From: Candidatus Rifleibacteriota bacterium
GTDB taxonomy: Bacteria; Muiribacteriota; Ozemobacteria; Ozemobacterales; Ozemobacteraceae
Length of the DNA: 64,000 bases
Reading direction: 5' to 3'
NCBI GenBank assembly: GCA_018818125.1
Contig: JAHISQ010000034.1
Coordinates: forward strand, 30,592-94,591
The notes under the pieces are model-generated. The model did no database searches, had not been told where the DNA came from, and saw only the letters and a list, made by a program, of their open reading frames with translations. The translations under genes were made by a program, and so were the position numbers. Below, one piece after another: positions 1 to 64,000 of the stretch; positions within the stretch are counted from its first letter, which is position 1; each line of letters opens with the position of its first letter.

Positions 1-2
1 TT

Positions 3-89
3 CCAGGTATGCTGGTGGCGGTGCCACTTACCGTGATTCTCAAAGTTCTCGGCCGTGAGCTTTATCACGAGCTTTATGACCCGGTGTGA
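3..89 (+). CDS. 3' end of an upstream ORF (partial at the window edge); product unknown
   Basis: Open frame 3 runs from the window edge to TGA at 87-89, immediately before the ABC ATPase start. Too short to assign. Confidence 0.2.
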   Translation, partial: PGMLVAVPLTVILKVLGRELYHELYDPV

Positions 90-1030
90 TTTATATGAAT
101 GCTGCAATAAAAGTAACCGATCTCAGTAAAAATTTTGGGCGCAAACAGGTGCTCCAGTCGTTGCACTTCAGCGTACCGCCGGATTCAATCGCCGGCTTTC
201 TGGGGCCAAATGGCGCCGGCAAGACAACCACTCTGCGCATTCTTCTGGGCCTGATTCCCTCTTATCGAGGCAATCTTGAGATGCTCGGCTGCAGTATCCC
301 CTCGCAACGCGTCGCAGCGCTTGAGCAGATCGGAGCCGTTGTCGAGAACCCCACTTTCATTGAGACCATGACAGCTTACGAGAATCTCTACTGGTTTGGC
401 TCTCTGTATAAACCGTTAACGTCGGTCAGAATCAACGAGGTTATCGAGATGGTCGGACTAAAAGAGGCGATACATCAACGTTTCGGCACTTTTTCAACCG
501 GCATGAAACAGCGACTCGGTGTCGCTTTTGGCATTCTACACAAGCCCCGCCTGCTTATTCTTGACGAGCCCACCAGTGGAATGGATCCGGCGGGCCGTGT
601 GCATATGCGCGAAATCCTCCAGCTTATTCACAGCGAAGAAAAGACCTCGATTTTTCTGTCAAGCCATCTGCTCGACGAAGTTCAGCGACTTTGCAATTAT
701 GTGGTCATCATTGACAAGGGTGTAACTGTCAGCCAGGGCTTCGTCGCCGACCTGCTCGCCAGCCACCTTGAAAAATGGGAAATCAGAATGGCTGACGAAG
801 AAATCGCGCAAGCCAGACAGCTTATCGAAAATCTCGGGCAACAGATTATTGTTGCCAGCACGCCGAGAGGGTTGCTCTTAACCATGACGACCGGTTTATC
901 GGCGCAGGTTAATCAGGCGCTGGTAAACGCCAACATCAAAGTCAGCGCCCTGATACCTCAGGAAGCGTCACTCGAAGAAACGTTCATCAAGCTCACCTCC
1001 GACTCCGGTGACAAGGGAGGCAGCTCATGA
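86..1030 (+). CDS. ABC transporter ATP-binding protein
   Basis: Walker A GPNGAGKTT, ABC signature STGMKQRL and Walker B LLILDEPTSGMD are read directly from the translation. GTG start at 86, with an alternative ATG at 95. Confidence 0.9.
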   Translation: MIYMNAAIKVTDLSKNFGRKQVLQSLHFSVPPDSIAGFLGPNGAGKTTTLRILLGLIPSYRGNLEMLGCSIPSQRVAALEQIGAVVENPTFIETMTAYENLYWFGSLYKPLTSVRINEVIEMVGLKEAIHQRFGTFSTGMKQRLGVAFGILHKPRLLILDEPTSGMDPAGRVHMREILQLIHSEEKTSIFLSSHLLDEVQRLCNYVVIIDKGVTVSQGFVADLLASHLEKWEIRMADEEIAQARQLIENLGQQIIVASTPRGLLLTMTTGLSAQVNQALVNANIKVSALIPQEASLEETFIKLTSDSGDKGGSS

Positions 1031-1959
1031 AGCGAATGCTGTTTCTGGTTCTGTTCGAACTTAAAAAGATTCTAAACCGCAAAAAAGCCCTGCTGTTTCT
1101 GGTAGCACTTAATGTGGTACCGCTGGTAGCCAGTCTGGCGCTACTGATCGCCTTCGTAAAGTTCAAAGGATTTGGCTTTGGCGAAATTCAGTTTTCAGTG
1201 CTGCATGAAGTCGTTCAGGGGCTTTTTACCGGCCATGTTAAGCTGTTTGCCTTTATCGCCCCGTTTTTTCTGGCGCTGGTAGTCGGCGACAGCTTTTCGA
1301 CCGAATTCAGTAGGGGCTACATGAAGATGCTGCTGCTGACACCAATAAACCGTTGGCAGGTGATTACTGCCAAAACAGTGGCGATAATGATTTTTCTGCT
1401 ACTCGCTGTTTGCATTGGTGGCATGTTTTTGCAGGCAGATCTGCTTATTGCACGAACACTCACACAAAATTCTGGACTGATACCCGAGTCGATGGTGCAG
1501 AATCTACCTGGCGGGCTTGGTGAGCTCGGCGATCTCGTCAAGAATCGCCCTCCCACGTATCTGGTAAGCACTGCATCCGCCCTGCAACTGCTGGCGATGA
1601 CATTCTTCGGAAACCTTATGCTAATCGGCTTTTTCATTGTATTTTCACTGTTTTTTGAGTCAGCAATTCTGATGTCATTCACCAGTTTGAGCGTACTCAT
1701 GGGTATCCATACCTTTTACCTGGTCGCCAGCGGGCTGCTCAATAAAATCGACCCATGGTATGACGCACTGGCAAAATGGTGTTTTACGCGTCATCTAGAC
1801 GATATTTTTGCGATCAAGAACATCCAAAGCATTCTTGACGGCAAAGCCAGTCTCCTCAGCGAAGGCATCTTTTCATCGCTGCTGGCAGTATCAATCTGGA
1901 CAGCAGCATTCTATCTGCTGGCTACGCTGATCTTTTCCCGCCGCCAGATTCTGCATTGA
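1027..1959 (+). CDS. ABC-2 type transporter permease (polytopic membrane protein)
   Basis: The ATGA start/stop overlap with the upstream ATPase indicates translational coupling. About six hydrophobic helices are visible. No diagnostic motif was found beyond topology and context. Confidence 0.6.
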   Translation: MKRMLFLVLFELKKILNRKKALLFLVALNVVPLVASLALLIAFVKFKGFGFGEIQFSVLHEVVQGLFTGHVKLFAFIAPFFLALVVGDSFSTEFSRGYMKMLLLTPINRWQVITAKTVAIMIFLLLAVCIGGMFLQADLLIARTLTQNSGLIPESMVQNLPGGLGELGDLVKNRPPTYLVSTASALQLLAMTFFGNLMLIGFFIVFSLFFESAILMSFTSLSVLMGIHTFYLVASGLLNKIDPWYDALAKWCFTRHLDDIFAIKNIQSILDGKASLLSEGIFSSLLAVSIWTAAFYLLATLIFSRRQILH

Positions 1960-1969
1960 GCAAGTGCAC

Positions 1970-2284
1970 TTAACGCAGTTTTTCAACGGCCTCCGGGTGC
2001 TTCTTAAGATAGGCCTGGCGAAAAGTCTGTGCGTCTTCATGTTCAGCAAATGCGCTATTCCAGCGATACCCAGCCACGGTAACTGCCAGCAGAGATATGA
2101 TCAATATGATCATTGGCAAAACTATATGTTGCCCCAGGGGCTTTTTGCAGTCGGGGCACTCGTCTACCTGAAGTTTGCAATATTCGCATTTTATAGTTGT
2201 CATATTACCTGGCCGTCTTTGGGTTTTGATAATTAATGCAGAGATACATGATATTCTCGAAAGCTGCAAACTCCAGATTAACAA
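1970..2284 (-). CDS. Small zinc-ribbon membrane protein; start more likely at MTTIKCEY (around 2203), giving about 77 aa
   Basis: CEYC...CPDC is a CxxC-x-CxxC zinc ribbon, followed by one transmembrane helix (IVLPMIILIISLLAVTVAGY). It lies directly downstream of the 304-aa zinc-ribbon/TM gene, and the two genes abut. Confidence 0.45.
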   Translation of the reverse strand: MLIWSLQLSRISCISALIIKTQRRPGNMTTIKCEYCKLQVDECPDCKKPLGQHIVLPMIILIISLLAVTVAGYRWNSAFAEHEDAQTFRQAYLKKHPEAVEKLR

Positions 2285-3119
2285 CTGATTCTGGAGTATT
2301 CCAACAGTAGCTTATAATACGATTATGGGCCATTACTGACTCAACTTTTTGCTTAGCGCTTAAACTGGCATCCAGCTCGCCCAGACTACGCTCCAAAGGT
2401 TCTCCCAACTGAAAAACCAGAGAGCTGTACGTTTCGGAAAAAAATTGTTCTATACTTTGAAGATCGCAAAGTGCAGTGTTACGTGGGATCGGAAAAATTG
2501 CAAAATCGCTTTGTATAACCCTGTCAGCACTTTCGCCAATCTTGGGAACCTTGGCGAGGTCGAGCTGTTCCAAACCCTGGCACTTGTGCCCGAAAAAAAT
2601 GTATCGACCTGCGATGAGACGGCTTGAAGAAAAATCGTATCTGATAACTGTGTCAAAGTTGCTAATTCTATCAATGTAGTCAAGATTGTATGCGCTACTA
2701 TCATTTAGCAATTCAGCCTTTTCTTCTTCCACAATGCGACTCCGCGCCCCACCCCACAGGGCAGCTCTAAAATCCGCCGTTTGCCCTCTGATCGGGCTCT
2801 TTTTTGGAGTTTGTTTTGTGTCTGGATCATTTTTGGCGGCTTTGGGAGGAGTCGGCAATTTAACTGCCTCTATTTTCGACTTCTTCTCTGAGATTTCAGA
2901 AGCTTCGTTAAATGGTTTTAGTGCTACAGCTGTACCTTCGCGCAATTCAAGCTCAAGCATAAAAAAAATGACAGCAACAGCAAATACTACCGCTGAAATT
3001 TGATAGAGCAAAAGAGCCATCACGTCGGCTATTCGCTGTTTACAACCAGGACAAACATTAATTTCTTTATTACATTCCGGGCAGTAGTACATTGCCACAC
3101 GATAACATACATTTTTCAA
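2205..3119 (-). CDS. Zinc-ribbon + single-TM protein with an extracytoplasmic domain of about 240 aa (anti-sigma-like architecture, family unassigned)
   Basis: N-terminal CPECNKEINVCPGC, then a TM helix (LLLYQISAVVFAVAVIFFML), then a soluble domain with no recognised motif. The 5' end and promoter region are duplicated at 8150-8240. Confidence 0.6.
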   Translation of the reverse strand: MKNVCYRVAMYYCPECNKEINVCPGCKQRIADVMALLLYQISAVVFAVAVIFFMLELELREGTAVALKPFNEASEISEKKSKIEAVKLPTPPKAAKNDPDTKQTPKKSPIRGQTADFRAALWGGARSRIVEEEKAELLNDSSAYNLDYIDRISNFDTVIRYDFSSSRLIAGRYIFFGHKCQGLEQLDLAKVPKIGESADRVIQSDFAIFPIPRNTALCDLQSIEQFFSETYSSLVFQLGEPLERSLGELDASLSAKQKVESVMAHNRIISYCWNTPESVVNLEFAAFENIMYLCINYQNPKTAR

Positions 3120-3190
3120 AGTATAAAATATTAATTATGTGTGGATTTCTGCCGATATATTGTTAGAAATAAAAATATTCGGAGGCAAAA

Positions 3191-3529
3191 ATGCAATCTT
3201 TTACTCGCAGAAGTTTATCGGCAATAGTCTTACTGGCAATGGTGTTTTCGTTTTTTAGCGGCATTTTGCATGCCAACAGCAAGCATGATATGTTTGAGAC
3301 CAGCGAGAAGATTGCACGTCTGAAAGCGGAAATTCGTGCGGCTCACGAAGAGCTCCGACGCCTCAACGAAGAGGGTGGAGAACAGGCTCAGGAGCAGGCA
3401 CAGGTATTAATGGCCCAGATCAAGGAATTGAAGGCAGAGCTTAAAGTTCTCGAGCAGAGTCTTGATAGCATGAAAAAAGGCGGCTCGAAACTGAGAAGCG
3501 ACAAAGTCGACCCAAGATATCGACGTTGA
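3191..3529 (+). CDS. Small secreted coiled-coil protein (112 aa)
   Basis: GGAGG ribosome-binding site 9 nt upstream. Signal peptide (LSAIVLLAMVFSFFSGILHA). Heptad-like charged helix (AEIRAAHEELRRLNEE...IKELKAELKVLEQ). A degenerate second copy lies at 8328-8562. Confidence 0.6.
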   Translation: MQSFTRRSLSAIVLLAMVFSFFSGILHANSKHDMFETSEKIARLKAEIRAAHEELRRLNEEGGEQAQEQAQVLMAQIKELKAELKVLEQSLDSMKKGGSKLRSDKVDPRYRR

Positions 3530-3565
3530 GAAATGCAGTAGCCCGCCACTAAGAGAGCTGGCAAA

Positions 3566-3608
3566 GCAAAACCGCAGAGACTACTATGAGTCTCTGCGGT
3601 TTTGTTTT
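3566..3608. terminator. Bidirectional rho-independent terminator
   Basis: Perfect hairpin CCGCAGAGACT / AGTCTCTGCGG with an A-tract on the 5' side and a T-tract on the 3' side. It terminates the small + strand gene and the convergent minus-strand operon. Confidence 0.65.
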
Positions 3609-3653
3609 AACAGATTAAAAAATCTACTGACCGGGGGAAGCACCACATATGCG

Positions 3654-4295
3654 CTATTTGTTCAACGTTGGCGCGAGAATCAACATGAAGACCACTATTG
3701 CCCCAGACAGGAAAAAAGCGCCGATCATGATCAACGCAAGTTCGACATTTCCCTTCGCCGATTCCTGAATGAAGGGTGTCAGGAAAACCATCGGCGAAAA
3801 TGCCGCCGCACCGCCGAGAAGGGCAAAAATCAGACGAATCAGATCCCCTATTCCGTATTTGAAACTCTTCTTGGCTGGCTTTCTTACATAGGGGCCGGGA
3901 AAATCGGAACGCGGGCGGACAACCGCAATCTCTTCTGCCGGAGCCTGTTCGGAAATACTTTCGACAACAGTATTATGCCATTCGCCGCTCGAAAAACCGT
4001 TCACAACCTCGGCAGGAGAAATCTCAAGATCCCGTTCCTCCCAGAAGAGTTTTCCCTCATCCGCAATCAGGGTCATTTTCTCCGCCGCTCCATCCAGGAA
4101 GACGTGAGGCGGACACAGACCGTCTTCAGGCCAACTCGGCGGTGGAACCAGTTGCCGGAAATCCGCCAAGAACCCTTGAAGATCTTCCAGGGAATACTCG
4201 CCCAGAGACACAATCGCCGAGCCTCCCGTGGCACGGGTGAGATCGGAAGAGACTCCCTTCACCGAAAGTTTTACTGCCATTGAAGCGACCTCCAT
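3654..4295 (-). CDS. Membrane protein: cytoplasmic domain of about 150 aa plus two C-terminal TM helices. Start may be MAVKLSV, 5 codons in.
   Basis: ORF in the GC-rich cassette. Two C-terminal hydrophobic helices (IRLIFALLGGAAAFSPMVFL, LALIMIGAFFLSGAIVVFMLIL). No recognised motif. Confidence 0.5.
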   Translation of the reverse strand: MEVASMAVKLSVKGVSSDLTRATGGSAIVSLGEYSLEDLQGFLADFRQLVPPPSWPEDGLCPPHVFLDGAAEKMTLIADEGKLFWEERDLEISPAEVVNGFSSGEWHNTVVESISEQAPAEEIAVVRPRSDFPGPYVRKPAKKSFKYGIGDLIRLIFALLGGAAAFSPMVFLTPFIQESAKGNVELALIMIGAFFLSGAIVVFMLILAPTLNK

Positions 4296-4308
4296 TGGTT
4301 TCTGTGAA

Positions 4309-7242
4309 TCATTCAGGGCGACGACAGCTCACCCTGACAGGAATGAAAGGGGCATAGCAGGCTATATCCCCGCCTTCCAAGTCTGCTTCGAAATCGACTC
4401 GGAAAACATCCTTCAAATCTATACTCCGATCCCAGGTTTGTCGGAACGGCCCCTTGGCTTGCCGCTCGAATAACGTGATCGTCTCCGGTTGCTGTTTTTC
4501 CCGCCACAACGTAATTTTCCCACGACAAAAGAATTCAGGAGGAGGATCATCATCTATCCCCGTCGCCTCCCCGGAGAACCTGAACCGGTCGCCCGTAATG
4601 ATTCCGCTGGCATTCCCCCCGAACGGACCCCAGCTGGATTGCTTATAATCAACTTTCACCCCTTCGGTTTGAAACCGCATGGTAAGATACTCTCTCGTAA
4701 GTGTGATTGCCGGGCCGACCTCGTTGCCTGACGGCGTCGAACGAACCTCTTTGGTTGTATTCGATTTATCCGGTTCATCTGGTTCAGAGGAGTCGGCTTT
4801 TTTCACCGAGACCCTCAGGGTTGAGGTAACTTGTTTTCCCGAGGTATCGACCGCCCTGACCTGAAGAGTATATTCCCCCACCTTGCTCGGCGCTTTGAAC
4901 ATAATCGTCTTGCGAACAGCCCCATCGGACTGCGGCTGGCCCTGGAGCACTTCCTTATCGTTGCCCATGGGTCCGCGAAACATGACACGATACGCTGCGA
5001 CCGCCCCGGAGACCTCCACGGACAGATCCTTTTCCTGGTTGGGTTCGAAACTTCGCGGACCGGTAAGATCAATGGCAAAGCCGGGAACGACCTTGAAGGA
5101 ATGCTTTGCTGAAGCGGAGAATACGGTGCCGCCGGCTTCGACCGTCACCTCACACATTCCCGTTTTCTTGGGAGCGGTGAAGGAAAGGGAAAACCTCTTG
5201 TTCGTAATTTTCCCGGAGACAGCCTTTGATACGCCGCTTCCCTTAAGAAAGACATCCCATGGGGGATTGGGTTTAAGCAAAGGCGACCCGCCTTCCAGGC
5301 TGAACCCGAGCGTGACGTTGCTCCCCGCAGGAACCTGCTTCGGTGCATTCAGAAAAAGAACCTGAAATGGTGGCCCCACCGCGACCTCAAGTTCCGAACG
5401 TGCGGTCTTTTTATCGGCGCTCTCCACTTCCGCCCAGATGGTAAAGGCTCCAGGCTTTTGACCCGCCGTAACCGGCAGCGTATGATTTCGCCCGGAGATT
5501 TTTTGAACGGCGGATTTTCCTGGAAGAGTTCCGCCGGTTGTCACGGTAAAAGGAGGTGTTCCTTCAAAAACCGTTACTTCAACCCGTGCCGTCTGGTTGA
5601 AACCGAGAAATTTCGGAGCGGCAACAACCACATTGAACGCCGCCGAAACATTAATCTGAGCTGAAACCTGGGCAGTCAGTTTCCCTTTATCCCCATCAGA
5701 CGCTTCGATTCGTGCCGTAATCGCGTGAGCTCCAGGTTTAACAGGAGCTTTAAAAGAAAATGGAATGACCGGATCGAATTTCCCCGAAAAACGGAGAGGA
5801 TTTTTTTGTCCCGGAACTTCAATGGTGACAGAAAACGGGGGAATTCCCTTCTCGATGATGAGTGCACCCTCGACAACTTCTCCGGCATCAGCTTCTCCGG
5901 GCAGTTCGAAACCTGCCTCGATCGTTTCTTTCACGGCCGGCAGGCCGAGACGCTCCCGCAGAGTTTTCAGCAAATCGTTTCTAGATTTTGCCAGATACTG
6001 ACGCAAGGAGATCGTCTCCGGTGATTGTGGCCCCTGACGCTGAATCAGGTCTTCGAGTTCCAGGCGTGATTTTACATGGAGCGCAAGCAGCGACCGTCCT
6101 TCAAGCATAACCGACTGATACCTGGATGCATCCAAACCCAGTTCCCGGGCGAGCCCTCCGGCAAGATTCACCCGCAACTTCATGTAGGCAAGAATATCCT
6201 GGTCAAGAGCCTTGTCTCGAGCCTTTCCACTGCCGAGACCACTACGGTGGATGGGCACTTCTTTTTCATACATTTCGACCGCCGCCACCAGAATTTCCTT
6301 TTCCTTCGCGGCGGCATCCGTCTCAGATTTATCGCGGGCTTGAAGATATCTGCCCAGCCGTCTCAACCGCTCCTCATCACCTTCGTCAGGCCAACCTAGA
6401 TTTTGAGCAAGCGTGCGCAGGTGGCCACTTTTTTCGATTCCCTTCATTCCGGTTTCCTGAGTTGTAGACATTAAAATGGTCGCCAGGTCATCAGGGTTCT
6501 GGGTTTTATCGACCCGCCACGCGTTGTAAATGGCATCCATCCCGGGGCCGAAAAAATTCTCCTCAAACCCCTGCCTCACGACAACCACAGCCGCCTGGAT
6601 CGTTTGAACCTGGGGAAAGAATTCCGCTGCTTTCTCGCCGGCGGCCTTCCACTGCTTATCTGACAACAGACCGGCAATCTCAGAAACGGTCTTGATCTTG
6701 TCAGCATTTTGAATAACCTCTCCAAGAACCGCCCCCATAACATTCAACCGGCCGCTTCCGCTCTTCATCAATGAAAGGCTGTCATCGATCTTGAGCTGGT
6801 TCAGGGGAATCGCCTTCTCGAGTCCGTGCAGAACCGATGTACCAAAAAGTGTCGCCAATTCCGTCTGGGCTTCCGCAGGATTGCCGTCGGCGATAGCGTC
6901 ACCGATCTTGATCAGATCGTCCTTGCGTTCTTCCAGAACCCCCACCATTTTCTGGTACAGCTCGCTCTTTATCTCTTCGTTGTTGAGTTTTCCCAGGATC
7001 GTGGTGGCGACGTAATCCTTGAACTTCCCCTTCAAAGCTTCGATCACCTTATCTTTGGCAGCCTGACTGAGGGGGATTGCCGCGGAACCACGTTTGACAC
7101 TTTGAGAAAGGCGCTTGGCACTGCTCTCCAGGTCGGCGGGGGTGACCCCCGCAATTTTGGAGGAACGCCGTTGGCCAAAGGAACCGCCGGCAATCAGGAG
7201 GAATGTCGCAAGAAAAAACGCTGTCAGCCGAGATTTTTTCAT
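4309..7242 (-). CDS. Large secreted protein (about 977 aa): alpha-helical N-terminal region of roughly 450 aa followed by several repeated beta-rich segments of unassigned fold
   Basis: Signal peptide MKKSRLTAFFLATFLLIAGGSFG. Its ATG overlaps the stop of the upstream 251-aa gene as ATGA. The C-terminal half has repeated segments of about 90-100 aa rich in V, T, G and P with recurring GTPPFTVT / GPPFQVLFL-like strands. Coding GC is visibly higher than in the flanks. Confidence 0.7.
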   Translation of the reverse strand: MKKSRLTAFFLATFLLIAGGSFGQRRSSKIAGVTPADLESSAKRLSQSVKRGSAAIPLSQAAKDKVIEALKGKFKDYVATTILGKLNNEEIKSELYQKMVGVLEERKDDLIKIGDAIADGNPAEAQTELATLFGTSVLHGLEKAIPLNQLKIDDSLSLMKSGSGRLNVMGAVLGEVIQNADKIKTVSEIAGLLSDKQWKAAGEKAAEFFPQVQTIQAAVVVVRQGFEENFFGPGMDAIYNAWRVDKTQNPDDLATILMSTTQETGMKGIEKSGHLRTLAQNLGWPDEGDEERLRRLGRYLQARDKSETDAAAKEKEILVAAVEMYEKEVPIHRSGLGSGKARDKALDQDILAYMKLRVNLAGGLARELGLDASRYQSVMLEGRSLLALHVKSRLELEDLIQRQGPQSPETISLRQYLAKSRNDLLKTLRERLGLPAVKETIEAGFELPGEADAGEVVEGALIIEKGIPPFSVTIEVPGQKNPLRFSGKFDPVIPFSFKAPVKPGAHAITARIEASDGDKGKLTAQVSAQINVSAAFNVVVAAPKFLGFNQTARVEVTVFEGTPPFTVTTGGTLPGKSAVQKISGRNHTLPVTAGQKPGAFTIWAEVESADKKTARSELEVAVGPPFQVLFLNAPKQVPAGSNVTLGFSLEGGSPLLKPNPPWDVFLKGSGVSKAVSGKITNKRFSLSFTAPKKTGMCEVTVEAGGTVFSASAKHSFKVVPGFAIDLTGPRSFEPNQEKDLSVEVSGAVAAYRVMFRGPMGNDKEVLQGQPQSDGAVRKTIMFKAPSKVGEYTLQVRAVDTSGKQVTSTLRVSVKKADSSEPDEPDKSNTTKEVRSTPSGNEVGPAITLTREYLTMRFQTEGVKVDYKQSSWGPFGGNASGIITGDRFRFSGEATGIDDDPPPEFFCRGKITLWREKQQPETITLFERQAKGPFRQTWDRSIDLKDVFRVDFEADLEGGDIACYAPFIPVRVSCRRPE

Positions 7243-7994
7243 AGAATGTCGCTCCATGAGACGACTGAATCGCCTTCTGACAGCTCTTGGGTGAGCTTCA
7301 TGTCGAGATCTGTGATCTTCTCCAATAGTATTTTTTGCCGGTTTAGAGGGAGACGCAGAACATCATCCCGGATCATTCGCAGTTGTTGGGCCTTCTGAGC
7401 GGCATCTAGGGGCAGGTTGCTGTTTTCGAGACGGTCGAGAGCCGAAAAGAACTGTCTCACGGTCGCATCCGACCGCAGTTTTCCGGCCCCTGCACCGGTT
7501 CCGGACTCCCGGAAGTTTCCGATGAAAAACAACAAAACCAGGATTGCCGCAACAAAAAGAACGGCCCCAACCCACCCTTTTGCAGGTGCTCTTTCCACCA
7601 CCGCGCCGGTTGTCATTGGGGAATTGAGACGAGAAAGCGCGGAGCAAGTTTCCCCTGGATCCTTGCTTGCAGCCGAACCATCAATCTTGACGAGCATTCG
7701 ATCCACAAAATCAAGGGTCGCTTGAACGGAAGCCATTCGCACAGTATTTCCGGAAGGAAACGTCTGCAACAACACCCCGTTTTCCACGATAAAAGTAAAG
7801 GCAAATCTTCGTGGATCGACGATCATCGCCGCGCTTTCACCGGCAGAACCATTTGGAGCTGCGCTGATCCGGAACAACGCGGCAAAGAATTGCTTCAACC
7901 GCAACCGGGATACTTCTCCAACCTGTATGACCTGACCGGAGAAAGAGGGTTGAAAATCAGAGCCGAAACCCCTCAATGAAACATCATACCGCAT
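7239..7994 (-). CDS. Bitopic membrane protein (251 aa), function unknown
   Basis: Single central TM helix (WVGAVLFVAAILVLLFFIGNF). Translationally coupled to the 977-aa gene. Shares the GC-rich composition of the cassette. Confidence 0.5.
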   Translation of the reverse strand: MRYDVSLRGFGSDFQPSFSGQVIQVGEVSRLRLKQFFAALFRISAAPNGSAGESAAMIVDPRRFAFTFIVENGVLLQTFPSGNTVRMASVQATLDFVDRMLVKIDGSAASKDPGETCSALSRLNSPMTTGAVVERAPAKGWVGAVLFVAAILVLLFFIGNFRESGTGAGAGKLRSDATVRQFFSALDRLENSNLPLDAAQKAQQLRMIRDDVLRLPLNRQKILLEKITDLDMKLTQELSEGDSVVSWSDIL

Positions 7995-8240
7995 TAAACG
8001 TCCTCCCCTCCGTCACTTCGCAATGAACTACCACGCTGTTCAGATTTCAATGGTCGAACCCGGCAAAATCCCGGGTCAATCGCAACGCTTAACGGCGGCA
8101 GGCTAACAAGAAGCTCAGCGAACATTACCGCAGAAACCTGGCAGAGCAAAATAGCCGTCACGTCGATTATTTGCCGATTACAGCCTGAGCAGGATGCAAT
8201 TTATTTCTTACATTCCTGGCAGTAGTACATTTCCACACGA
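7995..8240 (-). pseudogene. Disrupted paralog of the zinc-ribbon/TM gene (N-terminal part only, with an internal stop and frameshift)
   Basis: Near-identical to the nucleotides of the first ~35 codons of the 2205-3119 gene and its upstream region. A 5-nt indel gives MYYCQECKK-stop. Homology resumes in the +1 frame (CSGCNRQIIDVTAILLCQVSAV...) and ends at a TAA that overlaps the ATG of the 251-aa ORF. Confidence 0.5.
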
Positions 8241-8327
8241 TAGCATAATTTTCTTGAAATATAAAATGTCTAATATGCGCGAATTTCTGTCAATATATTG
8301 TTAGAAAGGAAAATATTCGTAGGCGAA

Positions 8328-8562
8328 ATGGCAATCTTTTACCCGCAGAAGTTTATCTGCAATAGTTTTACTGGCAATGGTGTTTTAGTTTTGTGGCAGT
8401 ATTTTGCATGCCAACAGCAAGCATGATATGTTTGAGACCAGCGAGATGATTGCACGTCTGAAAGCGGAGATTCGTGCAGTTCATGAAAAGCTCCGACGCC
8501 TCAACGAGAAAGGCGTCTCGAAACTGAGAAGCGACAAAGTCGATTCAAGATATCGACGTTGA
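8328..8562 (+). pseudogene. Degenerate copy of the small secreted coiled-coil gene
   Basis: Aligns with 3191-3529 but has an early in-frame stop after about 26 codons, because a 1-nt change turns TTTTCG into TTTTAG. It also carries an internal deletion of about 115 nt that removes the coiled-coil core. The flanking promoter and terminator sequences are conserved. Confidence 0.5.
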
Positions 8563-8600
8563 GAAATGCAGTAGCTCGCCACTAAGAGAGCGTGCAAAGC

Positions 8601-8642
8601 AAAACCGCAGAGACTTTATTAGTCTCTGCGGTTCTATTTTTA
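8601..8642. terminator. Bidirectional rho-independent terminator (second copy of the 3566-3608 hairpin)
   Basis: CCGCAGAGACT..AGTCTCTGCGG hairpin flanked by A and T tracts. It also lies just downstream of the 3' end of the C11 peptidase gene at 8657. Confidence 0.55.
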
Positions 8643-8656
8643 AAGGAGTGTAAGGC

Positions 8657-10015
8657 TTATTTGTTTTTAAGTTCGCTGATCAGATTGCAAACGTTAGTCT
8701 GAGTAGCTTCATCGAGACCGCCTTCAACAAATACTCTGAAGTTCAGTTTGGCAATAACGTTGGCGCTAACTTCGCGGTTCTTTTCATTGGCAGTAGAAAC
8801 ATAATCTACCAGGCTTGAAACATCACCACGGCTGATATCAGCAACCAGAGTCTTAACAGCGGCTTTTTTGTAGTAATCTTTAACCATGGTTTCCCACATA
8901 CAATCTTTGGCAAAGGCCAGGTCTTTGTATTCTGCAGAAAAGCTGTAAGAAGAAGTCGGGAAGTAGATGGCCAGGCCAGTAGCATTCTTGGTATTGTAAC
9001 CACTCAGGCCATTGCAAACAACGGTCTTAGCATAAGCAGCTTCGAGTTTCTTGGCCGCAGTCTGGAAACCTTCGTCCTTGATACTTTCTTTGGCCAGAGC
9101 CACGAAGTGACCAAGATCAATGTTGGTTCTGTAATAGAATTTCTGAACACGGTTAAGAGCAGACTTGAATTCGACGGCATATTCGCCGGCCATAGATGCT
9201 TTTGCAAAGCCGTTAATAGCGTCATTCAGGTTATTGATCTCGCTGCATTTGAGAGCAGACTGGGTGCCTGATGAGTTACCAGCGCTACCACCGTTGTAAG
9301 AAATAGCATACTGCTTAACAATAACTGTTGCCAGCTGCTCAGGAGTGATGCCTTTTTTGAAGTTCTCGATAATTTCTTTGTAGGGATAGCCTTCACCAGG
9401 TTCAGTTTCCTGAGAAGCTATAAAATAGTCACAGCCATCTTTTACTGCATAAGCAACTTCCATCATCTGCATAAGGCAAGCATCGAAAGATAGAACATCA
9501 AGTTTTTTGCCAAGTGCAGTTTCGATTTCTTTCAAAGCAACAGTCAGCTGATTGGTAGTGATGTGGTTGTTTGATGAATCATCATAAGAAATACCTTTGA
9601 TGATTTCGTCATTAGCGTTTTTCCAACCGGAGCCATGGTTCCAGATAATTGAACAATAATGTTTGGCCGGATAGGCTTTGGCAGTTTCAGTAACAAATTT
9701 TACATATTCGCGATAGTCGCCCATGTCAAGCTCGCCCATCTCTTTAACAACCTGGATGCCATCTTTAGCAACATAGTTAAGAGTAGCCGGAGCATTTTCG
9801 CGGTCGATAAGGCACACAATGTTAATATTATCGTTTGATCCGCCACCAGCTACCATTTCTTGGAGATCGCCCACGCCGAAAGAATCAAGATTGTTATCGG
9901 CATTCAAAAAAACCATGAATGTCCATTCTTTTTGGGCAGCGGCGCCAGCTGGTGTACAAAAACAAAGTGCAAAGAAAGCAATGGCTAAAATACTAATGAC
10001 TCGTTTCATCTTCAA
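8657..10015 (-). CDS. Secreted clostripain-like cysteine peptidase (family C11)
   Basis: Signal peptide. Motifs WTFMVFLNADNNLD, catalytic His in IIWNHGSGW and catalytic Cys in LSFDACLMQMMEV match the C11 His-Cys dyad pattern. Confidence 0.8.
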   Translation of the reverse strand: MKMKRVISILAIAFFALCFCTPAGAAAQKEWTFMVFLNADNNLDSFGVGDLQEMVAGGGSNDNINIVCLIDRENAPATLNYVAKDGIQVVKEMGELDMGDYREYVKFVTETAKAYPAKHYCSIIWNHGSGWKNANDEIIKGISYDDSSNNHITTNQLTVALKEIETALGKKLDVLSFDACLMQMMEVAYAVKDGCDYFIASQETEPGEGYPYKEIIENFKKGITPEQLATVIVKQYAISYNGGSAGNSSGTQSALKCSEINNLNDAINGFAKASMAGEYAVEFKSALNRVQKFYYRTNIDLGHFVALAKESIKDEGFQTAAKKLEAAYAKTVVCNGLSGYNTKNATGLAIYFPTSSYSFSAEYKDLAFAKDCMWETMVKDYYKKAAVKTLVADISRGDVSSLVDYVSTANEKNREVSANVIAKLNFRVFVEGGLDEATQTNVCNLISELKNK

Positions 10016-10140
10016 TACTCCTTATACTCTTATACAAAACTTATACAATACTCACAGAACACCTACAAAACACTTATACAATACCTAATCAATACTTATA
10101 CTACGTTCATTCATTATAATTATCAAAAAGTACAGTGTCA
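10016..10140. promoter_or_regulatory. 5' region of the C11 peptidase gene containing imperfect direct repeats of ACTTATACAAWAC
   Basis: At least four copies of CTTATACAA / CTTATACTC / CTTATACAATAC lie within about 80 bp immediately upstream of the start codon at 10015. This may be an operator-like repeat array. Confidence 0.3.
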
Positions 10141-10221
10141 ACAGATATAATCATTTTTTTCATGTTGCTAATTGCAAAAGTAAGTTCTGGTTGACCATTT
10201 GAAATTTTTGATGATGACATA

Positions 10222-10257
10222 GAAAAAAACAAGTGGCTGCTGTTGCCAGCAGCCACC
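10222..10257 (-). terminator. Rho-independent terminator downstream of the second C11 peptidase gene
   Basis: GTGGCTGCTG-TTGCC-AGCAGCCAC hairpin followed by a T-run on the minus strand (an A8 run on the + strand). Confidence 0.6.
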
Positions 10258-10279
10258 ACTAAGAACTAATAAACACCTG

Positions 10280-11650
10280 TCAGCGGGCTATAGAGCCAGA
10301 AAGCTGCTTGAAAAGTCCGCTAAATTCTTCTGAGAGAGACTCAGGCAATCCCTTTTCTGTATACATTTCATAGTTAAGCTCACGAATAATAAAGCGGTAG
10401 AAATCTGCATTTTCTGAATTGCTCATGGCGGAAGCAACCAGATTGCGCATCTCGTCAAGACTCCCTGCCTTGATCTCGCTGACAACATTTGCCGCTATAT
10501 CACGCTTGAGAAGAGTTTGAATCATTTCATCCCAGAGTGTCGCCTTGGCAAAGCTGAGTGTCAAATATTTGGCTTCAATCCGGAAGGTTGATGGCAGATA
10601 GATGGCGATACCCTTAGCGTTTTTAGTTGAATTACCAGTGTTTTTGCAGGCGATAACAGCAGCTTTGCCAGCAACCAGAAGCTTGTCGCAAGCAGTTTTT
10701 ACTGATTCATTGCTGCTCATGCGGGCTTTAAGTAATTCGGCGAAATGCAGCATGCTGATGTTTTCTGGGAAGTCGAACTTATGAGTGTTAGCCAAAACTT
10801 CTTTAACTTCGGTTGAGTATTTGCCGCTCATAAGTGCTTTGGCCAGACCGTTTATGGCGTCAACCATTTTATCGAATTTGCTCATATCAACAGCTGACTG
10901 AGTAGATTCATCGTAACCCTGACTGCCACCAGTATATGATTTTGAAAAAGCGTTAACCCAGTTGATCGCAAAGGCTGAAGGAGTCATGCCTTTTTTAACG
11001 CCGACGAGAATATCGTCGTAAGGAGCACCTTTGCCAGGCTCAAGTTCTTCAGAGGCGACCATAAACCCGACGTTGTCTTTAACAGCGTGACCAACTTCGA
11101 CCATCTGCATCAGACACGCATCCATGTTAAGAACGTCAATTTTCTGGCCAAGAATCTCGACCATTTTGGCAGTAGCCAAAGACAACTGAGCGCTAGTTAT
11201 ATGATTGTTAGAAGAGTCGTCATAAGAGATGCCACGGAAAATGTTGTTTAATTTCTTGCCCTTCCAGCCGGAGCCATGGTTCCAGATGGTGAAACTGTAG
11301 TGTTTTGCTGGATAATTCTCTTTTACAAAGCTGGCGAACTTGACAAGTTCGTTGTAATCACCCATATCAACTTCGCCCAAGTCTTTAATCTTGGTAATAT
11401 TATTCTTTTCTATGAAATTAATCTGCGCCGGGCCGCGTTCGCGGTCAATCAAAGTAACAACGTTAAGGTTTGCGTTGGAGCCAACACGAGACATTTCTGT
11501 CTGATCTTCAACTCCAAATTCGTCAAGGTTGTTGTCGGCATTGAGAAAAACTGCTACGGTCCAGTCCTTGAGCTGCTGCGCGCTTGCAGGCGTAAGAACG
11601 ACGAACATAAACAGGGTGGTTACTGCGACGATACTTGCTACTCGCTTCAT
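10280..11650 (-). CDS. Secreted clostripain-like cysteine peptidase (family C11), paralog of 8657-10015
   Basis: Signal peptide. WTVAVFLNADNNLD, FTIWNHGSGW and LNMDACLMQMVEV motifs. The sequence is collinear with the neighbouring paralog across its full length. Confidence 0.8.
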   Translation of the reverse strand: MKRVASIVAVTTLFMFVVLTPASAQQLKDWTVAVFLNADNNLDEFGVEDQTEMSRVGSNANLNVVTLIDRERGPAQINFIEKNNITKIKDLGEVDMGDYNELVKFASFVKENYPAKHYSFTIWNHGSGWKGKKLNNIFRGISYDDSSNNHITSAQLSLATAKMVEILGQKIDVLNMDACLMQMVEVGHAVKDNVGFMVASEELEPGKGAPYDDILVGVKKGMTPSAFAINWVNAFSKSYTGGSQGYDESTQSAVDMSKFDKMVDAINGLAKALMSGKYSTEVKEVLANTHKFDFPENISMLHFAELLKARMSSNESVKTACDKLLVAGKAAVIACKNTGNSTKNAKGIAIYLPSTFRIEAKYLTLSFAKATLWDEMIQTLLKRDIAANVVSEIKAGSLDEMRNLVASAMSNSENADFYRFIIRELNYEMYTEKGLPESLSEEFSGLFKQLSGSIAR

Positions 11651-12026
11651 TCTCGGTCTCCCTGAGCTTATTAATCTTATCCGGGAACGCTTATAGCCGG
11701 ATACTTAGATTGTAATGACCAACAAGAGTATCCGCAAGGGATAAAAGCAAAATATTTTGCATTTTGCGATTTTAATTGCTTCTGGTCTTTTGCTTGTAGT
11801 GCTGTCATTTCGGCAGGTTGCGCTCTTATCATGCGTTGTAACAGCACTAAGGCTCACCAGATCTCGCTTTCTCGGAAACTGCGATTGCCCTGAGAACAAA
11901 TGCTTTAATGGTCGCTGTAAAAAAAATATGGCGTTCAACACGAAAGTTGATAATATGTTTGCTTGAAGAACAACAAATTCTCACAAGATCACAGAAATAC
12001 AAACAAAAATAAACTCAGGTAAACAC

Positions 12027-12488
12027 ATGGAAAAGCTTAATTTTATCGTAGCGACTAAAGAGATTGTAGACGAACTCTTTGAATTTGAAAAAGTCTGTTT
12101 TGAAAACAAGCCAGATCAGTTTTCGAAACGCAGCTTGCGCCACCTTATCGTTTCGCCGACCAGTCGAACCATTATCATTCGCAACGAAAAAGGCAAGATA
12201 TGTGCTGCCGCAATTGGTCTGCTGCGGCATTTTAAAATACCTTCAGGGCGCATCTACAAAATCGGAGTATTGACTGAGTTTGCACGGCGCGGAGTTGGCA
12301 CCGCCCTGATAGAAGAAATCGAAAAATGGTTCAAAAACTCAGGAATGAAAAAAACATGCGCCGAGGTGCGTGAGAGTAACACACCTTCGCGACGCATGTT
12401 CGAGAAAAAGGGCTATGTTGAAACCAAAACGCTTTACTATTTTTACGCGGGCGGCGAAAACGCCGCCAAATATTGGAAAGATCTGTAA
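12027..12488 (+). CDS. GNAT family N-acetyltransferase
   Basis: Acetyl-CoA binding motif RRGVGTALIEEIEKWFKNSGMKK and the C-terminal stretch NTPSRRMFEKKGY. Length of 153 aa fits the family. Confidence 0.75.
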   Translation: MEKLNFIVATKEIVDELFEFEKVCFENKPDQFSKRSLRHLIVSPTSRTIIIRNEKGKICAAAIGLLRHFKIPSGRIYKIGVLTEFARRGVGTALIEEIEKWFKNSGMKKTCAEVRESNTPSRRMFEKKGYVETKTLYYFYAGGENAAKYWKDL

Positions 12489-12494
12489 TCGTTA

Positions 12495-13427
12495 TCAGAC
12501 AGCAGTATCAATCAAACTGGTCTTGGCAGATTCTTTTTCTTCTGGAGCTTTGGCCAGTTTTTCGTAGCCAGACAGCCTGTTGTTGAACAAATTTTCGAAC
12601 AACTGCTGTTTGAACTTCTCGGTATATTTCAAAAAGTCTTCAAGAAAATTCTTGTAGTCGCTCTGACTGACCTTTTTATCTGGCTGAAACAACAGCTCGA
12701 TCTTCGGGGTGTCACCTTCTACGGTTGCTTCGCCAGTCGGCACAGCTCCTTCTGGAACAGATTCCGGTAATGCGCCTCCCATTTCTGGGCTTGCGAGAGC
12801 CGCGCTTCTCACTCCGCCCACATCAGCGAAAAAGGCCGTGGCCTGCTCCTGCATAGCGCCTTTGATCTGATCAAAAGCACCATTAGCCGACCCGTAAGTG
12901 TCTTCGAGGCTGGCGAAAAATTTATCAGATTCCTTCAAAAAGTTTTCGAGCGCAGCTGGACTAAGATCTGCCAGACCTTCGACTGCATCAAAAAATTGGT
13001 TGGTGACTTCAGGAGAGATGTCGAGTGACTTGTCAGTGCCGTTCATAAAAGAGCCAACAGCATCTATCGACAGATCAAAGCTGCTCATAAAAGTTTCAGA
13101 AACTGTGCCACTGAGTTCGACAAAGCGCTCAGCACCTTTCTGACCCATTTTGGCTTCTACCTTGCTGGTTAGTTCATAAAAAAGATCAAACTGAAAAGAA
13201 ATATTGAGGCCGTCGGCCTGGATTGTCTGTGGGTCTTTTTCGTCGGCAACTTCGGGCTTGTCTTTTTTGCCAGTCAGACTGGTATCTTTACTCTTTTCAA
13301 AGACATCCTGAAGTTTCTGTAACCCTTTGGGAAGAAGTTCCGGATCCTTATTAGCCTTCTGGTTGTTGCGCATTTCTCTGAGCTGTTCGAGAAGCGACCT
13401 TCCTTGGTCTGGTAGACGAATATTCAT
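12495..13427 (-). CDS. Hypothetical acidic cytoplasmic protein (310 aa)
   Basis: Long ORF with good coding periodicity and no signal peptide. Rich in D, E and F. No motif recognised. Confidence 0.4.
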   Translation of the reverse strand: MNIRLPDQGRSLLEQLREMRNNQKANKDPELLPKGLQKLQDVFEKSKDTSLTGKKDKPEVADEKDPQTIQADGLNISFQFDLFYELTSKVEAKMGQKGAERFVELSGTVSETFMSSFDLSIDAVGSFMNGTDKSLDISPEVTNQFFDAVEGLADLSPAALENFLKESDKFFASLEDTYGSANGAFDQIKGAMQEQATAFFADVGGVRSAALASPEMGGALPESVPEGAVPTGEATVEGDTPKIELLFQPDKKVSQSDYKNFLEDFLKYTEKFKQQLFENLFNNRLSGYEKLAKAPEEKESAKTSLIDTAV

Positions 13428-13827
13428 TTTCTGCCTCCTTGCAGTTGATGCGACACAATTTTCCTTGTCTTAGATACTAATCGACAAAATGACGACTAAA
13501 GTTTACGACAATAAAGAGGTGTTTTAGACCGAATCCAGCCTTTAAACGCAAAAATCTTATCGGATCAGGCTATTTCCTCTAAAAATATTGAAAATATACC
13601 AACATCATCTGTCATTGCTTTAGTAATGCCAATCCCAAGAACAGATTGCTGCAATCGCAACCGCGAGCAATAAGCGCAACTAACGAGATTTCGCGCAATT
13701 TACGCAGAAAGCGCTTCACACAAAAAAGCAAAAACGCAAAAACGCAAAAACTATGCGAACATTTTTTGCGTGACTTTGCAGCTTAGTGTAATCAAATAAG
13801 TTTCTTGCTGAACCAGCAGTGTACAGT

Positions 13828-15498
13828 CTATTCTTCAGGATTTTCAGAATTCTTGGCTTCTTTGGTGTTTTCAGTGTCCTCGACGACCTCAGTGTCTTCG
13901 AGGACTTCAGTTTTTTCGAGGACTTCAGTATCCTTGATGACTTCAGAATCCTCAATGTCTTCGGTGTCCTCGGTGTCCTCGGTGACATAAGGAATATCTG
14001 GGACTTCTTGCAGGTAATCAAATTCTATTATTGGCCAGTTGACGAAATCAAGATGCTGATCAAGCGTGCTTTGCAGCAAAGCAAAAGCCTCAGCACTGCC
14101 TTCGTCAGCTTCAGAGGCTGCGGCAGATACTTCGCCCTCAGCAAGCCTGGCAGTCTGATTAAGCATGTCATTCAGCAGAACAAAACTCTGGCGCAATTCC
14201 TGTTGAGCAGAGAACTCCGTTGTTTCTGCCTCATCAAGGTCACGGTCCGGGTATTTGTCAGTAAATTCGGCAATGCGGGCAGCTCGGCGTGATCCTTTGC
14301 CGGCCATAATTTCGATTTCGCTCAGCCGGTTCTGTACAAGCTTTTCGAATTTACCGGCAAAAACACTGAATTTTTCCCGATAGTTACGCAGACTGAAGGC
14401 AAAGTCGTTACAGCTGCGAAAAATTCGACCAAGCTGTGAACCCTGCATGACGCCAGGCGCATGATCGCTGACAGCAAGAAAATAGTCGATATTCACGAGG
14501 CAAAACTGGTAATGGTGCTCGAATTGATTCAACAGCGCGACAAGCTGACTGTTCTGGTTCTCTAATAAAACAAGCATATCACGGTTAGTCGCACGCAAAA
14601 ACCCTGGAATGCGGCCCTGAACGTGGCGACGTGAGTTCTGCAACCCGGCCTGCTGGCAGAAATCTGCAATTTGACCTGAAAGTTTGCGCAACATCTGAGC
14701 TAGTTTATCCTGAATGTCGAGCAGATTGCGCAGTTCACTTAACCTGATTTCGCGCGCCAGCGGCTCGCGAATCAGCTCGTTGGTAAAAGTGTGCATAAGA
14801 GTTCTGGTTGTGTTTTCGCAGACGATATTACCGATCTCAAACAGGCGCGGAAACACAAGCATCGCGGCGTTTACAGTATAGACATTATGATTGGCGACTC
14901 GCGCTAAAAACTCGCAATGCCGGCGAAAGCTGCGATCATCACTGGTTCCAGCAATGATTGCCAGGGCGCGGCGACTGAATTCTCCAGATTTTACTGCCAG
15001 CTTATGACTCTGTTCGAAGTGTTCTTCGATATCTTTGAGCGAACCCTGAGTGTACGGCTCGCCGTCGAACGGACCAGGCGCTGCCTTTTCTGGTTCGGGT
15101 TCTATTTCTTCTGTTTGCGAAGCGATTTCTTCGTGCTGGCCGGTCTCATCGCCCAACCGTGCTGTTTCTGATCCCACAATTGAATCCTCTGAAATAACAC
15201 CATCTACAGCCGAGTCCTTTTCTACGACGGCAGCGACAGGCAAATCTGCATCTGGCGCTTTTTCTACTGTTAAGTCTGCAACCGGCTCTTCAACCAGACC
15301 GGTTCCCGCCAACAGGCCTTCCCTGACACTACCAGCGTCTTCAGGAGACTGCACAACCGCGGAAACAGTAGTTTTATCAGCACTACTTGATTCAGAAACA
15401 GCAGCTGGCACAGCAATGTTCTGGGCAAATACAAAACCAGGAAAAGAGAAAGCCGCTGTAAGGAACAGCGGCATTGCAATCAATAATGTTTTTTTCAT
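13828..15498 (-). CDS. Secreted acidic protein with a C-terminal tandem-repeat tail
   Basis: Signal peptide MKKTLLIAMPLFLTAAFSFPGFVFA. The N-terminal third is highly acidic. A central domain of about 250 aa has no recognised motif. The C-terminus is an (E/D)-T-E-[VI] repeat array. Confidence 0.5.
   Translation of the reverse strand: MKKTLLIAMPLFLTAAFSFPGFVFAQNIAVPAAVSESSSADKTTVSAVVQSPEDAGSVREGLLAGTGLVEEPVADLTVEKAPDADLPVAAVVEKDSAVDGVISEDSIVGSETARLGDETGQHEEIASQTEEIEPEPEKAAPGPFDGEPYTQGSLKDIEEHFEQSHKLAVKSGEFSRRALAIIAGTSDDRSFRRHCEFLARVANHNVYTVNAAMLVFPRLFEIGNIVCENTTRTLMHTFTNELIREPLAREIRLSELRNLLDIQDKLAQMLRKLSGQIADFCQQAGLQNSRRHVQGRIPGFLRATNRDMLVLLENQNSQLVALLNQFEHHYQFCLVNIDYFLAVSDHAPGVMQGSQLGRIFRSCNDFAFSLRNYREKFSVFAGKFEKLVQNRLSEIEIMAGKGSRRAARIAEFTDKYPDRDLDEAETTEFSAQQELRQSFVLLNDMLNQTARLAEGEVSAAASEADEGSAEAFALLQSTLDQHLDFVNWPIIEFDYLQEVPDIPYVTEDTEDTEDIEDSEVIKDTEVLEKTEVLEDTEVVEDTENTKEAKNSENPEE
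13850..13990. repeat. Coding tandem repeat (period about 9-18 bp) specifying the EDTE(V/I) tail of the 556-aa secreted protein
   Basis: GAGGACTTCAGT / GATGACTTCAGA / GTCCTCGGT units are repeated head-to-tail. Arrays like this are prone to length variation. Confidence 0.5.
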
Positions 15499-15700
15499 TT
15501 AACAACAGCCTCGAACAAGTTTTGTTCGATTATAAGCTGTCAACCTCTGAACTGCAACTAAGGCCTTGTTAAAGAACAACTGTTACATTCTCAGGCGGCT
15601 CTTATAGCCCTTGGCCATAAGAGCCCCGTATCCCGTAGTGCTCACTGGAAGTTATAGCACCCGACCATAAGGCCCGCAACAGAGGCCCCTTCCTGGAGAT

Positions 15701-16267
15701 TTATTCTGAGTCAGCGGCATGCCCACCCTTGTAAGATTTCTGGTAAGTGCTACGGCTTGGCATTGTCGGAAAAGACATCTGCCCAGAAGCCTGAACAGAA
15801 TTCATATTACCATACCAAGTATAGGTTCGGGTAATCGGATTGAGCATGGCATAAAGCTCGGCACTGCCATCACCATCTGCGTCAACGTAGATCTTATCAG
15901 ATATACCGTTGCCGCTAAGATCATATTCCCACTGATCGATGCGACCATCAAAGTTGCGGTCATATTGATAGTCATTGAATTTGGCATCAAAATTTCGGTC
16001 TGTGGCCCAATAATCGGCTCGACTGTCGCCATTACGATCGGCAATAATCAAATCGACGCGACCATCACCATTTCTGTCATACTGACCAGCAGTCTGCAGG
16101 TATCGACCCGAATTTGCGTAGGCCATATCAGGATTCATCGACTCGCTGCTTTCGCCTGGTTCCAACTCGTTCAGATTAGCCATAACCTGTGACGCAACTA
16201 TCGCCATGGTAATGAGCAGTATCGCAAACACCAATACTGGCTTTCGATTTAGCATAAAAACCTCCAT
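15701..16267 (-). CDS. Secreted calcium-binding repeat protein (DxDxDG / EF-hand-like loops)
   Basis: Signal peptide. At least five loops of the form D-R-N-G-D-G-R-V-D, DRNGDSRAD, DRNFDGRID, DLSGNGISD and DADGDGSAE. Confidence 0.55.
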   Translation of the reverse strand: MEVFMLNRKPVLVFAILLITMAIVASQVMANLNELEPGESSESMNPDMAYANSGRYLQTAGQYDRNGDGRVDLIIADRNGDSRADYWATDRNFDAKFNDYQYDRNFDGRIDQWEYDLSGNGISDKIYVDADGDGSAELYAMLNPITRTYTWYGNMNSVQASGQMSFPTMPSRSTYQKSYKGGHAADSE

Positions 16268-16356
16268 GTCGGGGCATGAGAAAAGAAAGTATAAAAATTG
16301 CAGGTTATAGCAAGCAAAATCTTACACACATTTTTTCTGTGATCTGACTGGCGCGT

Positions 16357-18573
16357 TTAATTCAGCAGCAAAGCAATGGACAGACCCATACTCAGAGCGG
16401 CAATTAAAGCTGTACAGGCCGGCGACGAGAAAAATCGCCAATAAAGAAAGCCGAGTAATGAAAATAGCGCTGCCGGCAGCATGGTCGGAGACGGGGAAAT
16501 TGCCGTTAAAACCGCGAGCGCGATGAATGCCTGCGTGCGGCGGCCAGTTAGCAAATCACTTTGAACCTGCCTGAAAGTCAAAAACGAGAAAAAAGCAGCG
16601 GCAAGAACCGGCAGCGCCGAGATCAAAACGACTGACATATCATAACTCAGGCCAATGTCGCCAATCATGTGTGCAAAATAAATCAGTTCTCGAGTTAGAA
16701 GCTCTTTTGTTGCAATATTGTGATAAAGATAAAGCCAGGTGCCCCCAGTGCTCAGCGCACTGAACACGACAATCGCCACAGCTCTCGGCAACCAACCAGC
16801 AGCAGCAGCAACAGCGTTGTTCGCCAGAGGAAGAGCGGCGCCTTCCTGCTTTTTGAAACCAACTGTCAGCATGGCCAAAGGTGTCATGACCAGCGCCGGC
16901 AAAACCCATGTCCATAAACCGGTGTCTTCGCCTGGAATTACTGCCAGAAAAAATTGTTTCATGACAACTTCGCCGCCCAGAAAAGCAAATACAAGCAACA
17001 TGAAGTTAATCCAACGCTGTTGGCTGTTGTCGTGCTGGCTTGTTTCGAGGCGATAAAACATCAGCGTCCGAGCTTTCATGTTGAGCAGAACGACAATCAC
17101 GGCAAAAAGCAGAGCATTGTAAAAGTTCAACAGATTAAGTGCTTTAATCGGCACCAGCAGAAGCATAACGCCCAAAGCAGCTGCCTTAGCCGATAGAGTT
17201 GAACTCTGCTGCAGCATTTTGCTATCGAAAACCGGAAATATTGCCGAAAGTTGCAGGGCCGCCCAGACGCAGGCTGCAGTAAATAGCATTGTCAGAACTG
17301 CCGCTTTCGCAATCTCCAGCGCAGCGAAGTTCAGATACCATGCCGCCACAACTGTCAGCGGCAGAAAAATTATCGTTGCAGTCGTTACCCAGAAAACAAA
17401 TTTGCGGCGCAGGATTTCGCCGGGATGAAGTGGCAGGCTCTCGAGCAGCGATATGGTGCGTCCTTCGCTGCCAATGGCATTGGTTGGCCCGAACATGCAA
17501 AAATAGACGATACCTGCAAAAATCAAATTAAGCAGCGCTGCGAGTGTTTTAAAATCTAGCAGCTTTCCGACAAAAAAAATATTGACTAATATGAGCGTTA
17601 TCGGCATCAGCAAGGCATTAACTTTAATATTATAGTCGCTTTGCATCAGCAGATAATCTTTTTGCGCAAGCCCTGAAAACCTACTGTGCTGCCGTGGCTG
17701 ATTTTGCCTGGTCTTTGTCTTTCTGATCGAAAGTGCACCTGCATTGAGTGCCCGATGCAGCAGGAAAGTAAAAAAGACCATTGCAGCGAACCACAAACCG
17801 CTGAACATCCAGAATTCCCGCACCGACCCGACATGTAAAAGAGTGGCACCTAACCAGCGCACCGGCTGCAATACTACAAACAGAGAGTTTTCCAGACTGG
17901 CGTAAGAACTCATCAGGAACTGGACGGCCATTAATGGCGACTGATCAACCAGTGCATAGGGAACGAAAATGGCAAATCCTGAAAAGTAGCCAAAAATCGA
18001 AAAAAAGTTGTTTATCGAGGTCATTGGCAGGTATCGTCGCAGGCTCAGCATGACCAGGTTGATGATGGTGCCGAGCAACAGACTGATCTGCAGAAAAAGA
18101 ATCAGAGAAATAAAAATTGCCCCGACACTAAATCCTTCACGACAGGTTGTCGCAATAAAACCCGGCAGAAGAACCAGGGCGCCAATATAGTCACTGGCAC
18201 AGCGCTCAAAAATCTTGACGCAGAGCAAACTTGCTGGAGGCACCGGCAGTGTTGTCAGATAATCAAAATCTGAGCTCATTTGCCCGGCGTTTATAGTATG
18301 CCCGCTGAGCAAATCACTTATCAGCACCACAAAGATCGCATAAAAGGCTATAAAGCCAATCAACCATTCCGGCAACCAGACAGGAAGCCCCAGCAGGCCA
18401 ATTTGCAGAACCATTTCTGAAACTGCTGAGCTGATAGCAAATATCATCATCAGAGCAGCAAAAAAGATCAACACAGCTTTTTTACCGGTCAGACGAGCCC
18501 TCAAACTATTGTAGAAAAGTCTGAGTTTAACCTTGCAAAGAGGAACAGTTGTTGCCAGAAACGATGCACTCAT
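16357..18573 (-). CDS. Large polytopic membrane protein (738 aa, more than 14 predicted helices), function unknown
   Basis: Continuous hydrophobic helices throughout and no soluble domain of more than 60 aa. It sits in a minus-strand run with secreted proteins. Confidence 0.6.
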   Translation of the reverse strand: MSASFLATTVPLCKVKLRLFYNSLRARLTGKKAVLIFFAALMMIFAISSAVSEMVLQIGLLGLPVWLPEWLIGFIAFYAIFVVLISDLLSGHTINAGQMSSDFDYLTTLPVPPASLLCVKIFERCASDYIGALVLLPGFIATTCREGFSVGAIFISLILFLQISLLLGTIINLVMLSLRRYLPMTSINNFFSIFGYFSGFAIFVPYALVDQSPLMAVQFLMSSYASLENSLFVVLQPVRWLGATLLHVGSVREFWMFSGLWFAAMVFFTFLLHRALNAGALSIRKTKTRQNQPRQHSRFSGLAQKDYLLMQSDYNIKVNALLMPITLILVNIFFVGKLLDFKTLAALLNLIFAGIVYFCMFGPTNAIGSEGRTISLLESLPLHPGEILRRKFVFWVTTATIIFLPLTVVAAWYLNFAALEIAKAAVLTMLFTAACVWAALQLSAIFPVFDSKMLQQSSTLSAKAAALGVMLLLVPIKALNLLNFYNALLFAVIVVLLNMKARTLMFYRLETSQHDNSQQRWINFMLLVFAFLGGEVVMKQFFLAVIPGEDTGLWTWVLPALVMTPLAMLTVGFKKQEGAALPLANNAVAAAAGWLPRAVAIVVFSALSTGGTWLYLYHNIATKELLTRELIYFAHMIGDIGLSYDMSVVLISALPVLAAAFFSFLTFRQVQSDLLTGRRTQAFIALAVLTAISPSPTMLPAALFSLLGFLYWRFFSSPACTALIAALSMGLSIALLLN

Positions 18574-18620
18574 GGTTGGTGTTTTATGTGTCTTTTGACT
18601 ATATCTTACCGCTGACCAGT

Positions 18621-19460
18621 TTATCGCCAGGGTTGGCGGTATTTCTGCTCCAGGTAGTATGCTTCTTTTTCCATGGGAATGTCAAAATCTTTGCTTCTGC
18701 CAGTAGAATCTGCCCATGCACACTGCAGACCCCAGTTCATACTCCAGGCTGTATCGTCTACCCAGTTATCGCCGATTCTTTCATCGAAACCCTTTAAAAA
18801 GTTGCCGATACGCAGTGGATACATAGAGTCACGCCGGTATTGAAAAGTATGAACCAGCTCATGACCAGCATGCATCCCGTCTTTGTTGGTTGTAAAATTA
18901 TTCGCATTGCTGTAAGCCAAAGCACCAGAGCCATTGAGAGTGCCGTCGGTGGTTACACTGCGTTTGAAGGCCAGAGTGCCATAGTGAAAACTTCGGTTGA
19001 AATCGAGTTTTGAACCTTCAAGCAAATGAATAATCGGTGCCACTACAGCGTTTAAAGCAGGCTTTATCCTGATATCACCATCCTTGGCTATTAGCCAAAC
19101 TGGTCCAATATCCATTCTGAAAACAAATTTATCGCCCGCTGATTCGGCCAGGGAAGCCCCAAGATTAACCATGCACTTTGCCTGCCAGGCTTTAAGAGCA
19201 GATTCTTCCTGCAATGTGGGTGCCATTTTAAAGCCCTGATACATGATATACCCGCCAAAAGCAGCCTGCAGAACTGCTTTCTCAATATTCTGTCCATTAT
19301 GATACGCCCTTACAGCGGCAATTGCTGCGGGAAGGGCAACGTTGATCATCACAACATCCCTGTCTCCAAACGCTTTTACCCTGGCATTTGAGCAGGTAAA
19401 AATCATAAGTGCTGCTACGAGCAGCAACGCCGACCGTTGCAGAAAAATTGGGAACTGCAC
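18621..19460 (-). CDS. Putative secreted zinc metallopeptidase (HExxH)
   Basis: N-terminal signal/anchor region. HAGHELVHTFQYRRD contains HELVH, which is an HExxH motif. No further family assignment is possible by eye. Confidence 0.45.
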   Translation of the reverse strand: MQFPIFLQRSALLLVAALMIFTCSNARVKAFGDRDVVMINVALPAAIAAVRAYHNGQNIEKAVLQAAFGGYIMYQGFKMAPTLQEESALKAWQAKCMVNLGASLAESAGDKFVFRMDIGPVWLIAKDGDIRIKPALNAVVAPIIHLLEGSKLDFNRSFHYGTLAFKRSVTTDGTLNGSGALAYSNANNFTTNKDGMHAGHELVHTFQYRRDSMYPLRIGNFLKGFDERIGDNWVDDTAWSMNWGLQCAWADSTGRSKDFDIPMEKEAYYLEQKYRQPWR

Positions 19461-19547
19461 AGAATGACCTCGAGCTGTTTTTTATCTCTGTCGGAATGTT
19501 TACCCGATTAATGAATGATAAATTGTGACATGTACAGTCGCTGTTGG

Positions 19548-20675
19548 TCAGGGCAGCTGGTAAAAAACCTGAACTTTGCAGCGCCAGATGAGTGACTGCG
19601 AGCCGGCAAGATAGGCCAGTTTCATGCTTAAAATTCTAAATTTATGGGCATAGGGAGACATTTTCCGAAGGAAATCACTTAGCGGCTTAAAGTCGCGCGC
19701 AGCTACCTCATAGGTTGTTTCAAGAATCTTGTTTTCGGCATCTCGCTCAGCTGTATCACTTATTGCAACATCAACTTCTTCAGCAATCAGCTTAACGAAC
19801 TCACGCAATTCAGAGATTGGCTTGACGTCTTTATTTTCAGTCCCCATGCCGGCAATTTCGAATTTAAGATCAAGCAGCTTTTCTTCGCCCTGCGGCGGCG
19901 GCGCCGAGGTAATCTCAACCCGGCCACCACTTGCTTTTTCAAGCACAGCAGCAATAGCTGGTTTTTGAACCGTTGATGAACAGGTGATTTTAACTGGAAT
20001 CCAAACTGAGTTAGCTTCGCTGGTTGGCTCTTCAATTTCAATACCAATGATGTTATAGCTGGACTGGTCTTTGAGAAGTCTTTCAATTACATCGCATGCT
20101 TTTTCGCTGGCCGAAATTGGCAGCGGCCGGAAAATACCGGCAACACCCACAGTTTTTCCCGGCTCTGGCGCCACGGTTTTGAGCTTGTTGATAAAGCTTG
20201 TAATCTTAGGATTTTCAGGGTCTTTTTCGCGGGCAATGTTGACGTTGTGCCAGGCATTTTCATGTTCTTTCATGCGTGCCGCAATAACAGCGCGCATAAA
20301 GCGACCACCTGAGTGATCTGGCTGACGTTCAAAAACCAACTCAACTTCTTCAATGGCACGCTGATAATTTTTTTTCAAAAAGTGACGATTCGCAAGCTTC
20401 ATATGCACTGTTATGTAGCGTTGATCAGAATCTGTAAGCACCTGTTCTGAGCTGTCGATAGTGCGCCCGGTCGGCTGCGACGGCAGTGTGAGATTGACGT
20501 TTTTGACGTTTGTGCCTTTGGGTAAATTTTTATCCTGGTATTCACGAGCTTTGTCTTGCAGTTTGTCCCAGTCGATGTCGGCCGCAAAAAGGGTGACAGC
20601 GAGAGAAAATGCCCACACTGCAAAACAAAGTTTTACAGTCAATCCCGATTTGTTATGGCAACACTGTCGGTTCAT
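19548..20675 (-). CDS. Secreted or anchored hypothetical protein (375 aa)
   Basis: N-terminal hydrophobic segment LCFAVWAFSLAVTLFAA. No recognised motif. Lies immediately downstream of a STAS-domain gene. Confidence 0.45.
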   Translation of the reverse strand: MNRQCCHNKSGLTVKLCFAVWAFSLAVTLFAADIDWDKLQDKAREYQDKNLPKGTNVKNVNLTLPSQPTGRTIDSSEQVLTDSDQRYITVHMKLANRHFLKKNYQRAIEEVELVFERQPDHSGGRFMRAVIAARMKEHENAWHNVNIAREKDPENPKITSFINKLKTVAPEPGKTVGVAGIFRPLPISASEKACDVIERLLKDQSSYNIIGIEIEEPTSEANSVWIPVKITCSSTVQKPAIAAVLEKASGGRVEITSAPPPQGEEKLLDLKFEIAGMGTENKDVKPISELREFVKLIAEEVDVAISDTAERDAENKILETTYEVAARDFKPLSDFLRKMSPYAHKFRILSMKLAYLAGSQSLIWRCKVQVFYQLP

Positions 20676-20724
20676 CTGCTTTCCCGCGCATATTTGCGCA
20701 ACTGGCTGCGAAAAGTCGGGAAAC

Positions 20725-21084
20725 TCAACCGGCCGCTTCCGCTATCGCTGCAACAGCTTCCGCTTCGGTTGGATAGGCATCACAAAGCGTCATAACGCCG
20801 GTCATCTGTAATGCGGTCTGAGTAAGCTTGGAAAGGCCAGAAATTGCAACTTCACCCTCATTGTAATCAATGATCTGCACCATGATATCGAGGAGAGTTG
20901 AAAGCCCGGTAGAGTTGATAACCGGTGTTTTTTCGAGATTAAAAACGAAGTAGAATTGACCTTTGTTGATGAACTCAGTACATTGCTCTCTGAAAACCTT
21001 GCCTCCGATGTCATCGAGGTAGCCCTGAGTTCTGACAACAGTAACTTTGCCGTTTTGAATAATGTCTACATTAAAGTCGCTCAT
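20725..21084 (-). CDS. Anti-sigma factor antagonist (STAS domain, SpoIIAA/RsbV-like)
   Basis: 119 aa. Conserved phosphorylatable serine in the context VINSTGLSTLLD, followed by LSKLTQTALQMTGV. Length and pattern are typical of STAS. Confidence 0.8.
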   Translation of the reverse strand: MSDFNVDIIQNGKVTVVRTQGYLDDIGGKVFREQCTEFINKGQFYFVFNLEKTPVINSTGLSTLLDIMVQIIDYNEGEVAISGLSKLTQTALQMTGVMTLCDAYPTEAEAVAAIAEAAG

Positions 21085-21247
21085 ATCTGCGATGATAGGT
21101 AAACGAGCGCTTTTTTGTCAAGTTAATAGTTGTAGCGACAGAGATTAATGATTTTGACCAGCTCGATTAATACTTGACTATTGTTTGTCTTTGTTTAAGT
21201 TTGTTTATGTTTGATCTCAGCAATAAATTATTGAAATGGGGAACTTT

Positions 21248-21757
21248 ATGACCACAACAACCGGAAACGTTACATTCATGGGAAACCAGCTGACTCTGAT
21301 CGGCAGCCCGATAAAGGTCGGCGACAAGCTGCCGGCTGGCCTGACAGTGCTTACCAACGACCTGAAACCTTTCAACATCAGTGATGAAGCTGGCGTCAAA
21401 GTCATCACCACCGTGCCTTCTCTCGATACGCCTGTTTGCGATATTCAGGTGCGTAAATTCAACGAAAAAGCGGCCGGTCTAAAAGCCAAAGTGTTCGCAG
21501 TCTCTGCAGATCTGCCTTTTGCACAGGCTCGTTGGTGTGGTGCCGCTGGCATCAAGAATGTCAAAACACTCTCTGACCATGCGCAGATGGCACTTGCCGA
21601 TTCGCTTGGCATTCATGTCAAAGAACTGCGACTTCTCGCGCGCACTGTCTTTGTCATCGATTCAGCCGGCAAAATCGTATATCGTGAGATCGTACCGGAA
21701 ATCACCAGCGAACCAAACTACGAAGCTGCTATCGCCGCTATAAACTCAGCATCCTGA
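21248..21757 (+). CDS. tpx: Thiol peroxidase (atypical 2-Cys peroxiredoxin, Tpx)
   Basis: Peroxidatic Cys in PSLDTPVC and resolving Cys in ARWCG. Collinear with Tpx over its whole length. The ORF extends to 21236, but the ATG at 21248 has a GGGGA ribosome-binding site. Confidence 0.9.
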   Translation: MTTTTGNVTFMGNQLTLIGSPIKVGDKLPAGLTVLTNDLKPFNISDEAGVKVITTVPSLDTPVCDIQVRKFNEKAAGLKAKVFAVSADLPFAQARWCGAAGIKNVKTLSDHAQMALADSLGIHVKELRLLARTVFVIDSAGKIVYREIVPEITSEPNYEAAIAAINSAS

Positions 21758-21761
21758 TCGT

Positions 21762-21812
21762 AAAAAAAAGCTGGCAATCACCCCGCCTTGGGGAGATTGC
21801 CAGCTTTTTTTA
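21762..21812 (+). terminator. Rho-independent terminator after tpx
   Basis: AGCTGGCAATC...GATTGCCAGC hairpin, with an inner CCCCGCC/GGGGAG element, followed by T7. Confidence 0.65.
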
Positions 21813-21820
21813 TATGCGAA

Positions 21821-23035
21821 TTATGGCCGGTTGCGGTCAAGTATGCGACGGACGCGCTCGCGTTTGCTGCGCAACCGGGCAATAAAATCGTTCATATCTG
21901 AGCTGGTTGCGCTATGAGTGTTTCCGAGCATTGGCTGCACAGGCTTTGGCTGTTCGGGCTCAAACGCACTGATTATTCGATTAATTACTCCGAGAGCTTC
22001 GAATCGGCTTACACGCTCATTGCCCGCGAAAATATTATTATTATAGCCCAGTCTGATACCGGCTCCAGCCAAAGTAGCAAGCGCGTCAGCTTCCTTGCTG
22101 CCACTTTTAACATCAGAGTAAAGAATCTGCTGGTCAGTTTCACCGTGTGGCAATGCGCGAGTCAGTATGGCAGTCATGCAGGCGAGCACGTTACGACTGG
22201 CCGCCCGTCTTTTACCAGAATTCTGCAACATAATCTTGATTTGCGAGAAATGCTCTGGTTTGTTGAGTCGCGAAAGAATTCCCTGTATCAGCAAACCGAG
22301 GTCGCCCACGGTTATGCCACCGTTTCCATTTAAACGACGCCCCAGATTTGTCAGGTCAAAAGCGCCAACGTTACGCAAATTGAGAAGAGGGCGGGTCATA
22401 TAGTGGTCCTGTGGAACATCTGCAAACAATGCGAAGCGCTGTTCTCCGCCATTTTCGCTGATCAGACCATGCAGCCTTTTCAGAAACCATATTGCTTCTT
22501 TTAACTTCAGGCGGTCATCTGGCCTGAATTTGCCGTCAAGGCCACCAAGAATAACACCAGTCTGCATTGCATAATCAAGTGCCGGACCATATTTTGAATC
22601 AGGCTGCCAGTCCTTGAAACTGCCGCCGAAACTCACTTCTTCAGGCCTGGGAAGACCGTCCTGAATCCAGGCAAACATGATCGTGCGGAGAATAACTTCG
22701 CATGCTTCACGGCGCGTAATGGTTTTGCCAGGCTCCTCAGAATTAATGATGCCATTAAACAGGAGTTCCTGGCGATCGTAGCTTTTAATTAAGCCGGTTT
22801 CGACAAGAACTCGACTCAGACTGCTTTGAAAAGCTCCCTCGCTAATAATTCCGTTAAGATCTCTGCTATTGAGTTCCTGTGAATCAAACAGGCCAAGTTG
22901 CCTGGAAAAGGCTACTTCAGGACTAAGTGAAGTCTTTGCTGACGCCATAAGCGATAGCGGTTCTAACGCCGAAACACCGGCTATCGCCGCTATCAGGAAA
23001 CCAGCCAGGAACTCTTTTTTGCCCAGTGACATCAT
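21821..23035 (-). CDS. Secreted protein with SLH-like (S-layer homology) repeats
   Basis: Signal peptide. Three segments resembling the SLH consensus: FADVPQDHY..., GVILGGLDGKFRPDDRLKLKEAIWFLKRL and GKTITRREACEVILR. The call is motif-level only. Confidence 0.35.
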   Translation of the reverse strand: MMSLGKKEFLAGFLIAAIAGVSALEPLSLMASAKTSLSPEVAFSRQLGLFDSQELNSRDLNGIISEGAFQSSLSRVLVETGLIKSYDRQELLFNGIINSEEPGKTITRREACEVILRTIMFAWIQDGLPRPEEVSFGGSFKDWQPDSKYGPALDYAMQTGVILGGLDGKFRPDDRLKLKEAIWFLKRLHGLISENGGEQRFALFADVPQDHYMTRPLLNLRNVGAFDLTNLGRRLNGNGGITVGDLGLLIQGILSRLNKPEHFSQIKIMLQNSGKRRAASRNVLACMTAILTRALPHGETDQQILYSDVKSGSKEADALATLAGAGIRLGYNNNIFAGNERVSRFEALGVINRIISAFEPEQPKPVQPMLGNTHSATSSDMNDFIARLRSKRERVRRILDRNRP

Positions 23036-23172
23036 ACGCCTCCGAAGGTAATCTAAAAAATTTACAATTCACCTTCAACATCGGCAGTATTGTAAAAATG
23101 ATTAATCTCTATAGAGGCAGATACAAATCAAATTTATTTTCTTTTCGCACAAAGGCACAGATCTGTCTTTGT

Positions 23173-24150
23173 TTATCTAAGTTTGATGCGATCTTTGTGG
23201 CGCTTAACAAAATACACGTTGAAACCATCTACCTTGGCCAGATCGTAAACCGCGTTAAAAGGGCGGCCATCGACGATTTTTTGAGCCTTGGTTTCCGGTA
23301 TGCTGAAAAACTCGGCAAGATCGGCAGAACTGGCCGTGTTGATGTTTATCTGATCATTGCTGCTTTTGGCTGTCTGTGATGCACTGCTCCAGGTTTCATC
23401 GTAATCAGCAGTTTGCGCCGCTATCGCGGTTTCTGAAAAAATTCGACCAGCAGCCTGATAGGCACCTAGCCAGAAATCTACTATCTGCTGCGTCGAAACA
23501 GCAATCTGCCGCTCTGCCATCACCCTGACCTGCGCCAGGCCGCTGCCGTTGCGATAGGCGCCGCCTATTTCATCATAATAACGATTGGCCTCTGCTGCCA
23601 TAGCCTTAACCCGCTCTTCTACTGATGTAACAGACCGATATTCTATATTCGGGAGCGCCAGTTCCTTCAGAACAGGGTTGAGGTCACGCTCGAACATACT
23701 GTGATATTCAGACTCGTTTTCGTCGGAATCGCGACCAGCAGTGTGCAGCGGCTGGTTTATGTCGGCAATGTAATGTGACATCAGTCCCAGCACGTAAGCA
23801 ACAGCATCGGGACTCTGATTAGTTCTGATCAGTTCGACCGCCTTGTCAAAAAGTTGCTGTACTCGATAAAGGCCACCTGTAGCTGAACCGCCCGGATGGT
23901 AAACATGATTGATAAAGTCTTTAATGAGAATATCAGGGTCAGTAGAGCCTTTAAGAAAATGGCTCTTCTGGCCGGAAAACTCGCGCCTGAAACTTTCAGG
24001 CATCAGTCTGACCGCATCGGCGGTGATTTTGCGATGCGTATGATATGACCAGGCCAGCAATGGAACATCACTGCTCCACAGCAGCAAAAGTATTGTCAGT
24101 AGAATTTTTTTCACAGTCACCCCATAATGATACATGATTTTCAACCATGC
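23173..24150 (-). CDS. Secreted zinc phospholipase C / S1-P1 nuclease-like domain fused to a C-terminal ComEA-type helix-hairpin-helix DNA-binding domain. Start is uncertain: the ORF extends to 24273 and the signal peptide begins near VKKILLTILLLLWSS.
   Basis: The mature N-terminus WSYHTHRK (Trp-1/His of the family) and HYIADINQPLH point to the zinc PLC / S1-P1 family. The C-terminal ININTASSADLAEFFSIPETKAQKIVDGRPFNAVYDLAKVDGF closely matches the ComEA HhH motif. Confidence 0.55.
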   Translation of the reverse strand, partial: AWLKIMYHYGVTVKKILLTILLLLWSSDVPLLAWSYHTHRKITADAVRLMPESFRREFSGQKSHFLKGSTDPDILIKDFINHVYHPGGSATGGLYRVQQLFDKAVELIRTNQSPDAVAYVLGLMSHYIADINQPLHTAGRDSDENESEYHSMFERDLNPVLKELALPNIEYRSVTSVEERVKAMAAEANRYYDEIGGAYRNGSGLAQVRVMAERQIAVSTQQIVDFWLGAYQAAGRIFSETAIAAQTADYDETWSSASQTAKSSNDQININTASSADLAEFFSIPETKAQKIVDGRPFNAVYDLAKVDGFNVYFVKRHKDRIKLR

Positions 24151-24306
24151 ACCAAGACGTAAGAACACGAAACTCAGTGCAGAATTCGCGAGAAACCTGG
24201 CTGGGAAATTATCAGTGCCAAAAGAAAAAGCGAAGCAATACCGACTTTGCGGATTGCTTCGCTTTAATTTCACAATGCGGGCTCTATTTGAGCCCCAGAT
24301 TCAATA

Positions 24307-26355
24307 TCAGCTGCGAGAACGACGACCGGCGGCGAAGGTCTTAGTGTCAGTGCGGTTGCGCTTGGTCGGCGGTCTTTTGCCGGCAACTTTGGTGCTGGTT
24401 GACTTTTCCGCGAATTTTTTGCGCTCTGGTCGTTCAGTTTTTGGTCTGACTTCAGACTTGAAAAAACTCTGCGTAAAAGGTGCCGGACGGGTTTCAGGTC
24501 TGGCTTCGCGATTGGTTTCAGGTCTGGTCTCGCGATTAGCTTCAGGTCTGGTCTCGCGATTAGCTTCAGGTCTGACTTCGCGATTGGCTTCAGGCCTGGT
24601 CTCGCGATTGATTGTCTGCTGTTTATCAGTGTGGCGTGAGCCTTTGTCGAGAGTGATTTCGAGCTGACGCTTGCATATCCATGCGCCTTTAAGCTTATTT
24701 ATCAGCTCTGGCTGCATGCCTTCTGGCAAGTCAACAAGACTGAATTCGTTGAAAAGCTTAATGCGGCCAATATATTTGCTGGCCATGCCAGTTTCGCCAG
24801 CAATTGCTCCAACGATATGTCCGGGCTGCACGCCGTGGTCACGGCCAACTTCGATTCGATAGGTTTCCATGCCTTCTTCGGATTCGTTGTCAAGACGCCT
24901 GACTCGACCGCGCGCTGATGGTTTGCGGTCGTTATCAGAAAAGTCGCGAGAATCGCGATAGTCGCGGGAGTCGCGATAGTCGCGGGAGTCGCGTGAGGAG
25001 TGAATCGGTTCGCTGGGCTTTTCATACTTAACCTGCAGCAACAAGGGCTTGTCGCCCTGAAACATACGGGCAGTTGCCGCAGCGATTTCAATCGGGTCGG
25101 CCTGATGCTCAGCACAATATTGCTCAACAAGATCTTTAAAGATTTTGAGGTCACCACCGTTAATAGTTTCGTGAATCTTTGCCTTGAAGGCGTTGATGCG
25201 TTTGGTATTGATAAAATCGGCTGTTGGCAGCTCCATGTGAGTGATTGGCTGTCTGGTTGATCTTTCAATCATCTGCAGAATACGACGTTCTCTCGGTGAA
25301 ATAAACAGGATTGCTTCGCCGCTGCGGCCTGCACGACCAGTGCGCCCAATGCGATGCACGTAGCTTTCGGGATCATGCGGAGCATCATAGTTAATAACAT
25401 GACTGATGCGATCTACGTCAAGACCACGGGCTGCTACATCGGTAGCAACTATGATGTTGAGTTTGCCCTTTTTGAGCTGATCGATAATTCTTTCACGCTG
25501 ATTCTGCGGAATATCACCATTGAGAGCAGCGGCGGCAAAACCACGATTCTGCAGCTGTTCTGCAACTTCAAGAGTATCAATTTTGGTCTTAACAAAAATC
25601 AAAATTGCGTCAAAAGTTTCAGCTTCAAGTATGCGCGATAATGCATCCAGCTTGTGCATGCCGCTTACCGGCCAGTATCTCTGCCTGGTGGCTTCCACGG
25701 TGCTGGTGCGCTGTTTAATCGAAATTTCTGCTGGATTATTCAGGAAGCGGCGTGAAATCGCTCTGATATCGGCCGGCATGGTTGCTGAAAACAAAGCAAT
25801 CTGTCTATTCTCGGGAGTGCGCTCAAGAACCCATTCTACGTCTTCTTTGAAACCCATGCGAAGCATTTCGTCAGCCTCATCGAGAACGAGGCATTTTAGT
25901 GAATCAAGCTTGAGAGTGCCACGGTTGATATGGTCCATAACACGCCCTGGAGTGCCAACTACAATGTGAGCGCCACGACTAAGGGCGCGCAGCTGGCCAC
26001 CATATTCCTGACCACCGTATACTGCTATGGTTTTGAATCCGCGCATATGAGTCGCGTATTTTTTGAATGATTCAGTAACCTGAATTGCAAGTTCACGAGT
26101 AGGCGTAAGAATCAGCGCCTGTGGCTCATGAAGATTAAGGTCGATCTGGTGAAGAATTGGCAGTGCAAAAGCGGCGGTCTTGCCGGTGCCGGTCTGTGCC
26201 TGGCCGACTACGTCGCGGCCTTCAAGCATAACGGGAATCATCTGCGCCTGAATCGGCGTTGGAGTTGCATAGCCTGAGTCGGTAAGAGCCTGCATAATAG
26301 GAGCAGAAAGATCGAGGTTTTCGAAGCCAGTAATTTGGGTGTCAGTAGAGGTCAT
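24307..26355 (-). CDS. deaD: DEAD-box ATP-dependent RNA helicase (DeaD/CsdA-like) with a DbpA-type RNA-binding domain and a repetitive basic/acidic C-terminal tail
   Basis: Q-motif region, motif I AQTGTGKT, PTRELA, DEAD, SAT and HRIGRTGRAG are read directly. The C-terminal tail contains RDSRDY x3 and RPEANRET x5 repeats. Confidence 0.9.
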   Translation of the reverse strand: MTSTDTQITGFENLDLSAPIMQALTDSGYATPTPIQAQMIPVMLEGRDVVGQAQTGTGKTAAFALPILHQIDLNLHEPQALILTPTRELAIQVTESFKKYATHMRGFKTIAVYGGQEYGGQLRALSRGAHIVVGTPGRVMDHINRGTLKLDSLKCLVLDEADEMLRMGFKEDVEWVLERTPENRQIALFSATMPADIRAISRRFLNNPAEISIKQRTSTVEATRQRYWPVSGMHKLDALSRILEAETFDAILIFVKTKIDTLEVAEQLQNRGFAAAALNGDIPQNQRERIIDQLKKGKLNIIVATDVAARGLDVDRISHVINYDAPHDPESYVHRIGRTGRAGRSGEAILFISPRERRILQMIERSTRQPITHMELPTADFINTKRINAFKAKIHETINGGDLKIFKDLVEQYCAEHQADPIEIAAATARMFQGDKPLLLQVKYEKPSEPIHSSRDSRDYRDSRDYRDSRDFSDNDRKPSARGRVRRLDNESEEGMETYRIEVGRDHGVQPGHIVGAIAGETGMASKYIGRIKLFNEFSLVDLPEGMQPELINKLKGAWICKRQLEITLDKGSRHTDKQQTINRETRPEANREVRPEANRETRPEANRETRPETNREARPETRPAPFTQSFFKSEVRPKTERPERKKFAEKSTSTKVAGKRPPTKRNRTDTKTFAAGRRSRS
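24491..24610. repeat. Five or six tandem 24-bp coding repeats (GGTCTGGTCTCGCGATTAGCTTCA and variants) in the deaD tail
   Basis: Head-to-tail 24-bp units read directly from the sequence. They encode the (E/T)RPEANRE repeats on the minus strand. Confidence 0.6.
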
Positions 26356-26779
26356 TTTAGTGTATATCCTTCAACATGTTTAAAGCCGAAAAAACCGGAA
26401 AACTCTCAGACATGCAGGAGGTTACGCGCTATCAAAGTGGATTTGCGCGGGCGCCCGGACAGGTCATCACAGATTTTTTCATGCACAAGCCGTGAAACTC
26501 ACGACAGTAAGCCGGTAACTTCGCTAGTTCTTATGGCCCCTTGCCATTAAAACCACATATCCCGCAGAGCGGGCCGGCAGAAAACCTTGTGCATGTTATC
26601 CGAACCCCCGGACATACGCAAAAGGGTATTTTCGAGGATAGCACGCATCCGTTTCAATTGCAACAACAATTTTAAAAAAGATGTACCAACCCAGCAGAAA
26701 ACACAGCTATCCATAATACTTTGCGCATAAATTAAACTAGAGCGAGGTAATACTCGGTCTTATTAAATGGCAGAAACAT
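26356..26779 (-). promoter_or_regulatory. Long (about 420 nt) leader/promoter region of deaD
   Basis: A 424-bp non-coding gap upstream of the helicase start with no convincing ORF. The deaD/csdA genes of enterobacteria are known to carry long structured 5' UTRs involved in cold induction. Whether that applies here is inference. Confidence 0.3.
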
Positions 26780-27409
26780 CTACAAAATCTGAGGGCAAAA
26801 ATGGTTGATTTCACAGTTTTCGCAGTTGGGCCTGCGGGCATTACAGCATTCACGACCGTGCAGAATCAGCAGATGTGAAAATTCTATCCAATGCTTTTTT
26901 GCGATAATCTGCATGAGATCCTGTTCAATTTTCACGGCATCGCGTTGCTCAGTCAGTCCCATTCGGCCTGAAAGACGAATAACGTGGGTATCCACAACGA
27001 TCCCCTCAGCTTTACCAAAGGCGGTACCGAGAATTACACTGGCTGTCTTGCGCCCCACTCCCGGCAGACTAATGAGCTCGATGATATTCTGGGGTATTTC
27101 ACCAGCATGTCTTTCGAGCAAAGCCTGAGCACAGGCAATGATGTTTTTCGCCTTATTGCGAAAAAAACCAGTAGAGTGAATTGCGACTTCAAGCTCAGCC
27201 TGCTTTGCCATGGCAAAGGCTACCGGAGTGCCATATTTTCTGAACAGTCCAGGAGTAACAATGTTGACGCGCTTGTCAGTGCATTGTGCCGAAAGGATGG
27301 TTGCTACCAGCAACTGCCATGGGTTTTCATGCAACAGAGCGCATTCTGGCGAAGGATACTTCTTTTTAAGTGCGGAAATGACGTCTTTTGCGAGTTTTTT
27401 ACGGTTCAT
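26780..27409 (-). CDS. nth: Endonuclease III (DNA glycosylase/AP lyase)
   Basis: HhH-GPD motif LPGVGRKTASVILG with the catalytic Lys region and Asp in VVDTHV. C-terminal 4Fe-4S cluster ligands C-x6-C-x2-C-x5-C (CCNARRPNCENCEINHFC). Confidence 0.9.
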   Translation of the reverse strand: MNRKKLAKDVISALKKKYPSPECALLHENPWQLLVATILSAQCTDKRVNIVTPGLFRKYGTPVAFAMAKQAELEVAIHSTGFFRNKAKNIIACAQALLERHAGEIPQNIIELISLPGVGRKTASVILGTAFGKAEGIVVDTHVIRLSGRMGLTEQRDAVKIEQDLMQIIAKKHWIEFSHLLILHGRECCNARRPNCENCEINHFCPQIL

Positions 27410-27415
27410 GTGGCG

Positions 27416-28144
27416 CTAGCCGGCGGAAGGCCCTGTCGAAGCCCGCTCAGCTTCTCCTACTGCACCCGCAGTGTTTGTCTTAGCAGCAGCAGGCGACTCT
27501 TGCGCGTCAACAGCCCCAGTATCAGCAGGCATGGTAACCTGCTCGGTCTTTAACGTCTGAGAAGCCGTTGCCTGAACCGGCTGACTATCTGCCTGAACAT
27601 TGTTTGCCGTAGAATCATTGCCGGCATTTTCACCTACACCGTCCTGCTTTTCGTCTTTGCCAAGTTCTTTGCGCAGTTCAACCATTCTGGCTTCAATAGC
27701 TTCGATCAGTTTCTTTTCTTCCGGTATAGAAGACGGATGAAAGAGAGCGACGCCGGCCATGGCAGCAAACAATGTTGCAAAACCTGTTGAGATCAGTCTA
27801 AGAAAATAACTCAGGTCCATGGCGCTGCCTATCGCCCAGAATATCGCCCAGACCAAAGCCGAAACAACAAAAATCATCATCAGCGTACAAACGAGACGAA
27901 TCGCGTAAGGCCCCTGGAATTCATCGCTTGAGAAATTCAATCTTCGCCGCAAAAGAGCTTCGATAGACTTGTCGGGATGTTGACCGCCCTGCATACGCAC
28001 AACAACTGAGCGCAAGAGATTGATCTGCTCAAGCCTCAGATAATCTTCGGCTAGAGATGGCTCCTGAACCGGAACGTCCGCAGGTTTTGCGGTCTCGGCG
28101 ACAGTTTTATCGGGCACTGCTGTTTTATTTGCTTCGTCAACCAT
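27416..28144 (-). CDS. Membrane protein with two TM helices and low-complexity acidic tails. The ORF extends to 28177, but the start is probably MVDEANK.
   Basis: Located 6 bp upstream of nth on the same strand. Two adjacent hydrophobic helices (IRLVCTLMMIFVVSALVWAIFWAIG, FATLFAAMAGVALF). Confidence 0.45.
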   Translation of the reverse strand: MVDEANKTAVPDKTVAETAKPADVPVQEPSLAEDYLRLEQINLLRSVVVRMQGGQHPDKSIEALLRRRLNFSSDEFQGPYAIRLVCTLMMIFVVSALVWAIFWAIGSAMDLSYFLRLISTGFATLFAAMAGVALFHPSSIPEEKKLIEAIEARMVELRKELGKDEKQDGVGENAGNDSTANNVQADSQPVQATASQTLKTEQVTMPADTGAVDAQESPAAAKTNTAGAVGEAERASTGPSAG

Positions 28145-28300
28145 AAACAAAATATAACACAGACAAACAACAATCACTCAACACAAACAAACCTCAATAT
28201 TGAGCAAAAAAATGTCTTGCGACTGCAAGGCGAAGCCTAAGCAGGAAGACATCTCTTTGTATTAAACGGCCCTGAAAATCGTGTCGATTTTAACACAGCT

Positions 28301-28978
28301 CTAATAATCGGTATCGCGGGCTTTTAAGGCGTTGTATACATCAAAAGCATCTCTGAGCAACCCTGATATTTCTTCGGGCTGAAGAATGACGCCCTTGTGA
28401 ACAATCACAGAATCGCCCTGCCCTTCGATCTGGGCATTGCTGCCGGCAAACTTGGCGAACGAATCGCGAACACGACTGTTAAACAAATTGCGAGTGTCTG
28501 CCTCAGATTTCCCTTGGAGAACAAATGCTGACGAAAATTTTTCGTCTTCATTGAAGTTGATATCCTGGCCGCCAAAGATCTTTCCGAGATAATCAAAAAA
28601 CTTGTTTTCGCGCCGCACAAAAAAGTTCGGCAGATTAAAGGCGGGATTTCTGATAATACAGATCGTCTGAGCGTAGTGAGTAGCGTTCTTACCGCTGCCG
28701 GTCGTAAAGTGATAGTCAGTTATATTGACCTGCACGTCATTTTTCTCGCCATGCAGAAAATTAATGGCTCGATGTGAATGGCCCCGCGAAAACAGATTGA
28801 GGTGAGAATACTCATCTTTAAGATTCTCCACTTTATCGATGTAGGTGAATCCCATGCGCGGCGCTATCGCACGAATCGCTTCAGCGCGTTTTTTAGCGGC
28901 ATAGTGTGAATAGGCAAATATTGCAATAAAAAACAGGATAAAGCCGCCAATCATCACAAATGGTATAAATTCTTCCAT
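28301..28978 (-). CDS. N-terminally anchored hypothetical protein (225 aa)
   Basis: One N-terminal TM helix (IPFVMIGGFILFFIAIFAY) followed by a soluble domain. No motif recognised. Confidence 0.5.
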   Translation of the reverse strand: MEEFIPFVMIGGFILFFIAIFAYSHYAAKKRAEAIRAIAPRMGFTYIDKVENLKDEYSHLNLFSRGHSHRAINFLHGEKNDVQVNITDYHFTTGSGKNATHYAQTICIIRNPAFNLPNFFVRRENKFFDYLGKIFGGQDINFNEDEKFSSAFVLQGKSEADTRNLFNSRVRDSFAKFAGSNAQIEGQGDSVIVHKGVILQPEEISGLLRDAFDVYNALKARDTDY

Positions 28979-29087
28979 GCTTCACTCTCCGTGTTGTTAA
29001 TCTGGTATGTCCAACAATCCTGCCAACATTATACATTCACCTGTCCGGACACTGCAAATATTACCTCGCCGCATTATTCTTTCTAAA

Positions 29088-29126
29088 ATAAAAACCGCCC
29101 CGTTGCCAGGGCGGTTTTTGCTTTTT
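29088..29126. terminator. Bidirectional rho-independent terminator
   Basis: AAACCGCCC-CGTTGCCAG-GGCGGTTT hairpin with A/T runs on both sides. Lies downstream of the lipoprotein gene that ends at 29136. Confidence 0.6.
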
Positions 29127-29135
29127 AAAGAACCG

Positions 29136-30383
29136 TTAGCGGTTGTTTACGGCCTGAGTATCTCCATGGGTAGCGAAGGAACCCATATTGATATAGGCGG
29201 TAGCGACGCTGTTAACGACTTCATACATATAGCCTGATTTTTCGCCAGTCGAGGTTGTTACTTTGATTGAGAATTTTCTGCCTGCAGGTATATTGAAGCT
29301 GGCAACGCCGCTGCTGTTAGTCTGCTTCACTTCACGCCAGCTGAAATTGTCAACTGAATCATAAGCCTGTGTTCCCCACTGGCCGTCAACTGCATTCAGG
29401 GCAGTTGCTGTCACAACTACTCTGGCACCTGCAACGCGTTTGGTAAGATCGGTTCTGTCTGTATCTACAGCCATACCCTCTGCCACTTCCCATTCGTTAA
29501 GGGTTGAAACATAGCTTGCAACAGTCACGTCCATTCTGCTTACATTATTTATTGGGGCATCAAGGTTATACCAGGAAAAATGGGTAACTGGGTAAGCAAC
29601 ATAATTGGTTCCGACCTTGGTAGCAGTTCCTTCCTGCACCCATTTGCCAGTAGCCACATTGAAAGACCACAAGGGAATTGTTGCCGGTGCTACTGCAGAT
29701 ACTGCCGGATCTATAGGCATGGTGAGAGTTGCTGGCTTGCCTGCTGCGAGCTGATTTCCGGCACCAAGATCAACATTTACAAATCCAAAAGTTTCGAATG
29801 GTACTTCAGTGGTTCCATCAGTTGGAGTTCCGGCAAAGACGCCGGGAAATGCATCCATAACCGCAGCTGTTTTGGGGGGCGCGTTATAGATAACCGAAAC
29901 AACTGGAGCTGCTACCGGGTTCCCGGCTGCGTCAACAACACTGTTTTGGTCTAACTCGATTTTTACAGTGCTCGGAAAGGTAAGCGCTTCACTGGCAACA
30001 GCTAGATTTGTCGCTGTTTTTGCCTCTGCTCCTGTTTTGTCAACAAGGTAAATTACAGAGGCAGTAATATTGCCCGCGGTAACAGGCTCAACAGCATAAC
30101 CATCCAGGTGACCTGAATGCTCAACAGTCAACATAATTTTTCCACTACCAACAGCAACATTTGAAAGAGTAAAAGTGCCACCAGTTGCAGAAGTTGCTGT
30201 GTTAGTACCGTCAGTAACAGTAGCGCCAACAATAGCGGTATTGGTTACTGATTCTAATACTGTGCCAGTGATAGTGGCGGTTGATGCCGTAACAACAGTG
30301 TCATCAGAGCTGCTGCCGAAACAACCGATAAGGGTTGCTGTAGCGAGTAAACAAACAAAGAGTGCAAAAAGTCTGGATTTCAT
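29136..30383 (-). CDS. Lipoprotein with an N-terminal carboxypeptidase-regulatory-like (Ig-like beta-sandwich) domain. The ORF extends to 30434.
   Basis: MKSRLFALFVCLLATATLIGC has the lipobox LIGC. TITGTVLESVTNTAIVGATVTDGTNTATSATGGTFTLSNVAVGSGKIMLTVEHSGHLDGY resembles CarboxypepD_reg repeats. Confidence 0.55.
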   Translation of the reverse strand: MKSRLFALFVCLLATATLIGCFGSSSDDTVVTASTATITGTVLESVTNTAIVGATVTDGTNTATSATGGTFTLSNVAVGSGKIMLTVEHSGHLDGYAVEPVTAGNITASVIYLVDKTGAEAKTATNLAVASEALTFPSTVKIELDQNSVVDAAGNPVAAPVVSVIYNAPPKTAAVMDAFPGVFAGTPTDGTTEVPFETFGFVNVDLGAGNQLAAGKPATLTMPIDPAVSAVAPATIPLWSFNVATGKWVQEGTATKVGTNYVAYPVTHFSWYNLDAPINNVSRMDVTVASYVSTLNEWEVAEGMAVDTDRTDLTKRVAGARVVVTATALNAVDGQWGTQAYDSVDNFSWREVKQTNSSGVASFNIPAGRKFSIKVTTSTGEKSGYMYEVVNSVATAYINMGSFATHGDTQAVNNR

Positions 30384-31018
30384 TCTAGAATCCTCCCCAT
30401 AATTTTTTGTTCCTGCCGAGTTCGCGAACAACATGCTGTAAACGACAATAAGAACCCGGTCATTTTAACTAAGCCGGTTTTGAATGTCAACCTTCTCAAA
30501 TTCACTCCAGAATTCTCCATTTGAGGACCCATAAGGAGCTTATACGATATTTAGTTCAAGCTATTGTTTATACCAATTTAAAAAGAATTCACGTAATGAC
30601 AGCCGCAGAAGAAAGTCAGAGGCAAGGAGATTTCGCACAGAGAAGAATAAAGACGCAGAAAATGTGAGATCTCTCCCTTTGGTCGAGATGACATTTTTCA
30701 TTGTCATTCCGAGAAGCGTAGCGACGAGGAATCTGTGTTTGTTAGTGAGACATCTCCCTGCGATCAATATATAATGACAAAATCCCTTCGATTTTGGGCA
30801 TGATGGCTTTATGCAGTTGCGCTGCAGGCGGGACAGGAGCGCAACCTGCCAAGATGACGTCCTTCGTGGCTTTGCGGCTTAGTGCTAGTATGTTTCTTTC
30901 TCATGAAGATTGGCATAAGTCCTCGTTTATTTTTTGGGATGCTAATTTCTGTTGCAAAATTGTACCGTATTGATTATTCTTTTGAATTAATAAACATCTT
31001 GAACAGGTAGAGAAGCAT

Positions 31019-33187
31019 ATGACGGTAGAGGTAATTCAGCTTGAGCGTGGGGGGACCCTTATAAAGACGCCCTCCGGCTCACTGCAGGTCGGTGCCCCCC
31101 CTGAAACAATCAAGGACACCATGAAAATTCTTGGTAATGTGCCTGACACGTTTGTCATTCCAAACCGCATGTTCTCTGCCGAACGTGGCGTATCTCTTTC
31201 TGACATCGAATTTCCAGCCTATTACAACTTTTTTATCAACCGCCGCTCGATCAGGGTAATCGGCATGAATCACCAGATCGACACTATTCTGCGAGTTCTG
31301 CGCGAAGCCGTTCTTGGGCCAGATAACATTCAGCTGGTGCGCGAATATCCCTATGGCATCAATCGCGATCTGATTCCAAATCTGCGCGCCGAGATGGAAT
31401 ACCTTCGCCCGTTCAGCCTGTCAGGAAAACGCAAAGCCGAGCTAAGCGACATGGCGATAGGTGTGCCATGGGGCCCGGACAACCGTGTGCCTTTTGGCGA
31501 CATGGCGCTGGAGCGCAACAAAGACAGCCTGCGTGTAGTTGATGGTACCAAGGTGCTTGCCGAAGTTTCTCTCGATATCAGTTTTGGCGGCATTCCGTAT
31601 AACGACAAAGCTGGCGGACCTTTTGAACCACCACTTTTTGGTATAACAGTAATTGGCTCAGGCTCAGGGTTTGACCCCAGAGAAATGACCAGCGGTTTTA
31701 TAATCTGGATCAACCGGCGCGGCATTCTCGTTGATCCGCCAGTAGACTCTACCTACTGGCTCAAGTCGATGGACATCAATCCCCGACTGATCGATGACTG
31801 CATCCTCACTCACTGTCACGCTGACCACGATTCTGGCATACTGCAAAAGCTGCTCGAAGAAAAGAAGATTAATCTTTACACAACTGAAACCATCATGGAA
31901 AGCTTTGTGAGAAAATATCAGACACTGACGGGTCTGAATTACAAAGGTTTTATGAGTCTGTTTCATTTTCATCCCGTTACTCTGCAGGTTCCAATTCGAA
32001 TCAATGGCGGCGAATTCAGATTTTTCTACACTCTGCACTCGATACCAACCATCGGCTTCGAAATCTATTATCAGGGCAAGAGCTTTGTCTATTCTTCAGA
32101 TTCCCTCTACTGCCCGGACACATTTAAAAAACTGTTTGAACGCGGCGATGTTAACCGCTATCGCATGATCGAGCTGACCAACTTTCCGTGGCATCATTCA
32201 GTAATTTTTCACGAAGCAGGTATCCCGCCGCTGCACACACCGATGGCGACGCTTAATGAGCTCCCGGAACAGGTTAAAAAAAGAATCTATCTGATTCACG
32301 TTGCAGAAAAGTCAATTCCAGAAGGTTCCGGACTACGCAAGGCTCCAAACGGCCGCGAAGAATCAATTCTCATCGACGTTACTCCGCCTGAAAGTAACGA
32401 GGCGCTCGAATACCTGAATGTGCTCAATCATATTGATCTGTTTTCCGGGCTACCGATCGAAAAAGCCCGCGAGTTTCTTACCCTCGTCAAGGTCGAAAAC
32501 TTTAAAACTGGCGATTATGTAATCAAAAAAAACACGATCGGCGACCGTTTCTTTATGATCGTCAGCGGACGGGCACGGGTTGAGCGCGAGAATGCTATTA
32601 TCAAGTGCTACACCAACAACGATTATATCGGCGAAACTTCAATGATTCTCAATATGCCTCGCAATGCGGATGTAATCGCCGAAACCGACATGAAGATCCT
32701 GGTCATGGATAAGTATGATTTTCTGTATTTTATCCGCGGCTCCGAAATAGCCCGTCAGATGAAAATTATTGCTCAGAACCGCGAACATGATACCTGGAGC
32801 CTGTTTAACGATGCGCCGTTGTTCAAAACGCTGTCGCCCGCTCAACGCACTCAAGTGCAAGGTTTGATGGCGCGAGTTCGCTATAAAAAGGGCGACGTGA
32901 TAGCAGCCCAGGGAACCACCCGTGAAACGTTCTATCTTATTGATAGCGGCGTATTATCAATAGAGCGTATGCGCAAGCAGATGCTCAAGGCCGGGCGCGG
33001 TAGTTTTCTGGCCAAGATCTATGCTAATCCTCGGCGCGGAGTGCATCGTTTCTCGATAGTAGCCGAAGAGGATTCAATTGTTTACTCAATCGACGCCATG
33101 GAATTCTATCGGTTCCTCGAAAAAAATCCTGGAGTTTTCTTGTATTTGAGGGAAGCACGTATTCGTGATACTATTCAGAATGCCTGA
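31019..33187 (+). CDS. Multidomain protein: N-terminal domain of unknown function (about 200 aa), class II cyclic-nucleotide phosphodiesterase / metallo-beta-lactamase-fold domain (HxHxDH), and two C-terminal CAP-family cNMP-binding domains
   Basis: ILTHCHADHDSG is an H-x-H-x-D-H-x-x-G match. cNMP-binding motif IGETSMILNMPRNADVIAETD (GE..L....PR.A.V.A pattern). A second, weaker copy lies at YLIDSGVLSIERM...NPRRGVHRFSIVAEE. Confidence 0.65.
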   Translation: MTVEVIQLERGGTLIKTPSGSLQVGAPPETIKDTMKILGNVPDTFVIPNRMFSAERGVSLSDIEFPAYYNFFINRRSIRVIGMNHQIDTILRVLREAVLGPDNIQLVREYPYGINRDLIPNLRAEMEYLRPFSLSGKRKAELSDMAIGVPWGPDNRVPFGDMALERNKDSLRVVDGTKVLAEVSLDISFGGIPYNDKAGGPFEPPLFGITVIGSGSGFDPREMTSGFIIWINRRGILVDPPVDSTYWLKSMDINPRLIDDCILTHCHADHDSGILQKLLEEKKINLYTTETIMESFVRKYQTLTGLNYKGFMSLFHFHPVTLQVPIRINGGEFRFFYTLHSIPTIGFEIYYQGKSFVYSSDSLYCPDTFKKLFERGDVNRYRMIELTNFPWHHSVIFHEAGIPPLHTPMATLNELPEQVKKRIYLIHVAEKSIPEGSGLRKAPNGREESILIDVTPPESNEALEYLNVLNHIDLFSGLPIEKAREFLTLVKVENFKTGDYVIKKNTIGDRFFMIVSGRARVERENAIIKCYTNNDYIGETSMILNMPRNADVIAETDMKILVMDKYDFLYFIRGSEIARQMKIIAQNREHDTWSLFNDAPLFKTLSPAQRTQVQGLMARVRYKKGDVIAAQGTTRETFYLIDSGVLSIERMRKQMLKAGRGSFLAKIYANPRRGVHRFSIVAEEDSIVYSIDAMEFYRFLEKNPGVFLYLREARIRDTIQNA

Positions 33188-33235
33188 TTTGCGCTTCAAC
33201 GCAACTGGGCGGAATAATCTGATAAGGAACATCTG

Positions 33236-34180
33236 ATGATCGACAAATTTCAGGCCAGCCTGCTCGGCTACGCAATAGGCGACGCTTTAGCCGCACCAAT
33301 AGAAGATGTTTTCCGCTCTCCAGAAGAAGGCGAGGAGCCTATAACTTTTTATATCAAGGCGTTTCCTTCGCACCCGGTCAGTCATCTTCGCCCTGGTCAG
33401 TATTCAGACGAAACCCAGATCATGTTGCTGTTTGCCAAAAGCCTGGTTGAAAAGGGCAATTTCGCTCTCGAAGACCTTATTACCAAACTGGTCGACTGGT
33501 TTCACCTGCAGAAAAAGCGCTCAGAATGGCGCTTCCCTGGAAATACGCTGATCAAATCCTGCCGAAAATTGGCTGCTGGCACGCCATGGAACCAGTCCGG
33601 ACATCTTTCTGCCGGAGTTAACGGAGTTTGCCGCACGGTTCCTTACGCGCTGGCCTTTTTCCGATCACAGGCACTGCTCAAGAACGCCATCGATAAATCA
33701 TGCCAACTGACCCACACAGACCAGAAAGTTGTTGGAACTTCGCTGGCGCTGGCTTCAGTTATCTCGCTCGGACTCGAAGGCGCTGAATTTTCGCCGGACT
33801 ACATTATGAATCGGGCAATTGAAAAGTCACAGCCCTTTGCCGCTGAAATGGTAAAGAAAATGAAAGCGGTAAAAGAATCTCTAAAACTTGAGCCGCGGAT
33901 CGCCATCGAAAACATTGGCAACAGCGGTTATTGTCTCGACTCTTTCGCGGCCTCGCTATACTGGTTTTTAAAGTCAGAAGGTCGTTTTGACGAAATGATC
34001 ATTGGCGCTGCCAATGCTGGTGGTGATGCCGATGCGATTGCTGCCATGGCCGGTGCAATGTTTGGTGCCTGGTTCGGACTGGGCGCTATCCCTGAGAAGT
34101 GGTTTGCGCCGCTCGAAGATTTTCAGGTTATCAGACAACTGGGCTGTGATATTTATCGCATGGCGGTACCACAGAACTGA
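33236..34180 (+). CDS. ADP-ribosylglycohydrolase family protein (DraG/ARH-like)
   Basis: N-terminal LLGYAIGDALAAPIE and C-terminal GAANAGGDADAIAAMAGAMFGAWFG are the two signature metal-binding motifs of the family. Confidence 0.75.
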   Translation: MIDKFQASLLGYAIGDALAAPIEDVFRSPEEGEEPITFYIKAFPSHPVSHLRPGQYSDETQIMLLFAKSLVEKGNFALEDLITKLVDWFHLQKKRSEWRFPGNTLIKSCRKLAAGTPWNQSGHLSAGVNGVCRTVPYALAFFRSQALLKNAIDKSCQLTHTDQKVVGTSLALASVISLGLEGAEFSPDYIMNRAIEKSQPFAAEMVKKMKAVKESLKLEPRIAIENIGNSGYCLDSFAASLYWFLKSEGRFDEMIIGAANAGGDADAIAAMAGAMFGAWFGLGAIPEKWFAPLEDFQVIRQLGCDIYRMAVPQN

Positions 34181-34208
34181 TTGCAGCGCACACGGGGGGA
34201 GGCTGTAA

Positions 34209-35135
34209 ATGAGTGAAACAACCACACTAACCCACCAGGACAGTGACGGTCGGGTAAAAATGGTCGATGTCGGCCAGAAACAGTCAACTGCACGCATGGC
34301 ACTCGCTTTTGCTTCAATGTTTGCCGGCGAAAAGGTGCTTGAGCTTTTGCAGGCAGGCGGTCTGGCCAAGGGCGATGCCTGGGCGGCTTCACGTGTAGCC
34401 GCGATTATGGCAGCCAAAAAAACTTCTGAGCTTATTCCACTGACACACCCAATCAGACTTGATTCTGTGCGTGTCGATCTGTTTGCCATAGGCAAGGATC
34501 GCATCGGCTGCTTTGCAACCGCCAGCGCCTTCGACCGCACTGGTGTCGAAATGGAAGCAATGGTCGCTGCGTCAACCGCCATGCTCAATATGTATGACAT
34601 GGTTAAAGGTGCCAACAAAGGTGCCTGCATCGAGCAGACACGTCTTGTATATAAAAGTGGAGGAAAAAGCGGCGACTGGCTAAGTCCTTCTGCGCAGATT
34701 GGTCAGATCGAAAAACTGGCAACCAGTAAAGGAAAAGGCACGCCAAAAGATCCATGTGACGAAGCAATGCTCAAAGTTCGCTTTGGCATAGAAAATGATG
34801 CGCATGGCGGTGACTGGCATCGGCAAGTTTCCCTGCTCGGTGTCGAAAGTATCGAAAAAATGCGGAGCAAAGGACTTGAGGTTGATTTTGGCTCATTTGC
34901 CGAGAACATTGCAACTTCTGGCATCTGCCTTTATGAACTGCCCGTTGGCACGCTTATGTGGTGCGAGGCTGGGCCGGTTATGCAGGTAACGCAGATTGGC
35001 AAAGAATGCCATACCAAATGCGCGGTTTATTATCGTGCGGGTGACTGTGTCATGCCGCGTGAAGGGATTTTTACCATTGTTCTGGCCGGTGGCCAAATCA
35101 AATCTGGCGAGAGGTTTATCACTCTGCAGATGTAA
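34209..35135 (+). CDS. moaC: Cyclic pyranopterin monophosphate synthase MoaC fused to a C-terminal MOSC-like domain
   Basis: Residues 1-160 are collinear with MoaC (KMVDVGQK, LIPLTHP, TGVEMEAM, KSGGKSGDW). Residues 170-308 carry MOSC-like motifs (DAHGG, HRQVSLL, AENIATSGI, conserved Cys near IGKEC). Confidence 0.85.
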   Translation: MSETTTLTHQDSDGRVKMVDVGQKQSTARMALAFASMFAGEKVLELLQAGGLAKGDAWAASRVAAIMAAKKTSELIPLTHPIRLDSVRVDLFAIGKDRIGCFATASAFDRTGVEMEAMVAASTAMLNMYDMVKGANKGACIEQTRLVYKSGGKSGDWLSPSAQIGQIEKLATSKGKGTPKDPCDEAMLKVRFGIENDAHGGDWHRQVSLLGVESIEKMRSKGLEVDFGSFAENIATSGICLYELPVGTLMWCEAGPVMQVTQIGKECHTKCAVYYRAGDCVMPREGIFTIVLAGGQIKSGERFITLQM

Positions 35136-35245
35136 TCGGCATTAAAATCAGTGATTCGCTCACACGCAATCAGAGAACTGTATTAAATATTCTGTCGATA
35201 CCCGGCGTCTGTAAACGCTGCAACGGTCTTTTCTGAAGGAACTAC

Positions 35246-35719
35246 ATGTCTGAGACACCAAAAAAATGGATACTGGCAATAGACCCCGGCTCTGACAAGA
35301 TAGGCTATGCTGTGGTTAACTACGATTTGAGTCACGGAGAAATGGGAGTTGTCTACCTTTCCGAGGTTCATAAAATGTTCAAGCGCATGTGCAATGTGCC
35401 ACCAGAGTCTGCGCCTCAAGCGGTCATACTGGGAAATGGCACGGCAGCGGCAGCAATCTGTCGTCTCTATAATTCGCTCGAAATTGATCTGCCGGTGCGT
35501 TTTGCCGAAGAAAAAAATACGACCTATAAGGCGCGGGCCCGCTATTTCAACGACAACCCACCAACTGGTTTCTGGCGACTGGTTCCGATCGGGCTGCAGA
35601 TGCCACCTCGCCCAGTCGATGATTACGCGGCTCTTTTGATCGGCGAAAAGTATCTGGTTGAGCAAAAGCTTGTCGAGCTTGCAGCAAAAACCGACGACAA
35701 AAGTGAAAAACCCGGGTGA
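35246..35719 (+). CDS. RuvC/YqgF-family nuclease (RNase H fold, RuvX-like putative pre-16S rRNA nuclease or Holliday-junction-resolvase-like)
   Basis: ILAIDPGSDKIGYAV (first catalytic Asp), AEEKNTTYKAR (compare YqgF DERLSTVEAR) and VDDYAALLIGEKYL (compare DSASAVIILESYF). Length of 157 aa fits. Confidence 0.55.
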   Translation: MSETPKKWILAIDPGSDKIGYAVVNYDLSHGEMGVVYLSEVHKMFKRMCNVPPESAPQAVILGNGTAAAAICRLYNSLEIDLPVRFAEEKNTTYKARARYFNDNPPTGFWRLVPIGLQMPPRPVDDYAALLIGEKYLVEQKLVELAAKTDDKSEKPG

Positions 35720-36031
35720 CAACAACATTTCCTGACCAGAACATATCACCAGATACCGCAGGCGCCAGACGGAAACAACTTTGTAACCAGCGCATTCTTC
35801 GTCTGAGATTAAATGACACCTCGGTTTTTGAGTTACTTACAGCAAATTTCTTCAAAATACCGGCAAAGAAGTATATAATCTCAGATGTCGTTACTAAGGA
35901 TACTATTGTAAAACTTGAACCAGAACGCGACCGTTACGGCTGCCTGTGCGCCGTTTCGAGATAACAGAAGTATTTAAAATTGGTTCTGCAGATGTTAACT
36001 ATCAACACAGCAGCACACTGAGGAGTATTTT

Positions 36032-36736
36032 ATGAATAAATTTCGCTCTTTATACCTTGTATTAGCGATGTCTATCGCCCTGGCAGCATCAATGACCGGA
36101 TGCGGCGGGGGCGGGGGTGGGGGCGGTGGTGGCACAACTGACACAGGCACAACCGTGTTAACGATCCCAGCTGCTAATCAGATAACACCACCAGCTCTCT
36201 ATACATCAAAAGCGTTCCCAACCATTGGACCAAACGTTGAGTTAACGGTCAATAATTTTGCCGCTGCCTCAGAAGCGCTGATGGTGTTTTTAAACATGTC
36301 AGACTCCATCCAGCATCTGACATGGGGCGCAGACAAGCTTCCTGCTGCTGCCAGCACACGCAAAAACGTGTTTGCCAGCAACAGCAAGGTCGAGGAAAAA
36401 GGTTCGATCGCACCTGAGCACTCTTTCCATCTGATGCTGCGTCAGCAGTCCCAGCACCAACGCAGGCTGAGGCCGGCGCAGGAAGCACCGCGCGGCAGTA
36501 TGCGAGCAGTAACAGTCGGCGAAGAACTGAACTTTACGCTCTACAAAAACGACACACAAACCGAAATAGTAACCGCTGTCTGCAAACATACAGAATTATT
36601 AGCAGGCACAGACAAAAACTTTCATATTTTTATCGACAAGACCAGCGCGAATCTGGCAAACATCGGACTGGTGGTTGCTGAAATTGCAACAAACTGGCGA
36701 AACATCTACGTCAAAAACCGCGAAGTTTTGGTGTAG
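36032..36736 (+). CDS. Lipoprotein, N-terminal part of a probable frameshifted metallopeptidase gene
   Basis: MNKFRSLYLVLAMSIALAASMTGC has the lipobox MTGC, followed by a Gly10 linker. It ends at TAG 36734-36736. The downstream frame-1 ORF is open upstream of its GTG back through this stop region. Confidence 0.45.
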   Translation: MNKFRSLYLVLAMSIALAASMTGCGGGGGGGGGGTTDTGTTVLTIPAANQITPPALYTSKAFPTIGPNVELTVNNFAAASEALMVFLNMSDSIQHLTWGADKLPAAASTRKNVFASNSKVEEKGSIAPEHSFHLMLRQQSQHQRRLRPAQEAPRGSMRAVTVGEELNFTLYKNDTQTEIVTAVCKHTELLAGTDKNFHIFIDKTSANLANIGLVVAEIATNWRNIYVKNREVLV

Positions 36737-36762
36737 AGCCCACCGGTCTTCTTGATAACGGT

Positions 36763-37614
36763 GTGAATGCAACTGATTTTTATATAGTGATCTCACCGAA
36801 AGTATTTACAGCTGGCTACTTTTACACTGGCGACCTCAATCTCACTTCGGTGACACCGACTTCTAATGAGAAGAAGATCTTTTTCCTGAAGCTCGAATCA
36901 ATTGCATTGGATGTTGATCGCGATCGCGCAATCAATTTGCTCTCTGCAACCATGGCACACGAGTTTCAGCACATGATTCATTTCTGGCAACGTGGCAGCT
37001 CTAGCGACATCTGGTTAGAAGAAGCCATGTCAGGCTATGCTGAGTACATAAATGGCTTCAGAATCGAGAACAGGTTAAATCAATCTAAGGCTCTGCAGGC
37101 CAACTATTATTTTAATCAGGTTAACGATGTCAAACTAGATGCCTGGCATGCCGGCAACGACCTCGATTCTACCGTTAATGCGCATTATGGCAAGGTCTTT
37201 CTGTTCGGCATCTGGCTGGCACAGAATTGTAACAAGAATTCGATGATTCAACTTCTACAAAGCAAAACGTCAGATGTTCAAGCAGTCGAAGAGTTTACCG
37301 GCAAAAATTTTGGTGAACTTTATTCAAAATTTATGCTGGCGCTGATTGTTAATAACCCGTTAGTCGCTAACGACGGCTACGGCATAGACGGGCTAGACTT
37401 GACTGCCAGCTATCCCTTTGATAACAAGCTTAGCTCGGTAAAGCTTACCGGGCCTCTCACTTCGAGTGTGGCTGCCACACTCGAAAGTTCGGCGAGCCCG
37501 ACCATTGCTCCGCGGGCCGCGGTATATGTAAAGGTGATAATTGGAGACGGCAGCGACCTATGGCTTAGCGCAACCCTGCCATCTGGCACAGCACTGTTTC
37601 AGCTGCATAAATAG
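36763..37614 (+). CDS. Zinc metallopeptidase domain (HExxH...E), probably the C-terminal part of the same gene as 36032-36736
   Basis: AHEFQHMIHFWQRG contains HEFQH, with a downstream Glu in WLEEAMSGYAEY. GTG start. The reading frame stays open upstream of 36763, through the region where the first ORF stops. Confidence 0.5.
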   Translation: MNATDFYIVISPKVFTAGYFYTGDLNLTSVTPTSNEKKIFFLKLESIALDVDRDRAINLLSATMAHEFQHMIHFWQRGSSSDIWLEEAMSGYAEYINGFRIENRLNQSKALQANYYFNQVNDVKLDAWHAGNDLDSTVNAHYGKVFLFGIWLAQNCNKNSMIQLLQSKTSDVQAVEEFTGKNFGELYSKFMLALIVNNPLVANDGYGIDGLDLTASYPFDNKLSSVKLTGPLTSSVAATLESSASPTIAPRAAVYVKVIIGDGSDLWLSATLPSGTALFQLHK

Positions 37615-37637
37615 CTCTTTTCTCGGGAAATCAACCA

Positions 37638-39359
37638 ATGCTTGACAAGCGTAGAGGCGTATTAATTGTCGCTTCTACGCTTGTTTTTACTTTTCTGGCG
37701 CTTTATCTGGGTTTCTGGGGACTCGATACTGCCAGCATGGAAAAGCTCTACCGTTCAAGCACCTGGTATTTTATTCTGCTCGCATTTTTGCTCTGGTTAC
37801 AAAAGCTAGCGACCCTGGCTCCTTCTCGCGAAGAACTGTGCAATATCAGCAAGCGACATTGGCCGGCAGCTGCTACCGCGTTGGCGCTGGTGGGACTGGC
37901 AATATCGGCTTCGCCCCCAGACTTTCGTATTCTGGCCGACGAAACAAACCTGCTTGGCATGTCGCAGGCACTTTACGAGGAGCACTCATGCCACAACATA
38001 ACGCAGGCACTCATTTACTATCATGGCATAAGGCGCACAATAAGCAGTGTCGTCGATACCCGCCCGGCTGTCTACCCATTTTTAACGGCGGCAACCCACT
38101 CGCTTACCGGTTACCGCCCCGAAAATGCTTTTGTAGTTAACGCTATCGCCGGTTTTTTGATTCTGCTGCTATGCTATCTGCTGATTCAGCATTGGTTCGG
38201 ACGCTTCTGGGGAATGAGCGCAATGCTGTTTCTGGCAGCCTTTCCATTATTCATTCTTTACATGACTTCGGCGGGCTTTGATACAGTTAATCTGTTGTTT
38301 GCACTATTGCTAATCGGTCTGAGCTGGGCGTTTATCAGGCAGCCACAAGCTGAAAAAGCCGAAATATTGTTTCTGACCCTGCCACTTCTGGCACAGACAC
38401 GATATGAGTCAGCCCTGACAGTATTCTGTGTCATACCTCTGGTGCTGTTTCGTCTGCCGCGCTCTGAATATGCCCGTCTGACCTGGCGCACGCCACTGAT
38501 ACCGTTTTTGTTTCTTCCTGCAGCCTGGCTGCGGGTGATTACCTATACACAAAAAGCTTTGCAGGTTGAAAAGATTGAGCAGGCTTTTGGCCTGGATCAC
38601 CTGTGGATCAATCTGCAACATGCTCTGCCGTTTTTTTGGGGCAGCGAAAAAGCTTTTGGTATGGTAACACCGATTGCTGTCGCTGCGCTCATTGGGTTGG
38701 TCTGGCTGATGGTAGATATGCTTCGTCGGCGCGATATCGACAAAAGTTGTTTTACTTTTGGCGTTTTTGTTGTGACATTTTTCATGCTGCATGCGCTGGC
38801 GCGCTTCGCCTTCTTCTGGGGGAATCTGAAGCTTCAATACACATCAAGGCTTGGTTTGATTTTTCTGCCACTACTGGTGTTTCTAGCTATTTATGCCATG
38901 CGGCAACTCACCCGGCATATCCATCTGGGTCGAAACTGGGTGCTGATCGGAGCCGTTCTGCTGATGATTCACGGCTGGCCTGTTGCCGGGCAGAATCTGG
39001 CAGTACGCGATATCTTCTATTATCGCGAGCTTAAGACAGCCAGAGAGTTTCTTCAGCAAAACTACCCAAACAAGAAAGATTACATTCTGGTTGCCGACCT
39101 GAGCAACCTCTATGTACCGTTCAATTACAGCACAGTAACTCCTTCATGGCTGGCAGTAAACGCCGACGAGACTGCTCGCAGTCTCAAAAAACGCACATGG
39201 CAGCGCCTGCTGGTTTTACAAAAAATCAATATTGCCACCAACCTCCCTGTGCATGGCTCAGAAGTACCTGCGCGCTTCACTCTCAACACACTGTATGAAT
39301 CGCAGCTCAACACAGATAAACTGCTCAGAATCTCCCTGTATGAGCCACCCGCACGCTGA
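37638..39359 (+). CDS. Polytopic membrane protein, GT-C fold glycosyltransferase-like (GT39/GT83, ArnT/PMT-like)
   Basis: More than ten TM helices. First-loop acidic motif FRILADETNLLGMS resembles the DE motif of GT-C enzymes. A C-terminal soluble domain is present. Motif-level only. Confidence 0.4.
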   Translation: MLDKRRGVLIVASTLVFTFLALYLGFWGLDTASMEKLYRSSTWYFILLAFLLWLQKLATLAPSREELCNISKRHWPAAATALALVGLAISASPPDFRILADETNLLGMSQALYEEHSCHNITQALIYYHGIRRTISSVVDTRPAVYPFLTAATHSLTGYRPENAFVVNAIAGFLILLLCYLLIQHWFGRFWGMSAMLFLAAFPLFILYMTSAGFDTVNLLFALLLIGLSWAFIRQPQAEKAEILFLTLPLLAQTRYESALTVFCVIPLVLFRLPRSEYARLTWRTPLIPFLFLPAAWLRVITYTQKALQVEKIEQAFGLDHLWINLQHALPFFWGSEKAFGMVTPIAVAALIGLVWLMVDMLRRRDIDKSCFTFGVFVVTFFMLHALARFAFFWGNLKLQYTSRLGLIFLPLLVFLAIYAMRQLTRHIHLGRNWVLIGAVLLMIHGWPVAGQNLAVRDIFYYRELKTAREFLQQNYPNKKDYILVADLSNLYVPFNYSTVTPSWLAVNADETARSLKKRTWQRLLVLQKINIATNLPVHGSEVPARFTLNTLYESQLNTDKLLRISLYEPPAR

Positions 39360-39411
39360 CAGAAATCGCAGAACTATTTATTGCCGAACTAAAACATTGA
39401 GGGAATTCGCA

Positions 39412-42400
39412 TTAAAGTTGGCAGTATTTAACAATACAGTCCTGCAGACTTTCGAGGCTGACCGGCTTGGCTAAATATTCAGTCATTCCCGCCAGCATGC
39501 CTTGCTCCCGATCTTCTTTCATAACGGCTGCCGATAAAGCAACGACTGGAAATTCACGCGAGATCTCCTCTCGTATTATCTTTACTGCTGTCAGGCCGTC
39601 CATTACCTGCATATGAATATCCATAAAACACATCGAATATGTTTTCTCCTTAAGCTTATCAATCGCCTCTCTTCCGTTGGCAACAAAGTCATGCTCACAA
39701 CCAAGCATCTGCATATATTCTTTCATCAGCTTCTGACTGCCCATATCATCTTCCGCGATCAAAACCCTGGGACCGTGGCAAGAATCCGCTTTAGTTGCAT
39801 TATGTGTAAACTCAGAGCCCATTTCGTGTTGGCCTCTCAATACTGCAGCTAACACTTTATAGAATACCCCTCGTGTATAGGGTTTAGCTATATAGGCACT
39901 GAAACCAAAATCATGAGCCTCCTGCGCTGTTTCGATCCGATCGTCAGCAGTGACTATTATCATTTTGATGCGTCTAATTTCTTTGATGTGTTCTTGCATC
40001 TGGTTGCAGCACGTTCCAGGCATTATCATGCCGCAAAGGATTAAATCTGGGGCTTGGTTTCTACTGCACATCTGCTCAACAGCTTCAGCGGCTAGCGGGC
40101 AGCTCTCGGACACACCTGCAACAACCATGCCGGCGCCTTCACAATAATATTGCAGAATCTCTCGGCTAATCTTCTGATTTTCAACTATCACAACTTTTTT
40201 GCCCTCTAGTTCAGGAAATAATCCAAAATATGTCTTCGACATATTCTCCTGATCACCAAGCTTGAGCTTGAGGGTAAAAACAAAATCACTGCCCTTCCCC
40301 ACTTCGGACTCAACCCAGATATTTCCATCATATGCATTCACAATTGCTTTGCAAATTGACAAGCCAAGCCCGGTTCCGCCATATTTTCTGGTGATAGATT
40401 CATCGACCTGATTAAACGGCTGAAAGATTCTTTGCCTTTTGTCCTGTGGTATACCGATTCCGGTGTCAACAACATGAACACGCAAGGAGACAAAGCCGTC
40501 AGTCTGCTCTTGTTTGTCGGTTGAAATCCTGATTCCAATCGAACCGCTGCTGGTGAATTTGCTGGCATTGTTCAAAAGATTTACCAACACCTGCTGCAAC
40601 CTGGTAGGATCGCCATTAAGACTCCCCGGAACATCGTGCTCGATTTTGATATAAGCCTCAATAGATTTGCCTTCTATTTTAGGAAGGCAGATTTTTAAAG
40701 CATCATTGCAAAGAGAATCGAGATTAAAATCAATCGACTCCAGCACAAAGTGCCCTGATTCAAGCTTGGAAACATCAAGAATATCATTGATGATCTCCAG
40801 CAGCAATTTGCCGCTGGACTGAACAATATTTAAATAGTCTGCCTGCTTTTCGTTTAATTCAGTTCGCGCCAGAAGAGAAGAGAATCCGAGTATCGCGTTC
40901 ATGGGCGTACGAATTTCATGAGACATATTCGCCAGAAAATGACTTTTCGCACGAGTAGCCGCTTCAGCATCATTCTTAGCCTTGAGCAGTGTCATCTCTG
41001 CCTGTTTGCGATCAGTAATATCAACAAAGCTGGCAATTGATGCCAGAATCCGCCCCTGATCGTCAGCAACAGGTGAACCGAACACCTCAAGAAGTCTTTG
41101 GGTGCCATCAGGGTGCTCAATCAGCATATCATCAATAGACGACCTCTCGCCTTTCATACCAAGAACAATAGGGTTCTCTTCGAGAGGATAAGGTTCGAGA
41201 CTGTTCAATTTGTGCGCATCGTTGAGTTTGAATAGGCTGTCAAGGGGCGCATTAAGAGGCATCCTTTTGCCAAGAATGCGAAAAGCCTTTTCATTCGATA
41301 CTTGCAGTTTGCCAGAAGGTGCTTCTACCATAAAAATACCAACCGGTATATTATTCAGAAGCGCGGTAAAAAGCGCGTTTTGTCGTTTGAGAGCTTCTTT
41401 GTTTCTCTCCAATTCTTCTTCTGCTTGTTTGCGTTGGGTGATATCAAAATTGCTACCGCGATAACCTTGCAGGTTTCCTTGTTTATCAATGATTGGGAAT
41501 CCATTTATTAACAGCCAGACAGATCTGCCGTCCTTAGATAAAGCTATTTGCTCCATGTTGCAGACGTGTTGTTTTTGTGAAAAAACATCAAAAACCAACT
41601 GTTTGATAAGTTCGCGATATTCTTCAGAAACATAATCATAAAGATAGCTTTTTCCAACTATTTCTTCGGGCTCATATCCGAGAGTTTCTTTAACCGACTG
41701 GCTGATGTAGGTATACATACCAGTCGCATCCACTTCCCAAACAACCTCTTTAGAATGTACCGAAACTTGCTCAAAACGATTTTTGAGTTTTGTCAGCTGT
41801 TCTTCGGCTTCATGTCTCCCGGAAATTTCTCGCTCAAGCGGGAGATAGACCGACAAACCAAAAATGAAGCCCACAAAAAGGAGTGCCCAGATAAAATATT
41901 TCAGCGCACGCCTCCCAAACATCGATATCTCACGTGGTATTGCTACTTTCAAGATCAAATGATGTTTTTCAGCCACATTTCTCAGAAAGCTGTATCCGCA
42001 AATTGTATCATCGTCAGGGGTCTCAACAAATTCGTCTCCCTGAAAAAGCGCTTCCTGTGCTTCGCTAAAGCCTTTCGGCAGGAAAGGATCATCTACCCGA
42101 TATATTTCTAACTCCGCCTTTACAATGTCACCTAGATCTTTCAACTCTGCAGTGTTGAGATACCTCGCAAAAACCACCGTTCCGCGAACAGGACCTGTAC
42201 CATCGCTTTTTACGATCGGCCTTGAAGCAAGCATCATCGGGCCGGTTGGGAGTATAACGATCCCTTTTGCAGAGCTTCTCGTATCTGCATGGGTTAGAAA
42301 CCTGCCTTCCTTGGTTAAATGCTGATCCAATCCATTCGGAAGCAGAAATTTCTCATTTTTACCAGGATTAATACCTTTGGAATGTATTGTATATACAAAT

Positions 42401-42735
42401 TCGCCGCGCGAATCTATGAAAATTATCGCATTGATTCCTAATGTCTCAAGCGTAATGCTGTTTATGTTTGATTTGAGAAATGCTTCATTCTTATCGTCAA
42501 TATAAGCATATAAATCATCCCATACCGACCAGTCTGAAGTCGCAACAACAAGCTGGTTAAGCCTGCTCTCGATAACGTCCTGCGCGCTTGCGATGTTTTT
42601 TTGAAGAAATTTACGCTCAAGTTCGGTGAACTCGGTCATAACCGTAATCCGCGAGATAAACACTATTGCAGCAACAAGAATGGAAACACTGCTGACGATC
42701 CAAAAAATAGTGGCTCTACTGGTGCGTATATGCAC
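39412..42735 (-). CDS. Hybrid sensor histidine kinase: TM sensor, PAS domains, HisKA, HATPase_c and two receiver domains
   Basis: H-box LANMSHEIRTPMNAILGFSSLL. N, G1 and G2 boxes (LLNNASKFT, DTGIGI, GGTGLGLSI). Two REC domains with conserved Asp (VLIAEDD...FMDIHMQVMDG, and an earlier one at MIMPGT). Confidence 0.9.
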   Translation of the reverse strand: MHIRTSRATIFWIVSSVSILVAAIVFISRITVMTEFTELERKFLQKNIASAQDVIESRLNQLVVATSDWSVWDDLYAYIDDKNEAFLKSNINSITLETLGINAIIFIDSRGEFVYTIHSKGINPGKNEKFLLPNGLDQHLTKEGRFLTHADTRSSAKGIVILPTGPMMLASRPIVKSDGTGPVRGTVVFARYLNTAELKDLGDIVKAELEIYRVDDPFLPKGFSEAQEALFQGDEFVETPDDDTICGYSFLRNVAEKHHLILKVAIPREISMFGRRALKYFIWALLFVGFIFGLSVYLPLEREISGRHEAEEQLTKLKNRFEQVSVHSKEVVWEVDATGMYTYISQSVKETLGYEPEEIVGKSYLYDYVSEEYRELIKQLVFDVFSQKQHVCNMEQIALSKDGRSVWLLINGFPIIDKQGNLQGYRGSNFDITQRKQAEEELERNKEALKRQNALFTALLNNIPVGIFMVEAPSGKLQVSNEKAFRILGKRMPLNAPLDSLFKLNDAHKLNSLEPYPLEENPIVLGMKGERSSIDDMLIEHPDGTQRLLEVFGSPVADDQGRILASIASFVDITDRKQAEMTLLKAKNDAEAATRAKSHFLANMSHEIRTPMNAILGFSSLLARTELNEKQADYLNIVQSSGKLLLEIINDILDVSKLESGHFVLESIDFNLDSLCNDALKICLPKIEGKSIEAYIKIEHDVPGSLNGDPTRLQQVLVNLLNNASKFTSSGSIGIRISTDKQEQTDGFVSLRVHVVDTGIGIPQDKRQRIFQPFNQVDESITRKYGGTGLGLSICKAIVNAYDGNIWVESEVGKGSDFVFTLKLKLGDQENMSKTYFGLFPELEGKKVVIVENQKISREILQYYCEGAGMVVAGVSESCPLAAEAVEQMCSRNQAPDLILCGMIMPGTCCNQMQEHIKEIRRIKMIIVTADDRIETAQEAHDFGFSAYIAKPYTRGVFYKVLAAVLRGQHEMGSEFTHNATKADSCHGPRVLIAEDDMGSQKLMKEYMQMLGCEHDFVANGREAIDKLKEKTYSMCFMDIHMQVMDGLTAVKIIREEISREFPVVALSAAVMKEDREQGMLAGMTEYLAKPVSLESLQDCIVKYCQL

Positions 42736-43149
42736 GTCTGGAATGCTCCCTGTTGTTAAAAGTGCATGTATGTGGCTATTATCAGACCGTATCAGAATCT
42801 CATCTGAGTATCACAATCTGTCATTCTAAGCCATTTTAGCCTTGATGCCAAGAGTGAATGTTCGTTTCACTAAAATTTATGAAGCCTCCCGAGACTATTT
42901 TACCCACATAAAACAGACAGCGAGGCAATAATTCGGCATGGTAACACCGTTTTCGTCCACATCTTAGAACGAAGCTTTTAAATTTTCTTTGAAGCTACGC
43001 AAATTACTCACAATTTCCACCCCGTTGCTTTGAGACTATCAAATTTGTTTGTTGTCATATAAATGGTTCTGTGTTATTCTGCGGGGTACGTCCCTGCTTC
43101 TGCCCGAAAGTGGCAGAGGCTGTAATTTATCCGAAGGGAGGTTTTCTAG

Positions 43150-43436
43150 TGAAACCTTACGAAACTTTGTTCTTCACCGAACCCGGCATTGAAGACACCG
43201 CCCTTGACACCCTCATCGGCAAAGTCGAAACTGCAATCACCAAAAATGGTGGACAGATCGAAAAGATCGACAAATGGGGCAAAAGACCCCTGGCTTACCC
43301 AGTTGAAAAGCACACCGAGGGCAATTATGTTCTGGTTAATTTTCAGTCTACTGGCGAAGCACTCAAGGAACTTGAAAGAACTTATCTGATCAACCAGACC
43401 ATTCTTCGCTTCATGACTACCGTTCGCGGTCAGTGA
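43150..43436 (+). CDS. rpsF: 30S ribosomal protein S6
   Basis: GTG start with a GGGAGG ribosome-binding site. MKPYETLFFTEP...KWGKRPLAYP is collinear with S6. The ORF is open from 43071. Confidence 0.9.
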
Positions 43437-43442
43437 TTTAGT

Positions 43443-43871
43443 ATGGCTGGCAATCTCAACAAGGTCTTTCTCATGGGTAATCTGACCCGCGATCCAGAAC
43501 TCAGACATACGGCGCAGGGAACCTCTGTCGCCAACTTCAGCATTGCCGTTAACCGCTCATACAAGGGCAGCGATGGCGATTTCAAGAAGGAAGTAAGCTA
43601 TTTCAATATAGTTGTCTGGGGCAAGACCGGCGAAAATTGCGCCAAATACCTTGCAAAAGGCCGTGCAGTTCTCGTTGAAGGCCGCATGGCCAATCGTAGT
43701 TATGAGACCCAGGATGGTCAGAAGCGCACTATCACCGAAATAGTTGCCGACAATGTGCAATTCTTAGGCGGTCGTGGAGACAGCCAGGAAGAAGCCGGCG
43801 AGGCAAGCGGCGGTGGTGATTTCAGCGGTTCTTACGCTGAAAACAATGACGACGACGCAGTTCCGTTCTAG
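43443..43871 (+). CDS. ssb: Single-stranded DNA-binding protein
   Basis: OB-fold motifs LNKVFLMGNLTRDPELR and VVWGK. Gly-rich linker and acidic C-terminal tip DDDAVPF. Confidence 0.9.
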   Translation: MAGNLNKVFLMGNLTRDPELRHTAQGTSVANFSIAVNRSYKGSDGDFKKEVSYFNIVVWGKTGENCAKYLAKGRAVLVEGRMANRSYETQDGQKRTITEIVADNVQFLGGRGDSQEEAGEASGGGDFSGSYAENNDDDAVPF

Positions 43872-43922
43872 ATCCCAAAGGCGATCTGAACTACTTTTTT
43901 AAAAATTATTCGGAGGAATAAA

Positions 43923-44150
43923 ATGGCTGAATTTAAAAGACACAGACACAGAAAAGTCTGTCATTTCTGCAAAGATAAAGTTACTTACATTGATTACAAA
44001 GATGTATCCCGCCTGAGAAGATATATCAATGACCGAGGCAAAATCACCAGTCGCAGATCAACCGGCACCTGCACCGCGCATCAGAAGCACCTTACCACTG
44101 CTATCAAGCGCGCGCGCAACATAGCGTTGCTGCCGTTCTCCAACGTCTGA
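43923..44150 (+). CDS. rpsR: 30S ribosomal protein S18
   Basis: [15 protein letters not shown]...RYINDRGKI...[24 protein letters not shown] is collinear with S18. Confidence 0.9.
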
Positions 44151-44192
44151 TCCGGCATTTTCCGATCCTGTTAAGCAACAAAAACCAGCACA

Positions 44193-45197
44193 ATGACTAA
44201 TTTTACCGGCACACGAACATTCGGAATGGCTGTCATGGTTTTAATCACCACGGCAGGGCTTTTTGCCGCAATCCAGTTGCCGTTATTCGGGGCCTTTATG
44301 TTGTCGCTGGCTGGTATTCCGGCGTTTATGATACTTCTGGCCTGGGGTGGCCTGTGGTTTCTTGGCTATTCAGCCCTGACCCTCACCCTGACCGGCATTC
44401 TCGCAAGCCCGGCAGCTGCACTGACACTGGTTCCGCTGATTTTTATGCCGGCAATAATGCTTTCGGCAACTGTGCGTCTGGGATTTGATCCTCTTCGCGC
44501 CATCAGCTTGACACTGTTGTCGGCGACCGTCTTCTCTGTGGGCTTATGGGGCTTGGCTAACGGCTTTGCAAGTGACAGTCAGCCCCTGTTGCTGGTTCGC
44601 GAAAAGTTCACACAACAGATAGCAGTATTCGAAGAACAGCTTGACAAGATCCAGGAAAAAGGCGCTGAGTCATCAGAAGCAATCGACATCGCCCGTGAAA
44701 ATCTTAAGGCGGTATACGATTACACGCTGCTTTTGATTCCTGCTACCCTTCTGTTTGTCTGGCACCTGATCACGCTCGCCGTATTCTACGGTGCGGCGCA
44801 GAAATTTGCCGGGCAGATGGGGTTTGCGGTAGTGCCGCTGCCGCCATTTTCTCAATGGCGCTTTGACTGGAAACTTGTCTGGCTATTTATCGGAGGCTGG
44901 TTACTCTACAACGTTACCGGAAGTGCAGAAAGCATAACTGTAAGCACTCTGGCTATCAGAGTAGGCGCAAACTGCCTGGCGATCAGCAGTATCATTTATT
45001 TTATCGCCGGACTGTCGCTGTTGTTTTTCATGTTCGACAAATACAAGATCGGTTCATTTGCCCGAGTTGGGTTCTCTTGTCTCGCGCTCGTGTTTACGCA
45101 GGCTGTTGTCTGGTTTGGCATCATTGATGTCTGGGTCGACTTCAGAACTCCGAAACCCGCGCTGTTTTCATCGAGCGATTCCGATGAAGACTTTTAA
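44193..45197 (+). CDS. Polytopic membrane protein, DUF2232/YybS-like, assigned by synteny
   Basis: Eight or more TM helices. It occupies the position held by yybS in the Firmicutes rpsR-yybS-gdpP-rplI-dnaB arrangement. No gdpP-like gene is present here. Confidence 0.5.
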   Translation: MTNFTGTRTFGMAVMVLITTAGLFAAIQLPLFGAFMLSLAGIPAFMILLAWGGLWFLGYSALTLTLTGILASPAAALTLVPLIFMPAIMLSATVRLGFDPLRAISLTLLSATVFSVGLWGLANGFASDSQPLLLVREKFTQQIAVFEEQLDKIQEKGAESSEAIDIARENLKAVYDYTLLLIPATLLFVWHLITLAVFYGAAQKFAGQMGFAVVPLPPFSQWRFDWKLVWLFIGGWLLYNVTGSAESITVSTLAIRVGANCLAISSIIYFIAGLSLLFFMFDKYKIGSFARVGFSCLALVFTQAVVWFGIIDVWVDFRTPKPALFSSSDSDEDF

Positions 45198-45225
45198 TCA
45201 TTGATAATTAACCAGGAGGAAGATA

Positions 45226-45681
45226 ATGGAAGTCCTAATGATCAATAACGTCCCCCGGGTAGGAGTAAAAGGCGAATTGAAAAATGTCGCCGAGGGCTTT
45301 GCCCGCAATTTCCTGTTCCCGAGACATTTCGCTATTCCAGCTACCGAAGGTGCCAAAAAGCATCTGAAACTCATGAAAACCTCATGGGAAAAGCAGGCAA
45401 TGCGCGAAAAACAGGCATATCTCGATATGGCTGGCAAAATCGAGGGCCTCGTGCTCAAGATCACCCGCAAATCAGGTGATAAGGGTCGTCTGTTTGGTTC
45501 GGTCACCAGTGCTGAGCTTGCAAGCGAAATCAGCAAAGCAGCCAAGGTCGATATCGACAAGAAACTGGTTGTAGCTGACCATATCAAAGAACTTGGCGAA
45601 CATTCAGTAACCATCAGATTCACCGGTGAAGTTAAAGCCCACCTGAAAGTGGTTATTGTCGCCGAAGAAAAGAAGGAATAA
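45226..45681 (+). CDS. rplI: 50S ribosomal protein L9
   Basis: AGGAGG ribosome-binding site. VPRVGVKGELKNVAEGFARNFLFPRHFAIPAT is collinear with the L9 N-domain. Confidence 0.85.
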   Translation: MEVLMINNVPRVGVKGELKNVAEGFARNFLFPRHFAIPATEGAKKHLKLMKTSWEKQAMREKQAYLDMAGKIEGLVLKITRKSGDKGRLFGSVTSAELASEISKAAKVDIDKKLVVADHIKELGEHSVTIRFTGEVKAHLKVVIVAEEKKE

Positions 45682-45706
45682 TCAGCGCTCAGCTGTCGAA
45701 ATACTG

Positions 45707-45742
45707 AAGGGGGCTGTGAATCCGTTCACCGCCCCCTTTTCT
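45707..45742 (+). terminator. Rho-independent terminator after rplI
   Basis: GGGGGCTGTGAA-TCCG-TTCACCGCCCCC stem-loop followed by TTTT. Confidence 0.65.
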
Positions 45743-45800
45743 ATCGCCAGGCACCGTCGCAGCATACAAAGAACTTGTCTCAACAGGCTTTGGAGGGTTT

Positions 45801-47147
45801 ATGACAGAGGGTTTTCACAAGGTCCCACCGCACAGTCTCGACGCTGAACAGAGCGTGTTAGGCTCAATGATGCTCAGCGAAGATGCGGTTGTAATCGCCA
45901 TGGAAATCATCGAAGCGGTCGATTTTTACCAGTCTACGCATCGCCACATTTTTCAGGCGCTTGTCGATCTGTATGCCGCTCAGCGTCCCTGTGACCTGAT
46001 CACCCTACAGGAAGCTCTCAAAACCAAGGATCGTCTTGCCGAAGTTGGCGGCGTAAGCTACTTGTCGCAGTTGCTCAACGTTGTGCCCACCTCGCGCAAT
46101 GCCGAGCATTACGCCAAAATTGTCAAAGAGAAGTCGATGCTGCGCCGTCTTATTCTTCTCTCCGGCGAGATCTCGACAGATGCCTACGACCCGCAGGCGC
46201 AGGCCGAGTTGCTCATTGACCAGGCAGAACAAAGGGTTCTGCAGCTCAGCCAGTTCAAGCAGACAAGCCCATATAAGCATGTTAAAGATCTGGTTCGCCC
46301 AACTTTCAGCTATCTCGAAAGCCTCTACGAAAACAAGCAGGCGGTCACAGGTATTCCAAGCGGCTTTACCCGCCTCGACGAATACACCGCCGGCTTTCAG
46401 AATTCTGATCTGATAATTGTTGCCGCCCGACCATCAATGGGCAAGACCGCGTTTTGTCTCAACGTCGCCCAGTATGCCGCCTATCACACCCAGAAACCGG
46501 TCATGCTGTTTTCGCTTGAAATGTCGCACACCCAGCTGGTCACCCGCCTGCTCTGTTCGGAAGCACGCATTGATGGTCAAAAAGTACGCCGCGGTTTTCT
46601 TGGCGACGAAGACTGGATGAAACTGACAATAACTGCCGGTAGAATTGAAGAAACACCGTTGCTTATCGACGACACCGCCAACGCCAGTCTGCAAGATATT
46701 CGCGGCAAGGCTCGACGCGCCTTTGCGCAGGATAAAATTGGCATGATCATTATCGACTATCTGCAGCTGATATCATCTGGCACTGAAAAAACCGAGAATC
46801 GCCAACAGGAAGTCTCGGCAATCTCACGTAGTCTCAAAGGTCTCGCGCGCGAACTGAATGTTCCGGTTATGTGCCTTTCGCAGTTGTCACGCGCGGTTGA
46901 ATCACGAACCGACAAACGCCCGATGCTGTCTGATCTGCGCGAATCTGGCGCAATAGAGCAGGATGCTGATGTTGTAATGTTTTTGTATCGCGACGAATAT
47001 TATACCAAACGTGAAGAGAGCAGGGGCAAGGGTGAAGTAATTATCGCCAAACAGCGCAACGGCCCGGTTGGCAGCATTGAACTGGCTTTCAGCGCGAATT
47101 TTGCCAGGTTTGACAATCTCGAAACAAGATACACCGAGGATTCCTGA
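45801..47147 (+). CDS. dnaB: Replicative DNA helicase DnaB
   Basis: N-terminal PPHSLDAEQSVLG. Walker A ARPSMGKTAFCLN. Walker B and RecA-like motifs (IIDYLQL, SQLSRAVE). Confidence 0.9.
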   Translation: MTEGFHKVPPHSLDAEQSVLGSMMLSEDAVVIAMEIIEAVDFYQSTHRHIFQALVDLYAAQRPCDLITLQEALKTKDRLAEVGGVSYLSQLLNVVPTSRNAEHYAKIVKEKSMLRRLILLSGEISTDAYDPQAQAELLIDQAEQRVLQLSQFKQTSPYKHVKDLVRPTFSYLESLYENKQAVTGIPSGFTRLDEYTAGFQNSDLIIVAARPSMGKTAFCLNVAQYAAYHTQKPVMLFSLEMSHTQLVTRLLCSEARIDGQKVRRGFLGDEDWMKLTITAGRIEETPLLIDDTANASLQDIRGKARRAFAQDKIGMIIIDYLQLISSGTEKTENRQQEVSAISRSLKGLARELNVPVMCLSQLSRAVESRTDKRPMLSDLRESGAIEQDADVVMFLYRDEYYTKREESRGKGEVIIAKQRNGPVGSIELAFSANFARFDNLETRYTEDS

Positions 47148-47165
47148 GGAGCGCTGCTTAATCTG

Positions 47166-47762
47166 ATGGATTACCTTATTTCGCTCGACCACAGCCTGTT
47201 TTCTCTACTCAATGGCAGCCTGACCAACGCCTTTCTTGATTGGTTCATGCCCTTTATCACCGATGCAAAAAACTGGGCGCCGATTCTGGCAATCGCCTGG
47301 ATTGCCCTGATTTTTTCCGGCCGCCCAAAAATGCGAGTTCTGGCCTTGGCCCTGCTTGTATCTGTCGGGTTTACCGATGTAATCTGCGCCAGGGTCTTTA
47401 AAAAGGCAGTTGGCCGATTCAGACCCTGCGAGCTGGCGCAAAAAACCGATTTAAAATGCCGTCTGCTACTGCCAATGAAAACCAGCAAATCGTTCCCCTC
47501 GAACCACGCTGCCAATACTGCAGCCTTTGCGACAGCAGTAATTGCGATGTATGGCATCTCGGCCGGCTGGCCCTTTGTCATCATAGCTTTTCTAATAGGA
47601 TATTCTCGCGTTTACGTTGGCGTGCACTTTCCGATTGATGTGGCCGCAGGTTGGCTGTTTGGCTCATTGATTGCCCTGACCGTCTGCAGGATTATCAAAA
47701 AAAAGTGGGCTACGCCAGACGCGGCCGAAGTTGAACGCCCTGCGCCGCCAGTTCCTCAGTAA
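47166..47762 (+). CDS. PAP2-family phosphatase (for example an undecaprenyl-diphosphate / phosphatidylglycerophosphate phosphatase type)
   Basis: PAP2 motifs KAVGRFRP, PSNH and SRVYVGVHFPIDV. It overlaps the convergent lpxK 3' end by 52 bp. Confidence 0.7.
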   Translation: MDYLISLDHSLFSLLNGSLTNAFLDWFMPFITDAKNWAPILAIAWIALIFSGRPKMRVLALALLVSVGFTDVICARVFKKAVGRFRPCELAQKTDLKCRLLLPMKTSKSFPSNHAANTAAFATAVIAMYGISAGWPFVIIAFLIGYSRVYVGVHFPIDVAAGWLFGSLIALTVCRIIKKKWATPDAAEVERPAPPVPQ

Positions 47763-48735
47763 AACTGCGCTGCGAAACCGGCATGGTTCTGATTTTTAAT
47801 ACGCGCAGGTTGAGCTCGGTTGCATGCTTATTGCTGATTTTGCAAAAATCTTTTTCGGTGCAGACCAGTTTTAGTTTTCTATCTCTCGCCAGTTGCCCAA
47901 GCTTTTGCAGTTCAGCGTCATTGAAACAATGATGATCTCTGAATTCCACTCGTTCGCAGAGCTGACAACCGAGGGTTGCAAGTTGAGCATAGAATGAGTC
48001 GGGCCGGCCGATCGCCGAAAAGGCGAGATAATCAGCTTTTGATTCGCTTGTTGGCAGCCTGTTTCCATTATGATCGAACAGACCTTCACATTCGGTTTTT
48101 ACAGATATTATCGGCACGTTTGGCGCACGTTCATTGAGCCAGGCACGCCAGAAATCAATTTTATCCTGAGGAACTGACTCACAGCGCGTCAACAGGATAG
48201 CATCGACCTGACGTAGTCTGAAAACAGGTTCACGCAGACGGCCTGCTGGCAGCAACTGCGCTTCATCCGGGCTCGACATTGCGTCCCAGAGTAATAGCTC
48301 AACATCCTTGCTTAACCGGCGGTATTGAAAGCCATCGTCGAGCAGAAATACTTCAGGCCGCAGTCGTTGTTCGCCTACTATGGCAGCATGGTGACGGTTC
48401 TTGCCGAGCAACACCGGTATTTGTGGGAACCTGCGATTAAGCAGCAGAGCCTCATCAGTTAGCCCCTGTGGATGCGGGCCGAAACCCTGCAGATGATAAA
48501 AACTGCGTTCCCACGGACTGCGATAACCGCGACTTAACACACAAAGCTTGCTGTGCTGCTCAAGTTCGCTAAGCAGTTCGAAAAGAACCGGAGTCTTGCC
48601 GGTTCCGCCCATACTAAGATTGCCAACCGAGATAACGCGTGCTCTGGGCCGATAGACCAGAAAGCTGAAAATCTCGAAAAAACGGCGTTCAAAGGTCGTC
48701 AGCAGAAGATAAACACTCTGCAGAATTCTTTTCAT
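47710..48735 (-). CDS. lpxK: Tetraacyldisaccharide 4'-kinase (lipid A biosynthesis)
   Basis: P-loop VISVGNLSMGGTGKTPV, compared with E. coli VVVVGNLTAGGNGKTP. The MKRIL start overlaps the stop of the upstream pyruvyl-transferase gene as ATGA. The ORF extends to 48768. Confidence 0.8.
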   Translation of the reverse strand: MKRILQSVYLLLTTFERRFFEIFSFLVYRPRARVISVGNLSMGGTGKTPVLFELLSELEQHSKLCVLSRGYRSPWERSFYHLQGFGPHPQGLTDEALLLNRRFPQIPVLLGKNRHHAAIVGEQRLRPEVFLLDDGFQYRRLSKDVELLLWDAMSSPDEAQLLPAGRLREPVFRLRQVDAILLTRCESVPQDKIDFWRAWLNERAPNVPIISVKTECEGLFDHNGNRLPTSESKADYLAFSAIGRPDSFYAQLATLGCQLCERVEFRDHHCFNDAELQKLGQLARDRKLKLVCTEKDFCKISNKHATELNLRVLKIRTMPVSQRSFTEELAAQGVQLRPRLA

Positions 48736-49700
48736 CGTCGCCTGCTTGCCTCTATATTGGCTGTCCAACCGTTAAAAGCACTTTGCATACTGACAAAGCG
48801 CTGCTGTTGACTGCTTAGAAAATCCGGACTGGCCTGACGGAAATCGCTGATCTGATTCGCTGCGATAGTCAAAACACCCGCCGATTCAGCCAGTTCGCTG
48901 ACTTTGTCGTCGTAAGCAACCAGTTTGACCGGCAATCCAGCGCGCAACATGGCAAGGCCGGCATGATAACGCATGGCGAGGCCCAAAGAGAAGTTGCGAC
49001 AGCTGTCAGCAAATTCGCTGAAAGTCGCCGGTTGAATCACCGAGGCACTCGGAGCCAATTCTTTTATCACATCGATATCACTGCGACGGGCAGCTAATCC
49101 GACGAGCTGGCGCTGGTTGTGGCGTAACTGATGAGCAACCTGCCCGCGCCAGTCACCCTGCTCCCATTGACGCAAATTTACTGCCATTGGTGCATTTCCG
49201 CGCTGAGGTCGCGCGGTTACCGGAAAAGTCCAACTCCAGTCAGCCCCACGGCCAGCATCATTGCCGGTTAATTCTTTAAAAAGCCGACAAGATGTTTCAT
49301 CACGTAGCCAGGCCGTCTTTACCCGGCACAGAGCCCGACTGGCCAGCTTTCTGGCGCCGGGGCCGCGCAATGGACCGAGACCGGCACCCCATAAAACAGG
49401 TTCACAGCGGAGCAGGCTGGCCGCTATAATGCGCAACGCAAAGAAGGTTACACCTTCGAACGACCAGTCCTGAAGAATACCACCGGAAAACAGCGCAGAA
49501 TCGTTTTCAAAAAGTGCCTGAACAAAGGCTGGCCATGCCGTAATACCGCGGCGGCGAATCGATTGACCACCAATACTCAAGACCTTGCCGCTGGTAATGG
49601 TCGTGCTGCAGCGGTCTGGCAGCTGTTGTCTGATCGCCTGCAGAATAGTCTCGTCACCGAGATTGCCTTCGCCAAAAAAACCGCAGAGTAAAATTTTCAT
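48732..49700 (-). CDS. Polysaccharide pyruvyl transferase family protein
   Basis: N-terminal MKILLCGFFGEGNLGDETIL is the hallmark start of the family. Length fits. Confidence 0.6.
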   Translation of the reverse strand: MKILLCGFFGEGNLGDETILQAIRQQLPDRCSTTITSGKVLSIGGQSIRRRGITAWPAFVQALFENDSALFSGGILQDWSFEGVTFFALRIIAASLLRCEPVLWGAGLGPLRGPGARKLASRALCRVKTAWLRDETSCRLFKELTGNDAGRGADWSWTFPVTARPQRGNAPMAVNLRQWEQGDWRGQVAHQLRHNQRQLVGLAARRSDIDVIKELAPSASVIQPATFSEFADSCRNFSLGLAMRYHAGLAMLRAGLPVKLVAYDDKVSELAESAGVLTIAANQISDFRQASPDFLSSQQQRFVSMQSAFNGWTANIEASRRR

Positions 49701-49703
49701 AGT

Positions 49704-50762
49704 CTAATCTGACCGTAAAACGGTCAGTCTGTCAAGAATTGTCTGTAATCGATCTGACCAGCGCACGATATTGCCCGGCGACTGCCTGGGTTGTCTTCTG
49801 AAGGCGGAAACAGCATGCTCAAGTTCACTGCTACAACCAATAACTCTGTTGATTAATGGGTTTTCGCGCAGACTGGCAACCGGCGGAGACCAGATTTCAA
49901 GACCGCTGGCGGCATATTCGTAAGCTTTGATAGGATCAACGCCCTTGATAAGTTCAATTTCTTTAAAAGCGACCAGACCGACATCGCAGGTCTTAAAAAG
50001 CTCAGCCAGTGCTGATCGATCAAGTTCGCCGTGGTGAATAACACGCGGATGTCTGCATAATTTCTGATAGTCACTTCCACGCCCGATTCCAGCAAGATGC
50101 AACTCTATGTCGCCATGATTGCACAGCATTTCAAGCCATCTCGAATCTACCCATTCATGATGAGCGCCAGCCGAAACCAGTTTGAGATGAGAACCGACTG
50201 GTTGCCGGAATTTGTGTTCTTCAAAAAAAACGTCTGCACAGGCATTGCCGGCCAACACACTTTTATTGCGCGCCACCTCAGGCAAACTCTGCTTCAGATA
50301 TGGGTGTGAGCAACTGATCAAAGTCGCTCTGGCAAAAAGCAGCTCTTCGTATTTTTGCCAGACACGCCAATTCTGGCCTGGAAAAAAACCATGCAGATCG
50401 CAGCGGTCATAAACGATGGCCGGCCAGTTACGGCGACTCAGGTGCGCCAGAGAAGGCTCCGCAATCCAGAGCAACACATCACCACCAGTATGCGGTGCCA
50501 GCTCGGTTTTGAGAAGAAGCAGCGCGAGTCTGGCCACAATAGCCTGAAAAGCCGGCCAGGCATTACCCTTAAACGGCACCCGCAACCTGACAACTTTCAG
50601 ATTTTCAGCGGCTTTGCTGATGGTGCAACTGAATCCGCCAGTTTTGAGCGGATCGACAAAACAAACCTGCCAGCCACGACGAGCCAGCTCACCGGCCAAT
50701 GATTGGTGGCGCTGGTGTAACCCGGAAAACGCAACCGGTGAAACAAACAAGACACGGTTCAC
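49704..50762 (-). CDS. Glycosyltransferase (GT-B fold, GT4-like)
   Basis: C-terminal EIELIKGVDPIKAYEYAASGLEIWSP resembles the E-x7-E region of GT4. A 4-bp overlap couples it to the upstream di-domain glycosyltransferase. Confidence 0.5.
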   Translation of the reverse strand: MNRVLFVSPVAFSGLHQRHQSLAGELARRGWQVCFVDPLKTGGFSCTISKAAENLKVVRLRVPFKGNAWPAFQAIVARLALLLLKTELAPHTGGDVLLWIAEPSLAHLSRRNWPAIVYDRCDLHGFFPGQNWRVWQKYEELLFARATLISCSHPYLKQSLPEVARNKSVLAGNACADVFFEEHKFRQPVGSHLKLVSAGAHHEWVDSRWLEMLCNHGDIELHLAGIGRGSDYQKLCRHPRVIHHGELDRSALAELFKTCDVGLVAFKEIELIKGVDPIKAYEYAASGLEIWSPPVASLRENPLINRVIGCSSELEHAVSAFRRQPRQSPGNIVRWSDRLQTILDRLTVLRSD

Positions 50763-52852
50763 GGCTTTGCCCCGATTGCCTGCAACAGGAGTTCTTCGAA
50801 TTCATCGATCATCTGCGGGTAATTGTTTATGCGCTTAAAATGTTCGATAGCAGCTCGACTGAAGCGTTCGTAGTTGGATGAGTCAGCAACCTGTCTGATT
50901 GCACTGATCAGTGCAGCACCGTCACCCGGTTCGATCAGTAGTCCATTCTCGCCGTGTTCAACTATCTCCGGGATGCCACCGATATTGCTGGCGATGCACG
51001 GAATACCCCAACGCATGGCTTCGAGCAGGCTTAACGGAATCCCTTCGCCTAGAGAAGGCAGCAGGGCGATGTCTATGTCGTTATAAAATATTTCGGGATC
51101 AGCTACAAAGCCATGGAATACGACGTGATCACTCATTACGCTGTTTTTGCACAATTTTTCGAGGGCTGAGCGTTCCGGGCCGGAACCAAGAATATCAATT
51201 CTTATGTTGCCAAGCTGGTCAAGGTTTTGCGCGATTGCCTCAAGAGCCCATTGATGACCCTTGTTTGCATGCAGCTTTGCGGTAATCACAATTCTAAGGG
51301 GAGAACCCGGGGCTTTCCGATGAGTGAGCGCCGGACTCTCAATGCGGTTGGCAATAACGCGAAGATTATTCATGCTGGCACTTTGGTCACTCATGTGCTT
51401 TTTGACAGCATGTGACACGGCAACAAGAAAGTCACTGCAGCAATAATAGTTCTTTTTATTGAGTCCGTGAATATGCGAAACGCTGGGAATTCTGCAGATT
51501 TTGCCAAGAATTCCGGCGATCAGGCTGGCACGATTAAGGTGCGAGCTGATTACATCGGGTCGCAGTATACTTAGCGAAAACAGCAGTTTAAGAGCAAAAA
51601 ACAGCCCCCCACAACGCATACTCCCCTTGTAAACAGTTATTCCTGACTTCGCGATTTCATCTGCAAAAGGGCTGCCGCTGCAGGTAGCACTGACCTGCCA
51701 CCCCCGCTCAATGAGAGCCTTCATTATGCCAAGCGCCACACGTTCGCCACCACCCAGCTCAGCCGATGAGACAGCAAAATGTGCGTGCTGGCGACGCACA
51801 GTTAACTGGTTAAAAAGTTCGATGTGCTTATCAATCGCAATCTTTCGACTGAAGCTTTCTTCAACCTTTTTGCGGGCATTCTGCCCAAGTTGCTGCCTTA
51901 GCGCCTGATTACATATCAGATTTTCCAGAGCACCTGAAAGTTCACTCTCATTCTCCGGGTTAAACAGTATCCCGGTCCGGTTGTGCTCAATAAGTTCGGG
52001 AATACCACCCACGTCAGCTGCAACAACTGTCAGAGCTCTTTCCATGGCCTCGCATATATGGATGCCAAAAGCTTCCTGGCGCGACGGCGCAACAAAAATG
52101 TCGAGTTCATCAAGAAAGCTCTGACGGTCGGAAATCTCACCGCTGAATCGGCAGTGTTCCTCGACATTAAGCGTTTTTACCAACTGCAGCAGATCCTGGC
52201 GATGCCTGCCATCGCCGCCAATTATCAATTCAAACCTGATATGCCGCTGTTTGAGCTGGCTGCAGGCTTTGATCAGCCGGTCAATACCCTTAACCGGGTG
52301 CAATCTCGACAAAGTACCTATTTTTACAACTTCTGCAGACTGATGAGAGGCACCAATAGGAGCAATATTGACGCCGGGGTAGATAACTCTGCATTCATCA
52401 CTTCTGCGCGACCTTATCTTGCTGGTATACCAGTTGCATAAAAAGTGACTGGGGAACACAAAGCAGTTGGAAAACCTGTTCAAAAGCCTTTCAAGGCAGT
52501 GAAACGATTCAGTTTCACTACCATGAATCGAAGTTACCAATTTAATATCAGACGATAGCCAACAGCATACGCGCGCCCAGAAAGTTGCTCGAAACAGGTG
52601 TGAATGTACGATACCGGGCTTGAATTTTGCCAAAATACGAATCAGTTTAACAAAAGCTGGCAGATCAAGAATGGTTTCGCCAAGAACGTGAACAACAAAA
52701 CCTTCTCTGCGCAGCGTGTTGCCAATAGGGCCGTCGCGAAAGCACGCTATTTCCACTTCGCAGCCGTTACTACGCGATTGACGAGCAAGATCAAGCAGGA
52801 CGAACTGGGCACCACCCAGTGTTAAAGCATTGATAATCTGAAGTATACGCAT
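50759..52852 (-). CDS. Tandem two-domain GT4 glycosyltransferase (two GT-B modules in one polypeptide)
   Basis: Two copies of the GT4 C-terminal motif: QEAFGIHICEAMERALTVVAADVGGIPELI and LGEGIPLSLLEAMRWGIPCIASNIGGIPEIV. Each follows an N-terminal Rossmann-like half. Confidence 0.7.
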   Translation of the reverse strand: MRILQIINALTLGGAQFVLLDLARQSRSNGCEVEIACFRDGPIGNTLRREGFVVHVLGETILDLPAFVKLIRILAKFKPGIVHSHLFRATFWARVCCWLSSDIKLVTSIHGSETESFHCLERLLNRFSNCFVFPSHFLCNWYTSKIRSRRSDECRVIYPGVNIAPIGASHQSAEVVKIGTLSRLHPVKGIDRLIKACSQLKQRHIRFELIIGGDGRHRQDLLQLVKTLNVEEHCRFSGEISDRQSFLDELDIFVAPSRQEAFGIHICEAMERALTVVAADVGGIPELIEHNRTGILFNPENESELSGALENLICNQALRQQLGQNARKKVEESFSRKIAIDKHIELFNQLTVRRQHAHFAVSSAELGGGERVALGIMKALIERGWQVSATCSGSPFADEIAKSGITVYKGSMRCGGLFFALKLLFSLSILRPDVISSHLNRASLIAGILGKICRIPSVSHIHGLNKKNYYCCSDFLVAVSHAVKKHMSDQSASMNNLRVIANRIESPALTHRKAPGSPLRIVITAKLHANKGHQWALEAIAQNLDQLGNIRIDILGSGPERSALEKLCKNSVMSDHVVFHGFVADPEIFYNDIDIALLPSLGEGIPLSLLEAMRWGIPCIASNIGGIPEIVEHGENGLLIEPGDGAALISAIRQVADSSNYERFSRAAIEHFKRINNYPQMIDEFEELLLQAIGAKP

Positions 52853-52875
52853 AGTTTAAATGGCGTTGTTACAAT

Positions 52876-53658
52876 CTACTTTTCAGTCGGAGAAACACTC
52901 TTTTTTTGCGCATCATTAAATTTTGCAAATTCGTTTTCGGCCATGCTCAACATGAACTCAAACGACTTGCCCTCGAACACTCCGTCCTTTTTTGCCATCT
53001 TCTGCAGCTCTTCGCAACGATACAGAGTATCATCAAGCTGCTTTTTGGCAGAGTCATCGAGTCCTTCTGCAAGTTTTTGACAGCTGACGGCGAGCTTTTC
53101 AGTGCTTTCTATGAGCATTTTATGGTCCTGGTCATGCCATGCATCCCATATGTGATCAAAATCCATAGTAATATCCAACAGCAGTCGCGAACGACTGTCC
53201 ATCGGCAAACTATCGTATAGCCCGGTGAGCAAGCGGGTAAACTTCATAATATTGCTGTGAGCCTTCTGTTGATCAGGCTGTATGCTGACAAGATCGTTTC
53301 TGATAGTTCCTATCAGCTCAGTAAGTCGGTTAAATTTGTTGCTCCATTCCAGGTCTTTCTTTGCCCATTCTGGTGGATTAGTCCGAAATCTGTTATTAAA
53401 TTCGATCCATTGAACCATGAACCGCTGCATGTGCAGGGGCATTTCTTCCTTACTCTGAGATTTATTGGCAAGCGCCTTGGCATGGGACACCAGATTTGAA
53501 ACTGACTCCAAAAGAACGTCGTTGCCACTGTTTCCGGCTATGATTGCGAAAAGACTGACATCACAGGCAACAACCGCCAATGTATTAAAAAAAATCAGAC
53601 AGGAAATCAGTATAAAATGGCGCACATCAAACCTCCACAAATCGTCTATTACCGACAT
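52876..53658 (-). CDS. N-terminally anchored hypothetical protein (260 aa)
   Basis: TM helix FILISCLIFFNTLAVVAC. The remainder is helical and acidic. No motif recognised. Confidence 0.4.
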   Translation of the reverse strand: MSVIDDLWRFDVRHFILISCLIFFNTLAVVACDVSLFAIIAGNSGNDVLLESVSNLVSHAKALANKSQSKEEMPLHMQRFMVQWIEFNNRFRTNPPEWAKKDLEWSNKFNRLTELIGTIRNDLVSIQPDQQKAHSNIMKFTRLLTGLYDSLPMDSRSRLLLDITMDFDHIWDAWHDQDHKMLIESTEKLAVSCQKLAEGLDDSAKKQLDDTLYRCEELQKMAKKDGVFEGKSFEFMLSMAENEFAKFNDAQKKSVSPTEK

Positions 53659-53769
53659 TGTACACTCTCTTTTGCGTTATAACAAGCGCTGGAAAAATAC
53701 CTGCAGATCTTTACAGTTGGCGCTAAAAACACTATAATCTGTAAAATAGACTCGATAAGGGAGCGGATT

Positions 53770-55293
53770 ATGAAAATTAATTTCAAATCTCTGATTTGTA
53801 TTCTCATGGTATTTTGTATTTGTGCCGGAACTGCTTTTGCAATGGCATACCGACCGTTCCCCAACAATCGCAGTCTAGAAGAAGTTTATAGCGATATAAA
53901 GGTAGATGGCGCATTCGAGCAAACGCGCGTCAGACTTATAACCGCCAATGAAGAAGCCTGGTTTGCCCGCTGGAAAATGATTGAAAACGCCCGTGAAACC
54001 ATTGACTGCACATATTACATTATCGACAAAGACATATTCGGCCAGGCTTTTATCGGGCTGCTGCTCAAGAAAGCCAGACTAGGTGTACGCATTCGACTGA
54101 TGATTGACGGACGCGTTTATCGCATGCCCTATATGAGCAAGATGCCAGATAAGGTTGAAGAGCTTGCAGCTTTCCCAAATGTTGAGATCAAGCTTTTCAA
54201 CGCGGTCAGCAAAAACCTGCTGGCAGCTTTTACTGATTTGAAAAAAATGGTGGCCTCTAACCACGACAAGATCATAATCTGCGATGGCAACATTTCCATT
54301 ATCGGTGGCCGCAATATCGGCGCTGATTATTTTGCCGACACCGGCGAAAATGACATCGTTTATAACGAATGTGATATTTTAATGCAGGGCGCTCACGCAG
54401 CTGGTCAGCTGAAAAAAGCTTTTGAAGACGAATGGGGAAATTTAAAAAATCTGGTAGTAAAAAAAGACCTTATCAACTTTAAGAAGCAGCTGGCAATTGT
54501 TGATCTGGCCTATCGCGTCATGAGCAAGTACATGCAGGGTCGTGGACTGTTTGATTCTGAGAAGCTGACCAGTTCGGACACACTTAAAGAAGAACTGACT
54601 GAAATGAACAAAGAAATTTCAAAGTTCAAAAAAATTGTTTCGTTCTCTGGCTTTGAGCTTTTCCGCGGTGAAAGACAAAAACCACTTAAAATTCTGGATA
54701 AACACTCTTATCTGGGTTCTTTAAACGGAATTACGCCAGCGATTTTGCGCATGATCGAATCCTGCAAGACCGAAATCATCATTCAGAATCCCTATCTTGT
54801 TATCACTGAAGGTGTCGAAGCAGCCTTGAAACGCGCTTCTGATCGCGGCGTTAAGATTATTTTTCACACCAACAGCGCAAATTCCACTGATTCTCTCTTT
54901 CCCCAGGCTTTTTTGATGGAAGACTGGCAGAGAATTCTCAAAGAAATGCCGACTGCACGTATATTTGTGGCTCCAAGCGAGAATGAAAGATTGCACGCAA
55001 AGGTTTTTGTGTTTGATGGCCTGATTTCAATTGTTGGAACCTATAACATGGATCCTCTCAGCGAGAACATTAATTCTGAGGTTGTTGGAGCCATTTATGA
55101 TAAACCTTTTGCTGAAATGTTAAGACTGCGAATCTTCAGGCTGATGCAGAAAAACATCATTGAATACCGCATTGAAGTCGATCAGGATGGCAAAATTATT
55201 AAGTCATATGGGCCAGCTGACCACGTATCTAAAGAGGTAATTAAAAAGATGAATCGCTTAAGAAAATTGCAGTGGATCAGACCATTGATCTAA
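53770..55293 (+). CDS. Phospholipase D superfamily protein (two HKD motifs, cardiolipin-synthase-like)
   Basis: Signal peptide. HKD motifs NHDKIIICDGNISIIGGRNIGADYF and LHAKVFVFDGLISIVGTYNMDPLS. Confidence 0.8.
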   Translation: MKINFKSLICILMVFCICAGTAFAMAYRPFPNNRSLEEVYSDIKVDGAFEQTRVRLITANEEAWFARWKMIENARETIDCTYYIIDKDIFGQAFIGLLLKKARLGVRIRLMIDGRVYRMPYMSKMPDKVEELAAFPNVEIKLFNAVSKNLLAAFTDLKKMVASNHDKIIICDGNISIIGGRNIGADYFADTGENDIVYNECDILMQGAHAAGQLKKAFEDEWGNLKNLVVKKDLINFKKQLAIVDLAYRVMSKYMQGRGLFDSEKLTSSDTLKEELTEMNKEISKFKKIVSFSGFELFRGERQKPLKILDKHSYLGSLNGITPAILRMIESCKTEIIIQNPYLVITEGVEAALKRASDRGVKIIFHTNSANSTDSLFPQAFLMEDWQRILKEMPTARIFVAPSENERLHAKVFVFDGLISIVGTYNMDPLSENINSEVVGAIYDKPFAEMLRLRIFRLMQKNIIEYRIEVDQDGKIIKSYGPADHVSKEVIKKMNRLRKLQWIRPLI

Positions 55294-55328
55294 CTATTCG
55301 GAAATAACCCTGTAATTTGTTTTTAAAG

Positions 55329-55375
55329 CCCGTGCCCAGGAGAGTAATTATACTCATGGGCACGGGTTTTGTTTT
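55329..55375 (+). terminator. Rho-independent terminator after the PLD-family gene
   Basis: CCCGTGCCCAGG...CATGGGCACGGG hairpin followed by TTTTGTTTT. Confidence 0.7.
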
Positions 55376-55450
55376 AGCTTTCAATATGCTGCGAATAAGT
55401 TCATCAAGAACAGCTATTAAAAATGCTTCTGCAACCAGGTGGCTGAAAGT

Positions 55451-56701
55451 CTAGCGAAAATCTGCTTCCAGAGTCGGTATTGGCGGAGCAACAATCCGGC
55501 TGGAAAATTCCTGATGGGGCACCAGCTCAAATTCGCCGTTTCCAAGGCGCACAATTTTCCAATCCCGTTTGGTAGCAATAATCGGCAGGTCTTCCTGATT
55601 CAGGCTGATCAGCCCTTTCCATACCAGCTCACCAATTTCGTGGTTGTAAACAGTCTGCTCACTGACGTAGCCTTCAAGCAACGGCGAGAGATTCTTGCCA
55701 AGCTGGCCCCTTACTGTCGGATTCAGCTTAAAACCGAACGGATTTACGAAAAGAAACATATGGATAATGGCGGTTAACGCAATAATACCTGCCAGATGAT
55801 AGTTTAACGGCAACGGCTCAACTTCTGAAAAACATTTCAGCAGCATGGTCAAACCCATCAGTATAAAAACCGGCACCGAAGAAGGGTTTATCACTGCCAT
55901 CAAGCCGGTAATCGCGTAAAAGAAAAGATTTGGCATGTCTTCGTGGCCAAGCCGGTGCAACGATATCAGATTAATCAACAGAAAAATCCCGGCCAATAGA
56001 TACATTATCTTGGTATCACTATCTGGCAAAAACTGCCAGGCTAACACAGAGGTGCTGTCGACAGCGGTTGCCGCACCTTCCGGGAAAAACAGCAATCCGG
56101 TCAAAGCACAAAGCACCAGAGTCGGACTATATTTATCATTGTAAAAAGCATGGCAGACCACCAGAATGACGAGAAGCCAGCTGTTGAGGGTTAAGCAGCT
56201 TGCCGCTGCTGTTATCGGAATCAGTATTACACCGAAATTGTTTCTGAGTCGATTGTTGTCTAGTATGGTCAGTGTGCCGGCGACAAAAATAAGTTGCAGC
56301 AACATGCGAAGACTCAAAAACGACTGCATCGACAGCGAAAACACGGCCAACAACAAAATTCCAGGCATTATCTCGCGACTCTTGAATACCCAGGTGCAAA
56401 GTATGCAGCACAACAGGAAAAATGCAATATGAAAAACCGCCTTAAGACCAAGCAATGAAGCACTCGAATCAACGATTGAAAGAGCCATTGTCTCAGGAAG
56501 AAAAACCCAGCCGATATGCAGATCAAAGTCGCGCGCTAACGCGAGATCCCAGAATGTTGAAGCCGGAAACGGTGCCGATCTGGTAAAAAAGAACAGCACA
56601 GCAATAGTCGCGACCAGGGCGGCTATGCGACCCCATTCCACCGATTCGCCCTGTGTCTGCTGGCGCCTATCGGCGTTTCCCTTTGCCCTTACATCAGCCA
56701 T
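55451..56701 (-). CDS. Polytopic membrane protein (416 aa), possibly polymerase/ligase-like (Wzy or O-antigen ligase type). Very tentative.
   Basis: About twelve TM helices and one larger loop. Located next to the polysaccharide cluster. No catalytic motif identified. Confidence 0.4.
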   Translation of the reverse strand: MADVRAKGNADRRQQTQGESVEWGRIAALVATIAVLFFFTRSAPFPASTFWDLALARDFDLHIGWVFLPETMALSIVDSSASLLGLKAVFHIAFFLLCCILCTWVFKSREIMPGILLLAVFSLSMQSFLSLRMLLQLIFVAGTLTILDNNRLRNNFGVILIPITAAASCLTLNSWLLVILVVCHAFYNDKYSPTLVLCALTGLLFFPEGAATAVDSTSVLAWQFLPDSDTKIMYLLAGIFLLINLISLHRLGHEDMPNLFFYAITGLMAVINPSSVPVFILMGLTMLLKCFSEVEPLPLNYHLAGIIALTAIIHMFLFVNPFGFKLNPTVRGQLGKNLSPLLEGYVSEQTVYNHEIGELVWKGLISLNQEDLPIIATKRDWKIVRLGNGEFELVPHQEFSSRIVAPPIPTLEADFR

Positions 56702-56718
56702 GGTTTTCTCCGCATGGG

Positions 56719-58992
56719 TTACTTGTCGAGTCCAAGAATCTTTTCTGGTTTGATCGGCAATCGGCGAATTCGCACGCCTGTCGCATTATAAATCGCGTTG
56801 GCAATCGCCGGCGCAACACCCATCAGCGGCACTTCCCCAAAACCTTTGGCACCATAGGGCCCACGATCATAGGCATGTTCCACGATTATCGGATCTAGTT
56901 CAGGAGTATCTTCTGTTGTCGGCAGAATATAGGTAGCAAAAGCATTGTTGAGCATACGACCGTCTGCATCGTGACGAATTTCTTCCATGGTCGCGTAGCC
57001 CATACCCTGTAAAGTGCCGCCTTCGATCTGCCCTTCAACCTGCTGCGGGTTTATTGCTTTACCCATATCATGCGCTGAAGTAATGCGGGTAACCCTGTAT
57101 TCGCCAGTTTCCATATCAACTTCTACCTCAGCAATGTTGGTGCAATAACTGTAGACAAAATAGGCGTTGCCTTGCCCGGTCTCTTTGTCATACGAAGAAT
57201 CAGGCGCAATAAACCAGCCAAAGGCGCTGGGCATAAGGCGATACGCGTAAAGTTTTTCAGCCAGTTCTCTGAAACCAATCTGTTTGCCTTCTGGTTGCGA
57301 TTTGAGGAAAGCCTTGCCATCGACAAGCTCTACTTCATCAATGACAGGCGCGCCAAGCAAGTCAGCAGCGACCTGTAACAATCGCGGACGCAGCTGTTCA
57401 GCGGCGAGCATCAGCGAATTTCCCGACATAAAAGTGGTGCGGCTGGCCACCGTCGGACCTGAATCTGGCACCAGACTGGTATCGGCCTCAACGACATTTA
57501 CAAGCTCATAGGGAGCGCCAAGCGCATCGGCCGCAATCTGAGCAAGCACTGTGCGAGCACCCTGCCCCATCTCGACATTGCCGATAGCACAGTGAACTGA
57601 GCCGTCCTTCATAATTGTCATGCTGGTTCCGACGCGGTCAAGGTGCTTGCCGCCGGCGCCAAGACCGACGCCGTAATACACGGTCGACACACCAACACCT
57701 TTGCGCATTACACCGCTGCGTTGTTCCGGTCTTTGCCATTTTTCGGCCCAGTCAGCTTTTTCGCTGGCCTTTTCCAGGGTTTCCATCAGGCCGCAGGATT
57801 GATCTATGATCTGGCTTGTCGCCGTGCTGGAACCAACTTTATAACAATTGATGCGGCGGATTTCAACCGGATCGATATTGAGCTCAGTTGCGATTTCGTC
57901 CATCATCGATTCGCCGGCAAAAATCACCTGAGGCGAGCCAAAACCGCGATAAGCGCCACATGGAACCTTGTTCGTCGCAACACCCCATGATTTGATATGA
58001 ACGTGATCGCATTCATAGGGCCCAAGAGCGTGTACCGTGCCACGCCACAGAACAATCGGGGTTAGCGTGGCGTAAGCGCCACCATCAACATAATAATCAA
58101 TCAAAGCGGCTGTGATTTTGCCTTTGTCGTCAGTGCCAATCTTCATTTTGATCAGACCGGGATGACGCTTGGAACTTGCAATAATATCTTCTTCGCGCTT
58201 GTATATAAGCTTTGCGGGGCGGTTAAAAAGCTGGGCTACAATGGCCGCATGCCCGGCAACAAGCGATGGAAAATCTTCCTTGCCGCCGAATCCGCCACCA
58301 GTAGTTGTTTGAACAATCTTCACCTGGTTGCGCTCACGACCAAGGGCCTGCGCAACTGCATCATGCACGTAAAACGGGCACTGCATGGTGCCATAAACCG
58401 TCATGGTTCCTTCATTCCCCGGAACCGCGATTACGCCGTTGGTTTCGAGATAAGCGTGTTCCTGGTAAGGAGTTTCGTATTCCTGCTCAAACACATGTGC
58501 CGCCGATTTCATGGCTTCTTCGGCATTGCCCTTTTCAACGTTATAGCGGCTGAAAACATTGTCGTTTCCGTAGATTTTAGGCGCAGACTCTTCAATAGAC
58601 TCTCTTATACCTAACACGGGCTTAAGTGGCTCAATATCGAGCTTTACCAGAGCAGCGGCAGCCTGAGCGACTTCATAACTTTCCGCAACTACCAGAGCAA
58701 CGGGCTCGCCGTGAAAGCGAACATAACCCTGAGCCAGAAAAGGTTCGTCATCGAATACCAGCGGAACCGAGTTTTTACCGGGAACCTGATCTGCGGTTAT
58801 TACGCCGACCACGCCGGCCATCTTTTCGGCTGCGCTTTTGTCGACGCCATTAAGACGCCCATAGGCGTGGGGTGAGCGGACAGTAGTAACATGTAGTATG
58901 TCAGAAAAATTGTAGTCGTCTATGTATCTTGACAGCCCTCTGAGCTTATCGAGAGCGTCTTTTCGCGGCATTGATTTCCCCACTACAGGCAT
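56719..58992 (-). CDS. Molybdopterin-binding subunit of a xanthine dehydrogenase / aldehyde oxidoreductase family enzyme
   Basis: TTTGGGFGGKE motif. N-terminal MPVVGKSMPRKDALDKLRG, with GGAGG upstream. Collinear with the XDH family large subunit. The ORF extends to 59160. No FeS or FAD subunit gene is adjacent. Confidence 0.8.
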   Translation of the reverse strand: MPVVGKSMPRKDALDKLRGLSRYIDDYNFSDILHVTTVRSPHAYGRLNGVDKSAAEKMAGVVGVITADQVPGKNSVPLVFDDEPFLAQGYVRFHGEPVALVVAESYEVAQAAAALVKLDIEPLKPVLGIRESIEESAPKIYGNDNVFSRYNVEKGNAEEAMKSAAHVFEQEYETPYQEHAYLETNGVIAVPGNEGTMTVYGTMQCPFYVHDAVAQALGRERNQVKIVQTTTGGGFGGKEDFPSLVAGHAAIVAQLFNRPAKLIYKREEDIIASSKRHPGLIKMKIGTDDKGKITAALIDYYVDGGAYATLTPIVLWRGTVHALGPYECDHVHIKSWGVATNKVPCGAYRGFGSPQVIFAGESMMDEIATELNIDPVEIRRINCYKVGSSTATSQIIDQSCGLMETLEKASEKADWAEKWQRPEQRSGVMRKGVGVSTVYYGVGLGAGGKHLDRVGTSMTIMKDGSVHCAIGNVEMGQGARTVLAQIAADALGAPYELVNVVEADTSLVPDSGPTVASRTTFMSGNSLMLAAEQLRPRLLQVAADLLGAPVIDEVELVDGKAFLKSQPEGKQIGFRELAEKLYAYRLMPSAFGWFIAPDSSYDKETGQGNAYFVYSYCTNIAEVEVDMETGEYRVTRITSAHDMGKAINPQQVEGQIEGGTLQGMGYATMEEIRHDADGRMLNNAFATYILPTTEDTPELDPIIVEHAYDRGPYGAKGFGEVPLMGVAPAIANAIYNATGVRIRRLPIKPEKILGLDK

Positions 58993-59196
58993 CTTCAAAC
59001 CTCCTGAGGTATTAGTGCATTTTTTGCAGTTTAGCACATGCCGCAATGAGATTCCAAAAATTCTACTGCCACTCAGGGTAAAAAAAGGGAAACTGCACAT
59101 CTGACGGGGCAAATGCTTTTTTCCCGCAGCCACATGCTTGGCTGATATAGATTCAGCCAAAGTCAGGATAAACGGGCTCTTTGGTTTTGCTGGTGC

Positions 59197-59346
59197 TTAC
59201 AGGCCTAAAATAAATTTAGCGGCTATAACACAAATAACTGCGATTACCAAAAACAGTAATTTTTGCTTGGTCTCACCAGCTGGATCAAACTTTGGTGTCT
59301 TCTGACCAGATTCTTCGTTGTTATTTTCGTCTTGATTGTATTCCAT
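59197..59346 (-). CDS. Possible small membrane protein (49 aa): acidic N-terminus plus one TM helix
   Basis: MEYNQDENNNEESGQKTPKFDPAGETKQKLLFLVIAVICVIAAKFILGL, with AAGGA 11 nt upstream. It falls below the ORF-track length cutoff. Confidence 0.2.
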   Translation of the reverse strand: MEYNQDENNNEESGQKTPKFDPAGETKQKLLFLVIAVICVIAAKFILGL

Positions 59347-59613
59347 GTGTGGCTTGTCCTTGTAATGGGCTCAGTGTGATATCGACAGTTTAACGAATAA
59401 AAATTAGCTGCACTGGCTCACAACTGCATCCTAACACATTCTGTAATCACACTGCAACCCCTATTTGCCCGGCGCTTCGTACACGCACTACGCACAGAGC
59501 TGAGGTTAGATCAGCAAAAAAAACGTTAAAGGCTGTTTTTTTGCGGCAAAATGTGGCATATATTATTATCAAACATTTATTCAACATTTTCCCAAAGGAC
59601 CAGCGAACTAATC

Positions 59614-62600
59614 ATGTATCTTAAGTCACTTGAGCTCATGGGCTTCAAGTCCTTCGGCCGCAAAACCGTTTTCGACTTCCAACCCGGCATTACCGCCATT
59701 ATTGGCCCTAATGGCTCGGGAAAAAGCAATGTGTGCGATGCAATCCGCTGGGTGCTCGGGGAACAGAGCGCCAAAGCTCTACGCGGCAACAAAATGTCAG
59801 AAGTCATCTTTGCCGGTTCGGCAGAGTTGAGGCCTGCGGCGTTTTCTCAGGTAAAACTTGTACTCGACAACGAAGATCACGCCATGCAGATGGACTATTC
59901 TGAAGTCAGCATCGGGCGCCAACTTTTTCGCTCAGGCGAGAGTAATTACTTTGTAAATAACAGCAGAACTCTGATGTCGAGCATTAAAGAAATGCTGATG
60001 GACACCGGTATCGGTAAAGACGGTTATTCGGTCATCGGTCAGGGCGACATCGAAGACATCGTCTTTCAGCGCACCCAGTCACGCCGCACGCTTATCGAAG
60101 AAGCTGCCGGTATAACCAAGTTCAAGCATCGCAAGATGAACACAATGACCAAGCTTGGGCATACCCGCACCAATATTACGCGTCTCAACGATATTACTTC
60201 CGAAATAGAAACCCAGCTCGGGCCACTGGCCGAGCAGGCCGAAAAAACCCGTAAATACCAGATGCTCGCAGGCGAAATTCGTCAGCTTGAGATAGATCTT
60301 ATTCTTTTCGATCTCAACCAGTATTACTCCGAGCAGGAAAACATCAATTCAATGCGGCTTGGACTGCTGGCCAAAGTCGAAGAAATCGAAAAATTTCTGG
60401 CAGAAGTCGATGCAAAAAAGGCAGATGCCCGCATCAGATTTGCTGAGTTCGAAGAGGTTTTGAAAACCCGGCAGGACGAAGTTAAAGTAGTTACCCTGCA
60501 GATTGACGAGCGCCGCAAACAGGCCGGGGTTGTGCGTGAAGACCTGCGCAGTCAACAGGCGCGTTGTCAGGCTATTCTAGAAGAAATTGAAGGCATCGAA
60601 ACCATGCTGCTTGATGGTGGCCAGGAAATTTCTGAAGCTGAAAACCGTTTTAAAGACGAGGAAGCTCGCGAAATCGAACTCGGCTGTGCTATGTCAGAAG
60701 TCGAAGAGAGTATTGCCAGTGTGCGCTCAGAACTCGAGCAACACCTCAAAGAACAGGCTAACGATAAGGACTCGGCTTTTCAAATCGCGGTTAAGCTGGC
60801 AGACCGTAAAAATCGCATAAATACAGCTCAGGCTCAGATGCAGATTCTTGATCGCCAGCTCGAAAAGGGCGAGTCTGATGTTACTTCGGCTCAAGGACAT
60901 GTCGACAAACTTAAAACCGAAAACAGTCGGCTCGAAAACGAGATTGCAACGATGAAGGCAGAGGTCGAAGAAAGTCGCACCCTGCAAAACAACGAGCTAA
61001 CACGACTCAATAAAATCGAAACCGACTGCCGCAGGAATGAAGAAGAACTGAATGCCGTCGGCGACCAGATAAAGATTCTCAACGCCCGCAGCAACATGCT
61101 CGATGAACTTCGTCACAGCAGCGAAAGTGGCATTTACCGCGGCGTCCAGGCTGCTCTGGCACTCAAGGAAACCGGCCGTCTACCCAATATTTTTGGTATA
61201 GTCGGGGACTTGATCAAGGTGCCTCAGGGCTACGAAACAGCCTTTGAAACTGCCCTTGGCGGCAGCATACAGGATATAGTTACACACGACGCTGAAACCG
61301 CAAAGTCCGCTATTGCCATACTAAAGCAGAACAAAGCCGGCCGTGCTACTTTTTTACCTCTCGACATGATCACCGCACCACCAACTGTAGCGAAACCAGG
61401 CGCTAAGGGATGTGTTGGGGTAGCACTTGAGCTGATAGAGTTCGATGCAAAGTTCTATACGGTTATGAGCAACCTGCTGGGCCGCATTCTTATCTTCGAC
61501 AATATTGACAATGCCGTCGAATTTGCCAGAAACAATCGTAACTTCAATCGCATAGTGACTCTCGATGGCGAAATCATCAGATCGTCGGGGGCGCTTACTG
61601 GCGGCGGAGATGCGCGGAAGTCCGGCGGGATTCTCTCGCGCAAACGTGAGCAGGAAGAGCTAGAAACCAAGCTGTCAGCCTTTATCAACAAAGAAGGCAA
61701 GCTGCGCTCTCTGGTCGCAAATATGCACAAAGAGCGCCAGCAACTGCAGAGTTCGACACGTTCTCGTGAAGACACAATACTGCGCCGTGAACAATCGCTC
61801 GAATTCTTTGCCAGAACTCTCGATAAAAACCGGGCTGAACTGACTTCACGCAACGAAGAATATTCAAACATTGCCCGCGACCGCGCCGAAATGACGCAAA
61901 GACTGGCGACGCTGCGCAGCGAAATCGAGCAGGCCAGTGGAGAGCTTTCTTTCCTTGAAAAGCAGGATGCCGATCTGGCCGGTCGTCTAAATTCTCTGAG
62001 TGGTCGAGAAGACTCGATTCAGAGCCGATTCTCTGCATTAAACAGCATCCTGAGCGAACGCAAACTTGAGCTGGCACAGGTTGTTGAGCGAAAAAAGGCA
62101 ATTCGCAAGGAAATCGAGAATGCCAGTCGACGTCGCAAAGATGCACAGGATCGCAAAGACCGCGCGTCCGCAGAAGTTGAGCGCCTGACGACTCTCAGCA
62201 ATGATGGCGGGACGCAGGTAGCTGCGATTCAAAAAGAGATCGACGAACTGGAAAAACGACGCGAAGCATTAGAAACCGCCATGGAAGACATCCAGAGCGA
62301 ATACCGAAAAATGTCAAAAGAACTCGATCAGCTTGATCATGCTTACCAAAGCCGTGTCCGCATCGAGGATTCAACGCGCAAAAAGCTTTCTGAGCTCGAT
62401 ATCAAAATGGCCGAGGTCAAAACTCATATCAGCACAAAAGAAGGCGTTCTCAGTGGCGAATTTGGGCTTGAGTTCGGCGATTTAACCATAAATCTGCACA
62501 AATATGAAAGTCGCGAAGAACTGGTCGGACGCACAACTCAGCGCAAGTTTGAGCAGGAAGTTCTTGAACCGGTAAACCCGCTGGCTATCGAAGATTACGA

Positions 62601-63258
62601 GAAGACCCGTGAACGCTATGATTTTTTGAATTCACAGGTAGCAGACCTCAGCGAAGCCGCCGATTCTCTTGAACAGGTCATCGCCGAGATCGAAAAAATT
62701 TCTTCTGAGCGCTTTCTTGAAACTTTTGCGCAGATCAACGTTGCCTTCAACGATATTTTCGAGATTCTGTTCCCAGGTGGCAACGGCATGCTCAAACTCA
62801 GCGACAAAGACAGCCCACTCGAAAGCGATGTTGATATTGTCTGCAGACTCCCCGGCAAAAAGCTCTCGACGCTTGAACTGTTCTCAGGCGGCGAAAAGGC
62901 GCTAATCTCACTGGCCCTTCTTTTCTCGATTCTGCAGGTTAAACCACCGGCTTTCTGTCTGCTGGACGAAGTCGAAGCTGCTCTCGACGAATCAAATGTG
63001 CGCCGCTTTACCAGAATGCTGCGCAGTTTTGCCGACAAAACCCAGTTTCTCGTAATTACTCACAATAAAGAAACCATGCAGGCTGTCGATGTTATTTATG
63101 GCGTTACCCTGCAAAAATCAGGCATTTCTCGACCCATTTCGATACGCCTCGAAGACGATGATAAAATCACGGAATTTACTGTAGGCAAATCAGGGCATTT
63201 CAGTGGTAGAAATATTCCACTGGCGACTGCTGCTGCCTCAGAGGAGAATCTGCAATGA
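59614..63258 (+). CDS. smc: Chromosome segregation protein SMC
   Basis: N-terminal MYLKSLELMGFKSF...GPNGSGKSNVCDAIRWVLGEQSAK (Walker A). Long coiled coils and a hinge. C-terminal signature LSGGEKALISLALLFSI and Walker B CLLDEVEAALDE. The ORF is open from 59551. Confidence 0.9.
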   Translation: MYLKSLELMGFKSFGRKTVFDFQPGITAIIGPNGSGKSNVCDAIRWVLGEQSAKALRGNKMSEVIFAGSAELRPAAFSQVKLVLDNEDHAMQMDYSEVSIGRQLFRSGESNYFVNNSRTLMSSIKEMLMDTGIGKDGYSVIGQGDIEDIVFQRTQSRRTLIEEAAGITKFKHRKMNTMTKLGHTRTNITRLNDITSEIETQLGPLAEQAEKTRKYQMLAGEIRQLEIDLILFDLNQYYSEQENINSMRLGLLAKVEEIEKFLAEVDAKKADARIRFAEFEEVLKTRQDEVKVVTLQIDERRKQAGVVREDLRSQQARCQAILEEIEGIETMLLDGGQEISEAENRFKDEEAREIELGCAMSEVEESIASVRSELEQHLKEQANDKDSAFQIAVKLADRKNRINTAQAQMQILDRQLEKGESDVTSAQGHVDKLKTENSRLENEIATMKAEVEESRTLQNNELTRLNKIETDCRRNEEELNAVGDQIKILNARSNMLDELRHSSESGIYRGVQAALALKETGRLPNIFGIVGDLIKVPQGYETAFETALGGSIQDIVTHDAETAKSAIAILKQNKAGRATFLPLDMITAPPTVAKPGAKGCVGVALELIEFDAKFYTVMSNLLGRILIFDNIDNAVEFARNNRNFNRIVTLDGEIIRSSGALTGGGDARKSGGILSRKREQEELETKLSAFINKEGKLRSLVANMHKERQQLQSSTRSREDTILRREQSLEFFARTLDKNRAELTSRNEEYSNIARDRAEMTQRLATLRSEIEQASGELSFLEKQDADLAGRLNSLSGREDSIQSRFSALNSILSERKLELAQVVERKKAIRKEIENASRRRKDAQDRKDRASAEVERLTTLSNDGGTQVAAIQKEIDELEKRREALETAMEDIQSEYRKMSKELDQLDHAYQSRVRIEDSTRKKLSELDIKMAEVKTHISTKEGVLSGEFGLEFGDLTINLHKYESREELVGRTTQRKFEQEVLEPVNPLAIEDYEKTRERYDFLNSQVADLSEAADSLEQVIAEIEKISSERFLETFAQINVAFNDIFEILFPGGNGMLKLSDKDSPLESDVDIVCRLPGKKLSTLELFSGGEKALISLALLFSILQVKPPAFCLLDEVEAALDESNVRRFTRMLRSFADKTQFLVITHNKETMQAVDVIYGVTLQKSGISRPISIRLEDDDKITEFTVGKSGHFSGRNIPLATAAASEENLQ

Positions 63259-64000
63259 GCGAAGAACTTCAAAAGATCACGCCGCAGGAAGAAACCGAAG
63301 CGGTTGTTTACACCCGACAATGGGATGAATCGCGAATCATCGTTCTCTTGATCGGACTGAGCCTGCTAATAGAAGGTCTGCTGATCTATTACCAGGCTGG
63401 ACCTTCGCAGATGATAGTTGCAGGTGTTACCGGCCTGGCCGGCGTTACCCTGCTGCTTTTCGCCTGGCTGGTGCCTTTTGAAGCTTTCGACGACACAACA
63501 CCGATTGATGAAAATGAAAAACCGGAGATTTCTGCCAAAACAGCTGAAATTGTGCAATATCAGCAAAAAGTAGCTGCCAGCACGGCAGCGGTCGAAACTG
63601 AGCTCCAAAAAAGTGCTGAACCAGCGGTTATCGAGAAAGCTGCCGAACCAGTTATCGAAAAAACCATTGAACCCGTAGTTGAAGAGGCTGAGCCTGAAAT
63701 GTCGTGGTTTCAGCGACTCAAAAAGGGTCTGACCAAGACGCGAAGCGGATTTGTCGGCAAACTCAAGCGACTGGTACTGGGCAGTACCAAGATTGACGAT
63801 GCCCTTCTTGACCAGCTGGAAGAAGCATTATACGAGGCCGATGTAGGTGTAAAAACAACCCAGGAACTCTTAAGCTATCTCCACAAAAAGGTAGACGAAG
63901 AAGATATTACCGACCCGAACAGAATTTATGAAATCCTGCGCGAGGTACTGCGTGGCATGCTGACCCGCTTCTCTTCTGAGGCAGTTTTCAATGCCAACGG
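63255..64000 (+). CDS. ftsY: Signal recognition particle receptor FtsY (N-terminal part, continues beyond the window)
   Basis: ATG overlaps the smc stop as ATGA. Acidic A-domain followed by the N-domain motif SWFQRLKKGLTKTRSGFVGKLKRL...DDALLDQLEEALYEADVGV. Confidence 0.85.
   Translation, partial: MSEELQKITPQEETEAVVYTRQWDESRIIVLLIGLSLLIEGLLIYYQAGPSQMIVAGVTGLAGVTLLLFAWLVPFEAFDDTTPIDENEKPEISAKTAEIVQYQQKVAASTAAVETELQKSAEPAVIEKAAEPVIEKTIEPVVEEAEPEMSWFQRLKKGLTKTRSGFVGKLKRLVLGSTKIDDALLDQLEEALYEADVGVKTTQELLSYLHKKVDEEDITDPNRIYEILREVLRGMLTRFSSEAVFNAN

Follow-up and report, generated by a model that had tools for sequence, protein, structure and literature searches.

The region between positions 1970 and 8645 of the DNA analysed here (the window, 64 kb from a Candidatus Riflebacteria MAG) is best explained as three separate things: an operon of a long and a short gene for zinc-knuckle membrane proteins, a unit for an exported coiled-coil protein (cc) and a block of genes bracketed by a duplication (Table 1). 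The reading that we favour, to which we assign a probability of roughly 0.55, combines a connector-type operon, a cc gene that is not its obligate partner and a duplication that is private to this genome. The locus is uncharacterised yet fairly ordinary.

Table 1. Features of the analysed region, in window coordinates
Feature	Coordinates	Strand	Remarks
Short gene (KKB51_04590)	1970..2203	(-)	77 aa; ORF; identical sequence present in NCBI
Long gene (KKB51_04595)	2205..3092	(-)	295 aa plus stop
Divergent intergenic region between long and cc genes	3093..3190		Conserved block in the cc-proximal half
cc gene (KKB51_04600)	3191..3529	(+)	112 aa, exported coiled coil (signal peptide or N-terminal anchor)
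Hairpin, likely bidirectional terminator	3558..3613		Lies where the cc and 213-aa genes converge
Three-gene block	3654..7994	(-)	Lies between the two copies of the direct repeat
Copy B of the long gene's 5' end, disabled	7994..8230	(-)	DNA-level match to copy A
Copy B of the intergenic region, cc pseudogene and terminator hairpin	8231..8645	(+)	DNA-level match to copy A

The long and short zinc-knuckle proteins

The long and short proteins both begin with a Cys4 motif followed by a TM helix, as described in the first-pass annotation, but the spacing between the two Cys pairs is x6 in both and not the x7-11 given there. The N-terminus of the short protein is MTTIKC-EY-C-KLQVDE-C-PD-C, and its CxxC-x6-CxxC knuckle and single TM helix are followed only by a conserved, predicted outer tail of ~30 aa (GYRW..A..EH..A..RQ.Y.KK.PE). 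Its orthologues in five genomes are 52–57% identical, and the four Cys residues are invariant. In the long protein, the segment CPEC-NKEINV-CPGC (Cys4 codons at 3042–3083) is followed by a TM helix (about 2955–3023), a conserved juxtamembrane helix, a low-complexity K/P/E-rich linker and an outer domain of ~190 aa (extracytoplasmic double-wing domain at 2208–2807). The 304-aa gene reported earlier is present as an ORF (2205–3119, minus strand), but conservation indicates that the methionine of the MYYC sequence at 3092 is almost certainly the start, which gives 295 aa. The deposited gene model begins at Met34, and the Cys4 knuckle is therefore left out of it.

Of the 540 ORFs in the window (six frames, at least 50 aa each), only these two genes and one junk frame contain the pattern C..C.{5,12}C..C, indicating that the motif is not due to chance. 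The Cys4 segments of the two proteins are detectably related, as shown by profile comparison (hhalign probability of 90.7%, E 1e-6, 26 columns) and by reciprocal cross-matches of 17–22 bits between the two knuckle HMMs. Sequence searches of both proteins against Pfam, NCBIfam, PADLOC, PHROGs and the PDB were all negative or sub-threshold. The CxxC-x6-CxxC motif is shorter than the classical zinc ribbons, none of which (zinc_ribbon_2, DZR and others) scored above the Pfam gathering threshold, the best zinc-family scores being 14.4 bits for DZR (threshold, 27.3) and 15.2 bits for zf-C3HC4_3 (threshold, 27), and the PDB matches of the knuckle were limited to the C-x2-C-x6-CPxC tail of RING domains (E about 0.1). 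The two proteins represent a real family of bitopic proteins with a Cys4 knuckle and one TM helix that has no family assignment, and the HMM check proposed in the first-pass annotation, which yielded only negative or sub-threshold Pfam and NCBIfam matches, agrees with its description of the family as uncharacterised.

A search with a profile of the long family retrieved about 90 clusters whose proteins are ~190 aa in length (E 2e-11 to 1e-3); the matches scored best at profile positions ~100–180. Nearly all of these relatives, which are aligned over the whole domain, have N-terminal signal or lipoprotein-like peptides, and the C-terminal domain of the long protein is therefore placed outside the cytoplasm. 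Cys4 sites require a reducing compartment, and the charges around the TM helices weakly favour an N-in orientation. From these features we infer an N-in bitopic topology, in which the knuckle, presumably zinc-bound, would lie in the cytoplasm; the predicted cytoplasmic part of the knuckle protein comprises only ~23 residues.

In a MAFFT alignment, 48 relatives align end to end with the C-terminal domain of the window's protein, with R14, W18 and E29 invariant, and the family motif is DFRxxxWGMSxxxVKxxEK ... KYGxP ... W.T..T.I.L. This profile-level similarity over the whole ~165-aa domain places it in an unnamed family of secreted/lipoprotein domains. The AF2 model of the full-length long protein was poor (pLDDT 41), and the confidence rose from 41 to 77.5 when the alignment of the outer-domain relatives was used. 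The outer domain has a predicted double-wing alpha+beta fold and belongs to a widespread secreted/lipoprotein family without a Pfam model. Its structural similarity to DUF4309 (YjgB) and the double-wing fold is at the fold level only; no Pfam match, including DUF4309, was obtained at E<=1 with the window's domain or with 49 relatives, and there was no significant Foldseek match. YjgB/DUF4309, YdcD, DcrB, PA1624 and Rhs/T6SS immunity proteins (double-wing or Mog1/PsbP-like) share about 10% identity with the domain, which differs from YjgB/DUF4309 and other double-wing domains by a lineage-specific insertion of ~35 aa. None of the double-wing matches points to an activity. DUF3157 (PF11355) was rejected as a family assignment; its weak matches in 6 of the 49 relatives fall on an N-terminal 'DDGTWxY' extension (residues ~7–59) outside the shared domain.

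In nine distinct genomes (33–64% identity, three different neighbourhoods), the long and short genes lay next to each other without exception, separated by 1 nt or overlapping by 4 nt, and the short gene was directly downstream of the long gene in all loci where the contig was long enough. To date, the operon is known almost exclusively from Riflebacteria/Rifleibacteriota MAGs. The unit that is conserved from genome to genome is the long–short operon.

The coiled-coil gene

The coiled-coil gene of ~110 aa described as facing the long gene was confirmed, and its product consists of an N-terminal hydrophobic signal or anchor followed by a coiled coil, with an invariant KHD motif just past the hydrophobic segment and a basic C-terminus. 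By eye, the hydrophobic segment ends in L-x-A, which is typical of a cleaved signal peptide. We found 31 relatives, most of which are unlabelled; all six with an organism label are from Riflebacteria/Rifleibacteriota or an 'uncultured bacterium'. The CpxP/Spy-like feel previously attributed to this protein was not borne out. The sequence contains no LTXXQ motif, this family is absent among the best 25 Pfam matches listed, and no such PDB chain was found at E<=10 with a 5-sequence profile. Although cc resembles CpxP/Spy in being small, exported and helical, it forms a continuous heptad coiled coil, in contrast to their helical hairpin cradle. All Pfam and NCBIfam matches of cc are sub-threshold and to coiled-coil or TM-plus-coil families (DivIC, 25.7 versus a cut-off of 28.9; FtsL_COG5462, 20.4 versus 50; ftsL_broad, 16.6 versus 42.45).

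The intergenic region between the long and cc genes shows 77% mean column identity among the orthologues of the closer clade (clade 1). Its cc-proximal conserved block (CCGATA..~20 nt..CGGAGG..ATG), which we read as the promoter/RBS region of cc itself, is also kept where mnmA, not the knuckle pair, lies upstream. At the other end of the gene, the hairpin at 3558..3613, with 25-nt arms that are 88% complementary, is likely to be a bidirectional terminator and belongs to the duplicated unit described below.

The co-occurrence of the two genes across genomes, proposed earlier as a check of the pairing, held in part. The divergent pairing of long and cc genes is kept in seven distinct genomes of the closer clade but breaks in both directions further out: two divergent genomes (L009 and L011) contain the long and short genes without cc within 6 kb, and cc occurs without knuckle genes within 5 kb in L016–L019, where mnmA fills the same syntenic slot. 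These loci were inspected over +/-5–6 kb, and cc and the pair could co-occur elsewhere in such 'decoupled' genomes. Within the closer clade, the flank beyond cc varies (Che operons or C11 peptidases) while cc still adjoins the long gene, and this steady adjacency would fit a functional link there. Taken as a whole, the upstream block, the terminator and the distribution suggest that cc is an independent monocistronic unit and not an obligate partner of the long and short genes.

A segmental duplication around a three-gene block

A direct duplication of ~640 bp, in which 2978–3613 matches 8116–8645, includes the 5' end of the long gene, the intergenic region, cc and the terminator. The two copies are 76–94% identical overall (76% in the 5' part of the long gene, 79% in the intergenic region, 88–93% in cc and 89% in the terminator). 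Copy B of the long gene reads MYYCQECKK*IASCSGCNRQIIDVTAILLCQVSAVMF... (MYYCQECKK*IASCSGC...), with an in-frame TAA at 8201–8203 between the two CxxC pairs; its similarity to copy A stops near 8116, and the stop codon of its reading frame overlaps, as TAATG, the start codon of a 251-aa gene. In copy B of cc, a 1-nt indel at the start codon (~8328) has removed the start, a TAG is present at 8386–8388 in the signal peptide, and 105 nt are deleted in frame; the residual ORF (8404–8562) has 52 aa. The terminator hairpin of this copy (8596–8640) was scored as terminator-like at 8603–8633.

The second copy is thus a pair of pseudogenes, with both genes disabled. The first-pass annotation had described a decayed copy facing its own coiled-coil gene; both copies exist, but they arose through a single duplication of DNA. 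Because one segmental duplication accounts for both, the two 'pairings' in the window represent one event and not two observations, and the repeated pairing does not stand as an argument for a partnership with cc.

The block bracketed by this repeat (about 4.4 kb) contains genes for proteins of 213 aa (3654–4295), 982 aa (4309–7257) and 251 aa (7239–7994), and its GC content is 0.53 versus 0.43–0.45 in the flanks. None of the three proteins has a significant Pfam, NCBIfam, PADLOC or PHROG match. The 982-aa protein has an N-terminal hydrophobic segment (a signal peptide by eye) and only weak, sub-threshold matches to Ig-like domains, and no relative of it was found in viral contigs; for the 251-aa protein, no homologue other than itself was found among 5.8 billion clusters. 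The block is absent from L006, the closest syntenic genome. The block together with the repeat is best explained by an event confined to this genome, either an insertion-duplication or a duplication-capture.

Proposed mechanism and alternative readings

By analogy with two described systems, we infer that the co-translated long–short pair may link envelope and cytoplasm. Its two members would be translationally coupled and assemble via contacts of the TM helices and the juxtamembrane helices. An envelope protein or ligand would be bound by the outer domain of the long protein, and the paired cytoplasmic knuckles, presumably zinc-bound, would dock a cytoplasmic partner. Like ZitP or GltJ, and unlike an anti-sigma factor, the pair would thereby act as a connector or anchor that spans the membrane. 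ZitP, a bitopic regulator of polarity and pili in Caulobacter crescentus, has a cytoplasmic zinc ribbon (CXXC-X19-CXXC, zinc_ribbon_5, PF13719) that binds PopZ and a long linker in the cytoplasm; its periplasmic domain (DUF3426) recruits CpaM (PMC5182063). As predicted for the long protein, ZitP has an N-terminal cytoplasmic Cys4 module, a single TM helix and a periplasmic domain; this domain, whose biochemical function is unknown, works by recruiting a partner, and ZitP is a connector, not an enzyme (PMC5182063). The long and short proteins differ from it in their x6 spacing, their cytoplasmic part of ~23 aa, an outer domain of another family and a co-encoded second, short paralogue, and the PopZ/CpaM context is not known here. 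They have no Pfam match, with none to zinc_ribbon_4/5 at E<=1, and depart from the ZitP spacing; no match to DUF3426 was found on the C-terminal domain of the long protein, which belongs to a different, unmodelled family. In GltJ, a membrane protein of the Myxococcus gliding machinery, a cytoplasmic zinc-ribbon (ZnR) domain binds MglB as a protein-docking switch, within a 377-residue cytoplasmic region of ZnR-linker-GYF organisation with Cys at 5, 8, 28 and 31 (PMC11135422). The two proteins described here have neither the GYF domain nor the linker, and Agl-Glt genes were not seen.

Several other readings were weighed against this connector-type operon. The knuckle proteins and the exported cc could form one unit, as first suggested, with cc serving as a ligand, chaperone or modulator of the outer domain. 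The divergent adjacency and the ~100-nt conserved intergenic region are kept in the seven clade-1 genomes despite the differing flank beyond cc, the predicted locations of the two products would bring them together outside the cytoplasm, and the duplication copied cc and the 5' end of the long gene together. However, this repeat is a single event whose long and cc copies are both dead, the operon is found without nearby cc in L009 and L011, and cc occurs without the pair in L016–L019, in the same slot and with mnmA upstream on the same strand; moreover, the upstream block of cc is conserved whatever its neighbour, and cc has its own terminator. We consider such a module unlikely. A division or envelope-growth set, in which cc would be an FtsL/DivIC/FtsB-like protein and the knuckle proteins accessory components of the divisome or elongasome, is less probable still. 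The best, sub-threshold matches of cc, to DivIC and FtsL, span the hydrophobic segment plus the coil, and cc resembles these proteins in its size (about 100 aa) and in its layout, in which a hydrophobic segment at the N-terminus runs straight into a leucine-zipper-like coiled coil outside the membrane; in addition, the clade-1 right flank contains envelope genes (LysM protein, PBP transpeptidase and LPG_synthase_TM). The scores are nevertheless below the curated cut-offs, dozens of unrelated coiled-coil families score alike, and the L-x-A end points to a probable cleavable signal peptide. There is no dcw cluster or other division gene cluster around cc, which is monocistronic and lies beside clostripain-like peptidase genes, and the envelope genes belong to other strands or operons and are missing from the clade-2 loci.

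Transmembrane anti-sigma factors of the ZAS type (zf-HC2), such as RsiW and RslA, combine a Cys-containing cytoplasmic N-terminus with a single TM helix and a sensing domain outside the cytoplasm, a layout like the one predicted here, and the first-pass annotation had drawn this comparison while noting that no sigma factor gene was nearby. If the long and short proteins acted in this way, the knuckle would sequester a sigma factor until an envelope signal arrived. Both proteins, however, lack the defining H-x3-C-x2-C motif and any upstream His, and have no helical anti-sigma domain of ~80 aa; their predicted cytoplasmic part comprises only ~23 residues. No match to zf-HC2 (PF13490) or any other anti-sigma model of Pfam or NCBIfam was found at E<=1, nor any anti-sigma PDB chain at E<=10. 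The absence of a neighbouring sigma factor gene was confirmed: no sigma-70/ECF gene adjoins the pair in the nine distinct loci, and no Sigma70 domain was detected in the scanned ORFs of at least 150 aa in the 64-kb window. The anti-sigma reading is therefore highly improbable. We regard as equally remote a role for the long protein as an immunity protein or inhibitor tethered to the membrane, a view prompted by the resemblance of its outer domain to Rhs/T6SS immunity proteins; the similarity is only at the fold level (about 10% identity), and the top match is YjgB, whose function is unknown. In no locus does a toxin, Rhs, T6SS or polymorphic-toxin gene adjoin the pair, the long gene is chromosomal and stably syntenic, and PADLOC gave no matches.

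A more far-reaching version of the connector, which we put forward as a doubtful possibility, is that the pair forms an undescribed heteromeric transmembrane connector or signalling device. The two minimal Cys4 knuckles (~20 residues each) would jointly form a zinc- or redox-dependent docking or sensing site for a cytoplasmic partner, controlled from outside by the double-wing domain, and in the closer Riflebacteria clade the exported cc could have been recruited as an extracellular modulator.

The value of these findings is modest. They define, for a candidate phylum without a cultured model, a lineage-specific membrane module of two genes, correct the deposited model of the long gene and tie the module to a widespread domain family that Pfam lacks and that deserves a model. 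They also illustrate that an attractive argument from 'repeated gene pairing' can be produced by a single segmental duplication combined with inherited synteny. Should the proposed mechanism be confirmed, this minimal-knuckle variant would extend the small set of bitopic zinc-finger connectors of bacteria represented by ZitP and GltJ.

Genes of the region and the paired Cys4 proteins

The region, from a Candidatus Riflebacteria MAG, carries locus tags KKB51_04590 to KKB51_04615 and the features listed in the table. Two of its genes encode single-pass membrane proteins with an N-terminal cysteine knuckle, hereafter long (KKB51_04595) and short (KKB51_04590), and the gene divergent from long, here named cc (KKB51_04600), encodes an exported coiled-coil protein.

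Features of the region in window coordinates
Feature	Position	Strand	Remarks
short	1970-2203	-	77 aa; MTTIK-C-EY-C-KLQVDE-C-PD-C, then TM helix
long	2205-3119	-	304-aa ORF; conserved MYYC methionine at 3092 is the real start (295 aa)
C-terminal domain of long (C-domain)	2208-2807	-	
repeat unit, copy A	2978-3613		
block upstream of cc	3140-3190	+	
cc	3191-3529	+	112 aa; hydrophobic N-terminal segment, then coiled coil
terminator hairpin	3558-3613		copy at 8596-8640; ends the repeat unit
three-gene block	3654-7994	-	
213-aa protein	3654-4295	-	
982-aa protein	4309-7257	-	
251-aa protein	7239-7994	-	
decayed copy	7994-8645	both	copy B of long 5' part and cc
repeat unit, copy B	8116-8645		
clostripain-like (Peptidase_C11) tandem paralogues	8657-10015, 10280-11650	-	
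GNAT acetyltransferase	12027-12488	+	

The MYYC start of long is used by all orthologues and by the JGI and ENA gene callers, and the TTG at 3119, from which the ORF finder began the gene, is not conserved. The NCBI model (271 aa) begins at Met34 and thereby loses the Cys4 knuckle. A 12-codon upstream ORF overlapping the start of long (MLSCGNVLLPGM*) was dropped, because an alignment read by eye showed that it is not conserved in a related genome (L001). In the 295-aa protein, the knuckle (CPEC-NKEINV-CPGC) precedes a TM helix (approximately residues 24-46) and a conserved helix; a K/P/E-rich linker then leads to a C-terminal domain of ~190 aa.

Both proteins have the Cys spacing CxxC-x6-CxxC, and a six-frame scan of the whole window (540 ORFs of 50 aa or more) found this motif in long, short and one junk frame only. 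Homology between the two knuckle segments is detectable by hhalign (probability 90.7%, E 1e-6) and through reciprocal HMM cross-hits. Neither protein was assigned to a family in Pfam, NCBIfam, PADLOC or PHROGs, where the knuckles gave only sub-threshold zinc-finger matches, the best being DZR (14.4 bits against a cut-off of 27.3) and a match to a RING tail; a PDB sequence search with the long-protein profile yielded nothing meaningful. The proposal in the first-pass annotation of an uncharacterised bitopic Cys4 family is thus borne out, as the genes and motifs are real and no library assigns either protein.

A single duplication and the three-gene block

The first-pass annotation had also counted two divergent knuckle/coiled-coil pairings as repeated evidence of a partnership. 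Repeat finding and pairwise alignment revealed that the unit from codon ~38 of long, through the intergenic region and the entire cc gene, up to the terminator hairpin is present twice, and that both genes of copy B are disabled. Its long is broken by a TAA at 8201-8203 (MYYCQECKK*IASCSGC...), and its cc has lost the start by a 1-nt indel and also shows a TAG at 8386-8388 and a 105-nt deletion. All four Cys codons are retained in copy B despite the disabling of both genes, and its reading frame ends on the start of the 251-aa gene in a TAATG overlap. Because the two pairings arose by one duplication event, they are not independent evidence of partnership: the genes and motifs of the original observation stand, and the repetition of the arrangement reduces to this event. 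Identity between the copies is graded, from 76% in the knuckle part and 79% in the intergenic region to 88% in the cc signal peptide, 93% in mature cc and 89% in the terminator. This gradient (76% to 93%) could reflect partial gene conversion, an already diverged donor or a recently inactivated third paralogue.

The direct repeat (~640 bp) brackets the three-gene block, the GC content of which is 0.53 versus 0.43-0.45 around it, and the duplicated promoter and leader now lie at the head of the block. None of its three proteins has a Pfam, NCBIfam, PADLOC or PHROG assignment; the 982-aa protein has no relatives in viral contigs, and a search of 5.8 billion clusters with the 251-aa protein recovered only itself. 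In L006, the closest syntenic genome, the block is absent and two small membrane genes occupy its place. Either a Campbell-type insertion-duplication or a capture accompanying a tandem duplication would, in our reading, account for the block; it resembles an insertion-duplication private to this genome. Whether copy B marks a paralogous ZR-251-982-213 operon present elsewhere was also considered; the 251-aa protein, as noted, is without relatives, as is the 982-aa protein in viral contigs.

Distribution of the long-short pair and of cc

Close relatives of long number 12 (56-64% identity), and the four with a named source are all Riflebacteria. Searching 1.84 billion representatives with a profile added a handful of full-length relatives (33-41% identity). 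The co-occurrence statistics comprise 13 distinct genomes, all loci being from MAGs or metagenome contigs with neighbourhoods covered to +/-5-6 kb; genome- and metagenome-contig scans gave two loci each, from the closer clade only. The order cc(-) <> long(+) short(+) is kept in seven distinct closer genomes (the window, L001, L004, L006, L007, L020 and L021), in which the flank past cc holds either chemotaxis operons or a pair of clostripain-like peptidases. Long and short are neighbours in L009 and L011 as well, the two divergent genomes whose contigs reach far enough; the genes are separated by 1 nt or overlap by 4 nt, the surrounding 6 kb contain no cc gene, and the divergent neighbour of long is a radical-SAM-like gene. 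The unit that travels together is therefore long plus short. The gene facing long in these two loci (L009 4931-5635 (-), L011 4789-5643 (-)) encodes a conserved protein of 234/284 aa with a CKWGxCSFCxY motif, and annotated Radical_SAM genes also lie nearby. The divergent long-protein cluster includes a member from a 'Clostridiales bacterium' MAG (PWR01_2091, clade 2, the divergent genomes); the family may extend past Rifleibacteriota, or this MAG may be loosely labelled, so its taxonomic range is uncertain.

Of the 31 members of the cc family, most carry no organism label; the six labelled ones are all Riflebacteria/Rifleibacteriota or 'uncultured bacterium'. In four more divergent Rifleibacteriota genomes (L016-L019), the gene order is ABC ATPase, ABC-2 permease, mnmA (tRNA 2-thiouridylase), cc on the same strand as mnmA, and then convergent C11 peptidases, with no zinc-knuckle gene within 5 kb of cc. 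There, mnmA fills the exact permease-cc slot held by the knuckle pair in the clade of the window, and the two form a clean gene-replacement polymorphism at a single syntenic position. A CCGATA..~20 nt..CGGAGG..ATG block upstream of cc, which is probably a promoter -10 region and a Shine-Dalgarno sequence, is conserved whether the pair or mnmA adjoins, and conservation of the entire 98-nt intergenic region reaches 77% across species that share only ~60% protein identity. Because the slot is shared without the pair, the pair is found without cc and the upstream block is kept in both contexts, cc is a self-contained monocistronic gene, and its place beside the pair is a matter of position, in one clade only. 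Given that the pair has no cc within 6 kb in L009 and L011, and cc no pair within 5 kb in L016-L019, the cross-genome argument for a coiled-coil partner does not hold over the distances covered. Two C11 genes also adjoin cc in L006, L016, L017 and L019, accompanied by the GNAT gene in L006, L017 and L019; the C11/GNAT block is thus conserved beside cc more widely than the knuckle pair.

The suggested likeness of cc to CpxP/Spy failed as well: no such family stood among the best 25 Pfam matches listed, and a PDB profile search gave nothing meaningful. Library matches were sub-threshold TM-plus-coil ones (DivIC 25.7 versus 28.9, FtsL 20.4 versus 50), plus many non-specific coiled-coil matches; in our reading, the JGI 'EnvC' label on some cc homologues is of the same non-specific kind.

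The C-domain and a working model

The C-domain matches ~90 clusters of ~190-aa proteins (P0021-P0111; E 2e-11 to 1e-3), nearly all of which start with signal or lipoprotein-like peptides. The alignment spans the whole domain (~165 aa) with a shared motif, DFRxxxWGMSxxxVKxxEK...KYGxP...W.T..T.I.L, and some relatives contain the domain twice or fused to other modules. No Pfam model was found for this widespread family, and a PDB sequence search with its profile yielded nothing meaningful. A link to DUF3157 was rejected, since the weak matches map to an N-terminal extension unrelated to the domain. For full-length long, AF2 gave an unusable model (pLDDT 41, 12-sequence alignment); for the C-domain, a 49-sequence alignment gave a usable and confident one (pLDDT 77.5, pTM 0.74). 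The C-domain model has two helix-plus-sheet halves and a low-confidence insertion of ~35 aa specific to this lineage, and the predicted fold is double-wing/YjgB-like. Foldseek against the PDB returned nothing significant (best E 0.04). As modelled, the C-domain appears to be a generic extracytoplasmic binding fold without an enzymatic signature.

The tight stop-start coupling, a knuckle common to both and the strong conservation of their juxtamembrane segments suggest joint production of long and short, which would function as a complex. By homology, the C-domain would lie outside the cytoplasm; because Cys4 sites also need the reducing cytoplasm, long is predicted to be N-in with its Cys4 site cytoplasmic. 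The working model with the best support is a connector across the membrane, in which the outer double-wing domain would bind a component of the envelope, while a cytoplasmic partner would dock on the two minimal knuckles, presumably zinc-bound. In ZitP, a zinc ribbon binds PopZ and the periplasmic domain recruits CpaM (PMC5182063); the zinc-ribbon domain of GltJ is a second characterised precedent (PMC11135422). Long and short differ from both in Cys spacing and lack the zinc_ribbon_5 and DUF3426 domains of ZitP and the GYF domain of GltJ, and membership in either family was rejected on spacing and domains. The anti-sigma analogy drawn by the first-pass annotation disagrees with all tests run on motif, domain and gene context: the HxxxCxxC motif and an anti-sigma domain are both absent, and none of nine loci has a sigma gene. 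The annotation itself had reported no sigma gene nearby, and none was present among the window ORFs of at least 150 aa that were scanned.

The earlier interpretation is therefore partly supported, the coiled-coil partner and the anti-sigma and CpxP analogies not being upheld. By analogy, long and short may belong to a known kind, the bitopic zinc-finger membrane proteins, and the main value of the locus lies in an unmodelled secreted domain family and in minimal paired knuckles.

Follow-up and report, generated by a model that had tools for sequence, protein, structure and literature searches.

The locus described here lies in a 64-kb stretch of DNA from an uncultured Riflebacteria lineage (hereafter the window) and raises the question of how three minus-strand genes came to be enclosed by two copies of the same resident segment. 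According to the initial annotation, homologous segments at 3010–3610 and 8150–8650 bracket the genes. Self-comparison indeed recovers direct repeats at 2978–3613 (copy 1) and 8116–8645 (copy 2) with 76–94% identity, and no third copy was found in the 64 kb. As proposed, each copy contains the 5′ end (~38 codons) of a minus-strand zinc-ribbon/TM gene, a divergent intergenic region, a plus-strand gene for a small signal-peptide coiled-coil protein and a palindromic hairpin. Identity is 84% between 2978–3369 and 8116–8507 and 92% between 3476–3608 and 8509–8640; it is graded, with sharp boundaries, from 76% at the zinc-ribbon end to 91–94% in the coiled-coil gene. The duplicated resident segment measures ~0.64 kb, the insert between the copies spans 3614–8115, and A-runs are found at both repeat ends (2961–2969 and 3617–3622). 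Copy 1 and the resident genes comprise the following features:

1970–2203, minus strand: ZnR77, a 77-aa zinc-ribbon and TM protein, the conserved partner downstream of ZnR295
2205–3092, minus strand: ZnR295, an intact resident protein with zinc ribbon (CxxC..CxxC), TM segment and ~240-aa C-terminal domain
2978–3613, unstranded: repeat copy 1, intact, with the N-terminal ZnR codons, the divergent intergenic region, the coiled-coil gene, its 3′UTR and the terminator
3093–3190, unstranded: divergent intergenic region of copy 1, a putative promoter with blocks conserved across five orthologous loci
3191–3529, plus strand: cc112, a small signal-peptide coiled-coil protein, intact
3563–3608, unstranded: hairpin of copy 1, a predicted bidirectional intrinsic terminator of the coiled-coil gene (plus) and the cassette operon (minus)
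8657–10015, minus strand: C11a, a clostripain-family peptidase (Pfam PF03415, E = 2.8e-55), the resident gene bordering the insertion site

The metagenomic source and the odd composition of the enclosed genes could point to an artefact of assembly or binning, in which strain haplotypes were chained or a chimeric join placed foreign DNA in a Riflebacteria contig. We regard this as very improbable. The contig (223 kb) was assembled at k=141, and the graph is unambiguous at the repeats because the copies differ at 8–25% of positions and their longest common exact run is only 46 nt. Moreover, both copies are reproduced by a second assembler (Logan, k=31, reads SRR6514274), two contigs of which are 100% identical to the window: one runs from sequence specific to copy 1 through the entire cassette into sequence specific to copy 2, and the other connects copy 2 with C11a. 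Both stop exactly 30 nt inside the 46-nt run, so the two copies have distinct flanks, and Riflebacteria-specific sequence lies on either side of the cassette. The concern that one copy might be artefactual is thus answered at the assembly level, where both assemblies may stem from the same reads.

Resident genes and orthologous loci

In seven orthologous Riflebacteria loci, the coiled-coil/zinc-ribbon module is single-copy and the cassette is absent. ZnR77 orthologs (52–57% identity) are found at the corresponding position in every related locus, where cc112 orthologs (58–69%) are likewise divergent from ZnR295. The latter, with its TM segment at residues 20–53, has 12 homologs, all Riflebacteria-type and 56–64% identical, and ZnR77 is a weak paralog of its N-terminus (28% over 39 aa). 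ZnR295 matches no Pfam or NCBIfam family and cc112 gives only generic coiled-coil noise in Pfam; the designation of the pair as a regulatory module is unsupported, as neither protein has a family assignment. C11a orthologs in L009, L024 and L027 are 81–86% identical, and what occupies the insertion site varies from one related genome to the next. None of the three cassette proteins was found in the related loci L003–L009, L024 and L027, and the duplication of the module in no related locus. The nearest relative of each copy is the other copy (75% identity, versus at most 68% to orthologs), and both are equidistant from the outgroups. Judged from these comparisons and from the lack of a second copy in related loci, the module was duplicated within this lineage.

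The cassette and its composition

Three intact genes lie between the copies:

7239–7994, minus strand: p251, bitopic, with an N-domain, a TM segment at residues 136–165 and a C-terminal helical tail; ATGA overlap with p977
4309–7242, minus strand: p977, secreted, modelled with a helical N-region (35–431), four beta-sandwich domains (442–813), a disordered linker and a small C-terminal domain
3654–4280, minus strand: p208, with an N-domain related to p251 and to the partner family described below, and two C-terminal hydrophobic segments

The predicted bitopic and beta-rich character of the first two proteins holds, the AF2 model of p977 reaching a pLDDT of 62 overall and 70–85 in the beta domains. 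Translational coupling by ATGA overlap had been proposed for the whole trio; it applies to p251/p977 only, since p977 and p208 are 28 nt apart, or 13 nt if an upstream ATG is used. The p208 ATG is preceded by a GGAGG 9 nt upstream.

The cassette has a GC content of 53.2% (highest 500-nt window, 56.2%), lower than the 55–60% counted initially, and the value of 38% given for the zinc-ribbon gene is corrected to 43%; the 64-kb window has 47.7%. As the per-gene mean is 48.3% with an SD of 3.0%, the cassette is only ~1.5 SD high by GC alone, and one other gene reaches 54.2%. The anomaly is pronounced in codon usage and tetranucleotides, which make the cassette the strongest outlier of the window. 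Its synonymous codon usage distance is 0.177, versus 0.077 ± 0.014 in 39 control gene sets (z = 7). Compared with the rest of the window, CGC falls to a fraction of 0.11 (0.39) while CGG rises to 0.33 (0.08), ACG to 0.36 (0.11) and TCC to 0.27 (0.06). Among 121 windows, the cassette is the top tetranucleotide outlier (z = +4.9 / −4.65). Thus, it combines host-atypical composition (codon z = 7, tetranucleotide z ~4.8, GC only +1.5 SD) with the patchy distribution of a genomic islet, being absent at the same site in close relatives. Together with the distant relationships reported below, these data support the initial view that the cassette is foreign to the host lineage, a transfer that is read from composition and distribution only, as no donor or close relative is known.

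Distant relatives of the cassette

An exhaustive search of 1.84 billion representatives returned four full-length relatives of p977, all with 25–27% identity. Among 5.8 billion clusters, p977 matched itself alone, and no other Riflebacteria protein matched the cassette. The relatives sit on metagenome contigs of 71–74% GC; Riflebacteria loci have 48–51%. P0014 aligns to residues 55–907 (E = 2.9e-43), and P0015–17 match at E-values of 4.7e-25 to 4.2e-23. In all four cases, a 255–350-aa bitopic gene lies upstream and overlaps the large gene by 4 nt, and the junctions in the cassette and these loci read ATGA, TTGA or GTGA. Profile comparison of this partner family using hhalign gave scores of 35.4 with p251 (controls at most 19.4) and 34.4 with p208 (shuffles at most 19.4, real-protein controls at most 18.2); by this measure, the partner N-domain is homologous to both. 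The zinc-ribbon gene that the initial annotation had suggested looking for beside p977 homologs does not occur there; the neighbours of the p977 relatives are the bitopic partner and, in many cases, an RDD protein. Membership of p208 or the tail of the zinc-ribbon remnant psi-ZnR' (see below) in the RDD family (PF06271) was considered and rejected, as neither has a Pfam match at E<0.1 and hhalign against three neighbouring RDD proteins gave E-values of 0.23 and 0.59. The cassette proteins may function as an envelope complex.

Decay of copy 2 and expression layout

Copy 1 is intact and copy 2 is damaged in both genes, as had been noticed. The second copy and its surroundings contain:

7994–8230, minus strand: psi-ZnR', a truncated zinc-ribbon remnant with 38 homologous codons and TAA at codon 10
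8116–8645, unstranded: repeat copy 2, decayed
8231–8328, unstranded: divergent intergenic region of copy 2, 79% identical to copy 1, a putative cassette promoter
8329–8562, plus strand: psi-cc, a coiled-coil pseudogene
8596–8640, unstranded: hairpin of copy 2, a predicted terminator that would now end the C11 peptidase gene

The stop codon in psi-ZnR' is located at 8201–8203. In psi-cc, the start ATG is changed to TGG (8329–8331), a TAG is present at 8386–8388 and an in-frame deletion has removed 105 nt; the Shine-Dalgarno sequence is weakened from CGGAGG to CGTAGG. At positions conserved in outgroups, copy 2 has 31 derived changes versus 16 in copy 1, a twofold excess, and the substitution spectrum between the copies is flat across codon positions. 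With disabling lesions relative to the intact paralog and orthologs and a relaxed substitution pattern, the remnants qualify as pseudogenes. Since four such lesions occur in ~350 nt of coding remnant in copy 2 and none in the 4,317 nt of the cassette, selection appears to maintain the latter intact.

The palindromic hairpin CCGCAGAGAC..GTCTCTGCGG is present in both copies and gave 0 matches in 100 shuffles. In copy 1, it has a 20-bp stem (−38.8 kcal/mol, z = −8.95 on the plus strand; −32.8 kcal/mol, z = −5.8 on the minus strand) flanked by an A-tract and a U-tract, and in copy 2 its C11a-proximal flank resembles the C11a terminators in L009, L024 and L027. It occurs twice in the 64 kb, with 12 matches in the whole metagenome collection, and brackets other variable genes in relatives. 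The intergenic region of copy 2 has kept the ZnR-proximal blocks and lost the Shine-Dalgarno sequence and start codon on the coiled-coil side. A sigma-70 scan did not exceed background (9 sites versus 5.3 ± 2.6). From this layout, we infer that copy 2 might provide the promoter and copy 1 the terminator of the cassette operon.

Downstream of its homologous part, psi-ZnR' continues for ~40 cassette-specific codons that end in TAATG at the p251 start, and its frame is open for 68 codons beyond its stop. It resembles a former first gene of the operon, and the graded identity with sharp boundaries is a pattern of gene conversion. Both features would agree with an entirely native origin, in which one of two old paralogous modules headed p251-p977-p208 and the genes were inherited vertically here and lost elsewhere, with gene conversion between the modules. 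However, the cassette lies far beyond the range of the host in codon usage and tetranucleotides, it is matched in 0 of 7 orthologous loci and by no other Riflebacteria protein in the 5.8 billion clusters, the p977 relatives have no zinc-ribbon gene upstream, and both genes of copy 2 are dead. This origin appears improbable.

Origin of the arrangement

The explanation that we favor, with modest confidence, is that this Riflebacteria lineage horizontally acquired a three-gene envelope operon (p251, p977, p208), which integrated with duplication of the resident module. The operon would have entered between the coiled-coil gene terminator and the C11 peptidase gene, leaving one copy of the ~0.64 kb of resident DNA on each side of the insert. 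The most likely route would be insertion-duplication, in which a circular intermediate bearing its own copy of the resident segment integrated through a single crossover. After the crossover, one copy would run on into the intact zinc-ribbon gene and the other would break off where homology ends; such a pair of truncated and intact target genes is the classical outcome of insertion-duplication. At this locus, direct repeats of a resident segment flank heterologous DNA that is absent from orthologous loci, and ZnR295 is intact through copy 1 while the remnant in copy 2 loses homology after ~38 codons. The divergent intergenic region of copy 2 would then serve as promoter of the operon with the dead zinc-ribbon remnant as its leader, and the bidirectional hairpin of copy 1 would terminate transcription; every gene of the cassette is preceded by a Shine-Dalgarno sequence of its own. 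In copy 2, the coding remnants, being redundant, have decayed, and selection would keep the cassette intact. Because the graded identity is not expected from one simple event and subsequent neutral decay, the scheme also needs either a two-step history or partial gene conversion at a later stage. No recombinase, plasmid or phage signature was found, and nothing explains the formation of a circle bearing both foreign genes and the resident segment.

Such a two-step history could also account for the locus as a whole: tandem duplication of the module by microhomology or slippage, then capture of foreign DNA at or near the junction or in place of the distal part of the second zinc-ribbon copy, including selection for a resident promoter ahead of a foreign operon that had none. 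No rearrangement is commoner in bacteria than tandem duplication, the A-runs at the repeat ends offer possible microhomology, the graded identity of 76–94% suggests differing histories of the repeat parts, and relatives carry varying content at this site. This route nevertheless requires two independent events at the same point, its tandem intermediate is absent from relatives, and A-runs are expected beside any terminator. Moreover, no leftover of the zinc-ribbon gene body is present between the copy 1 terminator and p208, where only the 40 nt at 3614–3653 lie, which are unrelated. We consider it possible but rather unlikely. The foreign nature of the cassette is upheld; a single genome cannot tell apart the two routes originally suggested, insertion downstream of the module or duplication followed by replacement.

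The direct repeats and the hairpin at each end, a hairpin that also borders other variable genes in relatives, could be taken for the ends of a conventional mobile element, be it a transposon, integron cassette, ICE or prophage remnant. This is the least probable explanation and already largely refuted: no transposase, no integrase and no homology to phages or plasmids was detected in the cassette or beside it, searches against PHROG, plasmid and phage sequences gave no matches, and the window has no tRNA. No terminal inverted repeats were detected, and the hairpin is not dispersed. The flanking genes encode no integrase or transposase domains, and target-site duplications are far shorter than this 640-nt repeat with its resident gene pair. 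A transposon or IS composite was rejected on the lack of inverted repeats at the insert ends and of a transposase, the repeat consisting of 640 nt of resident genes. An integron cassette was rejected as well, the only two hairpins in the 64 kb being strong predicted intrinsic terminators with A/U tracts and no integrase being encoded among the neighbours of the cassette.

Comparison with known systems

The cassette resembles an unnamed two-gene module, represented by the P0014–P0017 loci, whose secreted protein of ~910–920 aa is homologous to p977 over nearly its full length and whose partner shares the homologous N-domain and the same 4-nt start/stop overlap. The module differs in its low identity (25–27%), its usual RDD neighbour and a very different host GC, and the cassette in its second N-domain paralog, p208. 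The modelled beta-sandwiches of p977 match the MG-domain arrays of macroglobulin/Ig-like strings such as complement C3 and alpha-2-macroglobulin (Foldseek E ~1e-12). TM-scores are only 0.15–0.2, however, thioester and bait region are lacking and the helical N-terminal half is unmatched; on the model, this is a generic fold resemblance and not membership.

Like genomic islets and islands in variable intergenic slots, the locus combines unusual codon and oligonucleotide usage with a scattered occurrence and a site of changing content, but it lacks a tRNA target and an integrase, comprises three genes only and has a much longer flanking repeat of functional resident genes. With tandem duplication that leads on to divergence or promoter capture, it shares a duplicated promoter-bearing segment, one copy of which would drive new downstream genes while its original coding parts decay; here, however, the copies are 4.5 kb apart with foreign DNA between them, and relatives have no tandem intermediate. 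As in insertion-duplication (Campbell-type single crossover, insertion-duplication mutagenesis), direct repeats of one resident segment flank the insert, one continuous with the intact gene and the other a 3′-truncated copy fused to incoming DNA, an arrangement that is reversible in principle by recombination between the repeats. It departs from that model in showing no sign of a circular donor, a vector or a recombinase and in having repeats with a graded identity of 76–94% instead of ~100%, and it was not built in a laboratory but arose naturally in an uncultured lineage. In kind, the event is nonetheless a known one, a fairly ordinary gene acquisition with flanking duplication in one uncultured Riflebacteria genome.

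Structure of the duplicated module

Self-comparison of the window revealed exactly two directly oriented copies of a module of ~0.64 kb, in agreement with the initial annotation. Positions 2978–3369 align with 8116–8507 at 84% identity and 3476–3608 with 8509–8640 at 92%; 105 nt of copy 1 (about 3370–3475) are absent from copy 2. Each copy comprises, in this order, the initial ~38 codons of a minus-strand zinc-ribbon/TM gene (CxxC..CxxC), a divergent intergenic region of ~98 nt, a small plus-strand coiled-coil gene with a signal peptide, its 3'UTR and a palindromic hairpin.

Main features of the locus (window positions)
1970–2203: ZnR77, 77-aa zinc-ribbon partner
2205–3092, minus strand: ZnR295, resident zinc-ribbon/TM protein
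2978–3613: repeat copy 1
3191–3529, plus strand: cc112, signal-peptide coiled-coil protein
3654–4280, minus strand: p208, cassette
4309–7242, minus strand: p977, cassette
7239–7994, minus strand: p251, cassette
8116–8645: repeat copy 2
8657–10015, minus strand: C11a, clostripain-family peptidase

Both genes of copy 1, ZnR295 and cc112, are whole, and both genes of copy 2 are disrupted, as had been proposed: the zinc-ribbon remnant contains a stop codon, and the coiled-coil remnant has lost its start codon, gained a stop and suffered a deletion.

Lesions and signal changes in copy 2
Zinc-ribbon remnant, codon 10: TAA
Coiled-coil remnant, 8329–8331: ATG to TGG, start codon lost
Coiled-coil remnant, 8386–8388: TAG
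Coiled-coil remnant: 35-codon deletion
Coiled-coil remnant, Shine-Dalgarno: CGGAGG to CGTAGG

The ~350 nt of copy-2 remnants carry four disabling lesions, versus none in the 4,317 nt of cassette ORFs, and if the cassette is of the same age as the remnants, it would for this reason be under purifying selection.

The window belongs to a 223-kb contig from a Candidatus Riflebacteria MAG, and its positions 1–17242 are identical to ENA ERZ27247128 k141_1751895. It is chromosomal, with genes for SMC, a DEAD-box helicase and histidine kinases; no tRNA was found in it. The longest exact run common to both copies is 46 nt (3263–3308 = 8401–8446), far under the k of 141. Two Logan contigs (k = 31, run SRR6514274) match the window at 100% identity, with the reservation that this assembly and ERZ27247128 may derive from shared reads. 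One extends from 8430 down to 3279, running from copy-2-specific sequence through the entire cassette into copy-1-specific sequence, and the second, from 15640 down to 8417, connects C11a with copy 2. Three ends of these contigs are located in the repeats, and each is exactly 30 nt (k-1) into the 46-nt run; this is the de Bruijn branch expected if the reads hold both copies. No cassette-less variant contigs encoding identical coiled-coil or C11a proteins are on record.

Composition and gene layout of the cassette

The cassette had been described as a translationally coupled trio with ATGA overlaps. This holds for p251 and p977, whose genes overlap in this way, and not for p977 and p208, which are separated by a 28-nt gap; each of the three genes is preceded by a GGAG(G) of its own. 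The GC contents previously counted were also too extreme, as the cassette measures 53.2% instead of 55–60%, and the zinc-ribbon gene 43% instead of 38%. Per-gene GC in the window averages 48.3% (SD 3.0%) and one gene of the housekeeping region reaches 54.2%; GC by itself would not single out the cassette. Oligonucleotide and codon usage do set it apart. Among 121 4-kb windows, 4001–8000 has the most deviant tetranucleotide profile (L1 distance z = +4.9), with a GC-normalised correlation of 0.62 versus a mean of 0.89 (z = -4.65). Pooled synonymous-codon usage of the cassette lies at a distance of 0.177 from the remaining window (z = 7), compared with 0.077 ± 0.014 and a maximum of 0.117 for 39 contiguous gene sets of similar size. 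The shifts are more than a simple GC3 effect: relative to the remaining window, they affect the Arg codons CGC (0.11 vs 0.39) and CGG (0.33 vs 0.08), Thr ACG (0.36 vs 0.11), Ser TCC (0.27 vs 0.06) and Asp GAT (0.76 vs 0.56).

A rare, putative envelope gene module

A word-indexed search of 5.8 billion clusters with p977 (KKB51_04610 in NCBI) retrieved only the protein itself, whether the query was the single sequence or a profile. An exhaustive HMMER search of 1.84 billion representatives recovered four full-length relatives of 909–921 aa (25–27% identity, E-values 2.9e-43 to 4.2e-23) and a few partial matches. Their contigs have 71–74% GC, versus 48–51% in the Riflebacteria loci. In all four, the large gene is preceded by a gene for a protein of 255–350 aa, with a 4-nt overlap between the two, as for p251 and p977 in the window. 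A profile built from these four partner proteins aligns in register with residues 2–100 of p251 (score 35.4) and 5–85 of p208 (34.4), whereas fifty shuffles per protein scored at most 19.4 and thirty-two real proteins from the window at most 18.2. As these scores far exceed the controls, p251, p208 and the partner family share an N-terminal domain; direct BLASTP between p251 and p208 was not significant, and the relation was recovered only via the partner-family profile. The partners and p251 have a common architecture of N-domain, linker, one TM segment and helical C-terminal tail, in which the linker, K-rich in the relatives, is probably cytoplasmic; because this linker lies ahead of the TM segment, the N-domains are predicted to be cytoplasmic as well.

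The AF2 model of p977 (pLDDT 62) is helical at residues 35–431, followed by four beta-sandwich domains (442–813, pLDDT 70–85), a disordered linker and a poorly modelled C-terminal domain. Foldseek with this model found generic macroglobulin (MG)/Ig-domain strings alone (TM 0.15–0.2), and a PDB profile search gave only weak PKD/Ig matches. Neither the cassette proteins nor ZnR295 matched a family in Pfam, NCBIfam, PHROGs or PADLOC. Searches with cc112 yielded generic coiled-coil matches only, and the AF2 model of ZnR295, built with 12 homologs, was unusable (pLDDT 44). We assume that the cassette encodes an envelope complex in which the periplasmic tail of p251 would hold or sense the secreted p977, with p208 as a second membrane subunit. 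The cassette defines a very rare envelope module, a bitopic N-domain protein together with a secreted multi-beta-sandwich protein of ~900–1000 aa, with about five full-length members among the 1.84 billion cluster representatives.

Three of the four GC-rich relatives have an RDD-family membrane protein beside the gene pair (L010:7868–8455, L013:1441–1926 and L016:186–770). These proteins may be a third component of the GC-rich module and are absent from the Riflebacteria cassette; an RDD identity of p208, or of the tail of the copy-2 zinc-ribbon remnant, was rejected.

The insertion site in other Riflebacteria

Orthologs of ZnR295 occur in other Riflebacteria at 56–64% identity, and their loci all keep the order of coiled-coil gene, ZnR~294, ZnR77, ABC-2 transporter and AI-2E transporter. 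In none of those examined is the module duplicated, and p251, p977 and p208 have no similar counterpart in any of them. The C11a side is also common to two of the related loci, L009 and L027 (C11a 81–82% identical), where C11a and the coiled-coil gene are separated by one or two genes for small membrane proteins, and a third locus, L024, which encodes the nearest C11a (86%), carries unrelated genes at the same site. Because these three loci carry different genes there, the insertion site is a variable slot, and one that is bounded by look-alike terminators.

The hairpin of copy 1 folds strongly on both strands (plus, -38.8 kcal/mol, z = -8.95; minus, -32.8, z = -5.8) and lies between an A-tract and a U-tract, for which reason it is predicted to be a bidirectional intrinsic terminator. 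The same stem core, CCGCAGAGAC/GTCTCTGCGG, flanks the variable segment on either side in the window and in L009, L027 and L004.

Hairpin pairs and the genes between them
Window: 3572–3599 and 8605–8631, cassette
L009: 5130–5155 and 6021–6046, 70-aa and 151-aa genes
L027: 1679–1704 and ~2060–2095, 72-aa gene
L004: 6–31 and 9483–9508, whole Che operon

The stem identity of the paired hairpins is unlikely to have arisen by chance and suggests hairpin duplication or recombination at the slot. One could go further and propose that the conserved palindromic terminator is a recombination target defining a gene-capture slot of Riflebacteria, at which insertions duplicate the target and provide foreign operons that lack a promoter with a promoter and terminator of resident origin. 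Target duplication at the palindrome would then be regular, ~30 nt in the relatives and 640 nt in the window. We consider this quite improbable and offer hairpin-associated gene capture as a lead. A dispersed REP-like element was rejected, with two copies of the hairpin in the window and 12 matches in the metagenome collection, mostly in unrelated contexts; no Rfam family was detected in window positions 1–13000. The 3'UTR of the coiled-coil gene (TGAGGAATGCAG...) is conserved across species. Downstream of this gene, L005 (~4040–4145) and L007 (~9060–9163) have terminator stems with compensatory changes (CCGCCGGGGCTC/GAGTCCGGCGG and CCGCCAAAAC/GTTTTCGGCGG, respectively), the structure being kept even where the sequence differs.

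Several features of the neighbouring genes were also recorded. C11a and a second C11 (clostripain-family) peptidase gene at 10280–11650 are tandem paralogs (~45–48% identical, each with a signal peptide), and the pair is conserved in L009 and L024. The L024 ortholog of the second peptidase gene (493–1841) matches as two pieces abutting at 1038 in different frames, suggesting a frameshift or sequencing error. Upstream of C11a, the intergenic positions 10029–10101 consist of ~6.6 tandem copies of the 11-nt unit CTTATACAATA (a 22-nt period also scored), whose helical-turn spacing suggests a putative array of regulator binding sites. ZnR77, encoded directly downstream of ZnR295, is distantly paralogous to the N-terminus of that protein (2973–3083; 28% over 39 aa, E ~0.01), and thus two zinc-ribbon/TM genes were at the locus before the duplication.

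History of the repeat

The two copies are 75% identical to each other across the zinc-ribbon segment, versus at most 68% to any ortholog, and are thus mutual nearest relatives; over the whole module their distances to the outgroups are about equal. From this we infer that the duplication arose in this lineage. At outgroup-conserved positions, copy 2 has 31 derived changes versus 16 in copy 1, and substitutions fall about equally on the three codon positions (5/6/9 and 8/8/12), a sign that constraint on copy 2 has been relaxed. Identity between the copies is graded, at 76% in the zinc-ribbon part, 79% in the intergenic region, 91–94% in the coiled-coil gene, highest in its 3' part, and 89% in the terminator. 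Such a gradient is not predicted by a single duplication with neutral decay, and two successive steps or partial gene conversion may have to be invoked. An identical 8-nt sequence (TATTTGTT on the plus strand; Asn-Lys-stop) ends p208 (3655–3662) and C11a (8658–8665), at unequal distances from the repeat ends and probably by chance.

Origin of the cassette

In the window, a resident segment is present as two direct repeats with heterologous DNA between them; one repeat runs on into an intact gene and the other is truncated where homology stops. A repeat-flanked insert with one intact and one truncated gene copy is the textbook product of single-crossover insertion-duplication. We rank this route first because one event suffices. 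The chief alternative is that the module was first duplicated in tandem and foreign DNA was then captured at the junction. A-runs at the outer and inner boundaries of copy 1 (2961–2969 and 3617–3622) are possible slippage-type microhomology for such a duplication; A/T runs are expected beside a terminator anyway. By either route, the cassette would have come to lie between the copy-2 intergenic region upstream and the bidirectional terminator of copy 1 downstream, and the foreign genes would thereby gain a complete transcription unit. The copy-2 intergenic region retains the conserved blocks proximal to the zinc-ribbon gene and has mutated signals on the coiled-coil side, consistent with a role as putative cassette promoter.

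No similarity of the cassette to phage, plasmid, viral, PHROG or defence-system sequences was found, and a comparison with known systems excluded a transposon, integron, ICE or prophage. A literature search on Riflebacteria returned nothing on this locus. The locus is a clean natural example, from a phylum without cultured members, of the conversion of a foreign operon into a functional transcription unit: through the flanking duplication, the operon would have acquired a resident promoter upstream and a bidirectional terminator downstream, and the redundant gene fragments then decayed. Its value is descriptive and current understanding is not overturned. Events in which one lineage acquires DNA horizontally and a segment is duplicated along with it are known; the cassette acquired here belongs to a rare, unnamed envelope gene module.

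Follow-up and report, generated by a model that had tools for sequence, protein, structure and literature searches.

The 722-aa protein encoded in the 64-kb stretch of DNA analysed here (the window) is very likely a bacterial full-length member of the GbpA/GbpB group (PdeD/PdeE, DdPDE5/6, "class IIb"), i.e. a cytosolic 3′,5′-cNMP phosphodiesterase (PDE) that is activated by cNMPs. Judged by its 1367 homologues, the best of which has an E-value of 0, the open reading frame is not a chance reading frame. These homologues are full-length proteins of about 720 aa found across many bacterial phyla. Family members occur in Riflebacteria, in many of the sampled Leptospira species, including L. interrogans and L. 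borgpetersenii, and in other spirochaetes, Sericytochromatia, Desulfobacterota and Planctomycetota. Pfam recognized cNMP_binding in two stretches (E 7.5e-28) as well as Lactamase_B_2 (E 2.3e-9) and Lactamase_B (E 2.7e-7), and the AlphaFold model of the protein reached a pLDDT of 89.5 and a pTM of 0.88. The reading frame, its HxHxDH core, the two CNB domains and an ADP-ribosylglycohydrolase (ARH) gene 48 bp downstream had all been named in an earlier sequence-only reading, and the ORF and Pfam analyses confirmed them.

The comparison with GbpA and GbpB was made through an Acytostelium and a PdeD-named Thecamonas protein, not through the D. discoideum proteins themselves. The dictyostelid Acytostelium protein P0366 aligned with the window protein at 34% identity over residues 6-721 (E 3e-155) and the Thecamonas "cGMP-dependent 3′,5′-cGMP phosphodiesterase A" at 33% over residues 5-710; both alignments take in the motifs of the N-terminal module. 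In Dictyostelium, the MBL-type PDEs GbpA and GbpB are switched on when cNMP binds to their two downstream CNB domains (PMC11988041), and GbpA is the main cGMP-stimulated cGMP PDE (PMC8684759). Full-length collinearity with such dictyostelid and eukaryotic GbpA (PdeD)-type enzymes supports the earlier proposal of a cNMP-gated or feedback-regulated PDE. The window protein combines this collinear homology with an intact MBL motif, the accompanying metal ligands and two C-terminal CNB domains, as expected of the GbpA/GbpB type. The family already has a database name, as NCBI calls bacterial members "cAMP/cGMP-dependent 3′,5′-cyclic-AMP/GMP phosphodiesterase" (derived from PdeE). Apart from the predicted dead MBL at the N terminus and the lineage-specific ARH neighbour, the result for the window is mostly an ordinary one; its value lies chiefly in annotating the gene correctly, and no new system is described. 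A literature search found no paper describing an enzyme assay of any bacterial family member.

Domains of the predicted phosphodiesterase

The gene and the parts of its product are as follows:
31019..33187, + strand: predicted GbpA/GbpB-type cNMP-regulated MBL phosphodiesterase gene, 722 aa (ORF, Pfam, homologues, AlphaFold)
31019..31630, + strand: N-module, aa 1-204, predicted degenerate (pseudo-)MBL without metal ligands (AlphaFold models)
31631..32386, + strand: catalytic MBL domain, aa 205-456
31811..31828, + strand: HxHxDH metal-binding motif, H265-C-H267-A-D269-H270, invariant in 32/32 homologues
32390..32788, + strand: CNB-A, canonical, predicted allosteric sensor, aa ~458-590 (best Pfam cNMP_binding stretch, 493-573)
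32630..32668, + strand: phosphate-binding cassette of CNB-A, G538-E539-T-S-M-I-L-N-M-P-R548-N549-A550
32789..33172, + strand: CNB-B, degenerate cassette, aa ~591-718 (second Pfam cNMP_binding stretch)

In the catalytic domain, the metal-binding motif reads T-H265-C-H267-A-D269-H270-D-S-G, and D239, H340, D361, H398, E399, H406 and H427 are likewise invariant among the 32 homologues. Class II PDEs carry the signature H-x-H-L-D-H-[LIVM]..., from which the window motif H-C-H-A-D-H-D-S-G presumably departs. A strict, yeast-type class II enzyme (PF02112, PDEase_II) was ruled out, as no match was obtained at E ≤ 0.1, and the protein does not resemble yeast PDE1 more closely than it does PhnP or RNase Z. 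Thus, the class II label of the sequence-only reading applies in the broad MBL-fold sense only. The closest solved relatives of the domain are the cNMP PDEs Apyc1 and YhfI and not RNase Z or beta-CASP enzymes, alignment with which had been named as speaking against a PDE. Apyc1 and YhfI use HxHxDH di-metal chemistry on 3′,5′-cNMPs (PMC9117128), and the window protein has this motif in common with them. Membership of the Apyc1 family proper (PF23023) is not indicated, at 18 bits against a gathering threshold of 50 bits, and neither is membership of RNase Z (TIGR02651/PRK00055), at 24 bits against cut-offs of 252-293.

The N-terminal 200 or so residues had been described as devoid of any recognized motif. 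This holds at the level of sequence, since no match to the N-module was found with Pfam (E ≤ 0.1), with phmmer against the PDB or by profile search against the PDB. It does not hold for the predicted fold, which appears recognizable as a degenerate MBL; structure comparison of the model placed it nearest to Apyc1 and YhfI. Sequence gave no signal of an internal duplication either, with an hhalign probability of 0.4% between the N-module and the catalytic domain. The module has family signatures of its own (R10-G-G, Q23xG25xxP28-E-T-I-K-D33, E64-F-P66, E96 and G100) and, counted by itself, occurs in the representatives of 779 clusters formed at 50% identity. The full-length model superposes on Trz1 over 371 residues and on ELAC2 over 279. 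The tandem MBL domains of tRNase ZL go back to an ancient duplication; the N-terminal one has lost the catalytic motif, the C-terminal one is active, and together they imitate the homodimer of the short form (PMC5646807). From the structural models it seems rather probable that proteins of the whole GbpA family join a dead and a live MBL within one chain as a pseudo-dimer, the cNMP-PDE counterpart of long-form RNase Z. If confirmed, this tandem would account for the N-terminal third that lacks annotation throughout the family, the Dictyostelium enzymes included, and would close a gap left by the domain databases.

The two cNMP-binding domains proposed earlier are both present and related to each other (hhalign probability 98.7%), but a canonical phosphate-binding cassette is found in CNB-A only, not in CNB-B. 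The best PDB match of CNB-A is Plasmodium PKG (E 5.7e-24). In its cassette, G538 and E539 were conserved in 32/32 homologues, R548 in 29 and A550 in 30. The position after the cassette Arg is usually Thr/Ser in cGMP-binding and Ala in cAMP-binding domains. Here, at position 549, Riflebacteria have Asn and other family members Thr, Ser or Ala; given this Asn, the ligand of CNB-A may be either cAMP or cGMP. In CNB-B, A665-K666 replace the expected G-E, G661 alone is invariant, and neither a Glu nor an Arg is conserved. With R672, R673 and R677 close by, CNB-B may bind a ligand in a non-canonical manner.

In the mechanism we propose, H265, H267, D269, H270, H340, D361 and H398/H406/H427 of the central MBL would form a binuclear metal site. 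Its motifs are plainly present, and homology predicts that the site would hydrolyse cAMP and/or cGMP to 5′-NMP. CNB-A would bind cNMP through its complete cassette and would presumably raise catalysis, so that, by analogy with Dictyostelium, substrate feed-forward through this domain could cap and sharpen cNMP transients. Having lost the canonical Gly-Glu and Arg, CNB-B would probably be a structural or relay element and not a second high-affinity site. According to the model, the N-module would pack on the catalytic domain so that the two form a pseudo-dimer within one chain. It would thereby stand in for the second subunit of homodimeric Apyc1, YhfI and short RNase Z, an arrangement known from long-form RNase Z. 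The turnover of bacterial cAMP and especially cGMP is poorly mapped, and this family is a widespread and strongly conserved candidate for that role. The compact bacterial proteins would also be good material for studying the gating of an MBL active site by CNB domains.

Two other functions for the catalytic domain have to be weighed against that of a 3′,5′-cNMP PDE. It might be a cNMP-regulated hydrolase of another phosphodiester, e.g. an RNase Z-like nuclease, a PhnP-like 2′,3′-cyclic phosphodiesterase or a cyclic-dinucleotide hydrolase. RNase Z models of NCBIfam match weakly (E 1.5e-5), and this and automatic JGI names of homologues ("phosphoribosyl 1,2-cyclic phosphodiesterase", "ribonuclease BN") point in this direction. 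However, all RNase Z and PhnP models stay far under their cut-offs (24 bits against 252-293), hydrolysis of cAMP/cGMP is proven for the Dictyostelium homologues, which match over the full length (PMC11988041, PMC8684759), and the fusion to CNB sensors suits substrate feed-forward control, so that we regard another phosphodiester substrate as very improbable. The possibility of host Apyc1-like regulators has been raised by Hobbs et al. (PMC9117128). An Apyc1-like, CNB-gated host regulator of Pycsar-type antiphage signalling that degrades cCMP/cUMP would fit with Apyc1 as the closest structure and with PADLOC matches to the PycTIR and Pycsar effector models (E 1e-12 to 2e-6). These matches, however, are confined to the generic CNB domain, no neighbour fits any defence model, and no pyrimidine cyclase lies nearby. 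The PDE gene sits amid chromosomal housekeeping genes and belongs to the core genes conserved by vertical descent; in lineages such as Leptospira its synteny is stable. Membership of a defence island or Pycsar system was ruled out on these grounds, and a role as host regulator of such signalling is extremely improbable.

The ADP-ribosylglycohydrolase gene and its neighbourhood

A promoter candidate precedes the PDE gene, and three further genes follow it on the same strand:
30747..30775, + strand: sigma-70-like promoter candidate, GAGACA-17-TATAAT, 10/12 consensus matches (consensus scan)
33236..34180, + strand: ADP-ribosylglycohydrolase (ARH) family gene, 314 aa (PF03747, E 7.5e-62)
34209..35135, + strand: MoaC-MOSC fusion gene (PF01967, E 2.6e-42, and PF03473)
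35246..35719, + strand: small RuvX/RuvC-like (RNase H-fold) gene (weak Pfam RuvX match, E 2.2e-4, below cut-off)

The promoter candidate lies within the 584-bp divergent intergenic region 5′ of the PDE gene and is weak evidence, as the scan found 12 sigma-70-like sites where 6.9 were expected by chance. The short repeats seen in the upstream region are weak, and chance probably accounts for them. Rfam families and tRNAs were absent from the whole window.

That the downstream gene encodes a DraG/ARH-type ADP-ribosylglycohydrolase, as read from the sequence before, was borne out by a PF03747 score of 210 bits (cut-off 26.2), the match spanning positions 2-286 of a profile of 287. Its best PDB relatives are MJ1187 (1e-21), Thermus thermophilus ARH, Tri1 and DraG, and the acidic metal-binding motifs D16, E23, S57-D58-E59 and D264/D266 are invariant in its orthologues. 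The orthogroup is confined to Riflebacteria and has no close relatives outside. As a DraG or Tri1 equivalog the protein can be rejected, with 96.8 versus 337 bits and 89.2 versus 490 bits, respectively. ARH is very probably co-transcribed with the PDE gene and is predicted to be catalytically competent. The MoaC-MOSC gene begins 28 bp further on and probably belongs to the same transcription unit; neither the PDE-ARH nor the ARH-MoaC gap contains a terminator-like site on the + strand. Its product passes the NCBIfam MoaC models PRK09364 (172 bits, cut-off 162) and TIGR00581 (159.7, cut-off 141.5) and stays under the cut-off of the MoaC/MOSC fusion model PRK14499 (314 versus 457 bits). It occupies the equivalent position in about 12 of 20 Riflebacteria loci and is functionally unrelated to PDE and ARH. 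The RuvX-like gene, the last co-directional member of the block, is kept downstream in about 15 of the 20.

The sequence-only reading had also joined PDE and ARH into one signalling unit and had seen no partner cyclase or ADP-ribosyltransferase in the window. The latter observation stands: Pfam found neither Guanylate_cyc nor ADP-ribosyltransferase domains in any of the about 45 ORFs of the 64 kb that are 150 aa or longer and not overlapped. The unit itself fared less well. When ARH was sought within 8 kb of orthologous PDE genes in 20 Riflebacteria loci and 60 loci from at least seven other phyla, the two genes were adjacent in 19 of the former (gaps of 13-119 bp) and in none of the latter. 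The operon-like arrangement is therefore specific to the phylum and does not represent a general signalling unit.

Within Riflebacteria, a functional unit could mean that reversible ADP-ribosylation controls the PDE or a component of the cNMP pathway, or that both enzymes jointly end a cNMP signal and an ADP-ribose-derived signal. In favour of this, the genes share a strand with a 48-bp gap and no terminator between them, and the pairing is kept down to 65% (PDE) and 55% (ARH) identity while the upstream genes and MoaC vary. PDE and ARH are also the most conserved proteins of the block (93% amino-acid versus ~75-78% DNA identity), the ARH orthogroup is limited to the phylum that has the pairing, and the catalytic motifs of ARH are intact. 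On the other hand, clustering of flanking ORFs in the other phyla revealed lineage-specific synteny only, with housekeeping neighbours (in Leptospirales, for instance, thioredoxin and acyl-CoA dehydrogenase), a related locus (L017) has an ABC transporter in place of ARH, and the unrelated MoaC-MOSC and RuvX-like genes share the block. The 64 kb hold no transferase or cyclase, and conservation within a single phylum is inseparable from inherited synteny. One functional signalling unit of PDE and ARH is, in our view, unlikely. A co-transcribed and co-conserved pair in which the phylum-specific ARH couples cNMP turnover to the removal of ADP-ribosyl groups or of an ADP-ribose signal seems decidedly unlikely; the switching of the PDE or another cNMP-pathway protein by reversible ADP-ribosylation would be an example of such coupling. 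The pseudo-dimeric MBL arrangement proposed above for the GbpA family is more probable than this coupling, and less surprising.

Comparison with known systems

The window protein has its core architecture, an MBL followed by two CNB domains, in common with GbpA (PdeD/DdPDE5) and GbpB (PdeE/DdPDE6) (PMC11988041). Eukaryotic GbpA-type proteins have N-terminal extensions and low-complexity inserts, whereas the bacterial protein is compact and has neither. Moreover, it carries Asn and not Ser or Thr at the specificity position of CNB-A, and its gene, unlike those of GbpA and GbpB, belongs to an operon-like block with an ARH gene. Stimulation of cAMP/cGMP hydrolysis by cNMP is known for the Dictyostelium enzymes only (PMC11988041, PMC8684759) and is predicted for the window protein.

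The strict class II PDEs with a PDEase_II domain, i.e. yeast PDE1, Dictyostelium PdsA and Vibrio CpdP, are set apart by their PF02112 match. Apyc1 and Bacillus subtilis YhfI are homodimers of about 250 aa with a single MBL domain and no sensor domains. In contrast, the window protein would unite a predicted dead MBL, a live MBL and two CNB domains in one chain, and unlike Apyc1 it has no phage or defence context around it. With the long-form RNase Z proteins, yeast Trz1 and human ELAC2, the likeness is one of architecture, not of family membership, and the biology differs: tRNase ZL acts in tRNA 3′ processing, whereas cNMP hydrolysis is predicted here. The window ARH has PF03747 and the acidic motifs in common with DraG, ARH3 and Tri1. 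A reversible system of the DraT/DraG or Tre1/Tri1 type was rejected, as the equivalog cut-offs were missed and the window holds no transferase domain, be it DraT, Tre1 or another, near this ARH.

The gene pair and its surroundings

A sequence-only reading of this DNA had described an ORF of 722 aa and a second one 48 bp downstream. Both were recovered, and their domains were confirmed by Pfam.

31019-33187, + strand: predicted phosphodiesterase (PDE) gene, ORF of 722 aa
33236-34180, + strand: ADP-ribosylglycohydrolase (ARH) gene, ORF of 314 aa; full-length match to ADP_ribosyl_GH (Pfam, E 7.5e-62)

The spacer between them contains a ribosome-binding site, AAGGAA. The PDE and ARH genes, a MoaC-MOSC gene and a RuvX-like gene are co-directional, with gaps of 48, 28 and 110 bp, and no terminator-like site was found on the + strand between the four. 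The best solved relatives of ARH are MJ1187, the Thermus thermophilus ARH, Tri1 and DraG. Its scores against the DraG and Tri1 equivalogs of NCBIfam fall far short of the cut-offs, and by sequence it is a generic member of its family. As the acidic motifs are invariant across orthologues, ARH is probably active.

In 19 of 20 Riflebacteria loci, ARH lies 3′ of PDE on the same strand at a distance of 13-119 bp, with identities down to 65% for PDE and 55% for ARH. The sole exception, locus L017, carries an ABC transporter after PDE. In contrast, no ARH gene was present within 8 kb of PDE in any of 60 loci of other phyla, where the neighbours are lineage-specific housekeeping genes. The ARH orthogroup is itself restricted to Riflebacteria, with about 80 clusters of at least 51% identity followed by a fall to 30% or less. 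Together, these distributions mark the pairing as a phylum-level operon trait specific to Riflebacteria. MoaC and the upstream genes vary across the Riflebacteria loci. It is mildly suggestive that the pairing is steadier than the surrounding synteny, an effect not separable from inheritance. Taken as a whole, the PDE family clearly does not need an ARH neighbour. The proposed signalling unit of PDE and ARH is weakly supported: the adjacency holds in Riflebacteria and in none of the 60 loci of other phyla, and no transferase or cyclase was found among the window ORFs scanned.

The MoaC part of the MoaC-MOSC product (34209-35135, + strand) exceeds the NCBIfam cut-offs, and the fusion model PRK14499 stays below its own. 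Since only about 12 of the 20 Riflebacteria loci have this gene between ARH and the RuvX-like gene, it looks like a variable insertion into a conserved block of PDE, ARH and RuvX-like genes. The latter gene (35246-35719, + strand; 157 aa), whose similarity to RuvX/RuvC (RNase H-fold) is sub-threshold only, is kept 3′ of ARH in about 15 Riflebacteria loci. On the opposite strand it is overlapped by an ORF of 188 aa that is probably spurious.

The window is ordinary chromosome; its genes include those for DnaB, ribosomal protein L9, SMC, LpxK, DeaD, a CHASE4 hybrid histidine kinase and glycosyltransferases. Neither Rfam families nor tRNAs were found in it. The domain scan covered about 45 window ORFs, comprising every non-overlapped ORF of 150 aa or more, and none of them encodes a nucleotidyl-cyclase or ADP-ribosyltransferase domain, in agreement with the earlier remark that no such partner is visible. 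Tandem clostripain-family (Peptidase_C11) genes are located at 8657-10015 (- strand, E 2.8e-55) and 10280-11650 (- strand, E 9.7e-51). Large ORFs of 982, 556, 738, 279 and 375 aa had no Pfam match at E <= 1e-3 (regions 4309-7257, 13828-15498, 16357-18573 and 18621-20675, all - strand). A 1.46-kb stretch (42736-44192), flanked by the CHASE4 hybrid histidine kinase gene and a DUF2232 gene, has no Rfam match, and its longest ORF is 142 aa. The divergent intergenic region of 584 bp on the 5′ side of PDE (30435-31018) contains short palindromes and two imperfect direct repeats of about 26 nt (GTGAGA..TCTCCC, at 30664 and 30745, 73% identical). The repeat at 30745 overlaps the best + strand promoter-like site 5′ of PDE. 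The two repeats resemble each other only weakly, perhaps by chance.

Catalytic and sensor domains

PDE matches Lactamase_B_2 (E 2.3e-9), Lactamase_B (E 2.7e-7) and, in two stretches, cNMP_binding (E 7.5e-28), whereas residues 1-204 have no Pfam match. In the catalytic MBL domain, D239, H265, H267, D269, H270, H340, D361, H398, E399, H406 and H427 are invariant in an alignment of 32 sequences. Sequence searches of the PDB with residues 205-456 detected only the Apyc1 family (7t28, 1.2e-5; 7u2s; 7u2r), BA1088, a Brucella MBL protein bound to AMP/GMP, and YhfI. Apyc1, YhfI, yeast PDE1 and RNase Z are homodimeric MBL "class II" enzymes, and host enzymes of the YhfI type favour cAMP/cGMP (Hobbs et al., PMC9117128). 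Because the nearest relatives of the catalytic domain are cNMP phosphodiesterases, a check for alignment with a non-phosphodiesterase MBL subfamily left the PDE assignment unrefuted. A strict class II enzyme in the sense of Pfam is ruled out, as PDEase_II did not match. The earlier interpretation finds partial support: PDE is probably a cNMP-regulated phosphodiesterase, and the class II label applies only in the broad sense of the MBL fold.

The first cyclic-nucleotide-binding domain, CNB-A (about aa 458-590), resembles those of PKG and PKA, with Plasmodium PKG as top match (5.7e-24). Its phosphate-binding cassette is complete (G538-E539...R548-x-A550), with Gly and Glu conserved in 32 of 32 aligned sequences, Arg in 29 and Ala in 30. 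In kinases, Thr or Ser after the cassette Arg is cGMP-selective and Ala cAMP-selective. In the same alignment this position is Asn in PDE and all Riflebacteria, and Thr, Ser or Ala in other lineages. Homology of CNB-B (about aa 591-718) with CNB-A is supported by hhalign (98.7%), but in PDE the second domain has Ala-Lys in place of the expected Gly-Glu; among the 32 sequences, G661 is its sole invariant Gly and no Arg is kept family-wide. A canonical cassette is therefore carried by CNB-A and not by CNB-B. Given one complete and one degenerate cassette, we take CNB-A to be the allosteric site and CNB-B to be structural or non-canonical. A role of PDE in antiphage defence was rejected, as the PADLOC matches come solely from the CNB domain.

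The N-terminal module

Residues 1-204, described earlier as lacking a recognised motif, indeed had no match in Pfam or in sequence and profile searches of the PDB, but they are predicted to adopt a degenerate MBL fold. The module is strongly conserved (R10-G-G, Q23-x-G-x-x-P-E-T-I-K-D33, E64-F-P, E96, G100). The predicted full-length PDE model can be aligned with yeast long-form RNase Z over 371 residues and with ELAC2 over 279, compared with about 205-221 for single-domain MBL proteins, which argues that both MBL-like domains superpose simultaneously. In RNase Z, the long form goes back to a tandem duplication of the homodimeric short form (PMC5646807). On the basis of this origin and the dual superposition of predicted structures, we propose that members of the PDE family are single-chain pseudo-dimers of one dead and one live MBL domain. 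No residual sequence similarity was found between module and catalytic domain (hhalign 0.4%). The literature searched yielded no description of such an arrangement in the family. The predicted pseudo-MBL module would hold for the whole PDE family.

An exhaustive profile search with the module gave 779 representatives (50% clustering), 210 of them with E <= 1e-30. Among the matches listed are proteins of about 720 aa with the module N-terminal, shorter ones (about 80-500 aa) that in many cases are probably fragments, and proteins of 800-2200 aa with the module at an internal position. Pfam searches of nine long proteins detected MBL and cNMP_binding in eight and cNMP_binding alone in one; the named long proteins are eukaryotic (Rhodelphis, Paulinella and Batrachochytrium). 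Two ENA metagenome proteins, P0162 (1453 aa) and P0166 (2179 aa), have two separate module matches each, suggesting that the entire PDE unit is repeated in tandem or that further fusions have occurred; P0162 has a single cNMP_binding match in Pfam.

Distribution of the family and relation to GbpA

A word-indexed search with PDE retrieved 1367 proteins. Members of the top 120, almost all of about 720 aa, reach 97-100% query coverage and comprise Riflebacteria/Ozemobacteraceae (60-93% identity) and, at about 40% identity, Leptospira, other Spirochaetota, cyanobacteria-related lineages and others. The nearest loci are those of Candidatus Rifleibacterium amylolyticum CH46 (93% identity in PDE) and Riflebacteria GWC2_50_8 (92%), with a DNA identity over the region of only about 74-78%; the window thus belongs to a Riflebacterium that is related to these but distinct from them. 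P0005, 84% identical to PDE, is labelled "Erysipelotrichia bacterium" by NCBI, whereas the other close relatives are all Riflebacteria; its contig is probably a mis-binned MAG contig. When each species was represented by one genome, 375 loci were detected; the top 80 belong to Riflebacteria, Leptospirales, Spirochaetales, Sericytochromatia, Wallbacteria, Desulfobacterota, Planctomycetota, Vulcanimicrobiota and Polyangiaceae.

Many homologues are named "cAMP/cGMP-dependent 3',5'-cyclic-AMP/GMP phosphodiesterase" by NCBI, a name that UniProt gives to Dictyostelium PdeE/GbpB. With PDE, none of the NCBIfam HMMs reached its cut-off, so the NCBI name must presumably stem from another rule. For an examination of the Dictyostelium link, a profile was made from the long eukaryotic members and used in a second search. 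It retrieved the dictyostelid protein P0366 (Acytostelium subglobosum) and Thecamonas P0370, named "cGMP-dependent 3',5'-cGMP phosphodiesterase A". PDE aligns with P0366 over residues 6-721 (34% identity, E 3e-155) and with P0370 over residues 5-710 (33% identity, E 1e-147). The N-terminal signatures fall within both alignments and PDE is collinear end to end.

In two Rhodelphis marinus proteins (EukProt; P0175 and P0357), the core of N-terminal module, MBL and CNB is followed by a C-terminal class I domain, PF00233 (E 8.6e-47 in P0175), giving two unrelated phosphodiesterase catalytic domains per chain. Five bacterial-type proteins of 722-724 aa (P0280, P0281, P0286, P0287 and P0289) share 46-47% identity, and the remaining proteins in the alignment 32-39%, with the 865-aa P0195, a Logan sequence placed among the eukaryotic members by length alone. 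If P0195 is eukaryotic, the higher identities hint at bacteria-eukaryote transfer inside the PDE family.

In Dictyostelium, GbpA (PDE5/PdeD) is the main phosphodiesterase that is both stimulated by and specific for cGMP (PMC8684759). Judged by this biochemistry and the end-to-end alignment with P0366 and P0370, PDE is a full-length bacterial member of the GbpA/GbpB family. The gene adds a bacterial member to a known, already named family and is not a new kind of system.
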